From the IMG/VR virus record IMGVR_UViG_3300028797_000006, positions 1 to 64,000 of that record: a DNA stretch of 64,000 nucleotides; one strand, written 5' to 3'. Source of the stretch: a virus. Lineage: Duplodnaviria; Caudoviricetes. The position numbers were made by a program, and so were the translations under genes. A model generated the notes under the pieces. That model was not told where the DNA came from and ran no database searches. It saw only the letters and a list, made by a program, of their open reading frames with translations. Positions 1-64,000 of the stretch are shown piece by piece. How positions within the stretch are numbered: position 1 is the stretch's first letter; each line of letters starts with the position of its first letter.

Positions 1-33
1 ACTATCTTTCTTTTGGTAATATATAACTTTCAT
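1..33 (-). CDS. 5' end of a hypothetical early gene (runs off window start)
   Basis: ATG at 33 after GAGAGG RBS; sigmaA promoter at 88-116. Confidence 0.55.
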   Translation of the reverse strand, partial: MKVIYYQKKDS

Positions 34-87
34 TCCGTCTGACCTCTCTTTCTTTGAGATACTAATTATCTCTTCTTTACACATATA

Positions 88-116
88 ATTATATCATATG
101 TGTATAGAAGAAACAA
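88..116 (-). promoter_or_regulatory. sigmaA-type early promoter
   Basis: TTGTTT-17 nt-TATAAT with extended -10 TG. Confidence 0.7.
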
Positions 117-140
117 GTAGTTTTACTCGTTTCCGTCTGC

Positions 141-431
141 CTAAATTATTTCAAACTCGGCATCTTCTATCTTGGCGGAGAATACGCCCGCAATATATTC
201 AAGATTGTTTCCGTCTGCGTCAAACTTAAGATTTTCTTTTGTTTGATAGAGTTGCTCGTTAAACTTATAACCAGCACGAACGCTAACTTCAACGAGTGGT
301 TCAGTATTTCCTCCGCAAGTAATAATTTTAATTCCGTCTACCACCACGAATGGTTCTTCTTTGTAGTCAATTTCTTTGACTAATCTTTTTTCTATTTTTT
401 TAATGAATGAGTTAAGACCTTTGATTTTCAT
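141..431 (-). CDS. hypothetical early protein
   Basis: 96-aa ORF, AAAGGT RBS, own promoter. Confidence 0.75.
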   Translation of the reverse strand: MKIKGLNSFIKKIEKRLVKEIDYKEEPFVVVDGIKIITCGGNTEPLVEVSVRAGYKFNEQLYQTKENLKFDADGNNLEYIAGVFSAKIEDAEFEII

Positions 432-457
432 AATCTCTTTACCTTTCTTACACCTAT

Positions 458-486
458 ATTATACACCTTTTTCACTTGCTTGTAAA
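458..486 (-). promoter_or_regulatory. sigmaA-type early promoter
   Basis: TTTACA-17 nt-TATAAT. Confidence 0.8.
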
Positions 487-522
487 GTAAATCTTTTAAC
501 TTTCCGTCTGCTCGGTTAGGTC

Positions 523-774
523 TTATAGACCTAAGATACCGAGCAAGAACTTTTCCGTCTGTTTGCGACTTTGTTTCACAAATTGTTTTTCAACAACTTT
601 GGACTCGTTTCCGTCTGCGTCATAGACTTTCTTTTCCACATCTTTCCATAAGTAGAGTGGGTATTCGCAACTTGCTGAGTGAGTGCGTCCGTCTGCCCCT
701 TTCTCTAACATTTGAAGTGTGATACGATTTCCATTCTTAATGAGTGTGTAGTTTTTCTTTTTTCCGTCTGCCAT
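523..774 (-). CDS. hypothetical early protein
   Basis: 83-aa ORF, purine-rich RBS, own promoter. Confidence 0.75.
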   Translation of the reverse strand: MADGKKKNYTLIKNGNRITLQMLEKGADGRTHSASCEYPLYLWKDVEKKVYDADGNESKVVEKQFVKQSRKQTEKFLLGILGL

Positions 775-804
775 AATTTTTTATCTCTCTTTCTTTCTAT
801 ATAT

Positions 805-833
805 ATTATACTACTTTGCGAGTATTGTTTCAA
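805..833 (-). promoter_or_regulatory. sigmaA-type early promoter
   Basis: TTGAAA-17 nt-TATAAT. Confidence 0.8.
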
Positions 834-1272
834 GACCTTTGAAGATATTTCCGTCTGCTGTGATTTTCCAACCGATATTTCCGTCTGCCTCACACCATTC
901 ACGGATATTTCTGCCGTAGTCATCAAAGAGAATTCCATCTGGGGTTTTCATAAACTCTCTTTTTACTTGCCCGTTGCGAATGAGAATAATTTTTCCGTCT
1001 GCTAACTTTTTGATATATCTATGTAGCCAACGAGTTTTTTCTCCGTCTGCCCTTTCATTTGGGCTCGCACTTAAAATATAGACATCATTTCCGTCTGCGA
1101 TTAACTTGCGTATTGCCTTTACATTTTCGTAAATCGGCTTCAAGCGTGAGAAGAAGCCCTTTTCAGTTCTAAATCTCGCTACTCCGTCTGGTTCCGCATT
1201 GAAGTCCGCCAAAACTCCGTCCATATCGCAATAGATAGTTTTTGATACTTTGATTTTTCCGTCTGCCTTCAT
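811..1272 (-). CDS. HAD-superfamily 5'(3')-deoxyribonucleotidase-like (NT5C) protein
   Basis: DMDGVLADF motif I, ILSAS motif II, LFDD motif IV. Confidence 0.8.
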   Translation of the reverse strand: MKADGKIKVSKTIYCDMDGVLADFNAEPDGVARFRTEKGFFSRLKPIYENVKAIRKLIADGNDVYILSASPNERADGEKTRWLHRYIKKLADGKIILIRNGQVKREFMKTPDGILFDDYGRNIREWCEADGNIGWKITADGNIFKGLETILAK

Positions 1273-1298
1273 TTTCTCTTGTTCCTTTCTTCCCTTAT

Positions 1299-1327
1299 AT
1301 TATATCATTTTAGAGTGCTCGCTTCAA
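1299..1327 (-). promoter_or_regulatory. sigmaA-type early promoter
   Basis: TTGAAG-17 nt-TATAAT with extended -10 TG. Confidence 0.8.
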
Positions 1328-1417
1328 GTAGTAAATTATACTTTCCGTCTGCCCCTACCTGACGGGTCTAGTTTTAGACCAGTCAAGTAGGAACGGACAA
1401 TTCCGTCTGCCCGTTTC

Positions 1418-1597
1418 CTATGCTTGAATACCTACTTCAACACATACATACGAAGTTTTTTCAATGTGTCTTTTCTCAAAGTAGTAGTCGCACATCTTCG
1501 CATCTTCTTTGAATAGTCTAATTGCGACCCTTTTAGATTTAGCACCCTTTAATTCGCCCGTGTGTGTATTGAGATATAAATTAACATATTTTTTCAT
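1418..1597 (-). CDS. small hypothetical protein (59 aa, MKKYVNLYLN...)
   Basis: ATG after AAAGGGG RBS, open to TAG; below the ORF-track cutoff. Confidence 0.6.
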   Translation of the reverse strand: MKKYVNLYLNTHTGELKGAKSKRVAIRLFKEDAKMCDYYFEKRHIEKTSYVCVEVGIQA

Positions 1598-1628
1598 AAT
1601 CGTTTAACCCCTTTCACAAGGTTAGGAC

Positions 1629-2129
1629 TTAAAGTCCTAACCTTTGATTTAATCTTGTTAATTTTGTTAAGTGTTTAGCAACTTGATTATTGATATTGAT
1701 TTTTCCCGCACTTGTAGGAATGATATTCTTACTATCAATGAGGTAAGCACCACTTTCGCAAACTATAATTGTATAGTGTGCTTTGCTTGTCTTTTTAGTC
1801 GCTGGACTAAATGAGGTGGAATACTTAATCTCAATGTTGCTTGACTTTGGTAGTCCGTAAGTATCTACTACTTTTGTAGTATCTAAATCACTCTCGTGTG
1901 CTTGTGCTTTGGTTGTTTTGCCTGTGATAGCGTAATTTACAAGGCACTCGCACAAACTACCACGATTGAAGGCGAACCCGTTTCGTGTCGGTTCAAGTGT
2001 TGCGACAAAGTCGTTGTCGGTAGCACCTAACATTTTTAATAAAATGTTATTACTATACTTTGCCTTTGGTTGTTTCGCATTGTTTTCTTTGAGTAATGCG
2101 ATAATCTCATTTTTTGTAAATTGTTTCAT
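1629..2129 (-). CDS. hypothetical protein (possible PD-(D/E)xK-like fold)
   Basis: 166-aa ORF; D...EIK pattern is weak evidence only. Confidence 0.65.
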   Translation of the reverse strand: MKQFTKNEIIALLKENNAKQPKAKYSNNILLKMLGATDNDFVATLEPTRNGFAFNRGSLCECLVNYAITGKTTKAQAHESDLDTTKVVDTYGLPKSSNIEIKYSTSFSPATKKTSKAHYTIIVCESGAYLIDSKNIIPTSAGKININNQVAKHLTKLTRLNQRLGL

Positions 2130-2320
2130 TTACTTTTCTCTCTTTCTTCCCCTTTTCTTACGGGGCAACACTATTCTCGCATATATACAAAAAAAGTCAA
2201 TACCCCGGGGGAATATTGTATTTTTTCGGGAAAAACGTGAAAAAACTCCTATACCTCTGGTCAAAATATCATATGAGGCATTTTTAAATTGGTCGGTTTT
2301 AAATTGGCATTAAAAAAGGA

Positions 2321-3247
2321 CTAAGCCTTTTTGTTTAGTCCTATCTCTTTACATCCAAAGTATTCAATCCAATACTTCTCACTTTTATTTAGATCGACTT
2401 GCGGCCCTCGTTCCACTACCGTCCAGTAGAAGTCTTCAGGTCTATAGTTATATAGTTTCTCGTTTCCTTTCGTGTCCGCACCGATCATCTTCTTAACGTG
2501 TTGATATCATCTATCTTGTATATTAACGGCTTGACCGACATAACATATATTCTCATCACTTTTAAGAATTAACCTATATATTCCTCGGCAACTTAATCCT
2601 TCTCTATTACCTAAATCCTGTAATTTTGGCAACCATATCTTTCTTCACTCAATAGTAGATATATCAAGACTTATATCAGGATAGTCGGTCTTGATACGAT
2701 TGAGAATACCAATTAATTCAGTCTCTTTAGGAGACAACTCTAATTCCCATAAATTACTATCTTCTTTTCAATTCTCTAAAAGGATTGTTCTCTTTATACC
2801 TTTTAATTTATCGAGCTCTAGGATTAATTCGGAGAGATGCGGTTTTTCAGTCTCAATGCCCTTCTCAATCTCTTTTAATTCATGGAGGAGTTTTTCCTTT
2901 TCCGTTTGTAATGCGCTTAAGTCTTCAGCATTATCGTGATATTTATCTTCAAGAGACAAACAAGCAATAGCAATCTTGTATGCGCGTTCGGTATCCTCAT
3001 TATAACGATTAACGGCATCTTTAACGAGCCTTTCCTTTTCATCGATTTCTCAGGATAAATTTTGGGAGGTGCGGTTCAATTCGGCGATGCGGGCCGTAGT
3101 TTCTTTTTCGACCGTATCATCAATTTGCTTCTTTGAATCCTGTTTGATTTTGTCTATTGCGCGTTTATGTTTCTCTTTAACTCACAAGCCTCAAAAGATG
3201 CCCGTGGTAACCAACGCGATAACTAAAAAAACAATAAGAAACGCCAT
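2321..3247 (-). CDS. membrane-anchored coiled-coil protein with C-terminal GIY-YIG nuclease domain (code 4)
   Basis: 308 aa through several TGA; hydrophobic N-terminus MAFLIVFLVIALVTTGIF; GIYRL...CYVGQA...R.YQH...E.YWI. Confidence 0.8.
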
Positions 3248-3331
3248 GCGCACTTCTCCTTTCTACATCCTTTTTAGTATACTAAAATTTTCCCTTCCAT
3301 TCAAGGAAAAATAAAAAAGACTTCCAATAAA

Positions 3332-3496
3332 TTAGAAGCCTAATGAATTTAATAATACGATTTCATCGTCAAGATCTGAGTTATTTTCATTCTCAGTTTC
3401 ATCTTGCAATTCAATCATATCAACAACAAGATCTACATAATCTTCGTCTTGTAATAATTCTTCTTCAGTTTCTGGAGTTAATTCTTCATCAATCAT
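3332..3496 (-). CDS. small highly acidic protein (54 aa)
   Basis: GAGG RBS; MIDEELTPETEEELLQDEDY...; no Lys or Arg. Confidence 0.6.
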   Translation of the reverse strand: MIDEELTPETEEELLQDEDYVDLVVDMIELQDETENENNSDLDDEIVLLNSLGF

Positions 3497-3755
3497 AAAT
3501 ACGCCTCAACGTTATTATAATATTGAATGAAGTAATTATTTTTTCAAAATTGGATAAGGAGAAAGCGATAGATAAGAAAGATATAAGATATTTTACTTTC
3601 TCCTTACCTATATAAATATAAAAAATATCTTCCTGATATGCAAGAAGTTTTTGAGAAAAGCCAAAAAGATTTCTGAATCATTTTCGATACTCACTTCAAT
3701 TTTGCCAAAATTAAATAAGTAAAATATAATAATTTGACTGAAAGGAGACTTCCTC

Positions 3756-4787
3756 ATGGTTACTTTTAAAACAGGCGTTTGTCCTAAATGCGGCCGTAAA
3801 GGCGTCTTGATGACAAGCAACAACCCTCTCAGTGGAACAACGATTTGTTTCGACTGTATTGTTAATAATTTAAATTATAAGAATCTCGAACACGGAGAAT
3901 TTTTCTGTCGTACATATAATCTTCCTTGGAATCCAGAACTTTGAATGCAATTAGTTCCTCAGTTTAAGGTTGCTACATTCAAAGAATACACTAGGATGGT
4001 ATTGGAAGATGCGGAAAATCGTCCAAATCTTGCATACGAGAGTACAACGCATGATTTATGAACTCGCACTAATAAAGAATGAGAAAAGTGCCGTGTTTTT
4101 TCGCAAATACTTAACAAACTCGCTCCAATTAAAGAATCGTATATCGAACGTGGTCGTCTAAAATGGGGCGAACAATATACTTTCGAAGAACTAATAAAAT
4201 TAGATAGTGTCTATTCGAGAACTTTAAAAGCTAATAACATCACTAATCCGCTTCAAAAAGAAGCCGTAAAAGCTTTATGTAAAATTAATATTGAATTAGA
4301 CGAAGCGATTAAGATGAAAGATGCCAAAGCAATTAAAGATTATTCTACTGCATACGCTAGTTTTGCGAAACAAGCAGATCTCGAAGGTATGATTAATGAA
4401 ACAAAAACTGATGATATTACAACCGTCGCTGAACTTTTTAAATATATGGAAGATAATGGCTTCGAATTTAAGTTCTATGATGGTTATGACAGAGATGAAG
4501 TAGATAGAACAATTAAAGACATCAATGATACAAATAGACGTTTAATTCTTGAATCAACAGGATTGCAACCACTTCTTGAAGAAATGGCGCGCAAAAGAAT
4601 GGAAACCGCCGAAGAACAAAAGACACAAGAGGCAGTTAAAGATACAAGTCTTCAAGATCTTTTGAATTACTCTGTTGATGATGCAGAAATTGCCACAGAG
4701 AACGATGAAGACGTCTTAAAAGAAAATTTCGAAGAAGAAAAAGAAGGCAAAACAACAATTATCTTTAAAGATAATATGGGTGAATAA
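3756..4787 (+). CDS. putative terminase small subunit / zinc-finger protein upstream of TerL (code 4)
   Basis: 343 aa through 3 TGA joining track ORFs 3756 and 4314; CxxC...CxxC; position before TerL. Confidence 0.65.
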
Positions 4788-4789
4788 TA

Positions 4790-6598
4790 ATGGCATTACT
4801 CGACGACTTTTTTGATGAGAATTATATTGATCCAGAAATCGAAGAATACTTCGAATTTTTGGACGCGGATGAACAAGAACAAACCGGTTTTCTTACTAAA
4901 AAAAGAGTGCGCGAAAATTTTACAAAATGCGGTGAAATGCTTAATCAATTCATGGTTTACCCAGATAAATTTATTGACTTGATAGTACCGAAAGAATCGC
5001 ATTTCCATTTATTCTTTTTCCAACGCGTAATGATTAGATGTATGGCTCGTGGAACAGCAGTTTACGAATATTTTAGTCGTGGTACTTCTAAATCCTTCTT
5101 AGCTGACATCGATCGTTATTTAAAATGTATGTTTATTCCTCGACACAATACAACAATCACCGCGGGTACAAATAAACAAGCCGCCGAAATTGCTAAACAA
5201 AAGGTGGTTGATGACTTATGGGTTAAGTTCCCATTACTCGCCAACGAAATGCAGAAACGTAAGGTCGCAGGAAAAATTTTAGATGCCTATAAAATGGGCA
5301 AAGATTATGTAGAATTTAATTTCAAAAATGGGTCGTCTTTAGGCTTAGGAAATGTCAGAGGTCTTCGTAGACAATCCCTTATTTTCGAAGAAGTTATCGA
5401 ACAAGATCCAGTCAAAGTAAACGAAGTTTATATTCCTTTATTGAACGAACCTCGTAAACTTTCGAATGGTTTAATAAACCCTCATGAACCACAATCCCAA
5501 CAAATTTATATTACTACTGCGGGATATCAAGGCACTTTTGCTTACGATAAGCTAGTTGAAATTCTCTGTAGAAGTGTCCTTGAGCCAGATAAATATTTCG
5601 TCCTCGGTGGAACTTATAGAATTCCATTATCATGCGGCCTCACAGCGCAAAAGCAGATTGAGGACGTTATTAACTCTCCTTCATTTAGTAAAGAGTCATT
5701 TGAACGTGAATATGAGAGTAGATGGAGTGATGCCCCGGCGGGTGCCGCATTTTCTCCAAACTTAGTAAGTTCCTTACGACAAGTTAAAGTTGTCGAGTTA
5801 AAAGACAAACTTACAGAAGCACAAAAAGAAAAAGATGCATTCTATGCGATCTGCGCCGATATGGCTAAAGATGGTTCTGCAGATACCGCAGTTGGTATTG
5901 CTAAAGTCATCCCAGGTGATCACTATTTTACATATAAATTTATCAATTTATTAACTATACCATCTACCGACTTCTTAGTCGTCGCTAATACCTTTAAAAA
6001 GCTCGTCCTTCAATATAATGCTAAACTATTGATTTACGATGCTAACGGTGTTGGTGCGGGTATCCGTGACTGGTTAAATAAAACTACAACAGATGAAACT
6101 GGCTATCCATTAGAAGGACTTGGAATTATAAACCCGCCAGCATCCGCGGAAAAAGATATTATTCGTTATCCAAAGGATAAGACCATCTGCTATGAAATCA
6201 AATCAGGCGGAAAAATTGGCGAACAAATACACTGGTTCTTTTTCTCAAGAATGAGTACCGGCGCAATTACATTTCCAATTAAGTTGGCAGATGCTTTAGC
6301 ACTTTATTCAAGAAATAAATCTTTTGCATCAATGAGTATGCGCAAACAACATGAATTTATGATGCCGTTCAAAACAATGGATTTAATGGAACAAGAACTT
6401 AAAAATCTCGACATCGTTAATACTTCTGACCAAATGAGTAACTCCCTAAAAATTGTCCGTCGTAACGCGGCAATTCAAAAGGACTTCTTCTCTATGGCAG
6501 AATACTTGGTCTATGCTTGTAATCAATATTTTGAGTTGGACTATTATAAACGCAGACGTGAACGCAGTAAGAAACGCGTGATTGCTATTTTTGACTAA
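4790..6598 (+). CDS. terL: terminase large subunit
   Basis: Walker A SRGTSKS, Walker B LIFEE, YITTAG coupling motif, FEREYES.W, nuclease DMAK; no internal TGA. Confidence 0.9.
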   Translation: MALLDDFFDENYIDPEIEEYFEFLDADEQEQTGFLTKKRVRENFTKCGEMLNQFMVYPDKFIDLIVPKESHFHLFFFQRVMIRCMARGTAVYEYFSRGTSKSFLADIDRYLKCMFIPRHNTTITAGTNKQAAEIAKQKVVDDLWVKFPLLANEMQKRKVAGKILDAYKMGKDYVEFNFKNGSSLGLGNVRGLRRQSLIFEEVIEQDPVKVNEVYIPLLNEPRKLSNGLINPHEPQSQQIYITTAGYQGTFAYDKLVEILCRSVLEPDKYFVLGGTYRIPLSCGLTAQKQIEDVINSPSFSKESFEREYESRWSDAPAGAAFSPNLVSSLRQVKVVELKDKLTEAQKEKDAFYAICADMAKDGSADTAVGIAKVIPGDHYFTYKFINLLTIPSTDFLVVANTFKKLVLQYNAKLLIYDANGVGAGIRDWLNKTTTDETGYPLEGLGIINPPASAEKDIIRYPKDKTICYEIKSGGKIGEQIHWFFFSRMSTGAITFPIKLADALALYSRNKSFASMSMRKQHEFMMPFKTMDLMEQELKNLDIVNTSDQMSNSLKIVRRNAAIQKDFFSMAEYLVYACNQYFELDYYKRRRERSKKRVIAIFD

Positions 6599-6639
6599 TT
6601 AAGTGGAAGAGATTAACATCTATATAGAAAGGTGTAATT

Positions 6640-8154
6640 ATGGCTGAAAATAAAGCGAATTTTAAAATAAATAGAATTAACGATTTAAAAGATCTCTACT
6701 CTGATGAAGTATCTACCAGACGTAGATTAAATCAAAGTATTGGTTCATCTGAATTACCAAAGAATGCGGCGGCAGTCCGTGATCTTTTACAAAAGGCGAT
6801 TACAGATAGATCTAATGTTGTAAAACTTTCTAAAGAACTTTACGCAAAGAATCCTATTTATGCATCTATTATCAATTATCTCTCCAATATGTATATGTGG
6901 AGATACACAGTTACACCGCATAAAACATATAAAAAATCGAAAATTAAAGACAGCAAAAAGCCAAAAGAAGCTGATTACATGTTAATGTATCATCAAATGC
7001 TTGAAGTTGTCGATGGATTATCAATTGAAACAAAGTTTCCATCAATTTTAACTCTTTTATTTACTAGTGGTGCAGTTTATCTCACTACATATTGTGATGA
7101 AGAGTCCATTACTATTGATAGTTTATTACTTCCAGATAAGTATTGTCGCAAAATTGGTGAAACACAATATGGGTCTGCAATTATTCAGTTTGACTTCAGT
7201 TATTTCCAAGATTTAGGTTTAACTAAAGATCAACTTAATGAATATTTCAAAAGCTTCCCAAAAGAATTTAAGTCAAAATATGCTAAATATCTTAAAGATT
7301 CTAATACTCGTTGGCAGACTTTAGACCCACATTTCTCAACTGGTATTCTATTAAATGACTATAGTATTCCAACTTATTTCTATCTTTTAGGTGGTATTCT
7401 TGATTATGAAAAATATCAAGACAATGAACTTGAAAGAAATGAAAATTTATTAAAGTATATTGTTGTTCAACAAATGCCGATTTATCAAGATAAATTAGTA
7501 TTTGAAATGGACGAAGTTAAAGCCTTACATAATTCCTTAAAGAAAAAGATTGAAAAGAGCGACAAAGTTAACTTAATGACTACTTTTGGCGAAGCTAAGG
7601 TATTAAAAGTTTCTGAAAATGATACCGTTGCAAATGAAGTTCTATTAAAAGCCTTCAAAGCAATCTTCAATAATGCCGGCTTCAATAGCGGAATCTTCAC
7701 TGCCGAAAGCGTCCAAGCTCTTAAAATGTCATTAATCCGCGATAAAGGAATGGTTTGGAGATATGTATTAGCTCTCTTAAATTTCTATACTATCGCAATC
7801 AATAATTGATTTGATTTTAAGGGGTATGAGGCCGATATTGATATTTTACCAATCTCGCCATATACTTATGACGATGATATAAAGATATATAAGGATAATG
7901 CTACACTTGGTGTTGGCAAACTTAATTATATCGTAGCATCAGGTATCAAACAAAGAGACATTGAAGGATGTTTCGAACTTGAAACCTTCTTAAAACTAGA
8001 CCAAATTACTCCTATGCAGACTTCTTATACTCAAACTGCAGTAGATAGAGAAAAAGAAGATACAAAGGATAATGGTAAGGAAGATGAAACCGATCCAGCT
8101 GAGATTGAGCCATCAGTTAAGAAAGGAAAGAAATCTTCTACTGACGAGGAATAA
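6640..8154 (+). CDS. portal protein (code 4)
   Basis: 504 aa through TGA at 7807; follows TerL; C-terminal PMQTSYTQ resembles SPbeta-type portals. Confidence 0.8.
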
Positions 8155-8156
8155 TA

Positions 8157-9716
8157 ATGAAAAAGCAAACTATTAACTTTAGTTGGCCTGCTACCTTATC
8201 AGACTTCTCGACAGATAGTTCCCAAGAGAATTTCACACGTGGAAAGCTTAAAGTTTTCTACAAAGGTGAAACTGCAGATCATCGTTATTTCTCAAATGAG
8301 TTCAGTGAAGAACTCGTAAAATCATTACCTTATACTCCTGTTGTAAGTCATTATGACGCTGAAAAGGATGATTTTGTGGGTCATGCAACTGAACAAGACA
8401 TTTACGGAATCGTTGATCCTTGTGTCGAACCTTCATTTGAAGAAGATGAAGACGGCAAATCTTGGTGTGTGTGCGATGTGGTTCTTTACACAGAACGCCC
8501 AGATAAGGTTGGCGAAATTGCAAAGAAGATTATTGGTCATAAACAATCTCTTGAACTTGACCCTAAAACAGTTAAGTACACTGTTAATTATGACGAAAAG
8601 AGGCACTTTAAAAACATTGAATTCACTGCAGGAACATTCATTGGTGTTAGTGTCTTAGGCGAAGATCAACGCCCTGCATTCACTGGTTCTGAGTTCTTCA
8701 ATTATAATGAAGACTTCTCTAAAAAGATGGAAATCCTCAGAAACTACTGTGAACGAAAAAATGATCAAGTAGACACTGGAGGCAGTCAAATGAATTTGCA
8801 AGAATTTATGAAGCTCTCCTGAGGTGACATTTCTTCAAAGGTCGACGAAGCCCTTATGCAAGAATATGGCGAAGAAGCCTACACCTACATTGTCGATATG
8901 TTCGAAGATAGCGCGATTGTTCGTTTCTATTCTTATATCGACGGTACTTGTAAGTTAATGCGTGTTAAATATTCATGTACAGCAGAGGGTGTAGTTACTC
9001 TCGGTAATGTCAATGAAGTTCACGTCGTATATGAAGACGTTGTAACTGCATCTAGCACAGCTACTGTGACAGAAGAAACAGGCGTAGAACAAACCACTCC
9101 TGAAGAAGTTACACAAGCTACTACTGAAGTAGTTGAATCAACCGCGGAAGTTGTCGAATCAACTGCAGAAGTCGTAGATTCTGAACCTAAAGTTGAAGAA
9201 CCATCTCCTGAAGTCGTAAACGCGGAGACTACAGTAGAGACTACAACTGAAGTAACAGAAGAAACTGCAAACGAAGGACCGGTTGCCGCTGCCTGTGACA
9301 GCGAAGCTGCAAGTGCAGCGCAAGTTTCAAACGCTGAAGTCACTGAAGTCACTGAAAACGTTACGAAAGTGAGCGTAGAAAATGAAGAACCAAAACAAGA
9401 AGAGAATTCAAGTTCTACCTCATTTACTGAAAGTGAAAGAGCAGAATTTGAAACCCTTAAAAGAGAAGAAAAAATCGGCTTAATTAACTCTTATAAGGAT
9501 AATTTGTCTGAAGAAGAATATAATAACTTCATGGCTTCTGTTGATATGAAGTCTAAAGACGAACTCGAAGTTGAACTCTTGAAAGCATATAAACAATATG
9601 CTGAAGAAGAGCTCAAAAAACCTAGAGCCGAAAGAGCATTCTCTTTTGCTCCTATTCTAAATATTAAAGAGAAAAAACAAGATTCACTAGACTCATGAGT
9701 TCAAAAGAACTTATAG
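8157..9716 (+). CDS. prohead protease / scaffold protein (code 4)
   Basis: 519 aa through TGA at 8820 and 9696; PVV.HY...GH, QSLEL, GVSVLG..RPAF protease-like motifs, then acidic T/E-rich scaffold. Confidence 0.8.
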
Positions 9717-9738
9717 TTTATAGAAAGAGGTATTATAA

Positions 9739-10209
9739 ATGATTATAGATTATTTACCAACATACCATCAAGTAGAACCAAATACCCTCAAGGGTTTACA
9801 ACCAGGTTTCGTTGTCTCACAAATGAATATTGCTTCATCAGCAACTGCAGCATTACTCACAAGAGACGGAAAAATGGAAAATGGTCATATTTGCGGAATT
9901 AGCGCAGATGGTATCGTCAAAGCTGGTAGTGATACAAAGGTCTTATTCCTTCACTACACAGAACCTTTAAATACATTATTCAAAGGAGACAGATTCTTTG
10001 CTGTTAATCCTAAAGAAGAATGCCCACGTCTTGTTCAATTAATTCCAGGTGATGAATGGATGTCAGATATGGATCCATCAGATGTTTGTATCGAAGGCCG
10101 TATCGTTGAAATCTCAACATCAGTTGAACAATATGGACAAGATGATTTCTATGAATGCAGTGAATTAGCAGATGGCACTAGTGCACATCACTATATGTTC
10201 ATCGGTTAA
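9739..10209 (+). CDS. putative head decoration / minor capsid protein
   Basis: Between scaffold and MCP; VEPN..., MENG, LHYTE pattern typical of this slot. Confidence 0.6.
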   Translation: MIIDYLPTYHQVEPNTLKGLQPGFVVSQMNIASSATAALLTRDGKMENGHICGISADGIVKAGSDTKVLFLHYTEPLNTLFKGDRFFAVNPKEECPRLVQLIPGDEWMSDMDPSDVCIEGRIVEISTSVEQYGQDDFYECSELADGTSAHHYMFIG

Positions 10210-10227
10210 TTAGAGAGGTAGAGTACA

Positions 10228-11241
10228 ATGGAAAAAGAATTTAAATTAGGTCTTATTGCAGCCCTTACAAATACACCAAGTGCTAACTTCTCTGCTGAAG
10301 ACGTTAACACAGCTGCAGTCAATGCAATCATGAAAGAATTAGGACTTGATGAAAACTCAAGCCCAAGAGAAATTCGTGCAAAAGAAGCTGATGCATTCGC
10401 ATTAATCGAAGAAGCTGTTGATGAAATCTTACCAAAGAAATTACAAGCAGTTCTTGGCGAATACGCAGAAGTCAAATCATTCGCACGTGATGCTGAAGTT
10501 CTCTTCAACATTGAAAAAATTGGAAAAAATCGTGCTAAATTAACAATTTCAAGAGGTTCACGTGCTGGTATCTATCGTGCAGCAAGACTTGATTCAAGAT
10601 ACTTTGGTCTTGAAACACACGTCGAAACTGTCGGTGTATTCTGCACACTCGAAGAAATTATTCTTGGCACAATGTCATTAGGCGAACTCTTCTCCAACGT
10701 TCTCGAAGGATTTGAAGAAGCCGTCTATAAAGAAGTCTTCGACGCTTTAGCAGCAGGCGTAGGTGCTGCAGGTCGTGGAGCAATCAAACCAGAAGCAACA
10801 ACAAAATCTGCTTTAGGTGCTGCACTTGATAAAGTTTTACCAAAAGTAAAACAATACGGTGTCCCAACAATCTTCGGTTCATTCGAAGCATTAGCAGACC
10901 TCTGGAATGATGGTGTTTCAGGACATCCAGAACTCGAAGATGCAAAAGATCGTAGACAATACGGAATTATCAAACTCTATAAGGGTGTCCGTGTCGTTGA
11001 ATTACCAAACTACTTAGTTGATAGTTCAAATGAAAAATGGATCTATGATCGTAAATATGTCTTCGTACTTCCATCTGGTGCAAAACCAGTCAAAGTAGCT
11101 CTTAAAGGCGAAATGTACATTAAAAAGAACACCAACGCAGTTGGTTCTGAAAAATGGGAAGCACACAAGATTATCGGTGTCGGTGTTGCAATGGCTAACA
11201 ACTATGCTGTCATTGAACTCAACGATGCAGATTTACAATAG
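10228..11241 (+). CDS. major capsid protein
   Basis: 337 aa, synteny, GxxxxYKGVRVVELPN, strong codon bias, terminator downstream. Confidence 0.8.
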   Translation: MEKEFKLGLIAALTNTPSANFSAEDVNTAAVNAIMKELGLDENSSPREIRAKEADAFALIEEAVDEILPKKLQAVLGEYAEVKSFARDAEVLFNIEKIGKNRAKLTISRGSRAGIYRAARLDSRYFGLETHVETVGVFCTLEEIILGTMSLGELFSNVLEGFEEAVYKEVFDALAAGVGAAGRGAIKPEATTKSALGAALDKVLPKVKQYGVPTIFGSFEALADLWNDGVSGHPELEDAKDRRQYGIIKLYKGVRVVELPNYLVDSSNEKWIYDRKYVFVLPSGAKPVKVALKGEMYIKKNTNAVGSEKWEAHKIIGVGVAMANNYAVIELNDADLQ

Positions 11242-11259
11242 TTTAAGCAATTAAACTCC

Positions 11260-11294
11260 AAGGGGGAAGGAGCTTATCTCCTTCCCCTTATTTA
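11260..11294 (+). terminator. intrinsic terminator after MCP
   Basis: AAGGGGGAAGGAG-cttat-CTCCTTCCCCTT hairpin. Confidence 0.75.
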
Positions 11295-11319
11295 AATTAT
11301 AGAAAGGAGACATGAAAAC

Positions 11320-11823
11320 ATGTCTGAACAAATTAAGGTATTTAAACTTAAAAAAGTTACACCAAAAGATGTTATCTTTATACTACGTCCATTAAGTAAC
11401 CCATCTTTATCTAGAGTAATCAGTCTTACTGATCGTAATCCTTATCAAATGTTGCCACTCGATTGGGCATTAGGTGTCTTTAATGATGATGGTAACTATA
11501 GTCTCTATAAAAAAGGCTATATTACCTTTGATAAAAATGAAGAACTAGTTAAAGAAGCTTATGCAGCCGGAGCATACTTCAGTGAAGTATTAGAGTTCGA
11601 ACCTGCTAAAGAAGGACAATCTGATAAGATTTTAGAAATCCTTAAAGGTGGAAACCGTAGTGCAATTGAACAAGCTAATAAAGATTTCGGTAAAGATGTA
11701 GTTAAGAGCGTTGCTATCGAACATGCATCTGAATTATCAATGGGTGTTGTAAATATGCTTGAAAGTATCTTCAAGTGCCAACTCATCATTGATGGTGACT
11801 TACAAGAAGAAGTTAATGATTAA
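11320..11823 (+). CDS. hypothetical head-associated protein
   Basis: 167 aa, AAGGAG RBS, follows MCP. Confidence 0.7.
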   Translation: MSEQIKVFKLKKVTPKDVIFILRPLSNPSLSRVISLTDRNPYQMLPLDWALGVFNDDGNYSLYKKGYITFDKNEELVKEAYAAGAYFSEVLEFEPAKEGQSDKILEILKGGNRSAIEQANKDFGKDVVKSVAIEHASELSMGVVNMLESIFKCQLIIDGDLQEEVND

Positions 11824-11851
11824 TTAAAATAATTTTAGGGAGGCATAAACA

Positions 11852-12364
11852 ATGCAAGTTTGAGACGATGTATTATATCCTTCATTTAGGGCAATTATTC
11901 GTGGTGAATACTATGGAGTAATTACAAGAGAAGATATTGATGAAGAATGTTTTAATCTTGCGGTTCGTGCTATTAACACATTCAAATTCCCTAGAATTTC
12001 AACTGACTATATTACTTTCTATGCGGTGAGAAACGCCGATAATGAGTTAGAAGAGGTTGATCCAGTTGAAATTCCAGAGGCGATTCCTCATGGTTACTTC
12101 AAAAACGATCTTACTTCTGCTGAATTAGACGTTCTCATCGCATGAATGAAAGTATATTGGTGTGAGAATCAGATATCCAATGCAGATAATTTCGAAGATA
12201 TCTATACTGACTCCAATATTAAGACATATTCTCGTGCAAATGCTGTTGATAAAAATATGAAATTAATGGCAGAATTCAGAAAATATGCGCAAGAATTAGA
12301 AACTAGATATAGTAGAGTCCGCAATTACTCTCCTACAATAGGAGGAATTAATGGCGATGAGTAG
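11852..12364 (+). CDS. head-tail connector protein (code 4)
   Basis: GGAGG RBS; 170 aa with TGA at codon 4 and at 12143; F..DLT..E...(W)M...W pattern; synteny. Confidence 0.7.
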
Positions 12365-13214
12365 TTTTGATAGATTTCAAAGACTCAATCAAAAAAGACA
12401 AGAAGCTCAAGCCAGTTTGGGTAGTCATTTTATTTTTAAAGGATATCCATCAGTAAAAATTCAAAGTGATGCGGACGAAGAATTAGAAATCCAAGCCGCA
12501 GTAGTTAATCAGCAAGAAAAAGATAAAGCATATATCTATACTCATCTTGAAGATGGTCTTCCAATCGGAAGTACATGAAATGCGAAATCTTTACATTGAT
12601 TAATTGCGGAAGAAATAGTGACTATAAAAGATGTAAACTGACATAAGTATATGTCTTTTTTGTGCAATATCAATATAGAAGATATTTGGGGTTATTTTAA
12701 AGGTCCTGAAAAAACCTATATGAATATTGAAAAAGACAGAGACGTGTCTCTTGAGTCTTTACAAAAACCAGTTTTAGTTTTACCAGAAGGTTATTTAGCA
12801 TTTGGTGATAAGATTGTTATTAAAGGACGTCCTTGATTAGTCCAAGAATATGATGCAATTAGTTCACCAGGTATTGTTTATTATTCTCTAAGAGCAACAA
12901 CAGTTTCAAAAGAAGTAATGGATGAACATGAAGGTGAAGATGTATTTATTGAATATAATGAAGATAAAACAACTTCAATTCCAGTTGAACCAGAACGTTC
13001 ACCAATTCCTGGTAAAGCATATGTTTCCAATAATATGGATATTACTGTTTCAACCGAGGAAGGATATTTCAAGGCAGATAAAGCAGTTAAAATTAAAAAA
13101 CATACAGCCACAGAAGTTGTATTCTTCTTACCTTTTGGTATAAAAGAAGTAGAAGTTTTAACAAAGTATCAAGGTGAAGTTGAAACTCGCACATATAAAG
13201 TACAGGAGAATTAA
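12351..13214 (+). CDS. head closure / neck protein (code 4)
   Basis: 287 aa joining track ORFs 12351, 12651 and 12918 through 4 TGA. Confidence 0.65.
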
Positions 13215-13216
13215 TT

Positions 13217-13720
13217 ATGAGTAAGCTACGTAATATTAAAAATGCAGTATTCGAAATTGCTCAATTAATTGGTGCGAATGATGAGGTTGTTCGCCTAATT
13301 GTTAACGATGGTGATAATCCTTTAGAAACTCCTGTTAGTAAAACAATTAATGATTTAATTTCAGAAAAATATATTGCCCTTTATACGCCAACTGAAAATG
13401 CGATTGAAAATTTTGGCCGCAATACATTTATTGCAATTGTTGTAGATAGTGTTTCATTAAAAACAGCAGACAATAATTCAAGAGCATCTATTTCAGTTTA
13501 TGTAAGTACTGATTTAGCGCACACACTAATTAAAGGTAATAGAAATCGTCTTTTAGAGACATGTGATAGAATTGAAACCACTCTTGAAGGGTCAAAGCTA
13601 TCTACTGCAGGAATTATTTCCGTTACATCAATTCAACACGTTATGTTATCAGAATTACATGATGCCTATAAAATAAATTGTAACTTGTCCGATCAAGCTG
13701 CAAGAAAGGCGGAAATTTAA
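13217..13720 (+). CDS. putative tail completion protein
   Basis: 167 aa; synteny. Confidence 0.55.
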   Translation: MSKLRNIKNAVFEIAQLIGANDEVVRLIVNDGDNPLETPVSKTINDLISEKYIALYTPTENAIENFGRNTFIAIVVDSVSLKTADNNSRASISVYVSTDLAHTLIKGNRNRLLETCDRIETTLEGSKLSTAGIISVTSIQHVMLSELHDAYKINCNLSDQAARKAEI

Positions 13721-14454
13721 TGAAAATAGAATCAAATTATAGTATTTCAAGACTATTTATAACAAAAGAAATTGAAATTACGATAGATAACAAACAATCA
13801 TTTATTATTATTTTAAGACCAATTAAAGATTTATTCTTAGATAAAGATTGAAATATCGCATATCATCTTTGAACAGCATCTGGTGAAAAACTTCAACAAT
13901 TATTGCCGTTAAAAGATAAGGAACCGACTCCTTATGATATATTGAAAGTTATTTTCTTTACTATTGGTCAATATGATAAGTATCGAAAATATTATGATAT
14001 ATTCTTCAAAAAGATTAAAGAACTAATACCAGGAATTGAAATCGATTTAGGACATAAAGAGATAAAAGTAAATGATATTAGTATTACAGAAGAAATTTGA
14101 GAATATGTTATATATTTATTAAAATTATCTAATGGGGAAAGGGTAGAAAAACCTCCTACCTTTGACTCTGAAGAAGCAAGGCAATTTTATTTGGCTCAGA
14201 AAGCAGCAGAAGAGAAAATCAAAAAGATTAAATCTCAAAAAGAGGGAGATGCAAATGCTCTCGCCAAAATTATGCTTTCAATAACTTATGCTTTCCCTTC
14301 TTTAACCTTTGATTATCTTTATAATCAAACAATGGCTCAAATTCAATGACTCCAAAAGCATGCCGCTGGAGCAATGTCTTATGAGGTAAATGCGAAAGCA
14401 TTTGCGGCAGGAAACGTAAAGAAAGGCAAGAAATTGGATTTCTTTATAAAGTAA
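13720..14454 (+). CDS. hypothetical virion morphogenesis protein (code 4)
   Basis: 244 aa through 4 TGA; TAATG overlap with the previous gene. Confidence 0.7.
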
Positions 14455-14476
14455 TAGTGAGGTTATAAAAACAACT

Positions 14477-15172
14477 ATGGCTGATAATTTAAAAATTTCT
14501 AGATTAGGCGGCGGTGGTGCAGACTTCCAACAAATGATTCAACGTTTTGGCGTTGTTACAGTCATGAACGCACGTGTTTATGAACCACTCACTGCAGAAG
14601 GTTTCGAAGGTAAAGATGCCGTTGAAATTTTAGCAGAATATCGTCAAGGTAGTGATTGGAAAGCACCTATTTGCAGATTAGATACATTAAAAATTGCAAA
14701 TGCTACCCAAGAAGGTCCTTCAAAGACAGTCTCAGGTGGACAATACAGCAATCCTTTAATTAAATTCGGCAAATCTATGAGACTTGAAATGCAAGATGCA
14801 TTAGGAAGTGCAGCAGCAATGGATGCCCTTTGTGGTACAGTTTCTGAGGCCTCTGCAGCATCAGGTCAAGTTAGTTATGCTAGTGTTTATGGCATTCATG
14901 TTACAGAAGACTTCAATGGTCCAAAAACCATTATCGGTGATACATTCTTCATCGATCAAAAAACTGGACAACAAGTCAAAGCATTAATTGTTTTCTATCA
15001 ATTCTTACCAGATTCAATCTTCAATCTTACACAAGATGCAGAAGGTGATGCAACAGTATTTGATATGAATGGTGACTTATTAACAACAAATATTACTGTT
15101 CATGATATTAATGGCGGCGACTTAGTCCATGGTGTCTTCTATTCAATCGTTGACCCAACACAACTTGCTTAA
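14477..15172 (+). CDS. major tail tube protein
   Basis: 231 aa; LDTLK...GG..NP.LI.F...MQDAL...AEGDATVFDM pattern; terminator downstream. Confidence 0.7.
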   Translation: MADNLKISRLGGGGADFQQMIQRFGVVTVMNARVYEPLTAEGFEGKDAVEILAEYRQGSDWKAPICRLDTLKIANATQEGPSKTVSGGQYSNPLIKFGKSMRLEMQDALGSAAAMDALCGTVSEASAASGQVSYASVYGIHVTEDFNGPKTIIGDTFFIDQKTGQQVKALIVFYQFLPDSIFNLTQDAEGDATVFDMNGDLLTTNITVHDINGGDLVHGVFYSIVDPTQLA

Positions 15173-15191
15173 TTTAATAAACTAATTATCT

Positions 15192-15220
15192 AAGACTACC
15201 TTCGGGTAGTCTTTTTTATT
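15192..15220 (+). terminator. intrinsic terminator
   Basis: AAGACTACC-TTCG-GGTAGTCTT plus T tract. Confidence 0.85.
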
Positions 15221-15281
15221 ACCTTTAATTTGCTTAACTTCTTTAAATCCTCTATACTTTTATGTATCAAAGGAGATTTAT

Positions 15282-15497
15282 ATGAAAGATAGCATCATAG
15301 TATATTCTTCAGCTACTTGTCCCAAGTGTAAAATATTAAAAATGGAGTTACATAGTCGTGGCATTGAGTTTGAAGATTGCCAAGACATTGAAAAAATGAC
15401 TTCATTAGGAATCACCCATGTACCAGTAATGTCCATTAATGGACAACTTTTTGACTTTAAGTCAGCAGTTGGATGATTAAAGGGACGAGGAGAATAA
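15282..15497 (+). CDS. NrdH/glutaredoxin-like protein (code 4)
   Basis: CPKC active site, VPV motif; TGA at 15474 read through to TAA. Confidence 0.8.
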
Positions 15498-15498
15498 T

Positions 15499-17355
15499 AT
15501 GCAACAAGACACAATTGAAAACAAGATAGCTTTCATGCGCAAATATATGAAGGCTCAAAATGCGGCCACAGGCAGTGACGTTGACGCCAATGCTAATGTC
15601 GCGTCTAAGAATATTGCCACTATGGCGGCAGAATTACCAAAGAAAGATATTATCGCACTTAATCGTGAATTAATGCGATTAAAATTAATAGAGCTTTATG
15701 ACGACGATTTAGCACACAGATATGAGGCAGATTTAGCGCATCATACCATTTATAAACATGATGAAACCTCTATCTTCCCATACTGTTGTTCTATTTCACT
15801 TTATCCATTTTTACTCGATGGTCTTACCAAAATTGGTGGAAGTTCAACCGCACCAAAACATTTAGATTCCTTCTGCGGTTCATTCATCAATTTAATGTTC
15901 TTAGTAGCAGGGCAATTCGCGGGCGCAACAGCCACTCCAGAATTCCTTACCTACTTCGACCATTTTGCTCGAAAGGACTATGGTGAAGATTATATCCATC
16001 ATCTTGATGATGTGGTAGAACATTGGTGCGATAAAGAAGTTACATTGCGCGAGAAACTTGAACATTACTTTGCGCAAATTGTATATACAATTAATCAGCC
16101 TGCGGGCGCACGTGGGTATCAATCACTCTTCTGGAATATCGCCTATTTTGATCATGATTACTTTGAATCAATCTATAATGACTTCGTGTTCCCAGACTTT
16201 GATGAACCAAAATGGGAAACAACTAAAGAACTTCAAAAATTCTTTATGAAGTGATTCAATGCAGAACGTCTCAAAAATCTTCTAACATTCCCAGTAGAAA
16301 CCGCCAACATGCATACAGTTAATGGTGAGTATGCAGATAAAGAAATGGCAGATTTCTTTGCTCAAATGTGAGCTGAAGGCGCATCATTCTTTATGTATCA
16401 AAGCGATAGTGTAGATTCACTTTCCTCCTGTTGTAGGCTCCGCAACGGCATTGAAGACAACATCTTCTCTTATACTCTTGGTGCCGGTGGGATTATGACA
16501 GGTTCAAAAGGGGTAATTACACTAAATCTTAACAGAATTGTGCAAGATTGGCACAGAGATAATGCATTAGCCTTTGAAAAAGAATCATTATCGCTTTATA
16601 TTGAGAGAATAGTTAAAAGAGTTCACAAGTATTTAACAGCATTCAATTCAATTATTTGAGAATATAAAAATGCTGGGCTATTAACTATCTTCGATGCAGG
16701 ATTTATTGACTTAGATCGTCAATATCTTACAATCGGCATTAATGGGTTTGTTGAAGGCGCGGAATTCTTAGGCATTGATATTAACCCAGATGATGAAAGA
16801 TATCAACGTTATGCGGAAGAAATCTTAGGAACAATTAAAAGACTTAATCTTGAAGATAGAACAGATAAATGTAAGTTCAATACAGAATTTGTTCCGGCAG
16901 AATCACTTGGCTGTAAAAATGCCAAATGAGATAAGAAAGACGGTTATAAAGTTCCAAGAGATTGCTATAATAGCTACTTCTATATTGTTGAAGATGAAAA
17001 TGTTGATCCAATAATTAAGTTCCGCTATCAAGGAATTAAATTCACTGGTTGTTGTGACGGCGGTTCAGCTCTCCACAATAACTTGGATGAACATCTATCA
17101 GCTTCACAATACCGCATCTTAATGGATGTCGCAGTTAAAGAAGGTTGTAATTACTTTACCTATAATATTAAGAATACCATCTGTAATAAATGCGGATACA
17201 TTAGTAAACATACTCTTGATAAGTGTCCAAAATGCGGAAGTACAGATGTAGATTATGGTACAAGAATTATCGGTTATCTTAAACGTGTTTCGTCCTTTAG
17301 TGCTGGTAGACAGGTCGAAGAGAGGTTAAGAGCATATAATAGCTTAAATAAATAA
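15499..17355 (+). CDS. nrdD: anaerobic ribonucleoside-triphosphate reductase (code 4)
   Basis: 618 aa through 4 TGA; YCCS, SSCCRL, EFVPAESLG, CxxC...CPxCG zinc site, glycyl-radical TRIIGYL. Confidence 0.92.
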
Positions 17356-17356
17356 T

Positions 17357-17821
17357 ATGATAAAATATGAAAGCTCATTGGTAACTTTTACGGAAGTACC
17401 AGATGAAATTAGTCTTTGCCTAAACATAACAGGATGTCCTTGTAACTGTGAAGGGTGTTTCGAACCTTGATTGAGAGAGGACTATGGGAAGGAATTAGAT
17501 AGCGCGGTTTTAGAAGCTGAAATAGCTTCTCACGCGCACATTACCTGTGTATGCTTTTTAGGAGGAGATAACAGATATCAGGAATTAGCAGATTTAATTA
17601 AAGAAGCTAAAGCTAAGCATCCAGACTTAAAATTTGCGATGTACAGCGGAATTCCTGGTATGGTTGAATTGGTTGGACAGTATTTAGATTATTATAAGGT
17701 TGGCCCTTATGATCCTGAATGCGGCCCGCTTAATAAAAAGACTACTAATCAAAAATTCTTTAAGAAAGTAAAGGGAGAATGGGTGGATATAACTTATCGT
17801 TTTCAAAAGGAGAGAGTCTAA
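17357..17821 (+). CDS. nrdG: anaerobic RNR activating radical-SAM protein (code 4)
   Basis: EVPDEISL, GCPCNCEGC radical-SAM motif, LGGD, TTNQKF; one TGA. Confidence 0.88.
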
Positions 17822-17890
17822 TGACTCTCTTTTTCTGTGAAATTGACTATTTCCATTATGGTCGTTATACTATAACTAAGGTGTATAAGC

Positions 17891-18580
17891 ATGAAAACAT
17901 ACAAAATTGGAAATAAAGTTAATGCGATAATTCGTGCATATAGCGCGGGAAACTTCGTAACGGAAATGACATATGATAATGAACCATATACAATTATTAA
18001 GGGAGTTTCTGTTGATTTAACTTTTAAATCTAAGGATTCATTAGCAAAAACTCAAGATAAACAGCTATTAACTTTTAATCATGACCAATTAAGTCAAGTT
18101 AATATTAAAGACGTTGAATTAAATGATAAAATTCTTAATTTAATTTATAATAAAAATGAGGATGCGCCTTTATGTACAAAAGCAGAAAATTATACATCTA
18201 GTGGAAATACAATTTACTTAAATACTGAAGGAACAATCTATCAAGTATTTGTTTATGATGATGAAGGTGAACTTGAATCTGCATATGGAAGTTATGAAGG
18301 ATCGACCTTAACAGTCGAAAAAGAAAATAGTTCTTATCTAATTGTATATAGTTATGTGGGAGAAAAATCATTCTTCCTTAGTAAGCCACAGAACTTCTAT
18401 TGTACAGTTGATTTAGAAGTTATAGGTAATATTGATGATGAAACATCAAATATGTATATACATATTGATAAATGCGGAATTAAAGTAGATCATAGTATGT
18501 ATTTTAATCAATCAGCGAATGCGGTTGATTTATCATTAATTGTATTAGATACAGGTAATGATTATATAACAGTAGAATAA
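17891..18580 (+). CDS. hypothetical tail-region protein
   Basis: 229-aa ORF; TTGACT...TATACT promoter-like sequence upstream. Confidence 0.7.
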   Translation: MKTYKIGNKVNAIIRAYSAGNFVTEMTYDNEPYTIIKGVSVDLTFKSKDSLAKTQDKQLLTFNHDQLSQVNIKDVELNDKILNLIYNKNEDAPLCTKAENYTSSGNTIYLNTEGTIYQVFVYDDEGELESAYGSYEGSTLTVEKENSSYLIVYSYVGEKSFFLSKPQNFYCTVDLEVIGNIDDETSNMYIHIDKCGIKVDHSMYFNQSANAVDLSLIVLDTGNDYITVE

Positions 18581-18600
18581 TTCAATGAAAGGAGAATAGT

Positions 18601-18933
18601 ATGACAAACGTTGAATTAAAAAATAAAGTAGAAGAAATTGTTGCAATTGAGGACTATTTTGACAGAGCAATTGCAATCAGTAATTTTGATAAAGAATATA
18701 GAGGAAGTGATTTCTTTAAAGTCACGAAAAAACCTCTTAAAGAAGTTATTGAAGAATATATTAAAATGAAAATAACTGAACCAGCAGGAATTAAAAAGGC
18801 GATTCAAAAAATTATTGATGGATTAAATTTTGATAATGCTAAATCAGTTATTGATGAATTAGGTAAAACTTTTGGACAAGAAAATGAGGAACTCTTAAGT
18901 TCTCTCTCTGAATTAAAAGATCTTATTAAATAA
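18601..18933 (+). CDS. putative tail assembly chaperone
   Basis: 110-aa helical protein immediately before the tape measure. Confidence 0.5.
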   Translation: MTNVELKNKVEEIVAIEDYFDRAIAISNFDKEYRGSDFFKVTKKPLKEVIEEYIKMKITEPAGIKKAIQKIIDGLNFDNAKSVIDELGKTFGQENEELLSSLSELKDLIK

Positions 18934-18956
18934 TATTTTGATAAGTTGGAGGGTAT

Positions 18957-21900
18957 ATGGCTGAAGTAGTAGAACTACAAGTTAAATTAGATGAAGCTAA
19001 AACTGCTCGAGAAAATATTGTTAAGGCGGGCGGTTTTTCTGGTGTAGCTGGAGCTAAAAATTTAGCTAAACTTGATAACTTGTTAGGATCTATGAGTAAA
19101 ATGGATCTTGGCAACTTAAAAGGGAAAGATTTAGATAATTTTTTAAACGCACTTGGTAAGGTTAGAAGTCTTTTAGATTCCGGCGCAAAAAGTTTAACTA
19201 ATTATAGTAAGGCATATACTGCACAACAACAAAAAACTCATGAAGCGAATGTAAAATTAACAAAAAGCCAAGACCAATTAAATGAGGCACTTCGTAGACA
19301 AGAACAAGCATTACAGAACTATAAAAAAGCATTAAGCGGCAAAGATAAATACGGTTTTTTTGAAAAAGATACTGGTAAAAAAATACCTAATAGTCAATAT
19401 AACCGAATTGCAAAGCAATATGAGGCTGGTAATTTAGGAATACAAAGTGGAGAAACCAAGTTATCTGGGCAAACTTATCAAAATGCTGTCAAAGGACTAG
19501 GATTGGCAGAGCTTGCTAGCGCAAATCAATCTGTTAATATATCAGAACAAATTGTTAAAGCAGATAAAGTTGCGCTTGATGCTGAAGAATTAAAACTATC
19601 TCAGACTCCTACTGGAGGTACCGCGAGTCCAGTTGCTGTAGAAACCTTTGCTCAATCACAAGAAGCAAATAAATTCATAGCGAATACTAAAGCGAATGAG
19701 GCTGCAAAAACTAGAGCAGCTACTAATTTAAGTGCGCAAGATATCGAAGATACTACTAAAGCCTTAGATAAGCAAGGCTCTTCTTTAGGAAAAGCTTTTA
19801 AACATTTTACTCTTTATGCTATTGCCTTAAGAACTGTTAAAAAAGCCGTTAGAGAAGCAGTTAAAACTGTTAGAGATTTAGATAAATATTTAACAGAGCA
19901 AGCAATGGTTACTGGTAAAACTCGTAAGGAAACTTATGGTCTTTTAACTTCGTATCAAGCATTAGCAAAACAACTTGGTTCAACAACAAAAGAAGTTGCA
20001 GGTGTTGCAACTCAATATATGCGTCAAGGTAAATCAACTGAAGAAGCATTAAAATTAACAGAAGCGGCCGTTTCAGCTGCGAAAGTTGCTGGTATTAGTG
20101 CTAGTGAATCAGTTTCATATTTAACTACTGCATTAAACGGCTTTCAACTTTCTGCTAATGAAGCTATGAGAGTTTCAGATAAGTTTGCAGCTATCGCGGC
20201 GCAATCAGCTTCTTCTTATGAAGAATTAGCTATTGCTTTAAGTAAAGTTGCATCTCAAGCCAACTTGGCGGGTATGTCTATTGATTATACTACTGCACTT
20301 TTGGCAAAAGGTTTAGAAACCACTCGTGAAGCTCCGGAAACAATCGGTACTGCTTTAAAGACTGTTATTGCTCGTATGCGTGAAATGGGGGATTATGGTT
20401 CTACCCTTGAAGGAGATACTGATGTTAATAATGTTGAAACACAATTGGCATACGTTGGAATTGCTTTAAAAAACAATAGAGGAGAATTACGTTCAACCGA
20501 AGAAGTTTTGGATGAACTTGGACATAAATGAGATGAGTTAAGTGTTAACCAACAAGCTGCTATTGCTAAAGCTTTAGCTGGTACTCGTCAACAATCACGT
20601 TTAATTGCTATGATGCAAGATTATGAACGTGTTACTGAATTGCAAGATATTGCGCAACGTTCTCAAGGTGCTACATTGGCACAAATGGAAACTTATTTAA
20701 GTGGTATGGATGCTGCATTGAATAAGGTTAGCGTTGCTTGGGAAAAAATTGTTACTGCAGTTGTTGATAGCGAATCTATTATTAATCTTATTAATTTTGT
20801 TGCTAATTTTTTAGAAACATTATCTGAATTTTTAAGTACGGATTGGGGTTTAGAAGCAACATTAACGGTTGTTGCGGCATTAACAGCCGCTACTCTTGGT
20901 AATAAATTACAAGAACTTATTGCATCAAAAGAAATGCAAAAGTATGAACAAGCTGCATTAAAAATAAAACTACAAAAACGTCAAGCAGTTCTTCAAGAGC
21001 AAATTGCTGCAAAACAATTATTAATTGATGAAAAGAAACAAACAGGTGAAGAGAAAAAGCAGCTTGCTTTAAAAATTATTCAAGAAAAATTAGATAAAAA
21101 CGAAATAACAGCAGATCAGGCTGCTATACAACGGGCACAAATTGATTTAGATTACGCAAAAGACGGTCTTACTTTAGAGGCAGAACAAGCGGAGCTCAAA
21201 GCAGAAGCTTTATCTAATGAAACCCAACTTACAGAACTTGGTGCAACTCAAATTAGTCAATATGTTGGTATGGCTAGTACGATCGGTGTAATTGGTGGTG
21301 GCATTATGTCACTTGTTACAGGTTCTCAGGCATGGTTGGTTGCAACAACATTAATTGGAGTAGCTTTAAAAGGAATTCCTATTTTAATTAAGGCTATTAC
21401 CCTTGCTCAAAAAGTATCTAATAAAGAAAAAGGAAAAGGCATGTTTGCAGGTATTGTAAGTGCTTTTTCATCAGCAGGTATTCCTGGAGTAATCGCCGGT
21501 ATTGCATTAGCAACTGCTTTAGTTGCTGGACTAGGTCTTAGTATTTTTGCCGTAGCATCTGCAGCTATTAAAACTCAAAAATCTACAGATGAAGAAATTA
21601 ATAGCATGTCTGCATCAATTTATAATCTTGAAAAAAGTGCATCAGCGATAGATACTGTTGTATCTAAATTTGAGGATCTTGATAATAAAGTTATAAAGAC
21701 TAAAGAAGATATTGATGCAATGAATGATGCTCTCAACTCTGCTTCAGATAATTTAAGCACAGTTAAAAGTAAGGATGAAAAAATCAAGAGTAAAGATGAT
21801 AAGAATTATAAAAAACTTAAAGAAAAAGAAGCAGCGGGAACTGCCACTAAAGACGAACTAGATGCAATTTGATCTGCAGAGCATGATGGTCAAAGCAAAC

Positions 21901-23759
21901 GTGAATGATATCAAAATCTTTCTAGTGATGCAGAAAAGAAAGCTTTTTTAGAAGCTGAAAGCAAAGCTAATAAAGAAGCAGCAGATAAAATTCGTGACGC
22001 TCAAATGAAAGATATTGATGCTGCACTTCAAGAAAAGGATAAAGAAGGCAATGCCAAACATAAAATAGAAGATTATGCTTCAGAAATTAATGCTGCTGTA
22101 AATGCAAAACTTTATGATGCAGCAGACGCTACTGGATCATCAAGGGGCGCAGTAAACGTTGTTCAATCTTTAATTGGACAAATGTCTGCACAAGATCAAA
22201 GAATTTTATATGACAAGCCAGAAGAGATTTCTAGAATGTTGAATCAAGTTGAATCAGCAACTATGAAAATTAATGGAGAAGAGAAAAAAATCGCAGATAT
22301 TCTTGAATCTGATGATTATTCTTTTGCAGAAAAAGTTCGAGCTTATACTCAAATGATGCAAACCTTTGGTGCAGACAGTAAAATAGGAAAAGCTTTTGAA
22401 TCATTATATCATGGACTAAGTGATTTAATTAAAGTTACTAATGGTAATACCGATTCTCTCTTAAAATATATAGACGCTCTTAGTATTACAACAGATAAAA
22501 TTAATGATTTCCAAGGAACGATGTCTGAACTTGGTTATGGAAATAAATGAAAAAACATTTTTAATGATTTAGCCAATTTTACAGATATAGAGACTGGAAT
22601 AGTAGATATAGAAGCTATCATTCATAAGAATTTTAGTAATATTAATAAAGATAGTGAAGAGTACGCGAAGATATTAAATACTATTGAAAAACTTATCGGC
22701 GAGTCTGCATTAAATATTGGTCAAAACATGACTAAGACTCAAAATCAAATTAGTAGCGTCTATGAAACAGCAACAAAATGATCAACAATGTCTGCAGCAG
22801 ACCAAGCGAGTTTTTTAAGTGAAAACGCAAAATTATTCAAAGATAATCCTGATTTATATAGAGCATTCCAAACAGGAGATTTTGCGAAGATCGAACAAGC
22901 TCTTAGAAATACAAAATCATTACAAGATGACATAGCACAACAAATTAAAGTTATTAATTCGCAACTTGCGATCGAAGAAGCAAGAGCCGACGCAGATAAA
23001 GATGAGGCTTTAATCCAATATCTTAAAGATCAAAAAGCTGCATTAGAAAAAGAAGAAGATTTTTATAAAGCATCTCTCGATTTGCGTATTGACCAAGAAA
23101 AACGTCAATTAGATATATATAAAGAATATCTTAAAAAGCAACAAGACGCACTTACAAGTGCACTTGAAAAGCGAAAAGATGCATATCAAAAATACTTTGA
23201 TGCAATTAATCAAGAAGAAGAAGATGAAGAATATGAAAAACAAGCCAATATGCTTGCTTCTAATCTTTCTAAACTTGCTTCATCTGACAACGCCGCATCA
23301 AAGCAACAATCCAAAGAACTTGAGAAACAACTTCAAGAATTAGAGAATGAAAGACTAAAAGAATTACGTCAAAGAGCGCAAGAAGCAGTACTTCAAAATC
23401 TTGATGATCAAGTAGAGGAAATTAATAAGAAGTTTGATAAACTTCTTGAAAATAACCAACAACTTCTTGCGGCAATGCTCGTTGATGAAACCAATAAAGA
23501 TGAATTTATTGGTAATATAGTTTCTTCTTCGTTAGAAGGAATGACTGCGAACGAAGCACAAAAATGATTAACAGAAGATTTTATGACTACATTTGGTTCA
23601 TTGCTACCGAAAGAAGCATTACAAGAGATTGAAAATAAAACAACGCAATATATTACTAGTATTACAGCAAATGGACAAAACATATCATTAGATCAAGATC
23701 AACAAAACAGATTATATGATATTATAATGGCCGCATTACAGCAAATTGGATATAATTAA
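18957..23759 (+). CDS. tail tape measure protein (code 4)
   Basis: 1600 aa through 6 TGA; TP901-type core (TREAPETIGTALKT, LAGTRQQSRL), Ala-rich, hydrophobic segments, coiled coil. Confidence 0.9.
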
Positions 23760-23778
23760 AAATAAAGAGGCGAATTAA

Positions 23779-24930
23779 ATGGCATTAAATTTCTCAAAAC
23801 TAGATAACAATACTACAATTGTTAAAAATCCTTGGCATGATGTCGAGATTAGTGAAACTACTCAAAAACGTCGTAACCAACTAAAAAGCGGAATTGATGA
23901 TTTCGCCTCTTTTACTTGGAGAGGAATTGATGCTTTTGACGTCTTCGGCGCTTTTATTATTAATGATAAAAATAGCCTTAAATTTTATAATGGTCCAACA
24001 TATTCTAATTCCTATACAAAACCGCAGTTTGATTCCGCATATGGTCAATTAACTGGCATTACTTTCAATGTTCAGAAGATTGATTTTAAGATTGGAGTTT
24101 ACTGAATCAGTGAGCATCATTATAGACGTTTAATCAACTGATTAAATCCATATGAAATTAATACTTTAACTTTTGGCTTTGAACCTGATTATTTTTATCA
24201 AGTTAAATTAGCTTCTGTTGAAGATGGAACTAGATATATAGTAGGAAGAGAAACAGATGAAAATGGTTCATATCCTATGTATTATACGGAAATGAAACTT
24301 TCTTTTGAAGTTCAAGGACCTGCATGCGCATATCATAGAGCAAGATATGAATGCGAAGAAATTGATCATGGAACCCCAGAAAGAGAAGACGATAGTTCAT
24401 CAGTTTATTATATAACTTCAACACATATTTTTAGCAACAAGCAAGAAGCCCCAAATTCAGATATGGCAGTTCCTATTGAAGTTGTAATAAGAACAAAATT
24501 ATATGGAGATGTAGAAAATCAAGATAATTTGTTCTTTAATATTATTTTAGAGGCTCAATATGGAGATAATGCTTTAATTCCATTGTTTGATATATCTTTT
24601 AAAAATCAGACTTTTTCGACTGATAATCCACAAAGTTTAGATATAAAATATGAATCAGAATCAGGATTACTATTACTTAATGTTGGTGATTCAGAATATG
24701 TTTTATTAAATCAATTATCTACATCTAATTATGGTAAACGTATTGTAGATTCAATTATTGTAAATCATTTTGAAGTGCCGGGTTTATTTGATGATTGTCA
24801 ATTTGATATGCTTAATAATTTAACTTTTAAAATTACTATTCGTTCAAATGCAACTACAGATAGTAATAAAGTTTTAGAATGATTAGACAACGCGGATTTT
24901 AACATTCGTGCTCGTACTAATTTAATATAG
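23779..24930 (+). CDS. putative distal tail protein (code 4)
   Basis: 383 aa through 3 TGA; directly after tape measure; SFTWRG...FG pattern. Confidence 0.65.
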
Positions 24931-24940
24931 GAGGACTGTT

Positions 24941-25942
24941 ATGAATATTAAAAAAATAACAAGTAATAGACCATTATTAACTATTGATGATCCAACAATA
25001 TATCAACAAGCATCAGGTACTTATAAAGATTTTATTAATGTTGCTACTGGTACAAATACTTCAGAAATAGGCAGTGATAGTGACACACTATATTTGATTG
25101 GCACAGATACTACTCATTTAGAGCCTTATGTTTGATGCATGGATGGCACTTATAGAAAAATGCCGAATCCTTTTAGTAAAGGACCAACACTACCATATCC
25201 GACTTTAAGTCATGGAGATTCAGCTATTTATCAATTAAATGATAATTTAGTTGCTATAGACAATCATCTTTATGCCTTGCGTAAAGAACTATCTTATTGA
25301 AATCTTTACAAAATCTCTTATTCAGTAGATAAAGCAGATGATTTTTCTGCAACATTATCTTCTATTGCTCCAGGTGAAGCATTAATTATTAATATTGATG
25401 GGTTATTCTCTTATGAAGGGCAAGAATATTCTAGAGGAGACTTAATTCTTCGTTTAATTGATGGTACTTATACAACAGTTAAAGCGTCAACTTCGGGATT
25501 TTATTATCCTTCACAAGCGGTGCAAGAAAATGGTCAAATAACTTTATATTATTCTTATTGACAGGAAAATACAGTAGATTCTGAACTGGCATCAATTACC
25601 TCTGCGCCATTAAAAGTACCGCATGAAGTAGAATATATTGATATAACGTTAGCCTCCGCAGCAGATAGCTTTATTTATGCAGAACGAGTTGATATGAGTG
25701 CGATTGGCATTTGTACTTTTCAAGCATATAATAATCCAAATAATAATCAACCAATTCCTCCTATTGTTAAATTCTTTACACCAGATGGTGAAGAAATTGC
25801 ACTTGATTTTACTTGTGAATGAAGTTCAATGTATGAATTTAGCACTGAATCTGGAGGAACAGGTCCGGCATATACTATTGAAATTCCAGGTGGTACTCAG
25901 CCAAGCAAACCAAGCATACTACAATATGTTTATATAAAATAA
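24941..25942 (+). CDS. putative tail/baseplate protein (code 4)
   Basis: 333 aa open with TGA=Trp; GGAGG RBS. Confidence 0.65.
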
Positions 25943-25943
25943 T

Positions 25944-27239
25944 ATGAGAAATTATCCATTACTAAAAAACAAGAATAATGCGGTAACTCCGCACAATTGA
26001 CAAAAAACTTATGTCAATTCTTTAGTAATGCATACAAAATCATTAATTGATTACTCTAATTATTTTTTAGCAGACTATAGATTGGGACCTGATTTTAAAT
26101 TTTTAGGGATATATAAAGGATGAGACAACCAAATAAGTCCTAATAATATACAAATACATGAAATAGCAACTCAAGGTGAATGATTAGTAAAGATAACCAA
26201 TTTTACTTTTACTGCAAATACTCATTATGGTATTGTTTGTCATTTGTCACAAGAATATAATGGAGCAATGATTATTAATCCTGATTTTATTAGTGATAGC
26301 CAAGTAACTTTTGATAGCGGAAGGGCTTTTAAAGTAATGGATAACAGAAATCAAAGAGTTGTTTCTTTTACTCCTACTGAGAATATATCAACAACAATAA
26401 ATGAATATAATATTTTAATTCAATCAAATGAGACAGGAGGTCCTTATAGTTTTTATATTTCTAGTGTTGAAATTTGTAGAATTCCTTCAGAAGGAGCACA
26501 TGGAATCAGTTGCTATTCTTTAGAAGATTTAAAATATCATCAATATAGAAATACGAGTGAAGAAGCATATTATTTTTTAAAGGAAAGTGATTGAAAAGAA
26601 GAAGATCGTGGTGGAGATAATCCTCCAGTGCCAACAGATTTGGGCGCGAGAAAAATTCGTGCAGGTCGACATATTATCAATAATAATCAAAAAGAATCTA
26701 ATTTAGATACTTATAAAGATTGGGAAAATATGGTTATTCAACCAATTGGATATACTGCATTCTATATTATGACTTATGATAAAGGTCGTTTTAATTTTAA
26801 ATACACTAGAAATGCGCAACTTTACTATGGCACAGAACAACCAATTACTCCTGCACCATTTGATACAAGATTCTTTTATAGATTAAATGATTTTAATATC
26901 GTTCAACAAGATCCAGGACTTAATATACCTGCAAAACCATATAGAGATGCAGACTATATAGACGATCAACCAAATTATAGTGCACCATGAGGAATTAGTG
27001 ATTATCAGGGAATTGTTTGGACAGATCAAAATAAACCTCCAATGGGATTTTTATATCAGAAAAAAATTAATAATAATTTATTAGGAGAAGAAATTATTGC
27101 TGATGTAAAAGTAAAAGCAACAGTAGAAGTTGCTAGAAACAGTTCTGTTGTTTATACTATGACAGCGCAAGGTAAAAAAGCTGGCGATGAGAGTAAATAT
27201 TTGTATTACTCATCTAATTCAGTATTGCGTTTAATCTAG
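25944..27239 (+). CDS. putative tail/baseplate protein (code 4)
   Basis: 431 aa joining track ORFs 26244, 26628 and 27042 in one frame. Confidence 0.65.
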
Positions 27240-27251
27240 GGGTAAGGCAAG

Positions 27252-30200
27252 ATGGCATATTTTAAATTAGCATTACTAACTTCTCAATTTGAAAATAACA
27301 AGAGTGTTTTATTACAAGATATAATTAGTGAATTTAATACACAAGAAAATGTCTATAATAGTAAAAAAGCACAAGAAGATCCTTCTATACAACGATATGA
27401 TTTAGACTCTTCTACTAATTACTCTCTTGAAAAAAGAAAATATTCTTTTTGTTACTCATATGATGAGAAATTTTCACTTACTCAAAATGCTCAAAAAACT
27501 TTAACCTTTAATATGGATAAATTCATTGTAAAGGAAGATTTACGTGAAGAAAATCCTTTTGCACGCAATATTATTATTGGCTCACAATTACTTTTAGTTG
27601 ATCAATATGGTAATAATTATTTCTTTACTGTTAAAGGAATCGATTATGACATTAAAGAAATAAACATTACTTATAAAATTACATGTCAAGATACTTTTAG
27701 CTATCAAATGACTCGCCAAAATGCTGGTTATACAATAGATAATGATCCTTCTGAAGTTGACTTTATTGGCGCAAAAACTATTGACTGGTGAGTAGTTAAT
27801 AAGATCGTACCAGAATGTCATATAGGATATAATTATCTTTATATGAATGAAGGTCTTTGTGAAATAGAATATATTGATTTAGTAACTAATAAAAAAGTTA
27901 TAGAATATCAAGTTTTTAATTATGGAGATAATCTTAATGATGTTAAACGCATTATTAAAGATGCTTACTCTCCAAATAAAGATAAAGACCTATATGAAAC
28001 AATTCCTTTCTCTTGCTCAGGCTCTAATGCCAATGCGGCATTGATTTCATTAGGAGAAACTTTAGATCTCCAAATAAAAACTTTTGAACATATAGATGGC
28101 TTAAAATACTTTTGATTTGAGCCTAAAAAGAACTCAAATCGTATTGGCGGCTTAGTTTATTCTCCGTATAACTCAATTCAATCTTTTGGATTAAGTCATA
28201 AAGGCGATTCTTTAACAACCATTTTAAATGTTGAAGGTCCAACCTATGATGATGAGTTAATTACGTTAATTCCAGAATTAACCCCACATTTTTCGAACTT
28301 TATCAATAGCAATTCTTGAACCAATCAATATAAAAAAGGCATGTTTTTAGAGCAATGTGCTCCTCAACATTATATTCTTAACGATATGTTGGATAATGAT
28401 CAGACCGTTGATGCTCAATTTTTATACTATACGACTACATGAGATAGCGTGGGAAATCAATATAACCCTATTAATATTACTGCAGAACCTTTTAAAGGAC
28501 AAGGACTTTCTTTAATTTATGATAGAGACAATGGATTTGTTTATTTTAAACTTTTTAGTAATTCAGATCATAATTCTATTTTTAAAGTCAAACCTTTATT
28601 TACGCGAGTCAATTTTAATTTATCTGGTATAAGTCAATTAATTATTACTAGTGAAGATAGCTCAGGTATGATTACTACAAATTGTAGTTCAGATGCATAT
28701 CGTTGATCTTTAGCGGTTATGAAGACGCAAGCAGAAGAAACTGAAGATGAAGAACTAGTTGAAATTGAAGATTTTGTAGACCAAGGAGATCTTAAAGAAT
28801 ATATTAATGATGATGCTATAAGTCTATGAATGAAGATTTTTATAGGAACAGGCAGAGGCACAGTAGGAAATACATTAACTATTTCATTATTTTCTCCAAA
28901 TCTTTGTTTTTATAGAGAAGTTTCGCAAGAAGATATTGAATTTGCTAAAGCAGCAGATGAATGTCCTTGATTAGAAAATAAATTAATTGATTTTAATTAT
29001 TTCTTAGAAAATAAAATGATTACTGAAGATGAATATCGTAATTTAATGAATTTATTCACACAAGATTTACGTATCATCAATGGTAAGTTAATGTTTTATG
29101 CAAAAGCATACTATAAAGCACTTCATGATCGTACAAAACTTTTAGCTGACTTAACAAATCAGCTTGATACATTAGGCGCTGCAGCAAATTCTGACATAGT
29201 TACAACACTTCGTACAGCCAAACAAATTACTAAAGATTTTAATATAGATTCTTTTCATAATGCATATAGAGATACAATTTTAAGTAATATTTCAGACAAA
29301 AAGCCACTTCTTAATTATGATGACATATTGACTGATTATTTTAATAAGTTCTTTAATTCTGAACAGAGATTTTTAAAGAATATTAAAAAGTTTAAAGATT
29401 ATTTTAATTCAGCCCCTACAACTTGAATTGATCCTGCAACTGCATTTTATGATTATATAGTTACAATTACTAATCCAGAAGAAACTTCATATGTTATTAA
29501 TGCAGCATATAGTGCAGATCAATTAACAGCCCCAATAATATATATAGAAGATGGAGACGAAAAAGGAAAACCTCTTTTTCCAATCTATGATACAGAAAAA
29601 GAAATACAATATTATCCAATTACTATTGAGAATTTTAATAAATATTATATTAAAAATGGAGATGGCAGTGGAAAAGCGCCAGTATTATCTGGAGAACTTT
29701 ATAACCCAGCGCTAGCATATTATTATTTTAGCAATGATGAACCAGTTGAAGACGTACAAAAAGAGATTCTCATCAATGGAGATTATTATTATAGAGATTT
29801 TGTACAAGAATTTTATAATTTTAAACATCCATTTGATGATGATGAAAATAGTATTTCTATAGTTGCATGATTAACTTCTCTTCTTCATGATTTTACTGAA
29901 GAAGATTATAAATTTAATTTTCCAATTTTTATGGCATCGTCTTATTATAATGAAGAGAATTATGATGTATTCTTTGTTAATAATGATAATTTTTATAATT
30001 TTTATAAACTTTCTCATGGACAATGATGGTTACAAGACCCTGAAACTATTAGTTATGATGTATTTGGAACGCCAAAAAGTGAAAGCGAACGAGATGATGA
30101 AAAGCCATTAAATAATAATTTTATTTTCTGCTCATATATAGCACCTTGAGAATTTTATAATAATAATTTACCTCTTTTAGATAGTAACTTTGGTATCACA

Positions 30201-32492
30201 TACAATTATGCGTTAAATAACATGGATGGCAACCCAGACGACAATGAAGACCCAACACATATTGACTTCTTTTATAGAGAAACAGCATGATTTAAAGTTT
30301 TAAAGGGAAATCATAAATTAGATCCCAATAAAACTTATAGAATTTTTAAGATTAAAGAGGATGTAGATCTCGAGACAGCTGAAAACTTTTTTGCACAACA
30401 ACTTTCTTTTGGTACTACAACTTACTGACCTATTTATAATAGATTAGAAAATCCTTCATTTTTCTCTCGATGAGTTATAAGAAATAAAAAAGACACAACT
30501 TTACAAATATTACTTAATGATTTAAATATAGAAGGAATTTATCCGGCACCAGAACAAGAATCAACAGACTTTTCTAACTGTTTTATATGACAGAAAGCAT
30601 CTCCTGGAGTAAATGATTATCCTTTTATAATTATAGAGATTACAAATTATCACCTTAAATCTTGTAATTTTGAAGAATTTGAATATAATGACAATGATAT
30701 TTATGTAGATGCAGATGATAAAATTATTGATTTTAATAATTGTCTTTGACCATTACCTATTACAAATCCTCCTCAATTTTATCATCGAGTTGATCCATAT
30801 ATCCATCCTTCTAAATCGCAAATTGAAGAAGAAAGAGAATTTAGTCTTTATGGTGAGTATTACAAAGAAGACACAGAGGGTAAATATTCACGTATTTATA
30901 CTGCTGCGCAATTGGATGAAGACATAATTCTTAGTGGTCGATACAAAACTTTAAATCGATATTCATATAAATATAGTCTTTTAACACCTTATGAAACTAA
31001 AGTAACCATTCCTTTACAAAAGATAGAGTATAAATATGATTCTAATAATAAAATCATTGGAGTCACAAAATCTCAAACTCAAGATTACTTTATTTATTTC
31101 GCAGAGGGTGAAGTTCATAGTGAACCAGCTATATATTACTACTATATCGGCCCTGATTTATCTGCACCTGCTATTGAAATAATGAACAATGTCTTGATTA
31201 TAGATGAATCTGAAAATGTTGATGCATATAATGTCTTCATTGATGATATGATTCATCCAGTAAAAACAATAGAAACAAATATAGAAAAGAATATTAATAC
31301 AACTACTTCTGAAAATTTATATCCAGGAATTATAAATCATAAAGTATGACAGACACATACAGAAGTCATTGAAGATCAACCTATTAGCTTTAAATTAGTA
31401 AAAGATTATATAAAACCGATAGAGGCTGAGACTAATGGACAACTTTGAGATTTATGTAGAAATGGTGATTTAGCAGAAACACCTTATGCGGTAAGTTTGT
31501 CTGCAACAATTGAGGCAGAACTTGAAACATATTGACAACAAGCCTATACAGCAAGTCTCTATTGTAGATATTTCTTACCAGAATCATGACAACCAAACTA
31601 TGGTAAAGATCAAAATTTATTTAGCGATGATATTCTTGGATGAGAAGGAGAAGAAGATGATAGAAAAATTTATTTAAAAAATATTTATATCCCAGATGTA
31701 AGTATTTATACATTAAATAATGAAACAATCCTTCCAAAATATTACATAATACGTGGACATAGAAACGAATACCACATTGATGATCGATCAATTGATAGCA
31801 GTAATCGTATTGATTCATCTGCATTCGCGACAAATCCAGTAATTAAAGAGCTTATTGATTATTTAGGAGAGAATGTAAACAACTTCACTGCGGCAGAATC
31901 CGGCACTACAGCATATTATTATATTGCAGATAAAGATGCAGGAAGCGGTTGCACTTGATCTCAATTGATGTTGAGAAAGGTTGATACAATGTATATGGAC
32001 TACAGCGGTCATTATGATCTTGCATATCGTTTAATCCAAAAAAATTATGAACCTTTAGTTCTCGTAGAATATGAAAAACTAAAATATGAAAAACAAGTTC
32101 TTTGAGATACACTATATCAAACTTATGGCTACTTGATGCTTGAGCAAAACTATAAGAATGATACTGCAACCAACTCATCAGAATTAATGACTCTTGCAAA
32201 ATATGCATTCAGAGATTATTCAGCACCAGAAAGACAACACAATATTACAGTTATTGACGCGACATCATTAAAAGGTTACAAGGGTAATGAAATTAGAGTT
32301 GGTGATGGTATTCAAATTGATGCGCAAGCATATTATAACGAATATGATCAAATTTATAAGAGCTTATCACAATATTTATTTATTACGGATATAAGTTATA
32401 CACTTAGAAGTCCTACTGATATTAGCTTAACAGTTAATAGCATTAAATATCAAGACAAGTTAATTCAAAGACTTGTGAAATTAATCAAGTAG
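27252..32492 (+). CDS. large tail hub / minor structural protein (code 4)
   Basis: 1746 aa in one frame through more than 20 TGA; C-terminal IRVGDGIQI...ITDISY..R typical of Tal-like hub proteins. Confidence 0.75.
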
Positions 32493-32613
32493 ATAGATAC
32501 TCGGAGGAGGAAGCAAAGCTTCTTCCTCCTCAAACAGCTAAAGAGAAGATGCGGTTTTAGCATCGAAATTGACTTCTAAAAAGAAGAAGTTTATAGTAAA
32601 AAGAGGTAAAAAT

Positions 32614-33459
32614 ATGATTCATTGAAAATATATTAAAGGATTAAATGAGCAAGTTAGTGACAATACAACAACACCACTTTATACTCTTATAGATTTTTGT
32701 GAACCGGGCGGAAGTACCACTTTTGAAGAAGCGCCGATAATTAGAACACGTACTAATAATGTCGATGTAATTCAAGGTGTTACCGAGCATGATTTGGGTC
32801 ATATGATTACCCAACTAGCAAGCGGACAACATATTGATGTTCCTTTTGAGTTTCATGATGAGGTTGCTTTTGCAAGTGAAGCTATCTTTGCCAGCGAGGC
32901 ATCATTCTATAATCACTTAAATTGATATCAGCCTGTTGCATCTGATCAACATAATGATTTTAATCTATGACCAACAGCAAGTAATCAAAATTTTTCTTTT
33001 GATGTAGGTGGTGAATTTCACTATACACAGCAATATAGTGGAGTCTATGCTCAATTCTGAAGCTGCAAGCAAGGCAAAGCAATAATTCAATTTTATAATG
33101 ATGATTGCTCGGTCAAGATTCCGAATGGAAAGTGCGAAGCAGTTTATTTCAATGCAACTTCTGATAAACGCGCGAAAACAGATCTCAAACCCCTTTCAAT
33201 TAATGCTCTTGACTTAATTAAACGTGTACAACTCTATACATTTAAATATAAAGATACAGATTTACCATCAATTGGTATTATTGCGCAAGATATTCAAGAC
33301 ATTAATATCGAAGGTTTTGATCTTGTAGATAATAAAGAAGCTTCTGGAGTTGATATGGATTATATGTCCATTCATGAATCAAAACTTATTTATATCCTTT
33401 GAAAAGCCATTCAAGAGCAACAAAAAGAAATTGAAGATCTCAAATCTAAAATAAAATAA
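32614..33459 (+). CDS. tail fibre with C-terminal peptidase S74 intramolecular chaperone (code 4)
   Basis: 281 aa, invisible in code 11; TSDKRAKTD...IGIIAQD...L(W)KAIQEQQKEI. Confidence 0.85.
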
Positions 33460-33486
33460 AAGACCTTACTTGAGGTCTTTATTTTT
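33457..33486. terminator. probable bidirectional terminator
   Basis: AAAGACCTT-actt-GAGGTCTTT between convergent genes. Confidence 0.7.
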
Positions 33487-33492
33487 AAAATT

Positions 33493-34107
33493 TTATTCGG
33501 GATTAGGGATTGGATCAGGAACTCTTTTCCACCTATATATAAGCGTATTTTCAACAAGTCTAACAGATAATTGTCCAACTTGAACATCGCTTCAACCACT
33601 ATTTCATATTACAGCTTTAAAATAACCGTTATAATCGCTTCCCATTGAAAAACGTACCAATAAATCTGGCTGTGTATCTATATATGCATAATAAAAATTT
33701 TGTCATGTTGGATATAAAGTCATTCTACCAGAATATACATTCATATTTTTTTCGTAAGTAATATCAAATGTTTTACCAATATATTGTTCATAATTATCTA
33801 CTTTAATATAATCTTTACTACTTGATAATTCCTGGCTTATCCATGATCCTGGAATATATATATCTTCAATTCTTTCTCATGTTCCGCCAAGTTCAGCAAT
33901 AGGGCAGCCATATTTACCAACTGTATCTTGTGTCGCCTCTATTTGTTCTAACGACATGTAAATAGAACCTATTGGATAAACAGCGTCTAATAGCAACCCC
34001 TCTATAAATAGCTCTTCTTTTATCTCCTCTTTTGCTCCTCGTTTTGCATTGTTTTTTGCATTTTCTGCTACTTGGCCAATTAATCTAATCGTATCTTTGT
34101 CTGGCAT
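33493..34107 (-). CDS. baseplate gp10-C-like domain protein (code 4)
   Basis: 204 aa; YPIGSIYMS...GGT(W)ERI...IYRWKRV. Confidence 0.7.
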
Positions 34108-34109
34108 AC

Positions 34110-34826
34110 CTACTTCCTCCCGAAAGCATTTTGAATTGGTCCCGCATGGTTCATAACTCCATAACGTCCAATGAGTATTGCCTCCGCGACATCGTTATTT
34201 ACTTTAACATTATATTTTTCTTTAACTATTGCTACACTTAATTGTTTCTCTTGTAGTCTAGTTTTTCCGCAAGTCCCCGCGAATTTTCGCCACACATTAG
34301 GACTTACAACTTCATAAGCAATACCATATTCAGTGCACAATTCTTCTAATACACCCAATAGCATTGCTAATATCTTAAATGTAAGAACAGCACCCCATTG
34401 ATATTGAATATCTTCCATTACAATAAAGTCCGGTCTCCATTCTTTAATCACTATATCTTCAATAAACTTCTTAATTTGATGGAGTCTAGTATTAAAGTTC
34501 CCAACAAAGTTATATAAATTAAAGAACTTTAATTCTCCATTATCAAACACACTTAACCCAAAACTTTCAGTTGCCTGGTCAAAAGCAATTACTCTATATC
34601 CAGATTTTGACGGCACTGAACTAGGATTAACAAAATTAATTTTATCACATTGAGGACAACTAAAACTTGGTAAACGGAAATTAGCAAGGCTTGTCTCAAT
34701 TTCATGGCCTTTTGGACAACGAATTTTAATTATACTTTCTAAATTAGTATAATTTGAGGCATCAACTAAGCTATAACCTTTACTTTCTACTTCTGTCTTA
34801 ATTGTTTCAATAGATAAACGACCCAT
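34110..34826 (-). CDS. RuvC-like Holliday junction resolvase with N-terminal zinc ribbon
   Basis: CPKGH...CPQC; IAFDQAT, MEDIQ, NDVAEAILIG. Confidence 0.8.
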   Translation of the reverse strand: MGRLSIETIKTEVESKGYSLVDASNYTNLESIIKIRCPKGHEIETSLANFRLPSFSCPQCDKINFVNPSSVPSKSGYRVIAFDQATESFGLSVFDNGELKFFNLYNFVGNFNTRLHQIKKFIEDIVIKEWRPDFIVMEDIQYQWGAVLTFKILAMLLGVLEELCTEYGIAYEVVSPNVWRKFAGTCGKTRLQEKQLSVAIVKEKYNVKVNNDVAEAILIGRYGVMNHAGPIQNAFGRK

Positions 34827-35017
34827 TAATTTTCTTCCTTATCTAACTCTTGAATACGAGTTTCGACAATTGCGGCTTTAACCATGAGGTCACTATCTAA
34901 AATCATTTTGCTAACGGCATTTCTAAGTTCTTCTCTTTTTTCAATTAATTGTTCTTTTGAGAAGCCTTCAATTTCTGCTCTAAAGTTAGCGATTACATCT
35001 TTAATATTGTTTTCCAT
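34826..35017 (-). CDS. hypothetical protein
   Basis: 63 aa, GAGG RBS, coupled to the resolvase gene. Confidence 0.65.
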   Translation of the reverse strand: MENNIKDVIANFRAEIEGFSKEQLIEKREELRNAVSKMILDSDLMVKAAIVETRIQELDKEEN

Positions 35018-35183
35018 AATATAAAACCTCTATATCTTATTATATCGAAAGTATATTGAGAAGTCCAATTTCAAAGTAAAATCATCTTTAAGAACGGTTG
35101 ATTTTTGATTTTCATATAGATAGGCTCTATACTATTTACGGTGAGGAGAGCTAGTGCTAAAATACGCACTCTCGGAGGCTTAT

Positions 35184-35630
35184 ATGAATCCAAACGTAGT
35201 AGCATGAATAGTTGGTGCAGTAATAACACTAGTTGAAGGTGGTATAGCGACCATAATTGGTTTATGAATTAAAAAGAGATGAGATACTTATCATAGAGAA
35301 CGTGATGAGCTTGAAGAGTTGCGTGAACGCAATCGTCAAGCGGCTGAAGATAAACGTTGCAATGATATGAAAACATCAATTCATGAAGAATTTAAACCAG
35401 TAATCGCTGACATGGACTTAATGAAGAAAGCCATGCAAAAAGACATTAGACGTAGTTTACGACAAGATGCGGCTCATTATATTAAACGTGGATGAGCATC
35501 ACATCAAGAAAAAACTGAATATGATGAACTCTATTGGTGCTATCATAATTTAGGTAAAAATGGTGTCGTAGATCACGATCATGAAAAGGTAATGAATTTA
35601 CCAGAAGAACAACCACGACAAGGAGAATAA
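35184..35630 (+). CDS. holin-associated membrane protein (code 4)
   Basis: 148 aa, GGAGG RBS, N-terminal TM helix, C-terminal YHNLGKNG as in Bacillota phage lysis-cassette proteins; 4 TGA. Confidence 0.7.
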
Positions 35631-35631
35631 G

Positions 35632-35973
35632 ATGGATACCATCGCATTAGTTAAGGAAATTTTCCTCTTAATTACCGCCTTTGTTGGTTTAGTAGGAACA
35701 GGAATTGGAGCCTACTTTGCAATCAAAGGAGCATTTAAAGCAGCCAAAAATAAAACCTTTCAAGAAAATTGGAATACTCTTATGGCTATTGCCGATGCCG
35801 CTATGCAAAAAGCAGAACATTCTGACAGCTCAAATAAAAAAGACATGGTTATCGGCATTGTTAAAGAAGGTGCAAAAGCAGCAGGAATTAATATTGATGA
35901 CTTCCTCGATAAGCTAAGTGCATATATTGATCAATCAATTGGCTTCTTTAATGGCATGAACGGTAAAAAATAA
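35632..35973 (+). CDS. holin (LL-H-like)
   Basis: One N-terminal TM helix, A..AMQKAE...KK, basic C-terminus. Confidence 0.7.
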   Translation: MDTIALVKEIFLLITAFVGLVGTGIGAYFAIKGAFKAAKNKTFQENWNTLMAIADAAMQKAEHSDSSNKKDMVIGIVKEGAKAAGINIDDFLDKLSAYIDQSIGFFNGMNGKK

Positions 35974-36000
35974 AAAGAACCTAATGGTTCTTTTTTATTT
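35972..36000. terminator. bidirectional terminator
   Basis: AAAAAGAACC-taat-GGTTCTTTTT. Confidence 0.8.
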
Positions 36001-36003
36001 GGA

Positions 36004-36603
36004 TTAGAATAGGCTTGTTTCACTATTCCAATGGTCTGGATTAATCAATGGGTCTAATGTAAAGAACACATTCTTTAGCATCATAACATCAACTAAAGCA
36101 TCATGAGCTCCTTCTGTATTAAAGCCCATCTTTTCAGCAACCAGGGTTAATTTCCATTTGCGGCCTAATTCATCGAGTCCGAATAACCCCTTTTTCTTTG
36201 CGGTGAACACCAACTCCTTTGCATCAAAGCCAGGAAACTTATCCTTATCAAAGTAATCAAAAGGTATTTTTAATTCTTTAACGCGGCATTGAAGCATTGG
36301 TCTATCAAAAGCCTCTCCATTATAGGTAAGAACTACATCAACTTCGTTTTGTTTCATCCATTCACAGAAGTCAGTCAATACTTCACTTTCTCTGCGGCAA
36401 TTTACTAAGTCCTTTGCATAAATACCATTTACTTTACTAGCCTCAGGATCGATCTTATGGGTTGTTTTAATGCGTTCATTAAAAGAGTCAATAATATTTC
36501 CTTTGTTATCGCAAATCAAGGCGGCGATTTGAATTGGAGCCGCACTGTTCCAATATACACTTGTTGTTTCCGTATCTAAAACTGCTATTCTATTGTATTT
36601 CAT
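36004..36603 (-). CDS. DEDDh 3'-5' exonuclease (DnaQ/epsilon-like)
   Basis: LDTETT, YNGEAFD, HDALVDV. Confidence 0.88.
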   Translation of the reverse strand: MKYNRIAVLDTETTSVYWNSAAPIQIAALICDNKGNIIDSFNERIKTTHKIDPEASKVNGIYAKDLVNCRRESEVLTDFCEWMKQNEVDVVLTYNGEAFDRPMLQCRVKELKIPFDYFDKDKFPGFDAKELVFTAKKKGLFGLDELGRKWKLTLVAEKMGFNTEGAHDALVDVMMLKNVFFTLDPLINPDHWNSETSLF

Positions 36604-36604
36604 A

Positions 36605-37747
36605 TTATAATCCTATTTTAAACGCATCCTTTCATATCATTCATGGTATATTATTGATTGAGATGGACTTATCTCCCCACTGTGTAAGCAGGAATTCGCT
36701 GTCTTCTCATGTTTGTCTTAATAAATCTCTAAAGGTTTCCTTCCATTCTTGAGGTCTTGACCAGAACATTACATCGCGGTCGAATTGCAGTCCGCGTCCG
36801 TATTTCTTCGTGATGTATTCAAGCCAACTTAACCTGAAGTCTTCTTTTGTCCAATCTGCAAGAGTTTCAAATAAGAAGAAGTAAGGAGTATCAAGACGAC
36901 TTTGAATCATCTTAATCTCTACTGCAACTTTTCTTCTCTTGGCATCTACAATTATTTGTTTAAGTCGAGTAAAGTCCAATTGGGCGTTCTCTCGTTCTAT
37001 CCAATGGTCCGGGGCGTAAAAACGCACTCTCAGAGGTCCAAGGGCAATATGCGGTTTTCGAAGCTTTATTTCTTCAACGACCTCCGCGGCCGCATCATAA
37101 TCTTCCATATTTATTTCTAGCCACTGTAGATTACAGCCAGGAGTTAGATTAAGGTTCATAAACTTTTCAAAGATATTTTGATCAACTACTAGTTTTTGAA
37201 TCCAGATTGGTTCAAAAAAGGTAACATTTTTTACTTCTTGAAGTTTATCTAATACCTTTTTGATAACCTTATTTGAAGAAGTCCATAGATTTCTATCTGT
37301 CACAATAGCTCTCTTGTTTGAGAATGCATTGGTCCAATCTTGAACCAGCGGCAACATATTGCCATGATCGTCTAATAATCTTATTTGTTCGGCTCGCTCT
37401 AGTTTGGTATTCTTTTCTGGATAGAGTAGATAATCTGGTCGGCAAGCCATCATGGCAGGACTCATGCGCCAATTTATTCTCATTCGGAACGCATCTCCCC
37501 ACCATTTAACTTTAGGATTAGTGAAGAATTCGATTGGCGGGTTCTTCGTCTTTTTATTTTCCTTAACTATATAGTAAATATCATAAGGACGATAGATATC
37601 ATCTTCCTTCAAAACGAAGTTAACCGCGTCTCCATTTTGTTTATGAAAACTGGATATCTTCATAACGTCAGGATTAAAACAATTCACCTTTTCTTTTGAA
37701 TAGTAATAGTCTAAATCCCAAATTGTTACTCTCGTATGTCCTCGCAT
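36605..37747 (-). CDS. hypothetical protein (code 4; 380 aa)
   Basis: Track ORF extended through 3 TGA to TAA at 36605, abutting the next ATG. Confidence 0.7.
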
Positions 37748-37938
37748 TCTACTATCTCCATTTCTTCTTTATAATAATACTCTGGATGGGCTTGACAGAA
37801 AGCTTTAGCGACAAGTTCAGAGCCTACGATGCAGATTAATTTACTAATATCAGGCCAAACGACATTTTGCCATATGGTATAATAATAAACTACTCTCGCA
37901 AGATCGTCATGGTGATATTTATATAGTGGTCTAGGCAT
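37726..37938 (-). CDS. hypothetical protein
   Basis: MPRPLY... start overlapping the upstream stop. Confidence 0.6.
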   Translation of the reverse strand: MPRPLYKYHHDDLARVVYYYTIWQNVVWPDISKLICIVGSELVAKAFCQAHPEYYYKEEMEIVECEDIRE

Positions 37939-38116
37939 CCATTTTCTCCTCCACTCGAACAATAGCATTGTTTAATAATTTTACAAATTCTTCAAAATTA
38001 GTAGAACCTTCTGCACAAACTTTAACTAATTGAAGCACCTGTCGAACTGTTGCTAAAGTCTCTTTTCTTTCAAGATCGGCTCTTTCCTTATGATATTCTT
38101 TCCATGGTTTAGGCAT
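37931..38116 (-). CDS. hypothetical protein
   Basis: 61 aa, coupled start/stop. Confidence 0.6.
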   Translation of the reverse strand: MPKPWKEYHKERADLERKETLATVRQVLQLVKVCAEGSTNFEEFVKLLNNAIVRVEEKMDA

Positions 38117-38318
38117 CTTTCTTATCCTCCAAATTCTCTACGTCAATATTAAAATGTTTCTTGTAGTTTTTAATTTGTCTTTTGGTGAACTTAACACGAG
38201 AAAGCATTATATGCAAATCGCCAATATGAGCAACTGCAGTATATTTCTTAACGAAATCACCTATGCTTTTAACCTTTGATTTTTTAACAGTACTATCTAA
38301 CGTTTTATTTTTAGGCAT
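38109..38318 (-). CDS. hypothetical basic protein
   Basis: MPKNK... start overlapping the dnaE stop, GGAGG RBS. Confidence 0.6.
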   Translation of the reverse strand: MPKNKTLDSTVKKSKVKSIGDFVKKYTAVAHIGDLHIMLSRVKFTKRQIKNYKKHFNIDVENLEDKKDA

Positions 38319-41300
38319 CTTTTTTCTCCTCCAATTCAACAAAGTCACCTTCTTCATCCAAAATAATTCTTAAGATAGATTTTCTGCCAGTATTTTTGTA
38401 TACCTTCGGTACAAAGGTCATTCCTCTTTGAATACCTGTGACCAATAAATGGACACCTTTTTCAAAGAAACTATCTTGTTCAATATCCTTTTCTCCTTCC
38501 TCATCAATATCACCTGCAACTGCTATCATTGTCGCGAATAAATCTTTATAAACCTTTAAGTTTACAACACCATCTGGACATTGTAAGGTTACAAGACCTT
38601 TCGTTCTATCTCTATCGATGACTGTGCCCGCGATTGTATACAACTTCATTTTTGGGATTTCTTTTCCCTTAATTAAGAAGTTACCATCTTGCGCACCTTC
38701 AATGATACTATCGACTCTATTGACCGCATATGGCAATTGTTTGATGACCTTTCTCAATGGATGATCTGTATAGTAGAAGTTAATACTATCTAATTCCCAT
38801 TGAAGTTTATCACCTGAACAATACTTTTCCCACTCATCGTGGAACAATCTTTCATTTAATGTCTTTAATAATTCATCATGATTGTCTGTGATATATTTTT
38901 TAATTTTATTCATTTGTCCTTCATAGAAAACATCCCAACGTTTACTACTAAGGACTTTTCTTGGCTCACCTTCAATAACAATTTCTTCTCCGATGATACC
39001 TGAATCTCTAAAGATTTGTCTCCAAGAATCAACTTTATTTGTAGGAATCGCTAATCTGTCCGCGCAATACCAAATCTTGTTAGGATCCCTATTTCTTCTT
39101 AATTCTTTTGTGAGTTTATACAAATCACTTTGATACTCGAACTCATCTGGTAACAAATGTAAATCAATTAACATATTTGCATTTTGCATTGTTAATTTCT
39201 TCTTCATATCACAGATGCTTGCAATATAGTTCTGCAAAATCATTTTTGTTGTCTTTGCTTCTAACTTATTGAACGCACCGCATTTAATTAAATTAATCAC
39301 TTTATCTTTTGTGATAATTCTCTTTTGAACTTTATTTAAGAAATCATCTAATGATGTGAATGGTCTATTAATCATAATTTCATTGATGACTGGTTCTGTG
39401 ATACGTGTGATACCTTTTAATCCATATAAAATACTATTATCTTTTACATCAGGAGTGAATGAAAGTCTTGATGTATTGATATCCGGCATTTCAATCTTAC
39501 AAACCGTTCTAAACTTATCTAATGCGGTCGCAAGTTTCGCATAATCAATTTTATTTTGTGCTTTCTTTTCTTCGCCTGCGTCACCATCGACAATATCGTT
39601 TTCAATTAAGTTATAAAAGTCAGATGCATTAATCGCGCTACTATCAACTGACAAACACGCGCAGTTCCAATAAATAATCGGATACTTATATGCTAAATTC
39701 ATCTCTTGAAGTGCGATAAGCGCATAACCAGTTGTGTGAAGTTCACTAAATGAATAACCTAACTGCGCACTAATTTGCACATACCAAATATAGCTCAATA
39801 AATTATTTGATGCACCTAAAGCTCTGCCCTTTTCAAAGAACATATCTTTAACTGCTTCAATTTCTCTAAATTGTTTCTTTGCGATTGTCTTTCTTAATTT
39901 ATTGGCTTCTTTCATATCGAATCCACTAATCTGCGGATCCATAACCATTTGCATAACCACTTCTTGAGACTCGCCAACACCATTTTTCTTTAACAAATAC
40001 TTCTCTAATAATAACATTTCTGCCTTATTGAGACCATGTGCGCGCATCTCATCATACCACAACTGTGGAACTCTTTTAAAACGAGCATATTTTTCAAGTG
40101 GAAGCTCACCCTCACCCATTAATCTCATTAACGATGAGCTAATCGCTAATTCGTTCAAGCTACGAGGTTGAATACTTTTAATTGCTTGAGAACCAACTAA
40201 TGTATCGAACTGGAACAAACTACTAATTTCTCCACGTCCGACCATATCCCACATTTCTTCAGATGTATAATCTAAGACTTGCGGCGACAAATATTTATTA
40301 TATGTTGCACGAAGTGAACCTTGCCACTCCATTGTGCCATCTTCCAACATATAGTTCATACATTGTCTAATTCTATCTAATGCGGATACAGTTAAAAAGT
40401 CATATTTAACCATACCACATCTTTCTAATGTATGAAGGTCATACGAAGTAACTAACTGTTCGTGTGATGTCTTCATAACACTATTATAATCATTAAAATC
40501 ACCATTGACACAAACGACACCTGATGCGTGAACACCAAGTCTTGTGATAAGACCTTCAATATTTTGTGCTAACTTCCAAAGTTTTGGATGTTCTTTCATT
40601 TGATCGACAAATGCTTTGATTGGCTTCTTATCGTCGCCATTACCATAATAACATTCGCTTAAAGTCCAGTCAAAACCTCTTTCGTTAGGAATCATTGAAG
40701 TTATATATGTGATTGTATCATCATCAATCTTCAATCCACGACCCGCTGTCTTAAGTGCGCTCTTTGTTCCTTCCGTACCAAATGTACAGACATTAATAAC
40801 GTCACCACCGATACTATTAAAATAATCACGAACTGCCTTAAAAACCGCGAGACGTTTATCTGACTCTGTATCAAAATCGATATCAGGAAGGTCAGGACGA
40901 GATGGATGTAAGAAACGCCAAACAAATGGCAAATCCATTTGAACAGGATTCATTTGCGTGATACCCAAAAGATAATTTATTAATAATGCACCCGCAGATC
41001 CACGACTTGGACCGCTAATTGAGTTAGCTTCATTCCAAACTAAATCCATAATTTTGTTCATTGTGATAAAGTAGTCGGCCATTGGCTGTTCAATTTTGTC
41101 ACCGACTTCTTTCAATGTCCAAAATTCTTCCTCTAATCTTTTATAATAAACTTCGTCTGTCCAACCTTGTTGATACTTTTCAACATATCCGTGCGCGACC
41201 AAACGAGCCAAATAATTATCGCTCTTATTATCTGTATGAAGATAATGATAAAAGTTAGGATAAGTTTCTTCATCAACATCAGCAAAGACTTCTAAGTCAT

Positions 41301-42330
41301 CCGCATACTCATCCCAATGTTCATATTCTACGTGCGCAAGTTTTGGCTTTTGCTCAAGCTCATAAAATCTGCACATATCTTTAATTTTATTTGTGTTTGC
41401 TACCATTTCTTCAAATTTATCATCTGAAACATATGGCATTAAATCGCGAACCTCTTGTTGTCTCATAACATATGCATACTTATAAAATTCATCAACTTCT
41501 CTATCTTTTGATGACTTTGAGTTCAAGAATGCTTTATGCGTTTCACGTTCATCAACATTCAAATAGTGCGCGTCAGTAGTGAAGATAAAAGGATATTTAC
41601 CCCAATATCTTTCTATCATAAATTCATTATATGCATTTTGATCGCTTCCAATTTCATTTGGTTGAAGTTCAATATAAAAGTTACCTTTACCAAATAAATT
41701 TTGCATCGCGGTTAAATGATTATCTAACTTCTCTTGGAAGTTAATGCCCATTTCCCATGGCAATCTGTCAGTTGGATTACTTAACTTCTTCCAACACCAT
41801 GCAGCATAACCACCAAGACATGCGGTTGAACATACTAAATGTCCACCTTTTACATATTCAATTAAGTCACTTGGATAAGTTGGGGTTCTTAAAATACCTC
41901 TGAACCATGCCCTTCTCCAAGCACTACTACTTAATTGTTTTAATTGATGAAATCCTTCCGCATCTTTCGCAATAAGAATTAAATGCCAAAAATGCACTGG
42001 ATGATTGCCATCCATCTGCATTTCATCTAATCCTTCTTCACTTAAATAAATCTCGTTACCAAGCATTACTTTGAAGTCCAAAGCAATTGATGCAGTTTCA
42101 TATCCTGGAAATTCAACTGGATACTTTAATTCCCACAATTCTTTTAATTTCTTTTTATATATATCTAATGCTTGAAGAGTTCCGCTGAGACAATCATGTT
42201 CTGTCATTGCTACACCACTTAATCCGATTTCCCAAGCATAATCAACAGTTCGTTCAAAACGATTGATACTATCAATAATTTTAATGTTGGAATATTCAGA
42301 GTGACAATGTAGTGTGCAATAATTTCTCAT
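38311..42330 (-). CDS. dnaE: DNA polymerase III alpha subunit (family C)
   Basis: PHP domain HCHSEYS/TDAHY, SRGSAG, PDIDFD, HASGV, KYDFL, GYSFSELH. Confidence 0.95.
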   Translation of the reverse strand: MRNYCTLHCHSEYSNIKIIDSINRFERTVDYAWEIGLSGVAMTEHDCLSGTLQALDIYKKKLKELWELKYPVEFPGYETASIALDFKVMLGNEIYLSEEGLDEMQMDGNHPVHFWHLILIAKDAEGFHQLKQLSSSAWRRAWFRGILRTPTYPSDLIEYVKGGHLVCSTACLGGYAAWCWKKLSNPTDRLPWEMGINFQEKLDNHLTAMQNLFGKGNFYIELQPNEIGSDQNAYNEFMIERYWGKYPFIFTTDAHYLNVDERETHKAFLNSKSSKDREVDEFYKYAYVMRQQEVRDLMPYVSDDKFEEMVANTNKIKDMCRFYELEQKPKLAHVEYEHWDEYADDLEVFADVDEETYPNFYHYLHTDNKSDNYLARLVAHGYVEKYQQGWTDEVYYKRLEEEFWTLKEVGDKIEQPMADYFITMNKIMDLVWNEANSISGPSRGSAGALLINYLLGITQMNPVQMDLPFVWRFLHPSRPDLPDIDFDTESDKRLAVFKAVRDYFNSIGGDVINVCTFGTEGTKSALKTAGRGLKIDDDTITYITSMIPNERGFDWTLSECYYGNGDDKKPIKAFVDQMKEHPKLWKLAQNIEGLITRLGVHASGVVCVNGDFNDYNSVMKTSHEQLVTSYDLHTLERCGMVKYDFLTVSALDRIRQCMNYMLEDGTMEWQGSLRATYNKYLSPQVLDYTSEEMWDMVGRGEISSLFQFDTLVGSQAIKSIQPRSLNELAISSSLMRLMGEGELPLEKYARFKRVPQLWYDEMRAHGLNKAEMLLLEKYLLKKNGVGESQEVVMQMVMDPQISGFDMKEANKLRKTIAKKQFREIEAVKDMFFEKGRALGASNNLLSYIWYVQISAQLGYSFSELHTTGYALIALQEMNLAYKYPIIYWNCACLSVDSSAINASDFYNLIENDIVDGDAGEEKKAQNKIDYAKLATALDKFRTVCKIEMPDINTSRLSFTPDVKDNSILYGLKGITRITEPVINEIMINRPFTSLDDFLNKVQKRIITKDKVINLIKCGAFNKLEAKTTKMILQNYIASICDMKKKLTMQNANMLIDLHLLPDEFEYQSDLYKLTKELRRNRDPNKIWYCADRLAIPTNKVDSWRQIFRDSGIIGEEIVIEGEPRKVLSSKRWDVFYEGQMNKIKKYITDNHDELLKTLNERLFHDEWEKYCSGDKLQWELDSINFYYTDHPLRKVIKQLPYAVNRVDSIIEGAQDGNFLIKGKEIPKMKLYTIAGTVIDRDRTKGLVTLQCPDGVVNLKVYKDLFATMIAVAGDIDEEGEKDIEQDSFFEKGVHLLVTGIQRGMTFVPKVYKNTGRKSILRIILDEEGDFVELEEKKDA

Positions 42331-42385
42331 AGATTCTCCTAATTAATTTATTATACTAAATCTTTTTCTATTGTGCAAGTTATTT

Positions 42386-42655
42386 TTATGCATCAAACTT
42401 TTTAGGTTCTTCAGGCGCTTCATCTGGATCTTTGCCAAAAAGCGCTTGTAATCTTTCGACAGATTTTTGAGCTATTTCTTGTAGTTCATTATAGATGTCA
42501 TCTGCATTATCATAGAAGTCTTTAATTAACTCTATTGATTGTTCAGGAGTTAATTCAAGATAAAGTTTATCTAAAGATGTGAAGAATAACATCATTTCTA
42601 CTGTATTGCCTTCAAAATCTAGTCCATGTTTCTTTAAAAATTCTTCCATTTTCAT
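42386..42655 (-). CDS. hypothetical protein
   Basis: 89-aa ORF in operon. Confidence 0.65.
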   Translation of the reverse strand: MKMEEFLKKHGLDFEGNTVEMMLFFTSLDKLYLELTPEQSIELIKDFYDNADDIYNELQEIAQKSVERLQALFGKDPDEAPEEPKKFDA

Positions 42656-42657
42656 AA

Positions 42658-42909
42658 TTATTTACTCTTTCTTCTGAAGTCGTTAGTATTAATTGTTTCA
42701 ATTTTAGAATCACCTACAGTAGTTGTACTCCAAGTAATATATGGTTGATTTGGTGACCATGGTTGATATGGTGACCATGGTTGCCAACAAAGTGGACATT
42801 TTTGATTTGTAAGTTCGCAAACTCCGCATGGTAAACGATGTTTGCAAGTATTTTCATAAAAAGTGTAATTGCTACCAGTACACGTTGTAGTAAAATCTTT
42901 TTTACTCAT
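42658..42909 (-). CDS. hypothetical Cys-rich protein
   Basis: CKHRLPCGVC...CP; short QPWSP tandem repeat. Confidence 0.65.
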   Translation of the reverse strand: MSKKDFTTTCTGSNYTFYENTCKHRLPCGVCELTNQKCPLCWQPWSPYQPWSPNQPYITWSTTTVGDSKIETINTNDFRRKSK

Positions 42910-42919
42910 ATTTTTTCTC

Positions 42920-44731
42920 CTAAATTAAATCAAATAAAGTTTTTGTTTGAGGAATGGCTTCACGCTCTTCAATTTCAATGTCATCAATCATAACTTGAAT
43001 ATTAAAGTTTCCATTCCATTCATTGAGTTGCGGACGACCGACGATGTGCGCGGTTCCCGCAGGCATACCCAATAATCTTTGGGCAAGATTAGCTTTTTTA
43101 AAAGCAACGAAGTCAATACCATTACATTTAATTTTAATTGAGCTTTTGTCTTTACCCATAATAAGAACATCTGTCTTATTGAAATCTATTGTAAATGCAA
43201 ACTTAGGTTGCGGCAATGAATTGCCCCATAAGTCATCATAAGATGCCATTTGATAAAGCATTTCATCATCTATGTCCCAATTATTTTTGAAGATATAATC
43301 AACCTCGTATACATTTTCAAAGGTTTCTGGATTTAAAGTTTTATTCGCTACTTCTCTAACCTTTTCGACTTCTTCGGCAGTTAAGAACGCACCAAATGCA
43401 TTAGCATGTCCTTCACCATAAGTAATTCCGACCTTATGTAAGAAAGTTTTAAGGTCACTTAATCCAAAGAAGTTTCCATTACGTCCGCTACCACCATAAA
43501 GTTGATGTCCTCCTTCAAAAGTTGTTTTTCTTAAAACAAGAGCAGGTCTATTGAACTCTTTAACAAGTTCCATGGCGATTAAACCTGTTAATGTTGGCGT
43601 AACTTTTTTACTTTCTGCATCATCTAATGTAACAATAATAATATTATCTTTATCATGCCCTTCTTGTTTAATTTTCCCGCAAAGCCATTCAAATGCTTTT
43701 TTCTTACTAGCATCTTGTCTTCCTTTTGCGTTCGCGGCTAAACGTGCAGCGCATTGATAAAGTGTTTCATGATACTCAACTCCACGCCAAGTGCGGACAA
43801 AATCTTCAGTATTACCTTCTTCGCTCATCGCGCGGAATACCATTATCTTATCTTCTGGTTCGCCACTTCTAATAACACCATTAATGATAGGTGCGATATA
43901 GAAAGCGACATCTATTTTAGTTAAACAATTAGGATTTTTAATTCCATGAGCTTGTTTAATTGCGACTTCCTTAATAAATTGATTGCGGATACCTTTAAGT
44001 CCATGGAAAGCCAAGAAGTTGTTACCAAGAGTAGTCATATTCATTGCATCGGCGATAATTCCGATTGCGGCTAAATCTCTATAATCCTTGTAAATTGCCT
44101 CTGATGGGAAATAAAGTTCATCCATCATTTTGATGAACATATAAACGATTCCTGCACCACTCATACTTTTATTTGAGAAATAAGGGCTAAATTGATTATT
44201 AACAATAATAGCGCCAGTATTCTCTTCTGTTTCGATATCGTGATGATCAAGAATAATAACAGTTTTACCTTGACTGACTAATGCTCTTTGTTCTTCAATA
44301 TTGTTTGATCCGGCGTCAGGAACAAAGATTAATGTTCTATCTTCTGGGATATCTTCTAAAACAATACCATGTTCTTTGCCTGGATGAAGAGCATATTTTA
44401 TATCAGTAGAAGGGAATCTTCTTCTTAAGTAGTTAATTAAAATTGAACTTGATGTATAACCATCTGTATCACTATCGACTACTACGAAGACTTTTGCTCC
44501 ATGAATTAACTCGGACCAGGCGGTTTCACAAGCTGTTTTCATATTGAGAAGGTCTTCTGGATGATCTTCATCTTCATCTCTTGGTCTCTCAATAAAACTA
44601 GGGATATCCCTTTCTTTAATGCCGAGACTTAAAAGATACTGCGCAATATAGCTAATATTTTTGCCATGGTAGATATTCGCAGATGATGTATTTTTAACTA
44701 AATGATTTACTTTTAATTCTATTCTATTCAT
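42920..44731 (-). CDS. recJ: RecJ-like DHH ssDNA exonuclease
   Basis: DSDTDG, ILDHH, SGAG, GSGR, GHANAFG. Confidence 0.9.
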   Translation of the reverse strand: MNRIELKVNHLVKNTSSANIYHGKNISYIAQYLLSLGIKERDIPSFIERPRDEDEDHPEDLLNMKTACETAWSELIHGAKVFVVVDSDTDGYTSSSILINYLRRRFPSTDIKYALHPGKEHGIVLEDIPEDRTLIFVPDAGSNNIEEQRALVSQGKTVIILDHHDIETEENTGAIIVNNQFSPYFSNKSMSGAGIVYMFIKMMDELYFPSEAIYKDYRDLAAIGIIADAMNMTTLGNNFLAFHGLKGIRNQFIKEVAIKQAHGIKNPNCLTKIDVAFYIAPIINGVIRSGEPEDKIMVFRAMSEEGNTEDFVRTWRGVEYHETLYQCAARLAANAKGRQDASKKKAFEWLCGKIKQEGHDKDNIIIVTLDDAESKKVTPTLTGLIAMELVKEFNRPALVLRKTTFEGGHQLYGGSGRNGNFFGLSDLKTFLHKVGITYGEGHANAFGAFLTAEEVEKVREVANKTLNPETFENVYEVDYIFKNNWDIDDEMLYQMASYDDLWGNSLPQPKFAFTIDFNKTDVLIMGKDKSSIKIKCNGIDFVAFKKANLAQRLLGMPAGTAHIVGRPQLNEWNGNFNIQVMIDDIEIEEREAIPQTKTLFDLI

Positions 44732-45802
44732 TTATACAATTCTCCTGTTCTTTAAAATGTGCTCAAATATGTCTTTACCTCCATCGATCGGGCTACTCTT
44801 ATATGGCAACTCGAAGTCATAATCCATAAGTATGCTTACATTAAAGTAAGGAGATAATATTTTCGCTTTTTCAATATATTTTGCTTCAACTTCTGCTAAT
44901 TGTTTGTAGTCCTCATAATCACTATCATATGCGAGAATGACATGAGATACTTTCATCTTTAACAGATACTGGATGTGGTCTTTTGTAATATTTTGCCCCA
45001 ATGTTGCGAGTGATATATTATTTTGGTTTCCATATATCGACCCATACTTAAGACAAGATTTTTCTCCTTCAAATATAATCGCCATCTTTTTTCTTTCAAT
45101 ATTTTTGCGGTTCTCATAGATACCATAGAATGTGCGACCAGTTGGGTGATTATATAATGTCCCTTGGTCATACAAAGGTCTATACTTACCTTTTTTAGTA
45201 TCTTCTGGTCTAAAATATCTCTCTCTGATACCAATTAAATCGCCATTAAAATTGAAGTTAGGGATAACGATTGCCTGACGGAATGAATCCCATCTAATAT
45301 TGAACTTTTGTAACGCTTCAATACTAATGCCTTCTTCAATCCAAGGCATTAAGCCCATATAATCAAAACTAAACCTCTTAAGAATAGCCTTATCATATGT
45401 CTTAAACTCCGCATTAATGTCTCCGATATATACATTATTTAACGTTTGCATATATCTAATATCATCTAAAGCATTGAGTGCTCTATTCTCGACATTAATT
45501 GAGGATGGATCCAAGTCACAAATTGAGACTGCTTGAAGTAAAGTAATCTCTTGTCCACGCAAATGATACATCTTCTGTAATAATGTGAAGATGTCGAATG
45601 TCGCGGCGCACTCTGTGTAACAATGGAATAATTTTGTATTTTTATAATAAATTAACTTTGGACTACCGCCTTCAAGATTATGACAGCAGGTAGGGAAAGT
45701 TATTGAATCTTCATTTTCTTCTACTGGTTCAACATTAAATTGCGCGAGAATGTCCTTTATCATTTCATCGGACAATTGATCTCTTAGTTCTTTAAAATCC
45801 AT
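44732..45802 (-). CDS. dnaG: DNA primase
   Basis: CCHN...CYTEC zinc finger; TOPRIM FEGEKS, AYDSD. Confidence 0.88.
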   Translation of the reverse strand: MDFKELRDQLSDEMIKDILAQFNVEPVEENEDSITFPTCCHNLEGGSPKLIYYKNTKLFHCYTECAATFDIFTLLQKMYHLRGQEITLLQAVSICDLDPSSINVENRALNALDDIRYMQTLNNVYIGDINAEFKTYDKAILKRFSFDYMGLMPWIEEGISIEALQKFNIRWDSFRQAIVIPNFNFNGDLIGIRERYFRPEDTKKGKYRPLYDQGTLYNHPTGRTFYGIYENRKNIERKKMAIIFEGEKSCLKYGSIYGNQNNISLATLGQNITKDHIQYLLKMKVSHVILAYDSDYEDYKQLAEVEAKYIEKAKILSPYFNVSILMDYDFELPYKSSPIDGGKDIFEHILKNRRIV

Positions 45803-47394
45803 TAGATTACCCCCTTAGTTTTCAAATCTAAGAAGTCAAATGGTCTTTGATCATATTGAAGTTGTCCGATCTCACTGACTGTCTTATAACTTGCATCTGT
45901 TACAAATAAATCTTGGCATCTACAAGTTGAGTAATCAAAGTATCTAAATACTTTAACGCCATTTAATTCTCCACGTCTATTTTTATAAATGTCTATAACA
46001 ATATTAGGTTCATGTGTATACTTTGACGGATTAGACTTTTGAAGTTCGGTCCAGAACGCTTCGATTTGTTTCTTCTCTTCTTCACAAACCTTGACACCAA
46101 TCATACCAATATCAATTTTATCTGCGATAGCTTTAGAACCACGGATACAGTTTTGATCTCTTAAACCTATTTCTTTTTTACTCCAACCATCATTTAATTG
46201 TGTCGCACTTTGAATGAATACATTATAATTCATTGCGACTTCTTTAATACTATTTGATAACATCATTAATGCGACGTCTTCACGGACTTGAACGTCTCTG
46301 AACTCGCTCAATAATCCTGGACTACTAAATATATAATCATAGAAGATATATTCTACATTATTTTGAACAATATATTTAGCTAAAATCGCCTTAATCATTG
46401 CAATACTTGGATCTGGAACTACCTCCAAAATCATATTCTTGCCATATTTATCAATGATATCTAATGCCCTTTGGATTCTCTCCAATTCATCTGGACTAAA
46501 ACTACCTAATAAGATATTCTTTTCATTAACCCCGCTGACATAAGCCAAAATCATTGTTTGGATTTCATCTGCCTTTTGCTCGGTTGTGATGTAAAGAACT
46601 TGTTGATAATCGTCCTCTTCTACTGTTCCTCTTAACACGACTTTACCATTTCTATCAATAAATGGCATACTAATCGCGCAAGCATTACCAACCATATAAC
46701 GAGTTTTACCTGCACCAGATGGTGCACTATATGTATATAATTTGCCGAGACGTGCACCTCTTGTCGCATAATTTATAATTTCTCCATCTAAAGGCAAACC
46801 AACTTCTGGATTCGCCTGAAGTTCCGCGACTAATTGTCTCATGCCTTGAGACGCAATTTGTGACGTACTATCTTCTTTGCCGATATGTCTGTTCTCAATT
46901 ACAACAAGATTTTCTCTAACCTTATTCACAATATCGGTTAAAGACATCTTATTTAACTTTTCATCTTCGGCATCCCTATTTAACGGATCTTTTTCGGTAT
47001 CATAAAATTCCTTGGTGTCATAACCAATTGCCTCAAGATCTCTTAACATAGAGAACTTTTTTAATCTATTATAATATGTCTGGAATTGTTTTTCATCTGT
47101 TCCCTCTGTGGACTGGTAACATTGAACTACAAATTCATATCCTTTTTCTTTTTTATAAAACTCATATTGACTTTCATATTGAGTTAAGTATAAATCTATA
47201 TCTTGCGGAGTTATACGCTCAACACCATTTTGAGCCATATTGAAGACCGCATAGAATACTAATTGTTGTAAAGGCTTATAGAAGTCTGTCTTTACAAATG
47301 CATACCTTTCATCTTGTAACAAAAGAGGTTTATGCATCAAACAACTCAAGACATATAACGACGTATTGTTGTCGAATAAGTCTTTCTTTATCAT
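45802..47394 (-). CDS. dnaB: replicative DnaB-like helicase
   Basis: APSGAGKT, ITTEQ, FYDYI, ATQLN, KNRRG. Confidence 0.9.
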   Translation of the reverse strand: MIKKDLFDNNTSLYVLSCLMHKPLLLQDERYAFVKTDFYKPLQQLVFYAVFNMAQNGVERITPQDIDLYLTQYESQYEFYKKEKGYEFVVQCYQSTEGTDEKQFQTYYNRLKKFSMLRDLEAIGYDTKEFYDTEKDPLNRDAEDEKLNKMSLTDIVNKVRENLVVIENRHIGKEDSTSQIASQGMRQLVAELQANPEVGLPLDGEIINYATRGARLGKLYTYSAPSGAGKTRYMVGNACAISMPFIDRNGKVVLRGTVEEDDYQQVLYITTEQKADEIQTMILAYVSGVNEKNILLGSFSPDELERIQRALDIIDKYGKNMILEVVPDPSIAMIKAILAKYIVQNNVEYIFYDYIFSSPGLLSEFRDVQVREDVALMMLSNSIKEVAMNYNVFIQSATQLNDGWSKKEIGLRDQNCIRGSKAIADKIDIGMIGVKVCEEEKKQIEAFWTELQKSNPSKYTHEPNIVIDIYKNRRGELNGVKVFRYFDYSTCRCQDLFVTDASYKTVSEIGQLQYDQRPFDFLDLKTKGVI

Positions 47395-47801
47395 TATTTA
47401 TTTTCTCCTTCAACATCTATTTCAGAGATATCTAATTGCTTAGGTTGTCTCCTTTTATGTTGTAGTGACTTTATATTGAATATAATATTACTTTCTTGAC
47501 ACTCTACTAATTTCTTAGCCTGTTCTTTTTGAGCTTGTTGGTCAAGTTCCAACTGCCTAAAATATTTAGCCGCTCTATCCTTAACAGAAGGGACAAAGCT
47601 CAAACCATAAACCGGCTCGCATTTACCCTTAAATACTTCTGTGTACCAAACGATGCAGCGGGCAATATCTTTATAAGTCATATTATCAATCAATACATAA
47701 CTGCTAATATGCTTACGAATTAGCGGAGTGACGGACGAAATGCCCATCACTTCGCATATTAATTCTTCTAAATCTCGTTTGGAATATGGTTTATTTTCCA
47801 C
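47394..47801 (-). CDS. hypothetical replication-module protein
   Basis: 135 aa, coupled to the helicase gene. Confidence 0.65.
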   Translation of the reverse strand: MENKPYSKRDLEELICEVMGISSVTPLIRKHISSYVLIDNMTYKDIARCIVWYTEVFKGKCEPVYGLSFVPSVKDRAAKYFRQLELDQQAQKEQAKKLVECQESNIIFNIKSLQHKRRQPKQLDISEIDVEGENK

Positions 47802-48558
47802 TGTTTACTGGTGCGGCTAATTGTTTCTTTACTTCATTAATAAAAGCATAGATACGTTGTAAGTTTTGACTATCTTCAGCTAATGTGAATAATGATAATC
47901 TCTTACCTTTTGCATTTTTAACAACATAATCCGTGATTGCCTTTGATGTGGCTTCGTCATAGTCTGCTGCTTGAACTAAATCAATAACATTTTTCTTCAT
48001 TGTATCAAAGCCATCTTGTGTTAAGACAACTGTTTGATATCTATCACAATTATCTGCGATTGCTTTATAATCAATAATTTTTCTCTCTACTTCTGGGAGA
48101 TCTTCACCAGCATAGACATAAAGACCTAAACCATGTCTTGCGCATGCTTTAACAAATGCTCTTTGAATTGACTTATTAACCGCAGTCATTGTTACCATAG
48201 ACAATGAAACTGCATTATTTCTATTATCCATAACAGGAAGAAGTTCGCATTCTTCTCTGTCATCAATAGTTACGCTAACTTTAACATATGCCGTCTTACC
48301 ATCTGTGAAGTATGGGATTTCATCCTCAGATTCTGTTACGATTGAAACTTTTTCTCCACCTTCATCAACGGTTCTTGTTGTTGTTGTCTTTGTCTTACGA
48401 GTATAGACTTTCCAACTTGCATCTGGGAAGTTCTTTTTAAGAACTGACCAAGCATCTGCCCAACTCAAATAAGATAATCCAATTTTTTCTTTAATTTTAT
48501 CTTTTAAGTTTATATTATTTAATATTTCAAAATTATTTTTCTTTTCTACGTGTTCCAT
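47791..48558 (-). CDS. Sak3/DUF1071-like single-strand annealing protein
   Basis: LSYLSWADAW, LPVMDNRN, NKSIQRAFVKACARHGLGLYVYAGEDLP. Confidence 0.88.
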   Translation of the reverse strand: MEHVEKKNNFEILNNINLKDKIKEKIGLSYLSWADAWSVLKKNFPDASWKVYTRKTKTTTTRTVDEGGEKVSIVTESEDEIPYFTDGKTAYVKVSVTIDDREECELLPVMDNRNNAVSLSMVTMTAVNKSIQRAFVKACARHGLGLYVYAGEDLPEVERKIIDYKAIADNCDRYQTVVLTQDGFDTMKKNVIDLVQAADYDEATSKAITDYVVKNAKGKRLSLFTLAEDSQNLQRIYAFINEVKKQLAAPVNSGK

Positions 48559-48626
48559 GTTGTACTCCTGAATAAAACATTATGCGGCAAAAGGGCCTTA
48601 GAGCCCTAATGCCATTTATAAGTTTA

Positions 48627-49499
48627 TTAAATTAAACTTGTTTGTCTTGAAGTTACTGCTGGAGCTTCTTCAATAGGTTCAGAACTTCCTTCTTTTGCGG
48701 AGTTCATTAATTCAACGTCATGTGCTTTATAAGCAGAGACTAATGAACGAATGACATCACTTGGATATGAACCTTGTGCTGGATCTGTGATTGCTGAAGA
48801 TCCGCCTTGGATGAAGAAGTTAGAGATTTTATTTGTGAATGTTCTTGTGATACCTTCACCAAATCCACCTTCATTCTTTGCTGTTGAAGTAACAACTTTA
48901 ACAATGAAGTTTAAATCACCATTAACTCTGACTGTATCGCCGACTTTGTAGTTGCGGACACCATTAATGATTTCTCTATCTGAAGGATTGACGTGAAGTG
49001 TGAACTTAGACATCATATTTCCAGAATAGTTGGATTGTCCGATTGCTACATCGTAACGATAGACTTCGTTATCCTTATTTAATTTTTCTTTGAGTTCTTC
49101 TACGATAAAACCGCCAATTTCGAAGGTTGCTTCATCAACTGTTGTTTCGCTCATACCACGAACAAAACGTCCGCTTAATTGTTGAGCTGAAGCCATTTGA
49201 TTTGTGCTCTTACTCCAGAAACGATTTTCTCTGATTTCACCATCAATTTGGACTTTCTTACCAACTAATTCACTCATCTTTGAGTATGAGTTATATAATT
49301 GACTGACTTTTCCATCTTTTGTGGTTTGGGAAGTGTAGAAACGGATCTCAAATGTGTTATCTGCACCACCAATGTTTGAGATGACTACTGCAGAACCTGA
49401 AATGTATCCTGCGCCATCTGATTTGCGATTACCTGGTCTCATATCGACACTTGATAATCTGCCTACGATTTTGAATGAGTTTGTTCTTAATAAATCCAT
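48627..49499 (-). CDS. ssb: single-stranded DNA-binding protein (tandem OB folds)
   Basis: NSFKIVGRL...GEIREN...; second OB fold YKVGDTVRVNG; position beside the SSAP. Confidence 0.7.
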   Translation of the reverse strand: MDLLRTNSFKIVGRLSSVDMRPGNRKSDGAGYISGSAVVISNIGGADNTFEIRFYTSQTTKDGKVSQLYNSYSKMSELVGKKVQIDGEIRENRFWSKSTNQMASAQQLSGRFVRGMSETTVDEATFEIGGFIVEELKEKLNKDNEVYRYDVAIGQSNYSGNMMSKFTLHVNPSDREIINGVRNYKVGDTVRVNGDLNFIVKVVTSTAKNEGGFGEGITRTFTNKISNFFIQGGSSAITDPAQGSYPSDVIRSLVSAYKAHDVELMNSAKEGSSEPIEEAPAVTSRQTSLI

Positions 49500-49563
49500 G
49501 AGTTTTCTTTTCCTTTTGCTTTAAAATTTTTCTTTTGCCACAAGTTTAATTTGATTAATTTAA

Positions 49564-49824
49564 TTAGATACTGAATGCTCTACCGGCATCGGTTAAGCGA
49601 TAAGTTTTATATTCCTTATCTTTTGTTTCACCTTTATTATTGGTGAATGGTCTGACAACTGGTTCACCAGCTTCGACTAATTCGTGTTTAATTAATGAGT
49701 TGAGAACTGGATAGATACCTTTAATACCTGTCATCTCAATCATGTCTTTTCCGACTAAAGTTTCATCATGAGCTTGCATAAAGCTTAAGACTCTTTTGCC
49801 ATTATCTGTTAATGTAATTTCCAT
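49564..49824 (-). CDS. winged-helix DNA-binding protein
   Basis: LNSLIKHELVE...YRLTDAGR. Confidence 0.65.
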   Translation of the reverse strand: MEITLTDNGKRVLSFMQAHDETLVGKDMIEMTGIKGIYPVLNSLIKHELVEAGEPVVRPFTNNKGETKDKEYKTYRLTDAGRAFSI

Positions 49825-49923
49825 TTAATTCTCCTTATTATAAATGCTTTTATAAAGTTTGTGTGGCTTCAAATCTTTATAAACTATTATATCATATCTT
49901 TTTTGCTTGGTCAATATTTTTTT

Positions 49924-52131
49924 CTAAATTATTCTCGAGACGGCGCGAGAAGTTAATACCGCTCCCATAGCAGTTCGACCCTTCACAGTAATCTTATTTC
50001 TTGCTACAGTAAATAGTTTTCCTTGTTTTGGAACTAGGTAGATATTCTCACGTCCGCTGTCGAATCGGCGCATACAGACAGTGCCTTCAGTGACTAATTG
50101 ACCTTTATTGCCTCTATTATCGACTGAGAAGTCTTTAACAGAAGTATATTTACCCTTGTTATCTTTTGTAACAAAGAGTAAAATGTCACTGTCACTTACC
50201 ACTGCTGCGGCCGCAATTGACGCAAAGCCTGATTTAACACCAACGGTCATCTTAGATGCAACTGTTAAATCAGCAATAGATAATTTTAATACATTTTGAT
50301 TGCCGTCAAACAACATTAAGAAGTCTGAATCTGAACAGAAGTCCGCGAATACAAGTTCATCGCCTTCTTTGAGTTTGATAACTTTCTCTTCTGCCTTATT
50401 GAACTTGTATTCAGATGCGAGAGAAACTTTGATGTTGCCATTCTTTGTGACAGCGACAAATTTTTCTTTCTTATCTTTTACGCAAGCTCCGATATAACCG
50501 GCAGAAGCTTGAACAGGAGAAATTTCTCCTTCCTTATTATAACCTAGGATGTCCTCCATTCCGTAGGCAAAGACTACGTCTATAAGAGCGCCCACATCAC
50601 TAGGATTCAAATTATTATCAATTCCATTTGTTGTAATCCTATATTCTTGTTTGACTACTGGTTTATCTGCGGTGGCATTTGGTCGCGCATAGTGAATTTC
50701 AGTTAAACGTTCATCTTTTCCAAGAACTTTCTTAATTGTTTGTAAATCATTTACAATGATTTTATATCTTTCGCTTTCATCGTCAATAATATGTTTGATT
50801 TGAGCGAGAGTTTTTTCTAAATCTTCTTTGTCCTTATCGAGTTCAGCCAAATCAAGACGACTCAATCTTGAAAGTTTCATATTGAGGACGGCTTCGGCTT
50901 GTTCATCGTTAAGTTCAAAGGCTTGTATAATCGCAGTTTTTGCCGCAGTTCTGTCTGAGGCATTACGGATTAAGCTAATAAGTTTATCAATATCACTCAT
51001 GCACTTTTGTAAACCAATAGTGACTGTGAGTTTATGATTTGTATCGGCATAGTCAGTCCATGCGACTCTTTCGATACAATGACTTCTATAATTTACCCAA
51101 TATTCAATCATTTGTTTCAATGAAAGAACACGTGGTTCGCCATTAACAATTAAGTTTTGGTTAATCTTAATTGATGAAGCGAGTTTAGTTTTATTAAACA
51201 ATACTTCTAAACATTTAGAAACATTCGCATCTTTTCCTAATGTGATTGTGATATCGAAGTTGCGGTCACCGGCTTTAAGGACGCTAATATCCTCAAAGAC
51301 ATCATAACCATCATCTAAAACCAGCTTCTTTAATGGTTTCTTAATACCATCGTCGATATCTACTCCATATGGAATATCGTGAAATGTAACCAAAGTTTTT
51401 GCGCCTTTTTTCGCAATATCGTAATGTGAATAAACTTTAACACTTCCTTGACCTCTTGTGTAGATATCAAGTAGTTCTTCGCCATTCATAATGATTCCGC
51501 CTGTTGGGAAGTCTGGGCCTTTAATGAATTGCATTAAATCCGCAATAGAACAATCTTTATGTTCCATATAGAATTGAATTGCACCCATAACCTCTGTGAA
51601 GTTATGAGATACTAAATCAGAACCCATACCAACAGCAATACCACTATTATTTCCGCATAAAAGATACGGGAACTTTGATGGTAACGTGCATGGCTCGGTG
51701 CAAGAGTTATCAAAGTTAGGTCTTGTATCTACACAGTTCATGCCGATATCTTCAAGCATAAACATACCGATTTCACTTAATCGGCACTCTGTATATCTTG
51801 AAGCCGCGGCACCATCCCCGAGGATATTACCGCAGTTACCTTGCATTTCAACTAATGGATAACGGAGTTTCCACCATTGACTTAATCTTACTATTGCTTC
51901 ATAGATTGAAGAATCGCCATGTGGGTGATATGCGCCCATGACGTTTCCTACAACCTTGGCACTTTTTACAGTAGGTTTATTATTGTAGAATTTACTCTCA
52001 TACATAGACCATAAAATACGTCTATGAATTGGTTTGAGGTTATCTTCTACGCTTGGGATTGCACGGCTTTTGATGACGCTATTGGCGTAAATAAGGAAGT
52101 CTTGTTTACTTCTTTCATCAATTGTGCTCAT
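49924..52131 (-). CDS. gyrA: type IIA topoisomerase subunit A (GyrA/ParC)
   Basis: DNLKPIHRR, YHPHGD, AASRYTE catalytic Tyr, GPDFPTGG; gyrase vs topo IV not resolved. Confidence 0.9.
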   Translation of the reverse strand: MSTIDERSKQDFLIYANSVIKSRAIPSVEDNLKPIHRRILWSMYESKFYNNKPTVKSAKVVGNVMGAYHPHGDSSIYEAIVRLSQWWKLRYPLVEMQGNCGNILGDGAAASRYTECRLSEIGMFMLEDIGMNCVDTRPNFDNSCTEPCTLPSKFPYLLCGNNSGIAVGMGSDLVSHNFTEVMGAIQFYMEHKDCSIADLMQFIKGPDFPTGGIIMNGEELLDIYTRGQGSVKVYSHYDIAKKGAKTLVTFHDIPYGVDIDDGIKKPLKKLVLDDGYDVFEDISVLKAGDRNFDITITLGKDANVSKCLEVLFNKTKLASSIKINQNLIVNGEPRVLSLKQMIEYWVNYRSHCIERVAWTDYADTNHKLTVTIGLQKCMSDIDKLISLIRNASDRTAAKTAIIQAFELNDEQAEAVLNMKLSRLSRLDLAELDKDKEDLEKTLAQIKHIIDDESERYKIIVNDLQTIKKVLGKDERLTEIHYARPNATADKPVVKQEYRITTNGIDNNLNPSDVGALIDVVFAYGMEDILGYNKEGEISPVQASAGYIGACVKDKKEKFVAVTKNGNIKVSLASEYKFNKAEEKVIKLKEGDELVFADFCSDSDFLMLFDGNQNVLKLSIADLTVASKMTVGVKSGFASIAAAAVVSDSDILLFVTKDNKGKYTSVKDFSVDNRGNKGQLVTEGTVCMRRFDSGRENIYLVPKQGKLFTVARNKITVKGRTAMGAVLTSRAVSRII

Positions 52132-52367
52132 TATTTTTCTTCTTTCTTGGCTAGTTCTTCGGCCATTTGTTTTTCCATTTCTGCACGTTCTTGTTCGGCT
52201 TGTTCAGCATAGATTTCAGTTAATGTTTTACCATCAACTTTCAAAATATCTTCTACTGTTACAAGACGTTGGTTAAGAATGTTTGCGAAGTGGACGATTG
52301 CTGAAAGCGGCATATCTGGAGTGATTTGCACATCTTTCCAACCACGAATTTGTTTCTCTTCTGGCAT
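52131..52367 (-). CDS. hypothetical protein
   Basis: 78 aa between the topoisomerase subunits. Confidence 0.65.
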   Translation of the reverse strand: MPEEKQIRGWKDVQITPDMPLSAIVHFANILNQRLVTVEDILKVDGKTLTEIYAEQAEQERAEMEKQMAEELAKKEEK

Positions 52368-52378
52368 AATTATTCTCC

Positions 52379-54322
52379 TTATTCATCGTCTGCGTCTGTA
52401 TAATCATCGTAAGAATCATCACTATCAATCTTTGATAGTTTGTTCTTTAAGATGAACTCTCTTCTGAGAGCTGGTTGTTTGCCCATTAATTGATTATAAA
52501 GGGCAAGAGTTTTTTCCATATCTTCGGTTGTAAGTTGAACTAAATGTCTGTTCTCTGGATCCATTGTCGTTGAGTATAATTCATCTGGATTCATTTCACC
52601 TAAACCTTTGAAACGGTTGGAAATCGCATTTCTGTGATTTCTCATATATTTCTTGTATTCTTTTTCATCACTTGGATACCAATACAATACTTCTTTACCA
52701 TTTGTTGTTTTATAAAGAGGTGGTGTGGCGGCATAAACTTTACCCGCTTTAATTAACTCTGGTAAGTGATGTAAGAATAAAGTTGTTAATAGAAGGTTAA
52801 TATGTCCTCCATCTGGGTCGGCATCAGCCATAAAGATAATTCTATTATAGCGAAGATTATTCATATTGAAGTGATCTCCAATGCCGCAACCAAGACAAGT
52901 TAATATATCTTTAATTGTATCAGATTTAATTGCATCTGCCAATTCTTTACAGGTTGTATTTAATACCTTGCCGCGTAAAGGCATAATGGCTTGACCAAGG
53001 TTCTTAGTAATCTTGGCGTTTCCAGCAGCTGAGTCACCTTCACAGAAGAAGATTTCCGCGTCTGTGAAGTCATTTGCATCTGCGAGTTTTTCCGGCAAGT
53101 CTTTGAGTGAGTTCATTGACTTTCCACCACGCGCGATTTTTTCTTGGGCTTCACGCTTTCTTTGAGCGGCCTCTTCGGCTTTTTGCTCAATCATAATTTT
53201 ATCTAAAATTTGTTTGATTTCTTTTGGTTGAAGAACTAATTGACCAACTGCCTTGCTACAGAATGTTCTGGCTTGCGGCGAGTTGAGTGTTCTTTTTGTT
53301 TGCTCGGCGAACATTGCGCGGCATGCCATTTTTATTGATAAAACGAGCACTAATCCTTTACGGACAATATCGCCGCTTAAGTTTTTGTCTTTATCCTTTA
53401 ATACTTCTTGATCTCTAGCGAGTTTATTTATCAATGAAGTATAGGCTGTTTTCCAACCTGTGACGTGAGTTCCATCGTTTGGCGTATAACCACCATTAAC
53501 GAATGAATAGATGGTTTCACATCCTTTATCACAATAAGCAAAAGCCATATCTACATCGCATTCTTCTCCTGTATCGAGAACAACATGAGTTCCGAAGTAA
53601 ACAGGATTTGTAATCATATTTAAGCCTTCGCTTTTAATTTTAAGCATATCTTTAATGCCATTTGTATAAAAGTATTTCCAAGTTCCTAAAACTTTTTCGC
53701 CATTCTTTTCAACTAACTCAAAAGTAATACCATTATTTAAGAGGGCGTGGAGTTGGAGTTCTTCTTTTATTTTTTCGAGGTCCCATTTTAAATCGCCAAA
53801 AACGGCCTTATCAGGCACAAAAGTAATAGTAGTGCCTTGACGAGTGCCTTTATATGGCTCGATATCTGGATCCAAAATATCTCCATCAAAGACTTCAAAG
53901 AAACAATGTTCTTTATCTCTCCAAACTTCAATTATAAAGTCAGAAGAAAGCGCATTAGTAACAGTAGCACCAACGCCATGAAGTCCGAGTGATGATTTAT
54001 AGTTGCCTTGACCTTCAAACTTTCCACCTGAATGAAGATTTGTGCACATCTCTACGATTGCATATTCTCCATTTTCTTTCTTGTGGAATGGAATGCCACG
54101 ACCATTATCTATAACAGATGCGCTATTTTGGCTTCTGTCGATTTCTACTCTAATTAGTTTTCCATAACCTGCGGCCGCTTCATCCATTGAGTTCGCAACA
54201 ATTTCAGTTAGAAGATGTTGCATACCTTCAAGAGAGTTATTGCCAATATACATACCGATTGATTGACGAATAGCCTCTCGGTAGCCTAAGGTTACAATAC
54301 TACTTTCATTATAATCGTTCAT
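52379..54322 (-). CDS. gyrB: type IIA topoisomerase subunit B (GyrB/ParE)
   Basis: EIVANSMDE, DNGRGIP, GLHGVG, EGDSA, PLRGK, DADPDG, RFKGLGEM. Confidence 0.92.
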   Translation of the reverse strand: MNDYNESSIVTLGYREAIRQSIGMYIGNNSLEGMQHLLTEIVANSMDEAAAGYGKLIRVEIDRSQNSASVIDNGRGIPFHKKENGEYAIVEMCTNLHSGGKFEGQGNYKSSLGLHGVGATVTNALSSDFIIEVWRDKEHCFFEVFDGDILDPDIEPYKGTRQGTTITFVPDKAVFGDLKWDLEKIKEELQLHALLNNGITFELVEKNGEKVLGTWKYFYTNGIKDMLKIKSEGLNMITNPVYFGTHVVLDTGEECDVDMAFAYCDKGCETIYSFVNGGYTPNDGTHVTGWKTAYTSLINKLARDQEVLKDKDKNLSGDIVRKGLVLVLSIKMACRAMFAEQTKRTLNSPQARTFCSKAVGQLVLQPKEIKQILDKIMIEQKAEEAAQRKREAQEKIARGGKSMNSLKDLPEKLADANDFTDAEIFFCEGDSAAGNAKITKNLGQAIMPLRGKVLNTTCKELADAIKSDTIKDILTCLGCGIGDHFNMNNLRYNRIIFMADADPDGGHINLLLTTLFLHHLPELIKAGKVYAATPPLYKTTNGKEVLYWYPSDEKEYKKYMRNHRNAISNRFKGLGEMNPDELYSTTMDPENRHLVQLTTEDMEKTLALYNQLMGKQPALRREFILKNKLSKIDSDDSYDDYTDADDE

Positions 54323-54527
54323 CTGTAATCCTTTCTTTTAAAAATAAAAACACCTATATAGGTGTTGTTATTTATCAATTAATTAACTATCCCTATATAT
54401 CTAAAGATATTATAGGATATAAATTTCCTTTTGTCAAGTACCAGACTACCAAATTGATTAACTTGTTATTTTCGAATTAATTTTGATTCAAAATGAAAAT
54501 CAAATTAGTTATCCTCGCACTTTTCTT

Positions 54528-55820
54528 TTAATGAATGTACATATTGAATAAAAGTTCAAATTGCTGCCAGTTTACGACAAACAGGTTATCTTCAGCTCTA
54601 GTTAGCGCAACATAAGCAATATTCAAATCCTCAGTACAACTAATAGTTGTATCAATAACGATTACATTCTTATATTCAAGACCTTTAGCCTGATGAATTG
54701 TCGAAGCCTCAAAGTATCCCGCATCAGTAATGTATTTAACTTGTTTGTTAGTTCTACAAAGAATCATAGGTCTATTACTCATAAACTTTTTAAACTCTTC
54801 AATCAAGTTAATTTTGTGTTCAATGCCGTTCTCCATTTTAATACTTCTACCAAATGGATTGACGACTGTTACACTACCACCAGGACCACGAGCGCAATTA
54901 ATTGCACTAGCCCTTTTTCACATAATTTCAGTGATATAGCAATCTTCTTCCATCATTGCATTTTCGCGCTGTTCAAGATAAACAGTAGTGGCATAATCAA
55001 TTATCTCTTGATAACTTCTATAATTACACATTAACTTATATTCTTCAAAGTCCTCTGTCTTATCGAATACTTCACCATCTGCACCTCTAAAACAGAAGAT
55101 TGATTGCCAAGGATCTCCAACGAAGAATTTCTTTTTAGCATTAACCTTTTGGAATAATTCAAACTGCACTTCATCGACATCTTGATATTCATCGACAAAA
55201 AGCGCATCAATATTATTTATTTCCTCGTCATAAGTATTGAGAACATTATAGAGGTAAAGAGGATAATCTGTGAAATCATAAAGTAAATTATCTCTCTTGT
55301 AACGAATATATCTGTTTTCAAGCGCCACAAGAGTTCTCTTATAATTATCCTTGATATCCATGTTCTTATTTCCGCTAATAAAAGAATAAAGAATATCAAT
55401 ATTTATATTTTTAATCTTTGAATGAATTATATAATCATCAACTAACTCTTGAAGAATTGATTTAATTTGCCCTTCTTGAAGTATTTTAATCTTAAACCCG
55501 TATTTAATTGCGAAATCATTAAGTAATGTGCGGGCTCATACGTGGATTGTAGTAACATCAACATCAAAGATACCCATTTGTTGAAGGCGAGTTTCCATTT
55601 CAGCACGGGCTGCGCGAGTATAGGTGATCGCGCAGATTCTATCATTTATGTTCTCAAAACGATAGGCTGAAACCGCACTTAATATTGAGAAAGTTTTTCC
55701 AGAGCCAGCAGGTGCGCGCACTAAAATATTATCACTCTTGGAAGTGACAACCTTATATTGTGACTCATCTAATTTATCTAATTTTAATGTAAAGTTGTTG
55801 GCTCTAGTGATTTTTTCCAT
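54528..55820 (-). CDS. UvrD/Rep-like SF1 helicase (code 4)
   Basis: 430 aa through 2 TGA; APAGSGKT, VDEYQD, VGDPWQSI, NYRS, TIHQAKGLE, YVALTRA. Confidence 0.88.
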
Positions 55821-56329
55821 TCTTCTAATCTCTTTTCATAATCAGCTTCAATATCTTCAAGATGTGGATCGGTTTCAATATATTTGGATAAGAAATCGGC
55901 TGTAGCCAAAGCATTATGCATAGAAAGTTTTGAATCTTCATTTGTATACATATCAAGCATTGAAGTTAAATTGTCGTCTCCTTCAACTTTTTTCTTCATC
56001 ATTTCAACAAATTTATCTTCATATGGTAAAGATTCAACTAAGTCTTGAAAATTAACAATTAAATCAAACTTATATTTCTTAGGCATGTTGCCAATAATAA
56101 TTAAATCATTCTTTTCTTTTTCTGCTAAATCATAAACTTTTTCCGCGCTTAAAATACTGTAAAAAAGCGCGTATTCTCAATTCTTTGCTAACTTTGTAAC
56201 TATTGTATAGTCCATGAAAGAAGGCATTGAAAAGCAATTATCTTTAGCATGCGCAGTTAGTCCTTTATAGACACCTACGCCCATATATGTATTTTTTTCA
56301 TCTAAAGGCATTAAAACTAAAATCTTCAT
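55784..56329 (-). CDS. hypothetical protein (code 4)
   Basis: 181 aa through one TGA; GGAGG RBS. Confidence 0.65.
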
Positions 56330-56331
56330 AA

Positions 56332-56811
56332 TTAATCCTCCAACTCCTGACGAGCACGGACTGCAAGCGCATCAACATAAATATTTCATTTATTGTCTGC
56401 GTGTCCTTTGACTCGAATAATTTCAATATCGAATTTTTCTTTTAACTTAATATAAAGGGCAATAACTCTTCCCCATAAATCTTGGTTTTTAACTGGTTGG
56501 CGGTCAGAAGTGCGCCATCCGTTTTTTAACCACGTAACATATCATTTATCATTGAAAGTGCGTTCAACATAGGCACTATCGGTATAGATTTTTACTTTTG
56601 TAAAGCGTGTTTGAATTGTATTAATGTTTTCAAGTGCGGATAAAAGTGCCATAATTTCCATTCTATTGTTCGTGGAATATGGTTCATATCCTGTCTTTTC
56701 ATCAATAATTTGCCCGTCTTCAAGACAAATCGCGGCCCAACCGCCCATTTCAGTTTTAGAGGAGAAAGCTCCATCTGTATAGAACTCTAATAATCTACTT
56801 GGTAGCATCAT
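56332..56811 (-). CDS. rnhA: ribonuclease HI (code 4)
   Basis: [31 protein letters not shown](W)N..VDALA; 2 TGA. Confidence 0.92.
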
Positions 56812-57265
56812 CTTTTGAGTCCTCCTTTTCATCGCATAAAGTAAAGAATAAATCTTTATATTTAATCGTAAAATTAAAGACATCATTTACTGTCTTATAA
56901 TTAACGGCTTTTTTCATTAAAGAACGACTAGTTTTTATACCCATTAAATTTGAAGGAACATCTAAACGCCATTCACGTTCTCTTCTATCAGATTGAGTTA
57001 ATAAACCGAAGAAAACCGCGCATCCAACGTTAACAATAGATAAGAAGTTTACTATTTCTTCATCTGTTGCGTTACCTTCACCTTCAATATCGACAATATA
57101 ATGAACTGCTAAAGGGTCTTGGGATATAATTTGAGATAATGCGGTTTCAAAAGCTTTTTTAGCTTCAGAAACAGCGCTATTAAAGTTAATCGTAGCGCTG
57201 ATTTCTTTTGTTGTATATTTAAAATCTTTAATAATTTTATTGTCTACTAAATTAATGAACAACAT
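56795..57265 (-). CDS. hypothetical protein
   Basis: MLFINLVDNK... in operon. Confidence 0.6.
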   Translation of the reverse strand: MLFINLVDNKIIKDFKYTTKEISATINFNSAVSEAKKAFETALSQIISQDPLAVHYIVDIEGEGNATDEEIVNFLSIVNVGCAVFFGLLTQSDRREREWRLDVPSNLMGIKTSRSLMKKAVNYKTVNDVFNFTIKYKDLFFTLCDEKEDSKDDATK

Positions 57266-57839
57266 TTTCTTTCTCCTGTTCTTCAACTTTCCTGAGATAC
57301 GTAAAAACAGCGACTTCGCCCCAAACATCATTATAAGCATTATGTGCGTGATGTAAATAATAACCGGCTTCTTCGCAGAGGTCTGTAAGAGTTAAATGCT
57401 CATTGCGCTTCAAAATGCGGCGTGCATTCGTGAATGTGCAGTAGCCATCAATTGGTTGGTCATTATAGGTATTAAGATTGAAACCCGCTTCTGTAAGGAC
57501 AATGCGGTCATTCTTGAGGCCATGACTTATAAGAAGCAATTCATTTAGAGGAATTATCTCTAGGTCATCTTGAATTGTCGCAATAAGGTCGCTTAATGGT
57601 ATTCCATTTTCTGAAAGGAAATTATTTGTAATTGATGTATATTCAGCAAAAGGATAACAAACTTGTTCAGTTACATATTGATTATAACTGCGCATTAGTT
57701 GGTATGTATCAATGTCAATGCGTTTAAAAAGAAGTCCAGCAAATTGAACGAGATGATTAGTGCTATCTTTTGTATTAAAGAACTCCAGGTCTATGAAAAA
57801 AAGATATGGATGATTCTCATTATAGGCTTTTATAATCAT
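57252..57839 (-). CDS. second DEDDh 3'-5' exonuclease
   Basis: IDLEF, HGLKND, HNAYNDV. Confidence 0.8.
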   Translation of the reverse strand: MIIKAYNENHPYLFFIDLEFFNTKDSTNHLVQFAGLLFKRIDIDTYQLMRSYNQYVTEQVCYPFAEYTSITNNFLSENGIPLSDLIATIQDDLEIIPLNELLLISHGLKNDRIVLTEAGFNLNTYNDQPIDGYCTFTNARRILKRNEHLTLTDLCEEAGYYLHHAHNAYNDVWGEVAVFTYLRKVEEQEKENVVH

Positions 57840-57966
57840 TAATAAATTTCCTTTCTAAAATTACATTATAGTATAAGGGTCGAAATTGATTTAGTCAAAA
57901 TAGGATAATTAAAGTTGGATTTGTGATTTAGAAGGATGGGAAGTATATTTTTTTGAGGTAAAATGC

Positions 57967-59742
57967 ATGAATAATTCAAGTTATATTTGAAAAGATTTTA
58001 CAAAAGAAGACTTAAAGGCTTGGATTTTAGCGAATACAGACATTAAAGACTGGAATCATTGCCATAATATAGAATTAGATGAACAACAATTAAAATCATT
58101 ATGTAGTGCAATTGGGTGCGTCAGTATAAGTCCAGAGAATATATGGATTTATTTTTCTGATACAGTCAGTCCGCAACAATGATGAATTGGTACTGAAGAC
58201 GATAGCGCGATTACATTAACTTTTCCTGATACTTGTAAAAAAGTTAAAGGAGAATCTTTTAATAACAATTTAAAAAGAGCAAAAACTCGAGGAGTTGAAG
58301 ATAATAGCGAAGAGGGAAATATTTTGATATTAAGAAATATCAGAAGTGTTAGTTCAGCTTCAGATGCTCGAGGATCATATTGTCAGACGCCAAATGAATA
58401 TACTTTTTTAAGTTATATAGGTTTTACTGATAATAATATTTCCGCAACAAGCACGACTAATGGAAGTAAATTATATACAAAATCTTATTTAACAACACTA
58501 GGAAACTACGGAATAAATGGTAAACAATTTAAAATTATTACTTACCTAGATAATCCACCAGTTTATAATGATAATGAAGGATATCATTTTTACTATAAAC
58601 AAAATTATGGTAATAATGCAGATACAAATAATTCTAAAAAATATAGAGATTGAGCAATTAATAATACTTCGATGGATATTGTGTGACACAATTTTACGTC
58701 TGGAGGAGGGTCTACCTCATCTCCTACAGTTACTAATGTCACTGAACAAGGTTTTGATCTAATTATTGGTGGTTCAACAACTCATTATATTAAAAATGCT
58801 TGGCAAGATGTATATGTTCTTTGTAGAGAAGCACCTAGCTCATATAATGGATGATGATCAGATAATGGTAATCAACCTCATATAGCGAGCGAAAATGAAA
58901 GTTATGCAGAAATGTTATATAGAACATATGGAACTTATATGGGAATTTTTCATGTTGGACAACTTACAGATAATTGAACAATGCCATTAATTGTTATGAC
59001 GCCAGGAAAAGGAGGAGATAACCCTAATGTAGATGCAGACTATATTATTGATTGATATTATCCAACAATGTCCTATAAAAAGAATAGTGATAATACATGA
59101 TATAATATTAATGATAATATTTGATTAAGAAACAAAACAGTAGACTGAAAATCGGAAACACAATGAATAAATTGTCCTCATCAAAATCAAACTGTAGGAA
59201 TAGCCCATTATAGTTGAGGATTTGCAGCAAGAAAAAAGAATACAAATAGAAAACCAGTAGAGTATGATACGCATATACTTGGCCCTGATAGTGATTATGC
59301 TTATAATCGTGGTCGTTGATATGCGGTAGAATTTGATACATCAGGAAGAACTTATTGTATACAGTTAAATGTTGGTTATTGATCAATAAAAGGAATAAGC
59401 GAAAGTATTGCAAGCTCAAAGAGTACTACATTAAATTTTTCTTCTCTGACAGCCTACCATATGAGTTATTGAAATAACACATGACATATGGGTCCTTATA
59501 GTTCACTACAAGCGATAGTTACCGCAGATAAATTATTTCCAGGCATTTTTAAAAATAAGACAGTAATTAATGAAGAATTTTATAAAAAGGGTGCTTTTGA
59601 TTGCGACACAGGTTATGACAACGAAACATTGGTAACTTTAGGCATAAGATCAGATGAGAGTGAATATGGAAAATGTCTATTAAAATTTGAAGGGAATAAT
59701 AATAATGGTTATGCAGTTATTTTGATAGATAATAGATCATAA
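57967..59742 (+). CDS. Trp/Asn/Tyr-rich hypothetical protein (code 4), opposite strand to its neighbours
   Basis: 591 aa open in one frame through about 19 TGA; GAGG RBS; terminator downstream. Confidence 0.75.
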
Positions 59743-59743
59743 T

Positions 59744-59769
59744 AAAAAGAGACCAAGCGGTCTCTTTTA
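59744..59769. terminator. bidirectional terminator
   Basis: AAAAAGAGACC-aagc-GGTCTCTTTT. Confidence 0.8.
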
Positions 59770-59787
59770 TCTCAGTTAAATTTTTAT

Positions 59788-60051
59788 TTAAAATGGCCAA
59801 CGATTAAATAAAAAGTCAAATAATGATTCCGCATCATTAATCGTTGTATGGAAATAACCATAATCTTTAATAAAATCTTTTAGAAGTTTCTTATAATTAT
59901 CAAAAGCTTCTTGAACTTCTTTTGCTCTTTTAGCACGGACTTCTTTTTTAGCCTTTTCTTCTTCTTGCGCCTTGTTTAGGGCGGCTTCTGCTTTAATCAA
60001 TGCTTCCTCAGAATTATAGAGTTTTTGTGTTTTTTCGGAATAATACTTCAT
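59788..60051 (-). CDS. hypothetical helical protein
   Basis: MKYYSEKTQK... after GGAGG RBS. Confidence 0.75.
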   Translation of the reverse strand: MKYYSEKTQKLYNSEEALIKAEAALNKAQEEEKAKKEVRAKRAKEVQEAFDNYKKLLKDFIKDYGYFHTTINDAESLFDFLFNRWPF

Positions 60052-60246
60052 ACTTTCTAACCTCCGTATGTTTAATGCGATCCTGTTCGCTTTATAAGTA
60101 TCGGCCTGAGACACACCGAAAATAAACTATTTAATTCGTCGAGACCTACGGTTACATTTAAGTAGCTAGAACCGGTCTATCTTAATGAGCCACAACTCAA
60201 GAAGTTCACTAGTTTTTGTTTGTTTGTACTGTGACTAACGAATAAT

Positions 60247-60343
60247 TGGCACGGGTTGTAGGACTCGAACCCACACCTACCGCTTTGGACACGGAATCTT
60301 TACGGTTTTGAAGACCGCTGTGCTGCCATTACACTAAACCCGC
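60247..60343 (-). tRNA. UGA-decoding tRNA (anticodon UCA; probable tRNA-Trp suppressor) with a 27-nt variable region
   Basis: Acceptor GCGGGTT/AACCCGT, G73, encoded CCA; D arm GTGT-AATGGCA-GCAC; anticodon arm GCGGT-CTTCAAA-ACCGT; T arm GTGGG-TTCGAGT-CCTAC. Confidence 0.92.
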
Positions 60344-60358
60344 ATATTTAACTATTAA

Positions 60359-60387
60359 AATATAGTTAAAGTATTTTTGTTTGTCAA
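60359..60387 (-). promoter_or_regulatory. sigmaA-type promoter for the tRNA
   Basis: TTGACA-17 nt-TATATT, ending 15 nt before tRNA G1. Confidence 0.75.
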
Positions 60388-60388
60388 G

Positions 60389-62119
60389 TTATTTTTCGAA
60401 TGATGATTTTTCTGGGAAATTAGTTTCAAAAAATTTATTTATATTAGCTCTTGTTATATCTTCTTTAATTGAAGAAACTTTTGTATCATTTAAACAGACC
60501 ATTTCTCTGTTCCTTACACAATCTCAAGGAGTATAACTATTTAATTCAAAATAATTAGATTTTTGATAAATTCTAGGTTTCTTTTTACTGACTCCTTGAT
60601 ATTTCATACTATCAATAAACAATAAAGATGGAACGACATTCTTTTTATGTCTAAAACGTGAAACTTTCATAGCATCTCAAATTTCATCCATATATTTACT
60701 CATAAAATCTATTTCATAAGATTTTAATCGTCCATCTGGTAAATGACTATAGTAAATATAGTTACTTCTTTGTCCGCAAATATTTTTTATTAAGAACTTA
60801 GTAGTATTATTTACAACAGAAGATCAAACGCCACTACCATTACCTCAATTTGCAGACATAGTTCCGGTTTCTCCATAATAAAGTGTATCACCTTCAAAGA
60901 ACATATCCCTTGGAATAGGATTCATAAAATAAAAGTCATCATTACAAACAATAAAATGATTACTTAAATCTTTAATTCTATAATAGAACGTTTCAATAAC
61001 TAATGTACTAAAAGTTGGTAAAAACTCTTCAGGGATGAATTCATCATGATACACAATTCTAAGTTTCGGACATTCTCTATTTAATCATTCAGGTAATTGA
61101 CTTTCTCTTTGAACAACTAAAAATACTTTATGTACTCAAGGACAATTTTTTTCAACACATCTAAATCAATATTTAAATACGCCTCAATCACGAGTTCTTT
61201 CAGTACCAAAAGCTTGAATATTAGAAGCATCTTGAATACCTTGATCAATTTCTAATTGTCTATATTTATTAAAATCTGCGCGTCAATTTTCATCATTAGG
61301 ATTAACTCATGGTACAATAATATCAATGTTTTCTCCGGTATTACAAGATTCTAATAAATCAATACGCTCTTCTTCAAACTGATTGAATCTCTCTAAATTA
61401 GATGGCATATTTACTCCTTGAAAATCTAAAAATTCATTAATAGATAAATTTTTATCATCAATATAAAAATCTGCATTTGGTTTACCAAATCACAATTCGT
61501 CATACTTAACGCCATTTTTATCTAATCAAGCACGTGTAATAGCATCATATTTAGCTATACGCTCTTCTATTGTTTTACAACTTTTTGCGCCACGAGCAGT
61601 AGAAAGAATAATCTTTCATCCTTGATCATGGAAACGATTAATTTGCTTAATTGTTTCAACAAGAGGATAAGAATTTTCAAAATCTCTATTTTTTGTGAGA
61701 CATAAGGTGTCATCAATATCTATACAAAGTGTGTTATATCTTTCTCTACTTTTAAGATATTCCTTTTCTTTTGTTGTGCTGATATTTGGGGTACGATCTA
61801 AAAAAACTACTTGAGCAAAAGTTTTTATACGATCAATATCATGGTATCCTTTATATTCTGAGCCACAAGCAAATATTTGGACATGTTTCAAATAACTAAA
61901 TTTATCTTCTTGTGAGTAAAGAGGCACTACTTCATCGACATATCTAATGCTTAAAAGAATTTGTTTACGTTCTTCATATGAATAAAAAGGAATTTTGCCT
62001 TCAGGATTTACATTTACACCTACAACTAAATAATCGCCTAAAGCTTTAGCTCTGCGCAATAAACTAATATGTCCGTAATGTAGAATATCAAATGTTCCTG
62101 TTGTAAATACCTTTTTCAT
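60389..62119 (-). CDS. tri-domain fusion: TagD-like cytidylyltransferase + HAD phosphatase (EcbF/BcbF-like) + Stealth-family sugar-phosphate transferase (code 4)
   Basis: 576 aa in one frame; GTFDILHYGH and RTPNISTT; DIDDT...STARG...GKP...YIDD; Stealth IDIIVP(W)VN, PTFS..IE...NDD, CLND, FPEKSSFE. Confidence 0.85.
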
Positions 62120-62463
62120 TATCGACTCCTATGATATCTTTTTGGTTTTCTAGGTTTCTTTTCTTTTCTTTTATACGGGACTCAGCCTTTATTATATCCC
62201 GTTTCAATTGTATTCAACTTCTTAATCCAGTATTCCTCGCGCTCATTAAGTTTTGCTATTGGGCATAACTCAATTACATCTGCGCGAAAATTACGCCAGT
62301 CAGTCTTCCAATCTTTTTGCATATCTTTATTTGGATGATGACCCTTATAAAGTGCATTAATATGCTGTTTACATCTAAAATATACGTTCTGACTTTGCCC
62401 AACGTATATTTTATTTTTCTTAAGGTTAGTTATTTTATATATTCCAGATGTTGGAAGCGTCAT
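62119..62463 (-). CDS. GIY-YIG endonuclease (code 4)
   Basis: SGIYKI...YVGQS...R..QH...E.YWI...GYN; reads through TGA at 62182 to a TAA overlapping the next ATG. Confidence 0.85.
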
Positions 62464-62465
62464 AA

Positions 62466-62750
62466 TTAATGATTAAGTTTAATGACTACAGTCCAAGTTT
62501 CTGGGCGGACAATTTCACCGCTCTTATTAATCTTACCGGCTTTATATTTCTTTGTTGCAGCAGCAAATAAAGGATTTTGACGTGCTTCATTTACTTTTTC
62601 ATCTGCATCATTTTCGTCTTCATAGACGTATGTTTCTTTTGTTTCGACTACGAGCATGTGTCCGCATGTATCGTCTTCTGCCTTCATTTCAATCTTTGAG
62701 AGATTGATGCCGAGGTTTTGAGCATAACTTGGTAAATCTTCAATTCTCAT
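62466..62750 (-). CDS. hypothetical protein
   Basis: 94 aa, AAGGA RBS. Confidence 0.7.
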   Translation of the reverse strand: MRIEDLPSYAQNLGINLSKIEMKAEDDTCGHMLVVETKETYVYEDENDADEKVNEARQNPLFAAATKKYKAGKINKSGEIVRPETWTVVIKLNH

Positions 62751-62786
62751 TTTATAAGTTTCCTTTCAATATAATTAAGTATAGAA

Positions 62787-63365
62787 TTAATTTTTGATGT
62801 TGTCAAGATAAGTTACTTCGGTCTCTTTGTATTTATTAGCTAAGAACTCAAGTAATCATTTTTCCACTTCTTTAGTAAGAACTCCAAAATCACTTAATCC
62901 TTTTGGTTTTTTGGGGGCATTGTTACATACAAAGAAAATTGCAGCATCGTCACAATTTATTGATAATTGAAATACAATATAGAATCGACCATCTTTTAAT
63001 TCTTGATAAGCAAAGCCACCGACTTTATATTTGTCATCTATCATAATATCATTATAATCGCTACGAGCATTAAGGCCCTTATCTTTTAATTTATTAACTA
63101 TAAAATTAGGGAACTCATGACAGAAATTATGATCTTTTTGCATAAAAATACCACTGATGTCCCCAACAGAATGTATGATTGTTCCGCCATTACGTCCGAT
63201 ATTATAGACGGGGATACCTATATGAAGCACTTTATAATCTTTTTCAGTGCCAATAGTAATGATTTCTTTGTCATGGACCCCATAAGATAAATAGAAATCA
63301 TTAGGATCTTTTAAAGAACTACTTAATCTATTGATTAATTGTTCAAAATTTCCTTTATAAATCAT
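62787..63365 (-). CDS. lipoate/biotin protein ligase-like catalytic domain (code 4)
   Basis: GRNGGTIIH..GD, NDIMIDDKYKVGG; one TGA near the C-terminus. Confidence 0.7.
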
Positions 63366-63376
63366 ATTATTCCTTT

Positions 63377-63901
63377 CTATTTTCCCGAACTACCTAATTT
63401 TCCATCTTTGCGCGCACTTTTCTCGCAAGCTATATCTCATTCAGCTTCGCCAATAGGCATAACTTTTACTACTGGCATCTCAACAGGGATAAGTTGCGCG
63501 ATTGCCTTAGATGCAGGATAGAATAAAATTGGTCCTGTATAATCATCAGATACAAACATTTTATCTACATAAGCCTTATCTACTGAATTAGTGATAATAG
63601 CTGGATAAGGGTTGTCGTTTTTTAAACAAATGAAAATTTCTCCCCTATAGTCCTTATCACAAACACCGCAATGAACGTGGAGTCCTTTACTGCCAGTTGA
63701 TCCGCGATCGAAGGCCATTAACCAATAAGGTCCTTCAATAACATATGCTAAATCAGTCTTAAACATATGTTGTGAATGTGGTGGCATAACAACATGAGTT
63801 TCTGTTGTATAGATATCATATCCGGCCGCATCAGGTGCCTTAGTTGGCGTAATAGCTAATGAGCTAAAATGACGCCATTTAATTATACATTTTTCTTTCA
63901 T
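63377..63901 (-). CDS. dut: dUTPase (code 4)
   Basis: AGYDI, RGSTG, GVCDKDYRGE, IAQL; motif V RKDGKLGSSG lies after the TGA at 63437. Confidence 0.9.
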
Positions 63902-63910
63902 AATTTCTCC

Positions 63911-64000
63911 TTAATAATGAATTAAACTATCTCTATTCATATCAGAATTCTCTTCAATAAAATGATAGGTTGTTGGTGTAAATTCATAGGCAGGAATAAT
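63911..64000 (-). CDS. 3' end of a gene entering from beyond the window
   Basis: Open frame ending at TAA 63911, just before the dut RBS. Confidence 0.5.
   Translation of the reverse strand: MIPAYEFTPTTYHFIEENSDMNRDSLIHY

Follow-up and report, generated by a model that had tools for sequence, protein, structure and literature searches.

Short oriented words that act as signals in promoters, transcripts or chromosomes have been described in several bacterial and phage systems. The locus compared with them here carries reiterated copies of the word AGACGGA and lies at the start of a window of 64,000 nucleotides (positions 1 to 64,000 of the IMG/VR virus record IMGVR_UViG_3300028797_000006). 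Class I activator sites and UP elements occupy fixed upstream positions (CAP at -61.5; distal UP subsite at -57 to -47). The phage motif resembles them in its fixed position at -60 to -51 and its fixed orientation, and the phage promoters have a weak -35 with an A-rich stretch before it. The motif differs from these elements in that it is G/C-rich rather than A/T-rich, about 79% promoter-less and evenly distributed, even through coding DNA. The T4 MotA system, which has a phage-encoded DNA-binding activator, is similar in that a phage-specific short asymmetric word defines a temporal promoter class of the host polymerase, whereas the MotA box takes the place of the -35, with its centre at about -30, needs AsiA and is not reiterated regularly through ORFs. 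In phi29, the small phage proteins p4 and p6 bind upstream sites, coat the genome-end region and switch early promoters. The binding of p6, unlike the array described here, is 24-bp periodic and not sequence-specific, and involves no conserved polar 7-10-mer.

Chi, the KOPS of FtsK and the SRS of SpoIIIE are strand-specific words of 5-8 nt that also occur in coding sequence and are read by tracking machines, but they are host-chromosome-wide, replication-oriented and without even spacing or promoter register. The RegB endoribonuclease of T4 cuts early mRNAs at GGAG. This is likewise a short purine-rich word that is enriched in early transcripts and often located at ribosome-binding regions; it has 4 nt and doubles as a Shine-Dalgarno sequence, whereas the phage word has 7-10 nt and shows DNA-level promoter features. 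The host-takeover module of SPO1 and the pre-early region of T5 contain many small early genes with their own strong host-type promoters, as does the present module, which also encodes a nucleotidase and a nuclease. To our knowledge, neither of the two carries a comparable reiterated motif.

Eighteen copies of AGACGGA are present in the window at 34..1410, every one on the minus strand, which is the sense strand, with the consensus G-C/t-AGACGGA-A-a. The original prediction of 18 copies in 1.4 kb, all in one orientation, was reproduced by the count of the 7-mer TCCGTCT (18 copies, 34-1408). The sequence GCAGACGGAA occurs in the window as 12 exact copies (131-1410), all on the minus strand, against 0.04 expected from shuffles, and TCCGTCTG occurs as 17 copies in a single orientation (0.54 expected). 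The extended form of the motif is GCAGACGGAAA. Nothing else is conserved within 40 nt on either side of the promoter-less (orphan) copies, and no second promoter element is found at a distance fixed for all copies. The remaining 62 kb of the window, which had been described as free of the motif, contain no co-oriented copy; the sole other copy, at 9864, is a reversed 7-mer. Just upstream of the array, two genes (59 aa and 166 aa; 1418..2129, minus strand) are both motif-free and mark its sharp upstream boundary. The 166-aa gene is motif-free in a related contig (G005) too.

In the 118,402-bp record, the first and the last 127 bp are identical, an overlap of the kind left by an assembler at a circle, which gives a circle of 118,275 bp. 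The record is therefore a circle cut within the array, and the start of the window falls inside it. The array runs on across the record junction (115,254-118,309 of the record), so that the extent of 33-1410 given at first comprises real copies but is incomplete. The whole array contains 43 copies of CAGACGGA in about 4.4 kb, whereas the other 114 kb contain three co-oriented and two reversed copies. The crossing of the junction was missed by the first reading, as were the promoter register and the even spacing.

At least seven other related phage contigs have this motif array in the corresponding map position, each with 23-71 copies. In eight phage contigs the array is located upstream of TerS/TerL, and the shared exonuclease is only 29-83% identical. 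The arrays span 4-6 kb of phage DNA, and all of the 350+ copies are on the sense strand, the reversed ones in the sense of convergent promoters. One relative (L149) is without the motif and keeps the exonuclease and nucleotidase genes. The clade consists of uncultured large Bacillota phages of the rumen and gut, the group described here being from cattle gut; its promoters and relatives are of Bacillota type, and TerL is only about 35% identical in the nearest cultured relatives. A nucleotide search of the INPHARED phage collection gave no match, and a full-text literature search for the motif returned unrelated primer sequences only.

Several other leads were discarded. Most matches in a motif-pair scan of IMG/VR were due to chance or to collagen-like GADGIQ repeats (e.g., L040, L060). 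The matches of a GyrB-like protein were phage contigs mis-binned in MAGs of Oscillospiraceae, Bacilli, Gemmiger and Parabacteroides, and therefore say nothing reliable about the host. The Neisseria DUS (a 10-12-mer including CCGTCTGAA) has only the 7-mer CCGTCTG in common with the motif, the phage is of Bacillota type, and no genome-wide enrichment was found in the sampled bacteria.

Early gene content differs greatly among the relatives, whereas the promoter-plus-motif cassettes are nearly identical. The similarity of the cassettes favours a role of the motif as microhomology for modular early-gene shuffling, in which the promoter/motif cassettes would be recombination points like the PeSL cassettes of T4. 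This role is very improbable; it leaves the in-frame copies in conserved ORFs, their turnover and their even spacing unexplained.

About half or more of the copies in the arrays are located within ORFs and the rest in non-coding DNA, and several occupy the RBS-ATG spacer or the first codons. An NT5C-family 5'(3')-deoxyribonucleotidase of 153 aa (811..1272, minus strand) contains eight copies, seven of which read xDG. An early ORF of 83 aa (523..774, minus strand) contains four copies, three reading ADG and one KQTE, and an early ORF of 96 aa (141..431, minus strand) contains one copy of CAGACGGA, read as ADGN, and, at 333, one variant, TAGACGGA. The 5' part of an early ORF of 87 aa, which crosses the record junction, is located at 1..84 (minus strand), and the copy at 34-41 fills the spacer between its RBS and ATG. 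This placement had been predicted, as had the copies right after start codons at 762 (MADGK) and 1257 (MKADGK), the recurrent ADG (the majority of the coding copies read A/P-D-G) and the use of another frame at 553, where the copy at 553-561 reads KQTE. All of these were confirmed.

The NT5C orthologues differ in their sites. Eight are present here, whereas the orthologue of G001 has three elsewhere in the protein (one in the RR frame) and that of G002 has none; the positions turn over and the motif density is kept. Because the motif positions differ between orthologous proteins, selection acts on the nucleic acid and not on the ADG peptide, in agreement with the prediction. The alignment of the NT5C homologues shows no conserved ADG with variable codons; the sites are lineage-dependent and their codons fixed. 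A protein-level ADG repeat was rejected because the sites vary among orthologues, the codons are invariant (GCA GAC GGA), some copies are read in the QTE or RR frame, and half of all copies are non-coding. Selection keeps one oriented copy per ~90 bases through unrelated coding sequences and re-creates the sites as the proteins diverge, and the array clearly exemplifies how a nucleic-acid code can be superimposed on the protein code of a virus.

A set of replication iterons or a partition (centromere) site, which had also been proposed, resembles the array in that a short oriented sequence is repeated and genes for small DNA-binding proteins lie nearby. This proposal is extremely improbable. 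The copies are dispersed about 90 bp apart over 4-6 kb, mostly in ORFs and not head-to-tail in non-coding DNA, and the array has neither a tight head-to-tail block nor an AT-rich unwinding region, and no initiator, Rep or ParA-type gene lies next to it.

The motif has a fixed place in front of promoters. Among 63 promoters with any motif copy within 120 nt upstream, 55 have the A of AGACGG 22-26 nt before the -35, and the orientation of the motif relative to these promoters is always identical. A promoter in register is found for about 21% of the copies, compared with 1.7% of random positions. Two promoter classes are distinguished. Class-A promoters (n = 53, seven genomes), in which the motif is located at -60 to -51, combine a 17-bp spacer with a weak -35 (TTGaaa) and a perfect extended -10 (TGnTATAAT); the -35 matches at 4.7/6 on average and the -10 at 6/6, and 85% have a TG. 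Class-B promoters (n = 58), which are motif-less, have a mean -35 match of 5.2/6 and a TG in 29%. In the motif-linked promoters, the motif and the -35 are separated by an A-rich stretch, while consensus TTGACA promoters with an A-tract and without the motif are found outside the array.

Four motif-linked promoters, all on the minus strand, were located in the window. The copy at 1343..1352 lies 15 nt ahead of the -35 in the class-A promoter (TTGAAG-17-TGnTATAAT; 1299..1327) that drives the NT5C gene. The copy at 849..858, which is located in the 3' end of the NT5C ORF and encodes ADGN, is 15 nt before a -35, and the class-A promoter TTGAAA-17-TATAAT (805..833) drives the 83-aa ORF. The copy at 502..511 is likewise 15 nt upstream of a -35, and the class-A promoter TTTACA-17-TATAAT (458..486) drives the 96-aa ORF. 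Direct reading of the sequence places the copy at 131..140 at 14 nt before a weak -35, TTGTTT (116-111), which is followed by a TGnTATAAT -10 at 93-88. The promoters with the motif form a distinct class, and the motif is an integral part of them as an upstream element in fixed register. As in class I-type upstream elements, the distance and orientation are fixed and the associated promoters are sub-optimal in the -35.

This fixed place in front of a special promoter class makes the motif a transcription signal, though one used in an unusual way, and the original proposal of a protein-binding array for activation or shut-off of early genes fits such an element. There is about an even chance that AGACGGA is a DNA site read one-way by a putative factor acting with the host sigma-A RNA polymerase. 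The sequence-specific factor and the polymerase would act together on the early host-takeover module, where the factor would serve as a class I-like activator of the promoters with a weak -35. Its net effect could be activation or later shut-off, and class-A promoters, with their perfect extended -10, may not need an activator. The reversed copies are in register with reversed promoters, and in three lineages the module ends with a convergent consensus promoter whose +1 to +8 carries reversed copies. The factor would block this promoter. If the promoter link is right, uncultured large Bacillota phages of the rumen and gut have a new promoter class and likely a new family of activators or repressors comprising >400 unannotated small winged-helix proteins.

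The factor is probably one of the small winged-helix proteins that form the p77/p84/p87 family. A gene for such a protein always comes first beyond the array and its spacer, and two motif-less consensus promoters drive it. The family model (pLDDT 81.6) resembles winged helices of the PadR, MarR and ScpB types. All array-bearing contigs contain the family, whereas a search of the 16.6-kb early-region locus of L149 did not detect it. The proposed link between these proteins and the motif is one of guilt by association, with L149 as the single negative case.

The motif might instead be read in the early transcripts, as the target of an inactivating endoribonuclease or as a platform or sponge for an RNA-binding protein. 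This reading is unlikely, though it carries appreciable weight. With a site every 100 nt or less, every small mRNA would be hit, and the sense-strand location of all the copies, including the reversed ones with respect to convergent promoters, agrees with it. Further points in its favour are the copies in the RBS-ATG spacer or first codons and a structured, ORF-free stretch of 600 nt in the array (fold z = -5.1) with about 10 copies. This stretch appears as a metatranscriptome contig (depth 70), one end of which, with adapter read-through, falls inside the motif variant GGCAGA^CGGGA at 117,513 and the other in another motif copy, which hints at RNA processing. This is a single robust RNA end, and contigs generally cannot show ends. 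The promoter register and the copies on convergent start points are DNA-level features and speak against a reading in RNA. Since the early genes are all co-oriented, the polarity also fits RNA-level, replication-linked or entry-linked readings. The predicted accessibility of the sites, compared with GC-matched controls, is raised equally in sense and antisense and therefore does not discriminate. No complementarity of the motif to two candidate large non-coding RNAs was found, and in the array and the GC-rich regions beside it an Rfam search detected tRNAs only.

A Chi-like or nuclease-attenuating signal has also been considered, which would shield the first-entering DNA (as in the first-step transfer of T5) or the genome ends from a strand-tracking helicase-nuclease, either the host AddAB/RecBCD or the phage's own exonuclease. 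The polar core of 7-8 nt is compatible with such a signal, and the array is confined to an early module encoding a DnaQ-like exonuclease and a deoxynucleotidase, which is presumably reminiscent of the T5 pre-early genes. A BLAST search with the NT5C protein for homology to T5 dmp retrieved no T5-like phage. At the far end lies a small reversed cluster, which makes the arrangement convergent, and the contig depth in the source run is about 2x at 109-114 kb compared with 100-104 kb, possibly a hint of a long terminal repeat. A Chi function would need neither the even spacing nor the fixed promoter register, and L149 has the exonuclease and nucleotidase genes without the motif. End protection of this kind, which the original prediction had suggested, is improbable.

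The motif was also counted in 401 bacterial genomes sampled from the class of one MAG that had binned a related phage contig. In all of them CAGACGGA has about random frequency, a weak argument against a Chi-like signal, as the true host may be absent from the sample, and no over-representation was found in any. KOPS and SRS are skewed and frequent on host replichores and converge at dif, whereas the motif is unenriched in the 401 genomes and its array covers 4-6 kb. The array is polar, long gaps are rare, and it is probably located on early-entering DNA, as inferred from gene order. These features would suit sites that load or guide a DNA translocase of the FtsK/SpoIIIE type in one direction, or a binding ratchet that draws the genome into the cell. 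Such a role is highly improbable, because no link to a translocase was found, the motif is neither skewed nor over-represented in the sampled bacteria, and the promoter register is left without explanation. No evidence was found for the polar translocase loading suggested originally.

The spacing of the copies is under-dispersed and far more regular than chance, also within genes. The gaps have a CV of 0.45-0.63 in every array, compared with 0.97 for random placement, and the intragenic gaps alone have a CV of 0.40 (0.90 expected). The median spacing is 76-123 nt, long gaps are rare, and the pooled gap mode is 90-101 nt. No signal of 10.5-bp helical phasing was detected in the gaps between copies. 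Tandem copies 11 bp apart are present in the regulatory spacer. The orphan copies, which have no promoter and make up about 79% of the total, are found in ORFs and spacers in the same orientation, roughly 85-100 bp apart. Promoter function alone therefore fails to explain the array, its polarity within genes and its spacing. Under the proposal of a factor acting with the sigma-A polymerase, the orphan copies would ensure that the factor stays bound throughout the module. They would serve as a local reservoir or antenna, form an anti-silencing coat, or stop antisense polymerase in a directional manner. The array implies a mechanism with a length scale of ~100 bp (coating, docking or directional block), and we know of no described phage regulatory system that has one.

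A rather unlikely variant holds that each oriented copy docks one RNA polymerase holoenzyme, either directly or through a winged-helix adaptor, so that polymerases tile the module. The spacing of ~85-100 bp would correspond to the size of a polymerase-promoter footprint, and only copies with a -35 and -10 behind them would fire. The module would then both starve the host, as a polymerase sink, and supply its own promoters, as a reservoir. If true, docking would represent a new kind of cis-code for the takeover of host transcription.

The motif AGACGGA (complement TCCGTCT), with its extended forms, is written as a polar array through the early genes of a large phage of siphovirus type that was recovered from a bovine gut metagenome. 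This phage encodes TerL, portal, tape measure protein, a PolC/DnaE-type polymerase, a RecJ-like nuclease, a DnaB-like helicase, a type II topoisomerase, a sigma factor and eight tRNAs. Its nearest cultured phages (TerL identity about 35%) infect Alicyclobacillus, Geobacillus, Bacillus and Lactococcus, which points to some member of Bacillota as the host. Related contigs (L139-L142, 42-91 kb) sit in MAGs that bear the labels Oscillospiraceae, Bacilli, Gemmiger formicilis and Parabacteroides goldsteinii; since the last two bins share one phage, the labels are no host evidence. The small genes in the block under the array all lie on the minus strand, and every one has a sigma-A-type promoter of its own; among their products are the NT5C deoxynucleotidase, a DnaQ-like exonuclease and small winged-helix proteins. 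The gene layout resembles a "host-takeover" module. Between the end of the array and the TerS/TerL genes, which are transcribed divergently, lie 3.4 kb.

Within the window, TCCGTCT occurs 18 times (34-1408), which matches the tally in the original prediction. The 8-mer TCCGTCTG occurs 17 times in a single orientation (0.54 expected) and GCAGACGGAA 12 times at 131-1410, always on the minus strand (0.04 in shuffles). The predicted copy between a ribosome-binding site and ATG was found at 34-41, and those right behind start codons read MADGK and MKADGK. The recurrent tripeptide was also recovered, as the majority of coding copies encode xDG, and one copy in another frame encodes KQTE. The predicted extent is correct for the part inside the window but not for the whole, because the window starts within the array. 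The virus record, of which the window is bases 1-64,000, is 118,402 bp long; an exact 127-bp overlap between its two ends marks it as an assembler circle whose unit measures 118,275 bp. Beyond the record cut the array runs on to 115,254, and its roughly 4.4 kb contain 43 CAGACGGA copies. The original prediction noticed no copy in the other 62 kb of the window; in the whole record, three co-oriented and two reversed copies lie in the other 114 kb.

The motif word, orientation and map position are all shared with IMG/VR 3300028797_000845 and 3300021400_001346. Equivalent arrays were identified in a phage contig binned into two MAGs and in IMG/VR 3300001528_000692, and three more array contigs, with 65-71 copies per about 6 kb each, were found via the winged-helix family. 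The exonuclease common to the array-bearing contigs shows only 29-83% identity, which makes the word an old one in this clade. The relative L149 has many promoters and encodes both the nucleotidase and the exonuclease; neither the motif nor a winged-helix homologue was detected in its 16.6-kb locus. Repeated 10-mer matches in two unrelated viral contigs (L040:11530-13771 and L060:6425-7154) were rejected as chance look-alikes, being collagen-like GADGIQ repeats of a tail-fibre-like gene.

Site positions are not kept in orthologue alignments. The NT5C gene of this phage has eight sites, its orthologue in one relative (G001) has three at different positions (one in the RR frame) and that in another (G002) has none; the motif codons are invariably GCA GAC GGA. 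Copies in open reading frames are read as xDG (74%), QTE or ETE (22%) and RR (4%), and motif density is about the same in non-coding and coding DNA. This turnover, the several frames and the similar non-coding density place selection on the nucleic acid, in agreement with the earlier claim that it acts on DNA or RNA rather than on the peptide. Selection holds site density while single sites appear and vanish.

The gaps between copies are far more regular than random placement in all eight arrays (CV 0.45-0.63 vs 0.97; P<0.001 in each). The 359 pooled gaps have their mode at 90-101 nt (21% of them), with a steep fall above about 120 nt and few gaps below 36 nt. Phasing at 10.5 bp was absent from the pooled gaps, and multiples of three are in slight excess only. 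Gaps wholly within open reading frames follow the overall pattern (median 82, CV 0.40 vs 0.90 random).

The motif is established as a promoter element of a special class. Among sigma-A-type promoters of seven genomes with any motif up to 120 nt upstream, 55 of 63 have the A of AGACGG 22-26 nt, mostly 22-23 nt, before the -35 box. Class A promoters (n=53) consist of GCAGACGGAAA, 13-15 nt of A-rich sequence, TTGaaa, a 17-bp spacer and TGnTATAAT; the -10 box is perfect in 53/53, TG is present in 85% and the -35 box is weak (mean 4.7/6). Motif-less class B promoters (n=58) read aaaaa.ttcTTGACa, a 17-bp spacer and TATAAT, with TG in 29%. Class A -35 boxes occur in the window at 1327, 833, 486 and 116. 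The fixed distance to the -35 box places the motif at about -60 to -51, a region where class I activators bind and where the distal UP subsite lies. A promoter stands in register with just 21% of copies, compared with 1.7% of random positions, and no other conserved element was found within 40 nt on either side of the orphan copies.

A Chi-like or nuclease-attenuating role agrees with the polarity and the exonuclease/nucleotidase context, but predicts neither the spacing nor the promoter register; nor is it helped by the motif's lack of enrichment in 401 sampled bacterial genomes, which may not include the host. Translocase, iteron and shuffling readings of the motif explain less still. The motif may instead, with lower probability, be read at the RNA level, in early transcripts. 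Part of the array is represented by metatranscriptome contigs that are identical to the genome. A contig of depth 70 among them (117,039-117,513) lies in a 600-nt ORF-free stretch (fold z = -5.1), and its upstream end enters Illumina adapter exactly within GGCAGA^CGGGA (117,513), while its other end likewise falls within a copy. Only one end is robust, however, and reading in RNA leaves the promoter register unaccounted for. The ORF-free stretch itself (record 117,030-117,640, minus strand; segment L124:17030-17640) contains about ten motif copies or variants and folds better than shuffles.

The few reversed copies bear on the promoter-element reading. In every genome examined the main array stops at an intrinsic terminator, often made of the motif itself (GCAGAC-GGAA-GTCTGC, then a T-run). 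Reversed copies are few in the non-coding spacer behind it, which also holds tandem copies at distances of 10-18 bp and the putative palindromic operators GAAAGCGCTTTC and GTAAGCGCTTAC; some lineages add a second repeat, GTAGGTTAA. In three lineages (G005, G008/L148 and this phage, at 112,933) a convergent promoter has the motif three bases past the -10 box, at +1 to +8; the promoter is a perfect TTGACA-17-TATAAT in the first two and TTTACA-17-TGnTATAAT (11/12) in this phage. In the related locus L150 a reversed copy stands 22 nt ahead of a reversed -35 box. Motif orientation thus tracks promoter orientation, a DNA-level behaviour linked to RNA polymerase.

In the spacer of this phage (record 115,240-116,060; L124:15240-16060), the 12-bp palindromes GAAAGCGCTTTC and GTAAGCGCTTAC (twice) adjoin -35 boxes, and TTTGTCAAG/CTTGACAAA elements are also present; a different regulator, acting as a dimer, probably uses all of these as operators. 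In three relatives each locus has 13-26 instances of the repeat (T)GTAGGTTAA, grouped in the spacer past the array (L150:9400-9800, L151:8100-8500 and L152:13950-14500); this phage has none.

The first gene past the spacer always encodes a small p77/p87-type winged-helix protein, and has two tandem class B promoters and no motif. More than 400 unannotated proteins belong to the family, which matches no Pfam entry. Its model (pLDDT 81.6) shows a winged helix with a long beta-hairpin, closest to PadR/MarR/ScpB-type domains. A tandem two-domain open reading frame (record 104,444-104,929) is a distant relative of this family (p77/p84/p87), as is the 86-aa one pointed out in the original prediction (window 49564-49824, minus strand), whose likeness to the family is weak (hhalign probability 10%).

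The motif would be bound by a factor, most plausibly one of the immediate-early winged-helix proteins, which may aid polymerase at promoters with a weak -35 box and block the convergent promoter, while orphan copies may hold the module loaded with factor. The spacing of about 85-100 bp is close to the size of a polymerase-promoter footprint, the basis for a less likely docked-polymerase reading. Upstream activator sites and phage-specific promoter words of this kind are known (MotA boxes, phi29 p4 sites). The combination seen here, with such a word also running through coding sequence in a single orientation, evenly spaced at about 90 bp and kept up by turnover, was found in no described system. 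Promoter function alone does not account for the orphan copies or for the length scale of about 85-100 bp.

Two further regions are ORF-poor. Record 112,990-114,620 (L124:12990-14620), beyond the window, is about 1.6 kb without open reading frames, with a GC content of about 55% (genome 35%); a near-consensus promoter (114,658) and, likewise on the minus strand, an intrinsic terminator (113,010-112,991) mark its limits. Identical metatranscriptome contigs from two studies (depth 97 and 53) both stop at 113,008-113,012. The region has no Rfam match even at E<=1, portions are kept in G001, and it is a candidate new large non-coding RNA. The second stretch (record 103,050-104,400; L124:3050-4400; GC 42-51%) has metatranscriptome depths of 461-546 and 113-206 in contigs about 95% identical, and may be a further abundant structured RNA common to related phages.

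Adjacent 41-aa and 55-aa open reading frames (window 2321-2632, minus strand) resemble N- and C-terminal pieces of a GIY-YIG homing endonuclease (GIYRL...YVGQA, then ...YWIEYFG) and are probably a decayed gene; intact GIY-YIG genes occur at the equivalent place in relatives and at record 108,347-109,000. k-mer depth in contigs of X1, a DNA run of the source sample, is about 24-33 at 100,001-104,166, 47-58 at 109,140-113,797 and 41 at 117,591-117,982, which could reflect a collapsed long terminal repeat over the early region or a mixture of strains. A tRNA with anticodon UCA (named tRNA-SeC by ARAGORN) lies at window 60247-60343 on the minus strand. The TerL genes of two relatives (L125:9401-11212 and G002) contain three in-frame TGA codons each and that of this phage none; a suppressor tRNA appears to let this clade read TGA as sense in late genes.

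Follow-up and report, generated by a model that had tools for sequence, protein, structure and literature searches.

An apparent phage opal-suppressor tRNA-Trp with a conserved second arm that displays the tryptophan anticodon, a candidate recognition handle for host TrpRS

How could a tRNA that decodes UGA be charged with tryptophan by an enzyme that reads a different anticodon? Bacterial TrpRS reads C34-C35-A36 and G73, and the question is posed by a tRNA gene at 60247-60343 on the minus strand of the window, the whole 64,000-nt stretch of viral DNA that was analysed (IMG/VR record IMGVR_UViG_3300028797_000006), in which G73 is present, the loop in the decoding arm has UCA, and CCA is found only in a second hairpin within the variable region. 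The window makes up the opening 64 kb of a phage genome from bovine gut metagenomes that is complete at 118,402 bp and bounded by direct terminal repeats. Judged by DNA polymerase, the cultured phages nearest to it are the SPbeta-like phages of Bacillus, at 36% identity. There are 31 tRNA genes in this genome, and the UCA anticodon occurs only in the one at 60247-60343, which lies by itself in a neighbourhood of TGA-rich genes, with the main tRNA cluster 30 kb away. The phage also has its own ordinary 74-nt tRNA-Trp(CCA), with a variable loop of 4 nt, that has acceptor positions 1-5 and G73 in common with the UCA tRNA.

The gene is 97 nt long and encodes its 3' CCA, as read from the sequence. 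ARAGORN called a single tRNA at 60247-60343 on the minus strand, with anticodon tca, and labelled it tRNA-SeC. The Rfam tRNA model RF00005 matched over model positions 1-71 with a score of 57.3 bits against a gathering cut-off of 29, treating the variable region as a 24-nt insertion, and this score together with a full cloverleaf places the molecule in the tRNA family. The original prediction had described a 7/4/5/5 cloverleaf with anticodon UCA, G73 and a 27-nt variable region, and both the positions and the letters it gave were accurate. A variable region of more than 10 nt with a stem-loop is the mark of class II tRNAs, and the 27-nt region with its hairpin qualifies, but the D arm and the linkers of this tRNA are not of class II type.

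Five arms make up the molecule, namely the acceptor, D, first anticodon-type (arm 1), second anticodon-type (arm 2) and T arms, all encoded on the minus strand. The 5' strand of the acceptor, GCGGGUU (60337-60343), pairs with 60251-60257 (linear positions 1-7 with 87-93), including a G1.U72 pair, and the 3' strand AACCCGU, discriminator G73 and the encoded CCA occupy 60247-60257. The D arm (60320-60334), with a 4-bp stem GUGU/GCAC and a 7-nt loop AAUGGCA, is of class I type by Rfam, the predicted fold and the alignment. Arm 1, the decoding arm (GCGGU-CUUCAAA-ACCGU, 60302-60318), has UCA at 60309-60311 according to ARAGORN, Rfam and the fold, and it starts one base after the D stem with no linker, which is the normal placement of an anticodon arm. 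Linker 1 (AAAGAU, 60296-60301), which ranges from 0 to 7 nt across the family described below, separates it from arm 2, the spare tryptophan-anticodon arm (U)CCGU-GUCCAAA-GCGG(U) at 60279-60295, whose core spans 60280-60294 and whose CCA lies at 60286-60288; it was delineated by the fold, the family alignment and RNAalifold. Linker 2 (AGGU, 60275-60278) is 4 nt long, the variable-loop length of the phage's own tRNA-Trp(CCA), and leads into the T arm (GUGGG-UUCGAGU-CCUAC, 60258-60274), which was placed by Rfam, the fold and the alignment. Both anticodon-type hairpins are drawn in the minimum free energy fold of the 97-nt RNA. Upstream, a candidate sigma-70-type promoter on the minus strand (TTGACA-17-TATATT, 11/12 matches, 60359-60387), whose -10 hexamer stops 16 nt short of the 5' end of the tRNA, comes from a consensus scan only and is not evidence of function.

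The possibility that the insert might be an assembly artefact, raised when the gene was first described, was settled by other assemblies. In an independent DNA study, one contig spans 60165-60324 with zero differences, a near-identical tRNA is found in a contig from another sample (L074), and sister variants occur in the same habitats. Two contigs from RNA libraries (X3 and X15) also span the locus, but as DNA is possible in such libraries they cannot show transcription, ends or processing. An intron reading, in which one of the arms is removed, has no read evidence, and we know of no bacterial machinery for a tRNA intron of ~23 nt.

The codons that this tRNA would serve are informative about its amino acid. 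Many long frames in the genome are open only when TGA is treated as sense, so that the stop codon matching the anticodon is used in frame by the encoding phage itself. Genome-wide there are ~192 in-frame TGA codons versus 302 TGG, with ~40% of tryptophan spelled UGA, and this usage is modular: the replication block at 38311-54322 has 0 TGA and 51 TGG, and tail and other late genes have TGA/TGG counts of 23/2, 18/4, 13/0 and 8/0. Immediately upstream of the tRNA, on the minus strand, a gene encoding a cytidylyltransferase and Stealth phosphotransferase fusion (60389-62119) uses TGA for all 13 of its 13 tryptophan codons and would thus be a client of the UCA tRNA. When the Stealth domain was aligned with 115 standard-code homologues, TGA stood at 5/5 of the conserved tryptophan columns, and the remaining TGA columns held W, Y or F, with Ser, Gly and Cys at none of them; similarly, the TGA at residue 252 of NrdD aligns with a tryptophan of the Thermotoga enzyme. 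A six-frame ORF-density test for TGA recoding was applied to short loci and is confounded by base composition, being illustrative for a few loci only; its confounders are TAA read-through, which inflates AT-rich DNA, and spurious ORFs in high-GC DNA.

By these alignments TGA is a tryptophan codon in this phage, and the best explanation of 60247-60343 is a functional phage opal-suppressor tRNA that would insert tryptophan at UGA, in agreement with the earlier proposal of a UGA reader with a tryptophan-type body and G73. When both anticodon-type arms were removed, the phage tRNAs nearest in body similarity were Gly, Trp and Gln, with Trp ~6-fold enriched in the top 30; RNA positions 49-95, for their part, match an annotated tRNA-Trp(cca) over its 3' two-thirds. 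The UCA anticodon, long variable region and G73 would equally suit a genuine tRNA-Sec or a serine-accepting class II suppressor, and charging with Ser or Sec had been named at the outset as an outcome that would count against the tryptophan reading. That concern is answered by the TGA codons, which fall at tryptophan or aromatic columns and never at Ser or Cys. Bacterial tRNA-Sec is marked by an 8/5 acceptor/T domain of 13 bp, a 6-bp D stem with a 4-nt loop, and Sec machinery acting at rare SECIS-dependent UGA codons, but here the layout is 7/5, the D stem has 4 bp and its loop 7 nt, and neither selA nor selB was found in the complete phage genome. We accordingly give Sec or Ser identity next to no probability. 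The tRNA-SeC label assigned by ARAGORN was rejected as wrong because the layout is 7/5, selA and selB are lacking from the genome, and TGA falls on invariant tryptophan columns.

The enzyme that would charge the tRNA appears to be supplied by the host. No TrpRS gene was found in the complete genome of the window phage, which bears out for all 118 kb what had been claimed from the window, and none was found in the 42 other records that carry two-arm tRNAs, 12 of them at least 90% complete (0/43 with the window phage). Among records with a plain UCA tRNA, 2/18 encode TrpRS; when the comparison was confined to near-complete genomes the counts were 0/13 for two-arm versus 2/8 for plain-UCA phages (p ~0.13), a difference in the predicted direction that is not significant. 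We infer that two-arm phages rely on host TrpRS.

If the second arm matters, it should be conserved in relatives, and conservation of its CCA and covariation of its stem among UCA tRNAs were the checks originally called for. We scanned IMG/VR for a UCA arm followed by a gap of 18-40 nt and a T loop, with the content of the gap left free, and recovered 78 loci with 69 distinct sequences. UCCA was present in 42 of the 69 distinct variable regions, compared with 3.6 expected from shuffled sequences. In these 42, bases flanking the UCCA anchor pair at positions 1-5 in 35, 42, 40, 42 and 37 sequences, with 4-6 pair types at each position, and since pairing drops past position 5 (to 23 and 17 of 42 at positions 6 and 7) and in shifted registers (2-31), arm 2 can be described as a stem of 5 bp that closes a 7-nt loop. 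Loop sequences are GUCCAAA (17), CUCCAAA (16), GUCCAUA (3), UUCCAAC (3) and three single variants, giving a consensus of N-U-CCA-A-A, and about half of them have G at the equivalent of position 32. Given 40 sequences and no structure, RNAalifold predicted five helices, the extra helix included. All 4 of the 4 pairs in that helix show compensatory changes (in 16, 13, 4 and 9 sequences), pairing within it is 92.4%, and covariation over the whole structure was 0.601 versus 0.181 in shuffles (0/500) and at most 0.147 in slid registers.

A definition by acceptor register alone gave the same picture: 41/42 distinct UCA tRNAs with a 7/5 layout and a long variable region have arm 2, the exception being L057, and arm 2 is absent from every 8/5 selC-type gene in the same scan. 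G73 is present in 42/42 family members, the acceptor is mostly AGGGGC/GCCCCU, and linker 2 is 4 nt in 33/42. By these measures the second arm is a conserved, selected trait of the family, far beyond chance; the CCA is kept, the stems covary, and the hairpin that had been proposed for the variable region agrees with the minimum free energy fold, the conservation and the covariation alike. Plain UCA tRNAs that have the same anticodon arm and a short variable loop were found on 19 viral contigs. The two-arm form is commoner than the plain form for this UCA arm sequence and is not obligatory.

The distribution of the pattern was also examined in 185,579 species-representative genomes, where it matched 27 places. 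True selC genes accounted for 23 of these: 19 belong to a near-identical Caulobacterales/Alphaproteobacteria type whose 9-nt loop holds UCCA away from the centre, and 4 come from other lineages. The remaining 4 were two-arm tRNAs, on contigs of low GC content in MAG bins (three contigs measure 3-12 kb and one 41.7 kb) that may be mis-binned phage. The two-arm tRNA is essentially phage-specific.

The same plan recurs with other anticodons. The genome of the window phage encodes a 95-nt tRNA-Ile(UAU) with an extra hairpin that displays GAU. Among 37 tRNA-like relatives of this gene, collected without any variable-region requirement, 30 have a 7-nt loop centred on GAU versus 0.69 expected, and their stems covary; these spare loops mostly have A at the equivalent of position 33 instead of U33. 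In a 146-kb rumen phage (G061), whose genome is TAG-recoded, a tRNA-Trp(CCA) paralogue adjoins a two-arm tRNA that has CUA in its decoding arm and GUCCAAA in its second. In the endolysin of this phage, 4/5 TAG codons fall on tryptophan columns (118/120, 120/120, 114/120, and 78 W + 38 F), and the conserved glutamine columns are CAA (120 homologues). Its 613-aa TAG-rich gene is not a Stealth homologue, and direct comparison of G061 with the window phage aligned no more than 16 TAG positions (W 3, Q 0), a number too small to carry weight alone. A relative of G061 with a terminase 55% identical (G064) combines a CUA arm with a UUCUGAG second arm, and its RecJ-like protein has TAG on glutamine columns (58/60, 60/60, 45/60) and never on tryptophan; those glutamine spare arms that were seen have a stem of just 3 bp.

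G061 and G064 have the same CUA decoding anticodon, and by these alignments they insert different amino acids, each corresponding to the second arm; for the three phages the alignments shown here indicate that the amino acid at the recoded stop codon matches the arm-2 triplet. The whole tRNA body differs between the tryptophan-type and glutamine-type two-arm tRNAs, and a rule that identity follows arm 2 is also expected by descent, since each suppressor derives from the cognate tRNA. The CUA anticodon is without C35, a principal TrpRS determinant, and has U35, a GlnRS determinant, so that faithful insertion of tryptophan at invariant sites would need another tryptophan signal.

On balance, it seems probable that arm 2 is a recognition handle for host TrpRS, and this is the best-supported reading of the sequences. 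Arm 1, with UCA and in the normal place of an anticodon arm, would decode UGA, and arm 2, in the position of a variable arm, would be a maintained copy of the ordinary tRNA-Trp anticodon arm that offers host TrpRS the CCA loop missing from the decoding arm. Amino acid identity, carried by arm 2 and by the acceptor with G73, would in this way be uncoupled from decoding by arm 1. As to origin, arm 2 has the look of the ancestral anticodon arm, 5' of which arm 1 would have been inserted. Presentation of CCA to TrpRS is the most likely role of arm 2 because TrpRS reads C34-C35-A36 and G73 and the phage presumably relies on the host enzyme. The handle reading draws further on the selection seen in the loop, on directionality (a UCA-centred second loop was found in 0/55 distinct tRNAs with CCA first and a long variable region), and on the Ile and CUA parallels, in which the amino acid matches arm 2. 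Selection on the arm-2 triplet points to function. The arm would not be strictly needed for every tRNA body or host, since plain UCA tRNAs exist and 9/31 phage UGA suppressors were active with E. coli enzymes alone in the study by Seki et al. (2025; PMC12636597). The G found at the position-32 equivalent in about half of the loops likewise tells against the handle.

The architecture could alternatively be that of a two-state molecule in which either arm stacks under the D stem, so that both UGA and UGG are read or the RNA toggles between charging and decoding. Each arm does have one native junction, arm 1 against the single nucleotide that follows the D stem and arm 2 before a 4-nt loop of native variable-loop length (33/42), and the collinearity of RNA positions 49-95 with an ordinary tRNA-Trp fits this reading as well. 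The suggestion that one RNA might serve both tryptophan codons fares poorly, however, as does dual decoding in general, which we consider very unlikely because the phage has its own tRNA-Trp(CCA), about half of the spare loops, having G where position 32 would be, and most of those in the Ile arms, having A in place of U33, would decode poorly, and the reversed order of arms was seen in 0/55 tRNAs. A UCA anticodon can itself read UGG by wobble, and no useful misreading would come from a CCA arm in a CUA suppressor. Nor are strand-swap pairings conserved. The original prediction had pointed out that the two stems reuse nearly the same words, allowing alternative pairings that might act as a conformational switch; the reuse is real in this sequence, but strand swaps of at least 4 bp are possible in only 5-8/42 family members, and a switch by alternative stem pairing was rejected as a family trait on the grounds that the complementarity is not conserved.

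Arm 2 might instead be an evolutionary relic, what is left of the original anticodon arm once a new decoding arm had been inserted, accepted in the place of a variable arm and retained for folding only. Such a history would fit the collinearity of arm 2, linker 2 and the T arm with an ordinary tRNA-Trp, and the position of the G061 two-arm tRNA beside a tRNA-Trp(CCA) paralogue. It is scarcely probable in view of the pattern of change, in which the stems are wholly turned over (4-6 pair types per position) but U-CCA-A is fixed across differing acceptor and D arms. A neutral loop would have drifted, and GAU is equally kept in the Ile family.

A more serious competitor to the TrpRS handle, although still an unlikely one, holds that arm 2 was selected for a partner other than TrpRS, with identity coming from the acceptor stem and G73 alone. 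The candidates include an anticodon-loop modification enzyme, a regulatory element that reads tRNA-Trp, for instance a T-box leader, a host anticodon nuclease for which the arm is a decoy, and a phage factor. Conservation shows function and does not name the partner, some plain UCA tRNAs do without the arm, and body and arm co-vary by descent, all of which leave room for this proposal; if the acceptor and G73 alone set identity, arm 2 could have another job. What tells against it is that the kept triplet is always the cognate anticodon of the inserted amino acid, in the UCA/CCA-Trp, CUA/CCA-Trp, CUA/CUG-Gln and UAU/GAU-Ile settings, and that only the cognate synthetase class, common to all four, reads exactly those triplets. 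Furthermore, no tryptophan-specific nuclease or T-box context was seen here.

Returning to the TrpRS handle, we can extend it, tentatively and with slightly less than even confidence, to a general manner of code rewiring in phages, in which a cognate arm is kept as a non-decoding identity arm and an arm with a new anticodon is inserted 5' of it, the synthetase reading one and the ribosome the other. This would explain UGA-to-Trp, UAG-to-Gln, rare UAG-to-Trp and TilS-independent AUA-to-Ile assignments without phage synthetases, and the two arms may alternate in stacking under the D stem. If true, the handle would give a simple physical answer to how recoding phages get their suppressors charged by host enzymes that read anticodons, and would constitute a new principle of tRNA identity in which the charging anticodon is separated from the decoding anticodon. 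The failure of tRNA finders to detect such genes or to label them correctly (tRNA-SeC, tRNA-Pyl or "???"), with the consequence that suppressors are undercounted, would be accounted for too, and the handle would provide a natural scaffold for genetic-code expansion that could bear any anticodon while still being a synthetase substrate. The question is testable with a few tRNA mutants.

Full-text literature searches on suppressor tRNAs and anticodon mimics found no published description of a second anticodon-type arm in tRNAs, consistent with the initial impression that no such architecture had been described, and no publication was found on the phage two-arm tRNA-Ile(UAU)/GAU or tRNA-Sup(CUA). 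The second arm is not mentioned in the available parts of Borges et al. (bioRxiv 10.1101/2021.08.26.457843) or Seki et al. (PMC12636597), and the accessible portion of a 2026 survey of bacterial tRNAs with 4-bp anticodon stems neither mentions phages nor describes a second arm. For Borges et al. the charging of suppressors in phages that bring no synthetase was an open matter, and they expected non-canonical phage tRNAs; in the work of Seki et al., 13/13 analysed UGA suppressors inserted tryptophan. The window phage resembles the code 4 phages of those studies in that its UCA tRNA would insert tryptophan at UGA and in that recoding lies in late and structural genes, with replication genes standard. 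Some of those phages have their own TrpRS, unlike the window phage and the 42 other two-arm records.

Among known tRNAs, the class II species (Ser, Leu and bacterial Tyr) likewise place an additional helix, which the ribosome tolerates, between their anticodon and T arms, and use of such a helix in synthetase recognition is what we propose here. The class II variable arm is recognised by its length and orientation, not by its loop sequence. The loop of arm 2, unlike theirs, copies a specific anticodon, on a 5-bp stem with a 7-nt loop, a 3' linker of 4 nt and a 5' linker of 0-7 nt, and the D arm here and in many relatives is of class I type. Bacterial tRNA-Sec (selC) is similar in its UCA anticodon, long variable arm, G73 and length of ~95 nt, and differs in its 8/5 layout and 6-bp D stem, the two-arm tRNA having a 7/5 layout, a 4-bp D stem and TGA that aligns with tryptophan; true selC genes in the same scans have variable stems of 6-9 bp and loops of 3-9 nt without a centred CCA, unlike arm 2. 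The closest parallels are the phage tRNA-Ile(UAU)/GAU and the tRNA-Sup(CUA) with CUG or CCA, where an arm that decodes with a non-standard anticodon is likewise joined to a spare one showing the anticodon standard for the same amino acid, although these versions serve other amino acids or stop codons, and the Ile loop has A at the position-33 equivalent and the Gln stem is 3 bp. Finally, mimics of anticodon arms, such as the E. coli thrS operator, the HIV-1 tRNA-like element that engages LysRS and the yeast HisRS mRNA mimic (PMC6542539), also show a cognate anticodon loop on a hairpin, to which the cognate synthetase is recruited and which does no decoding; a role as a synthetase site is the corresponding proposal for arm 2. 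Those mimics lie in mRNAs or viral genomes, where they regulate or sequester the enzyme, whereas here the mimic sits inside the tRNA that is to be charged.

Two-arm tRNAs with a CUA decoding arm were found in relatives that recode TAG. The 146-kb rumen phage G061 encodes one whose spare arm, the second anticodon-type hairpin between the decoding and T arms, carries CCA (L358, G061:C1:10262-10354), and here TAG, present in frame about 201 times, means tryptophan and not the usual glutamine (loci concerned: this tRNA and G061:C1:31863-33176). In G064, TAG is glutamine, and the two-arm amber suppressor (L419, G064:C1:61228-61316, minus strand) has a Gln-type spare loop. Such loops, UUCUGAG and CUCUGAA, occur together with G73 in the two-arm amber suppressors L419, L409, L434 and L385; L409, L419 and L434 also have an A1.C72 mismatch, and in the L385 spare loop, UCUGAAA, the CUG is off-centre by one position.

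Also found in the complete genome of the window's phage, outside the window, was a 95-nt tRNA-Ile(UAU) (G000:C1:92587-92681, minus strand; equivalent to L006:1498-1592) with an extra hairpin, AGCAA-CAGAUAA-UUGGCU, that places GAU at the loop centre. A 7-nt loop centred on GAU is common to 30 of 37 viral relatives of this tRNA, against 0.69 expected, and the position-33 equivalent in these loops is mostly A. Five loci (L159, L168, L174, L179 and L193) each encode a tRNA of 90-92 nt that has the anticodon CAU and, in its variable region, the hairpin UGAGG-AUAACA-CCUCA, which contains GAUAA; these are possibly lysidine-type tRNA-Ile2 whose spare loop is of the Ile type.

Among the tRNA-Trp(CCA) genes of phages (viral contigs L235-L314), many have class-II-like bodies, an unexpected layout for tRNA-Trp: the D loop is long, and the variable region, 13-21 nt in length, forms a short hairpin that is often capped by a GAAA-type tetraloop. 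In the tRNA-Trp(CCA) of L240 and L300 the variable arm is GAGUA-CUGAUCA-UGCUC, with a 5-bp stem and a 7-nt loop centred on GAU, which may be chance. The sole Trp-bodied 7/5 UCA tRNA with a long variable region (28 nt) that lacks a CCA loop is at L057:2905-3002, mislabelled by ARAGORN as tRNA-Phe(aaa). A further tRNA of the window's phage (G000:C1:99208-99284, minus strand) has the Leu anticodon CAA and A73 but is only 77 nt long; it lacks a long variable arm, and this absence is unusual in bacterial-type tRNA-Leu.

The gene adjoining the two-arm UCA tRNA (window 60389-62119, minus strand) has TGA at 13 of 13 Trp codons. Its fusion product has three parts: one domain resembles glycerol-3-phosphate cytidylyltransferase, the central one matches PHROGs for phosphoheptose isomerase and for polynucleotide kinase, and another is a hexose-1-phosphotransferase of the Stealth (CpsY/GNPTAB-like) type; this fusion suggests surface glycopolymer modification by the phage. 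TGA predominates in structural and accessory genes (window coordinates 2321-33459 and 57967-65548), while replication genes (38311-54322, minus strand) have 0 TGA and 51 TGG, a sharp modular split that fits the code-switch timing of late genes.

In rumen sequencing run X1, word depth over the two-arm tRNA (window 60261-60362) was 194-291, versus 11-14 in the flanks, so that sample holds a mixture of many related two-arm tRNAs. The motif UCCAAAAGG also sits in the 9-nt variable-arm loop of selC, the bacterial tRNA-Sec gene, in Caulobacterales and Phenylobacterium MAGs (L209-L233, genome_contigs), so a simple motif search would confuse selC with the phage design, of which this loop is a lineage-specific look-alike.
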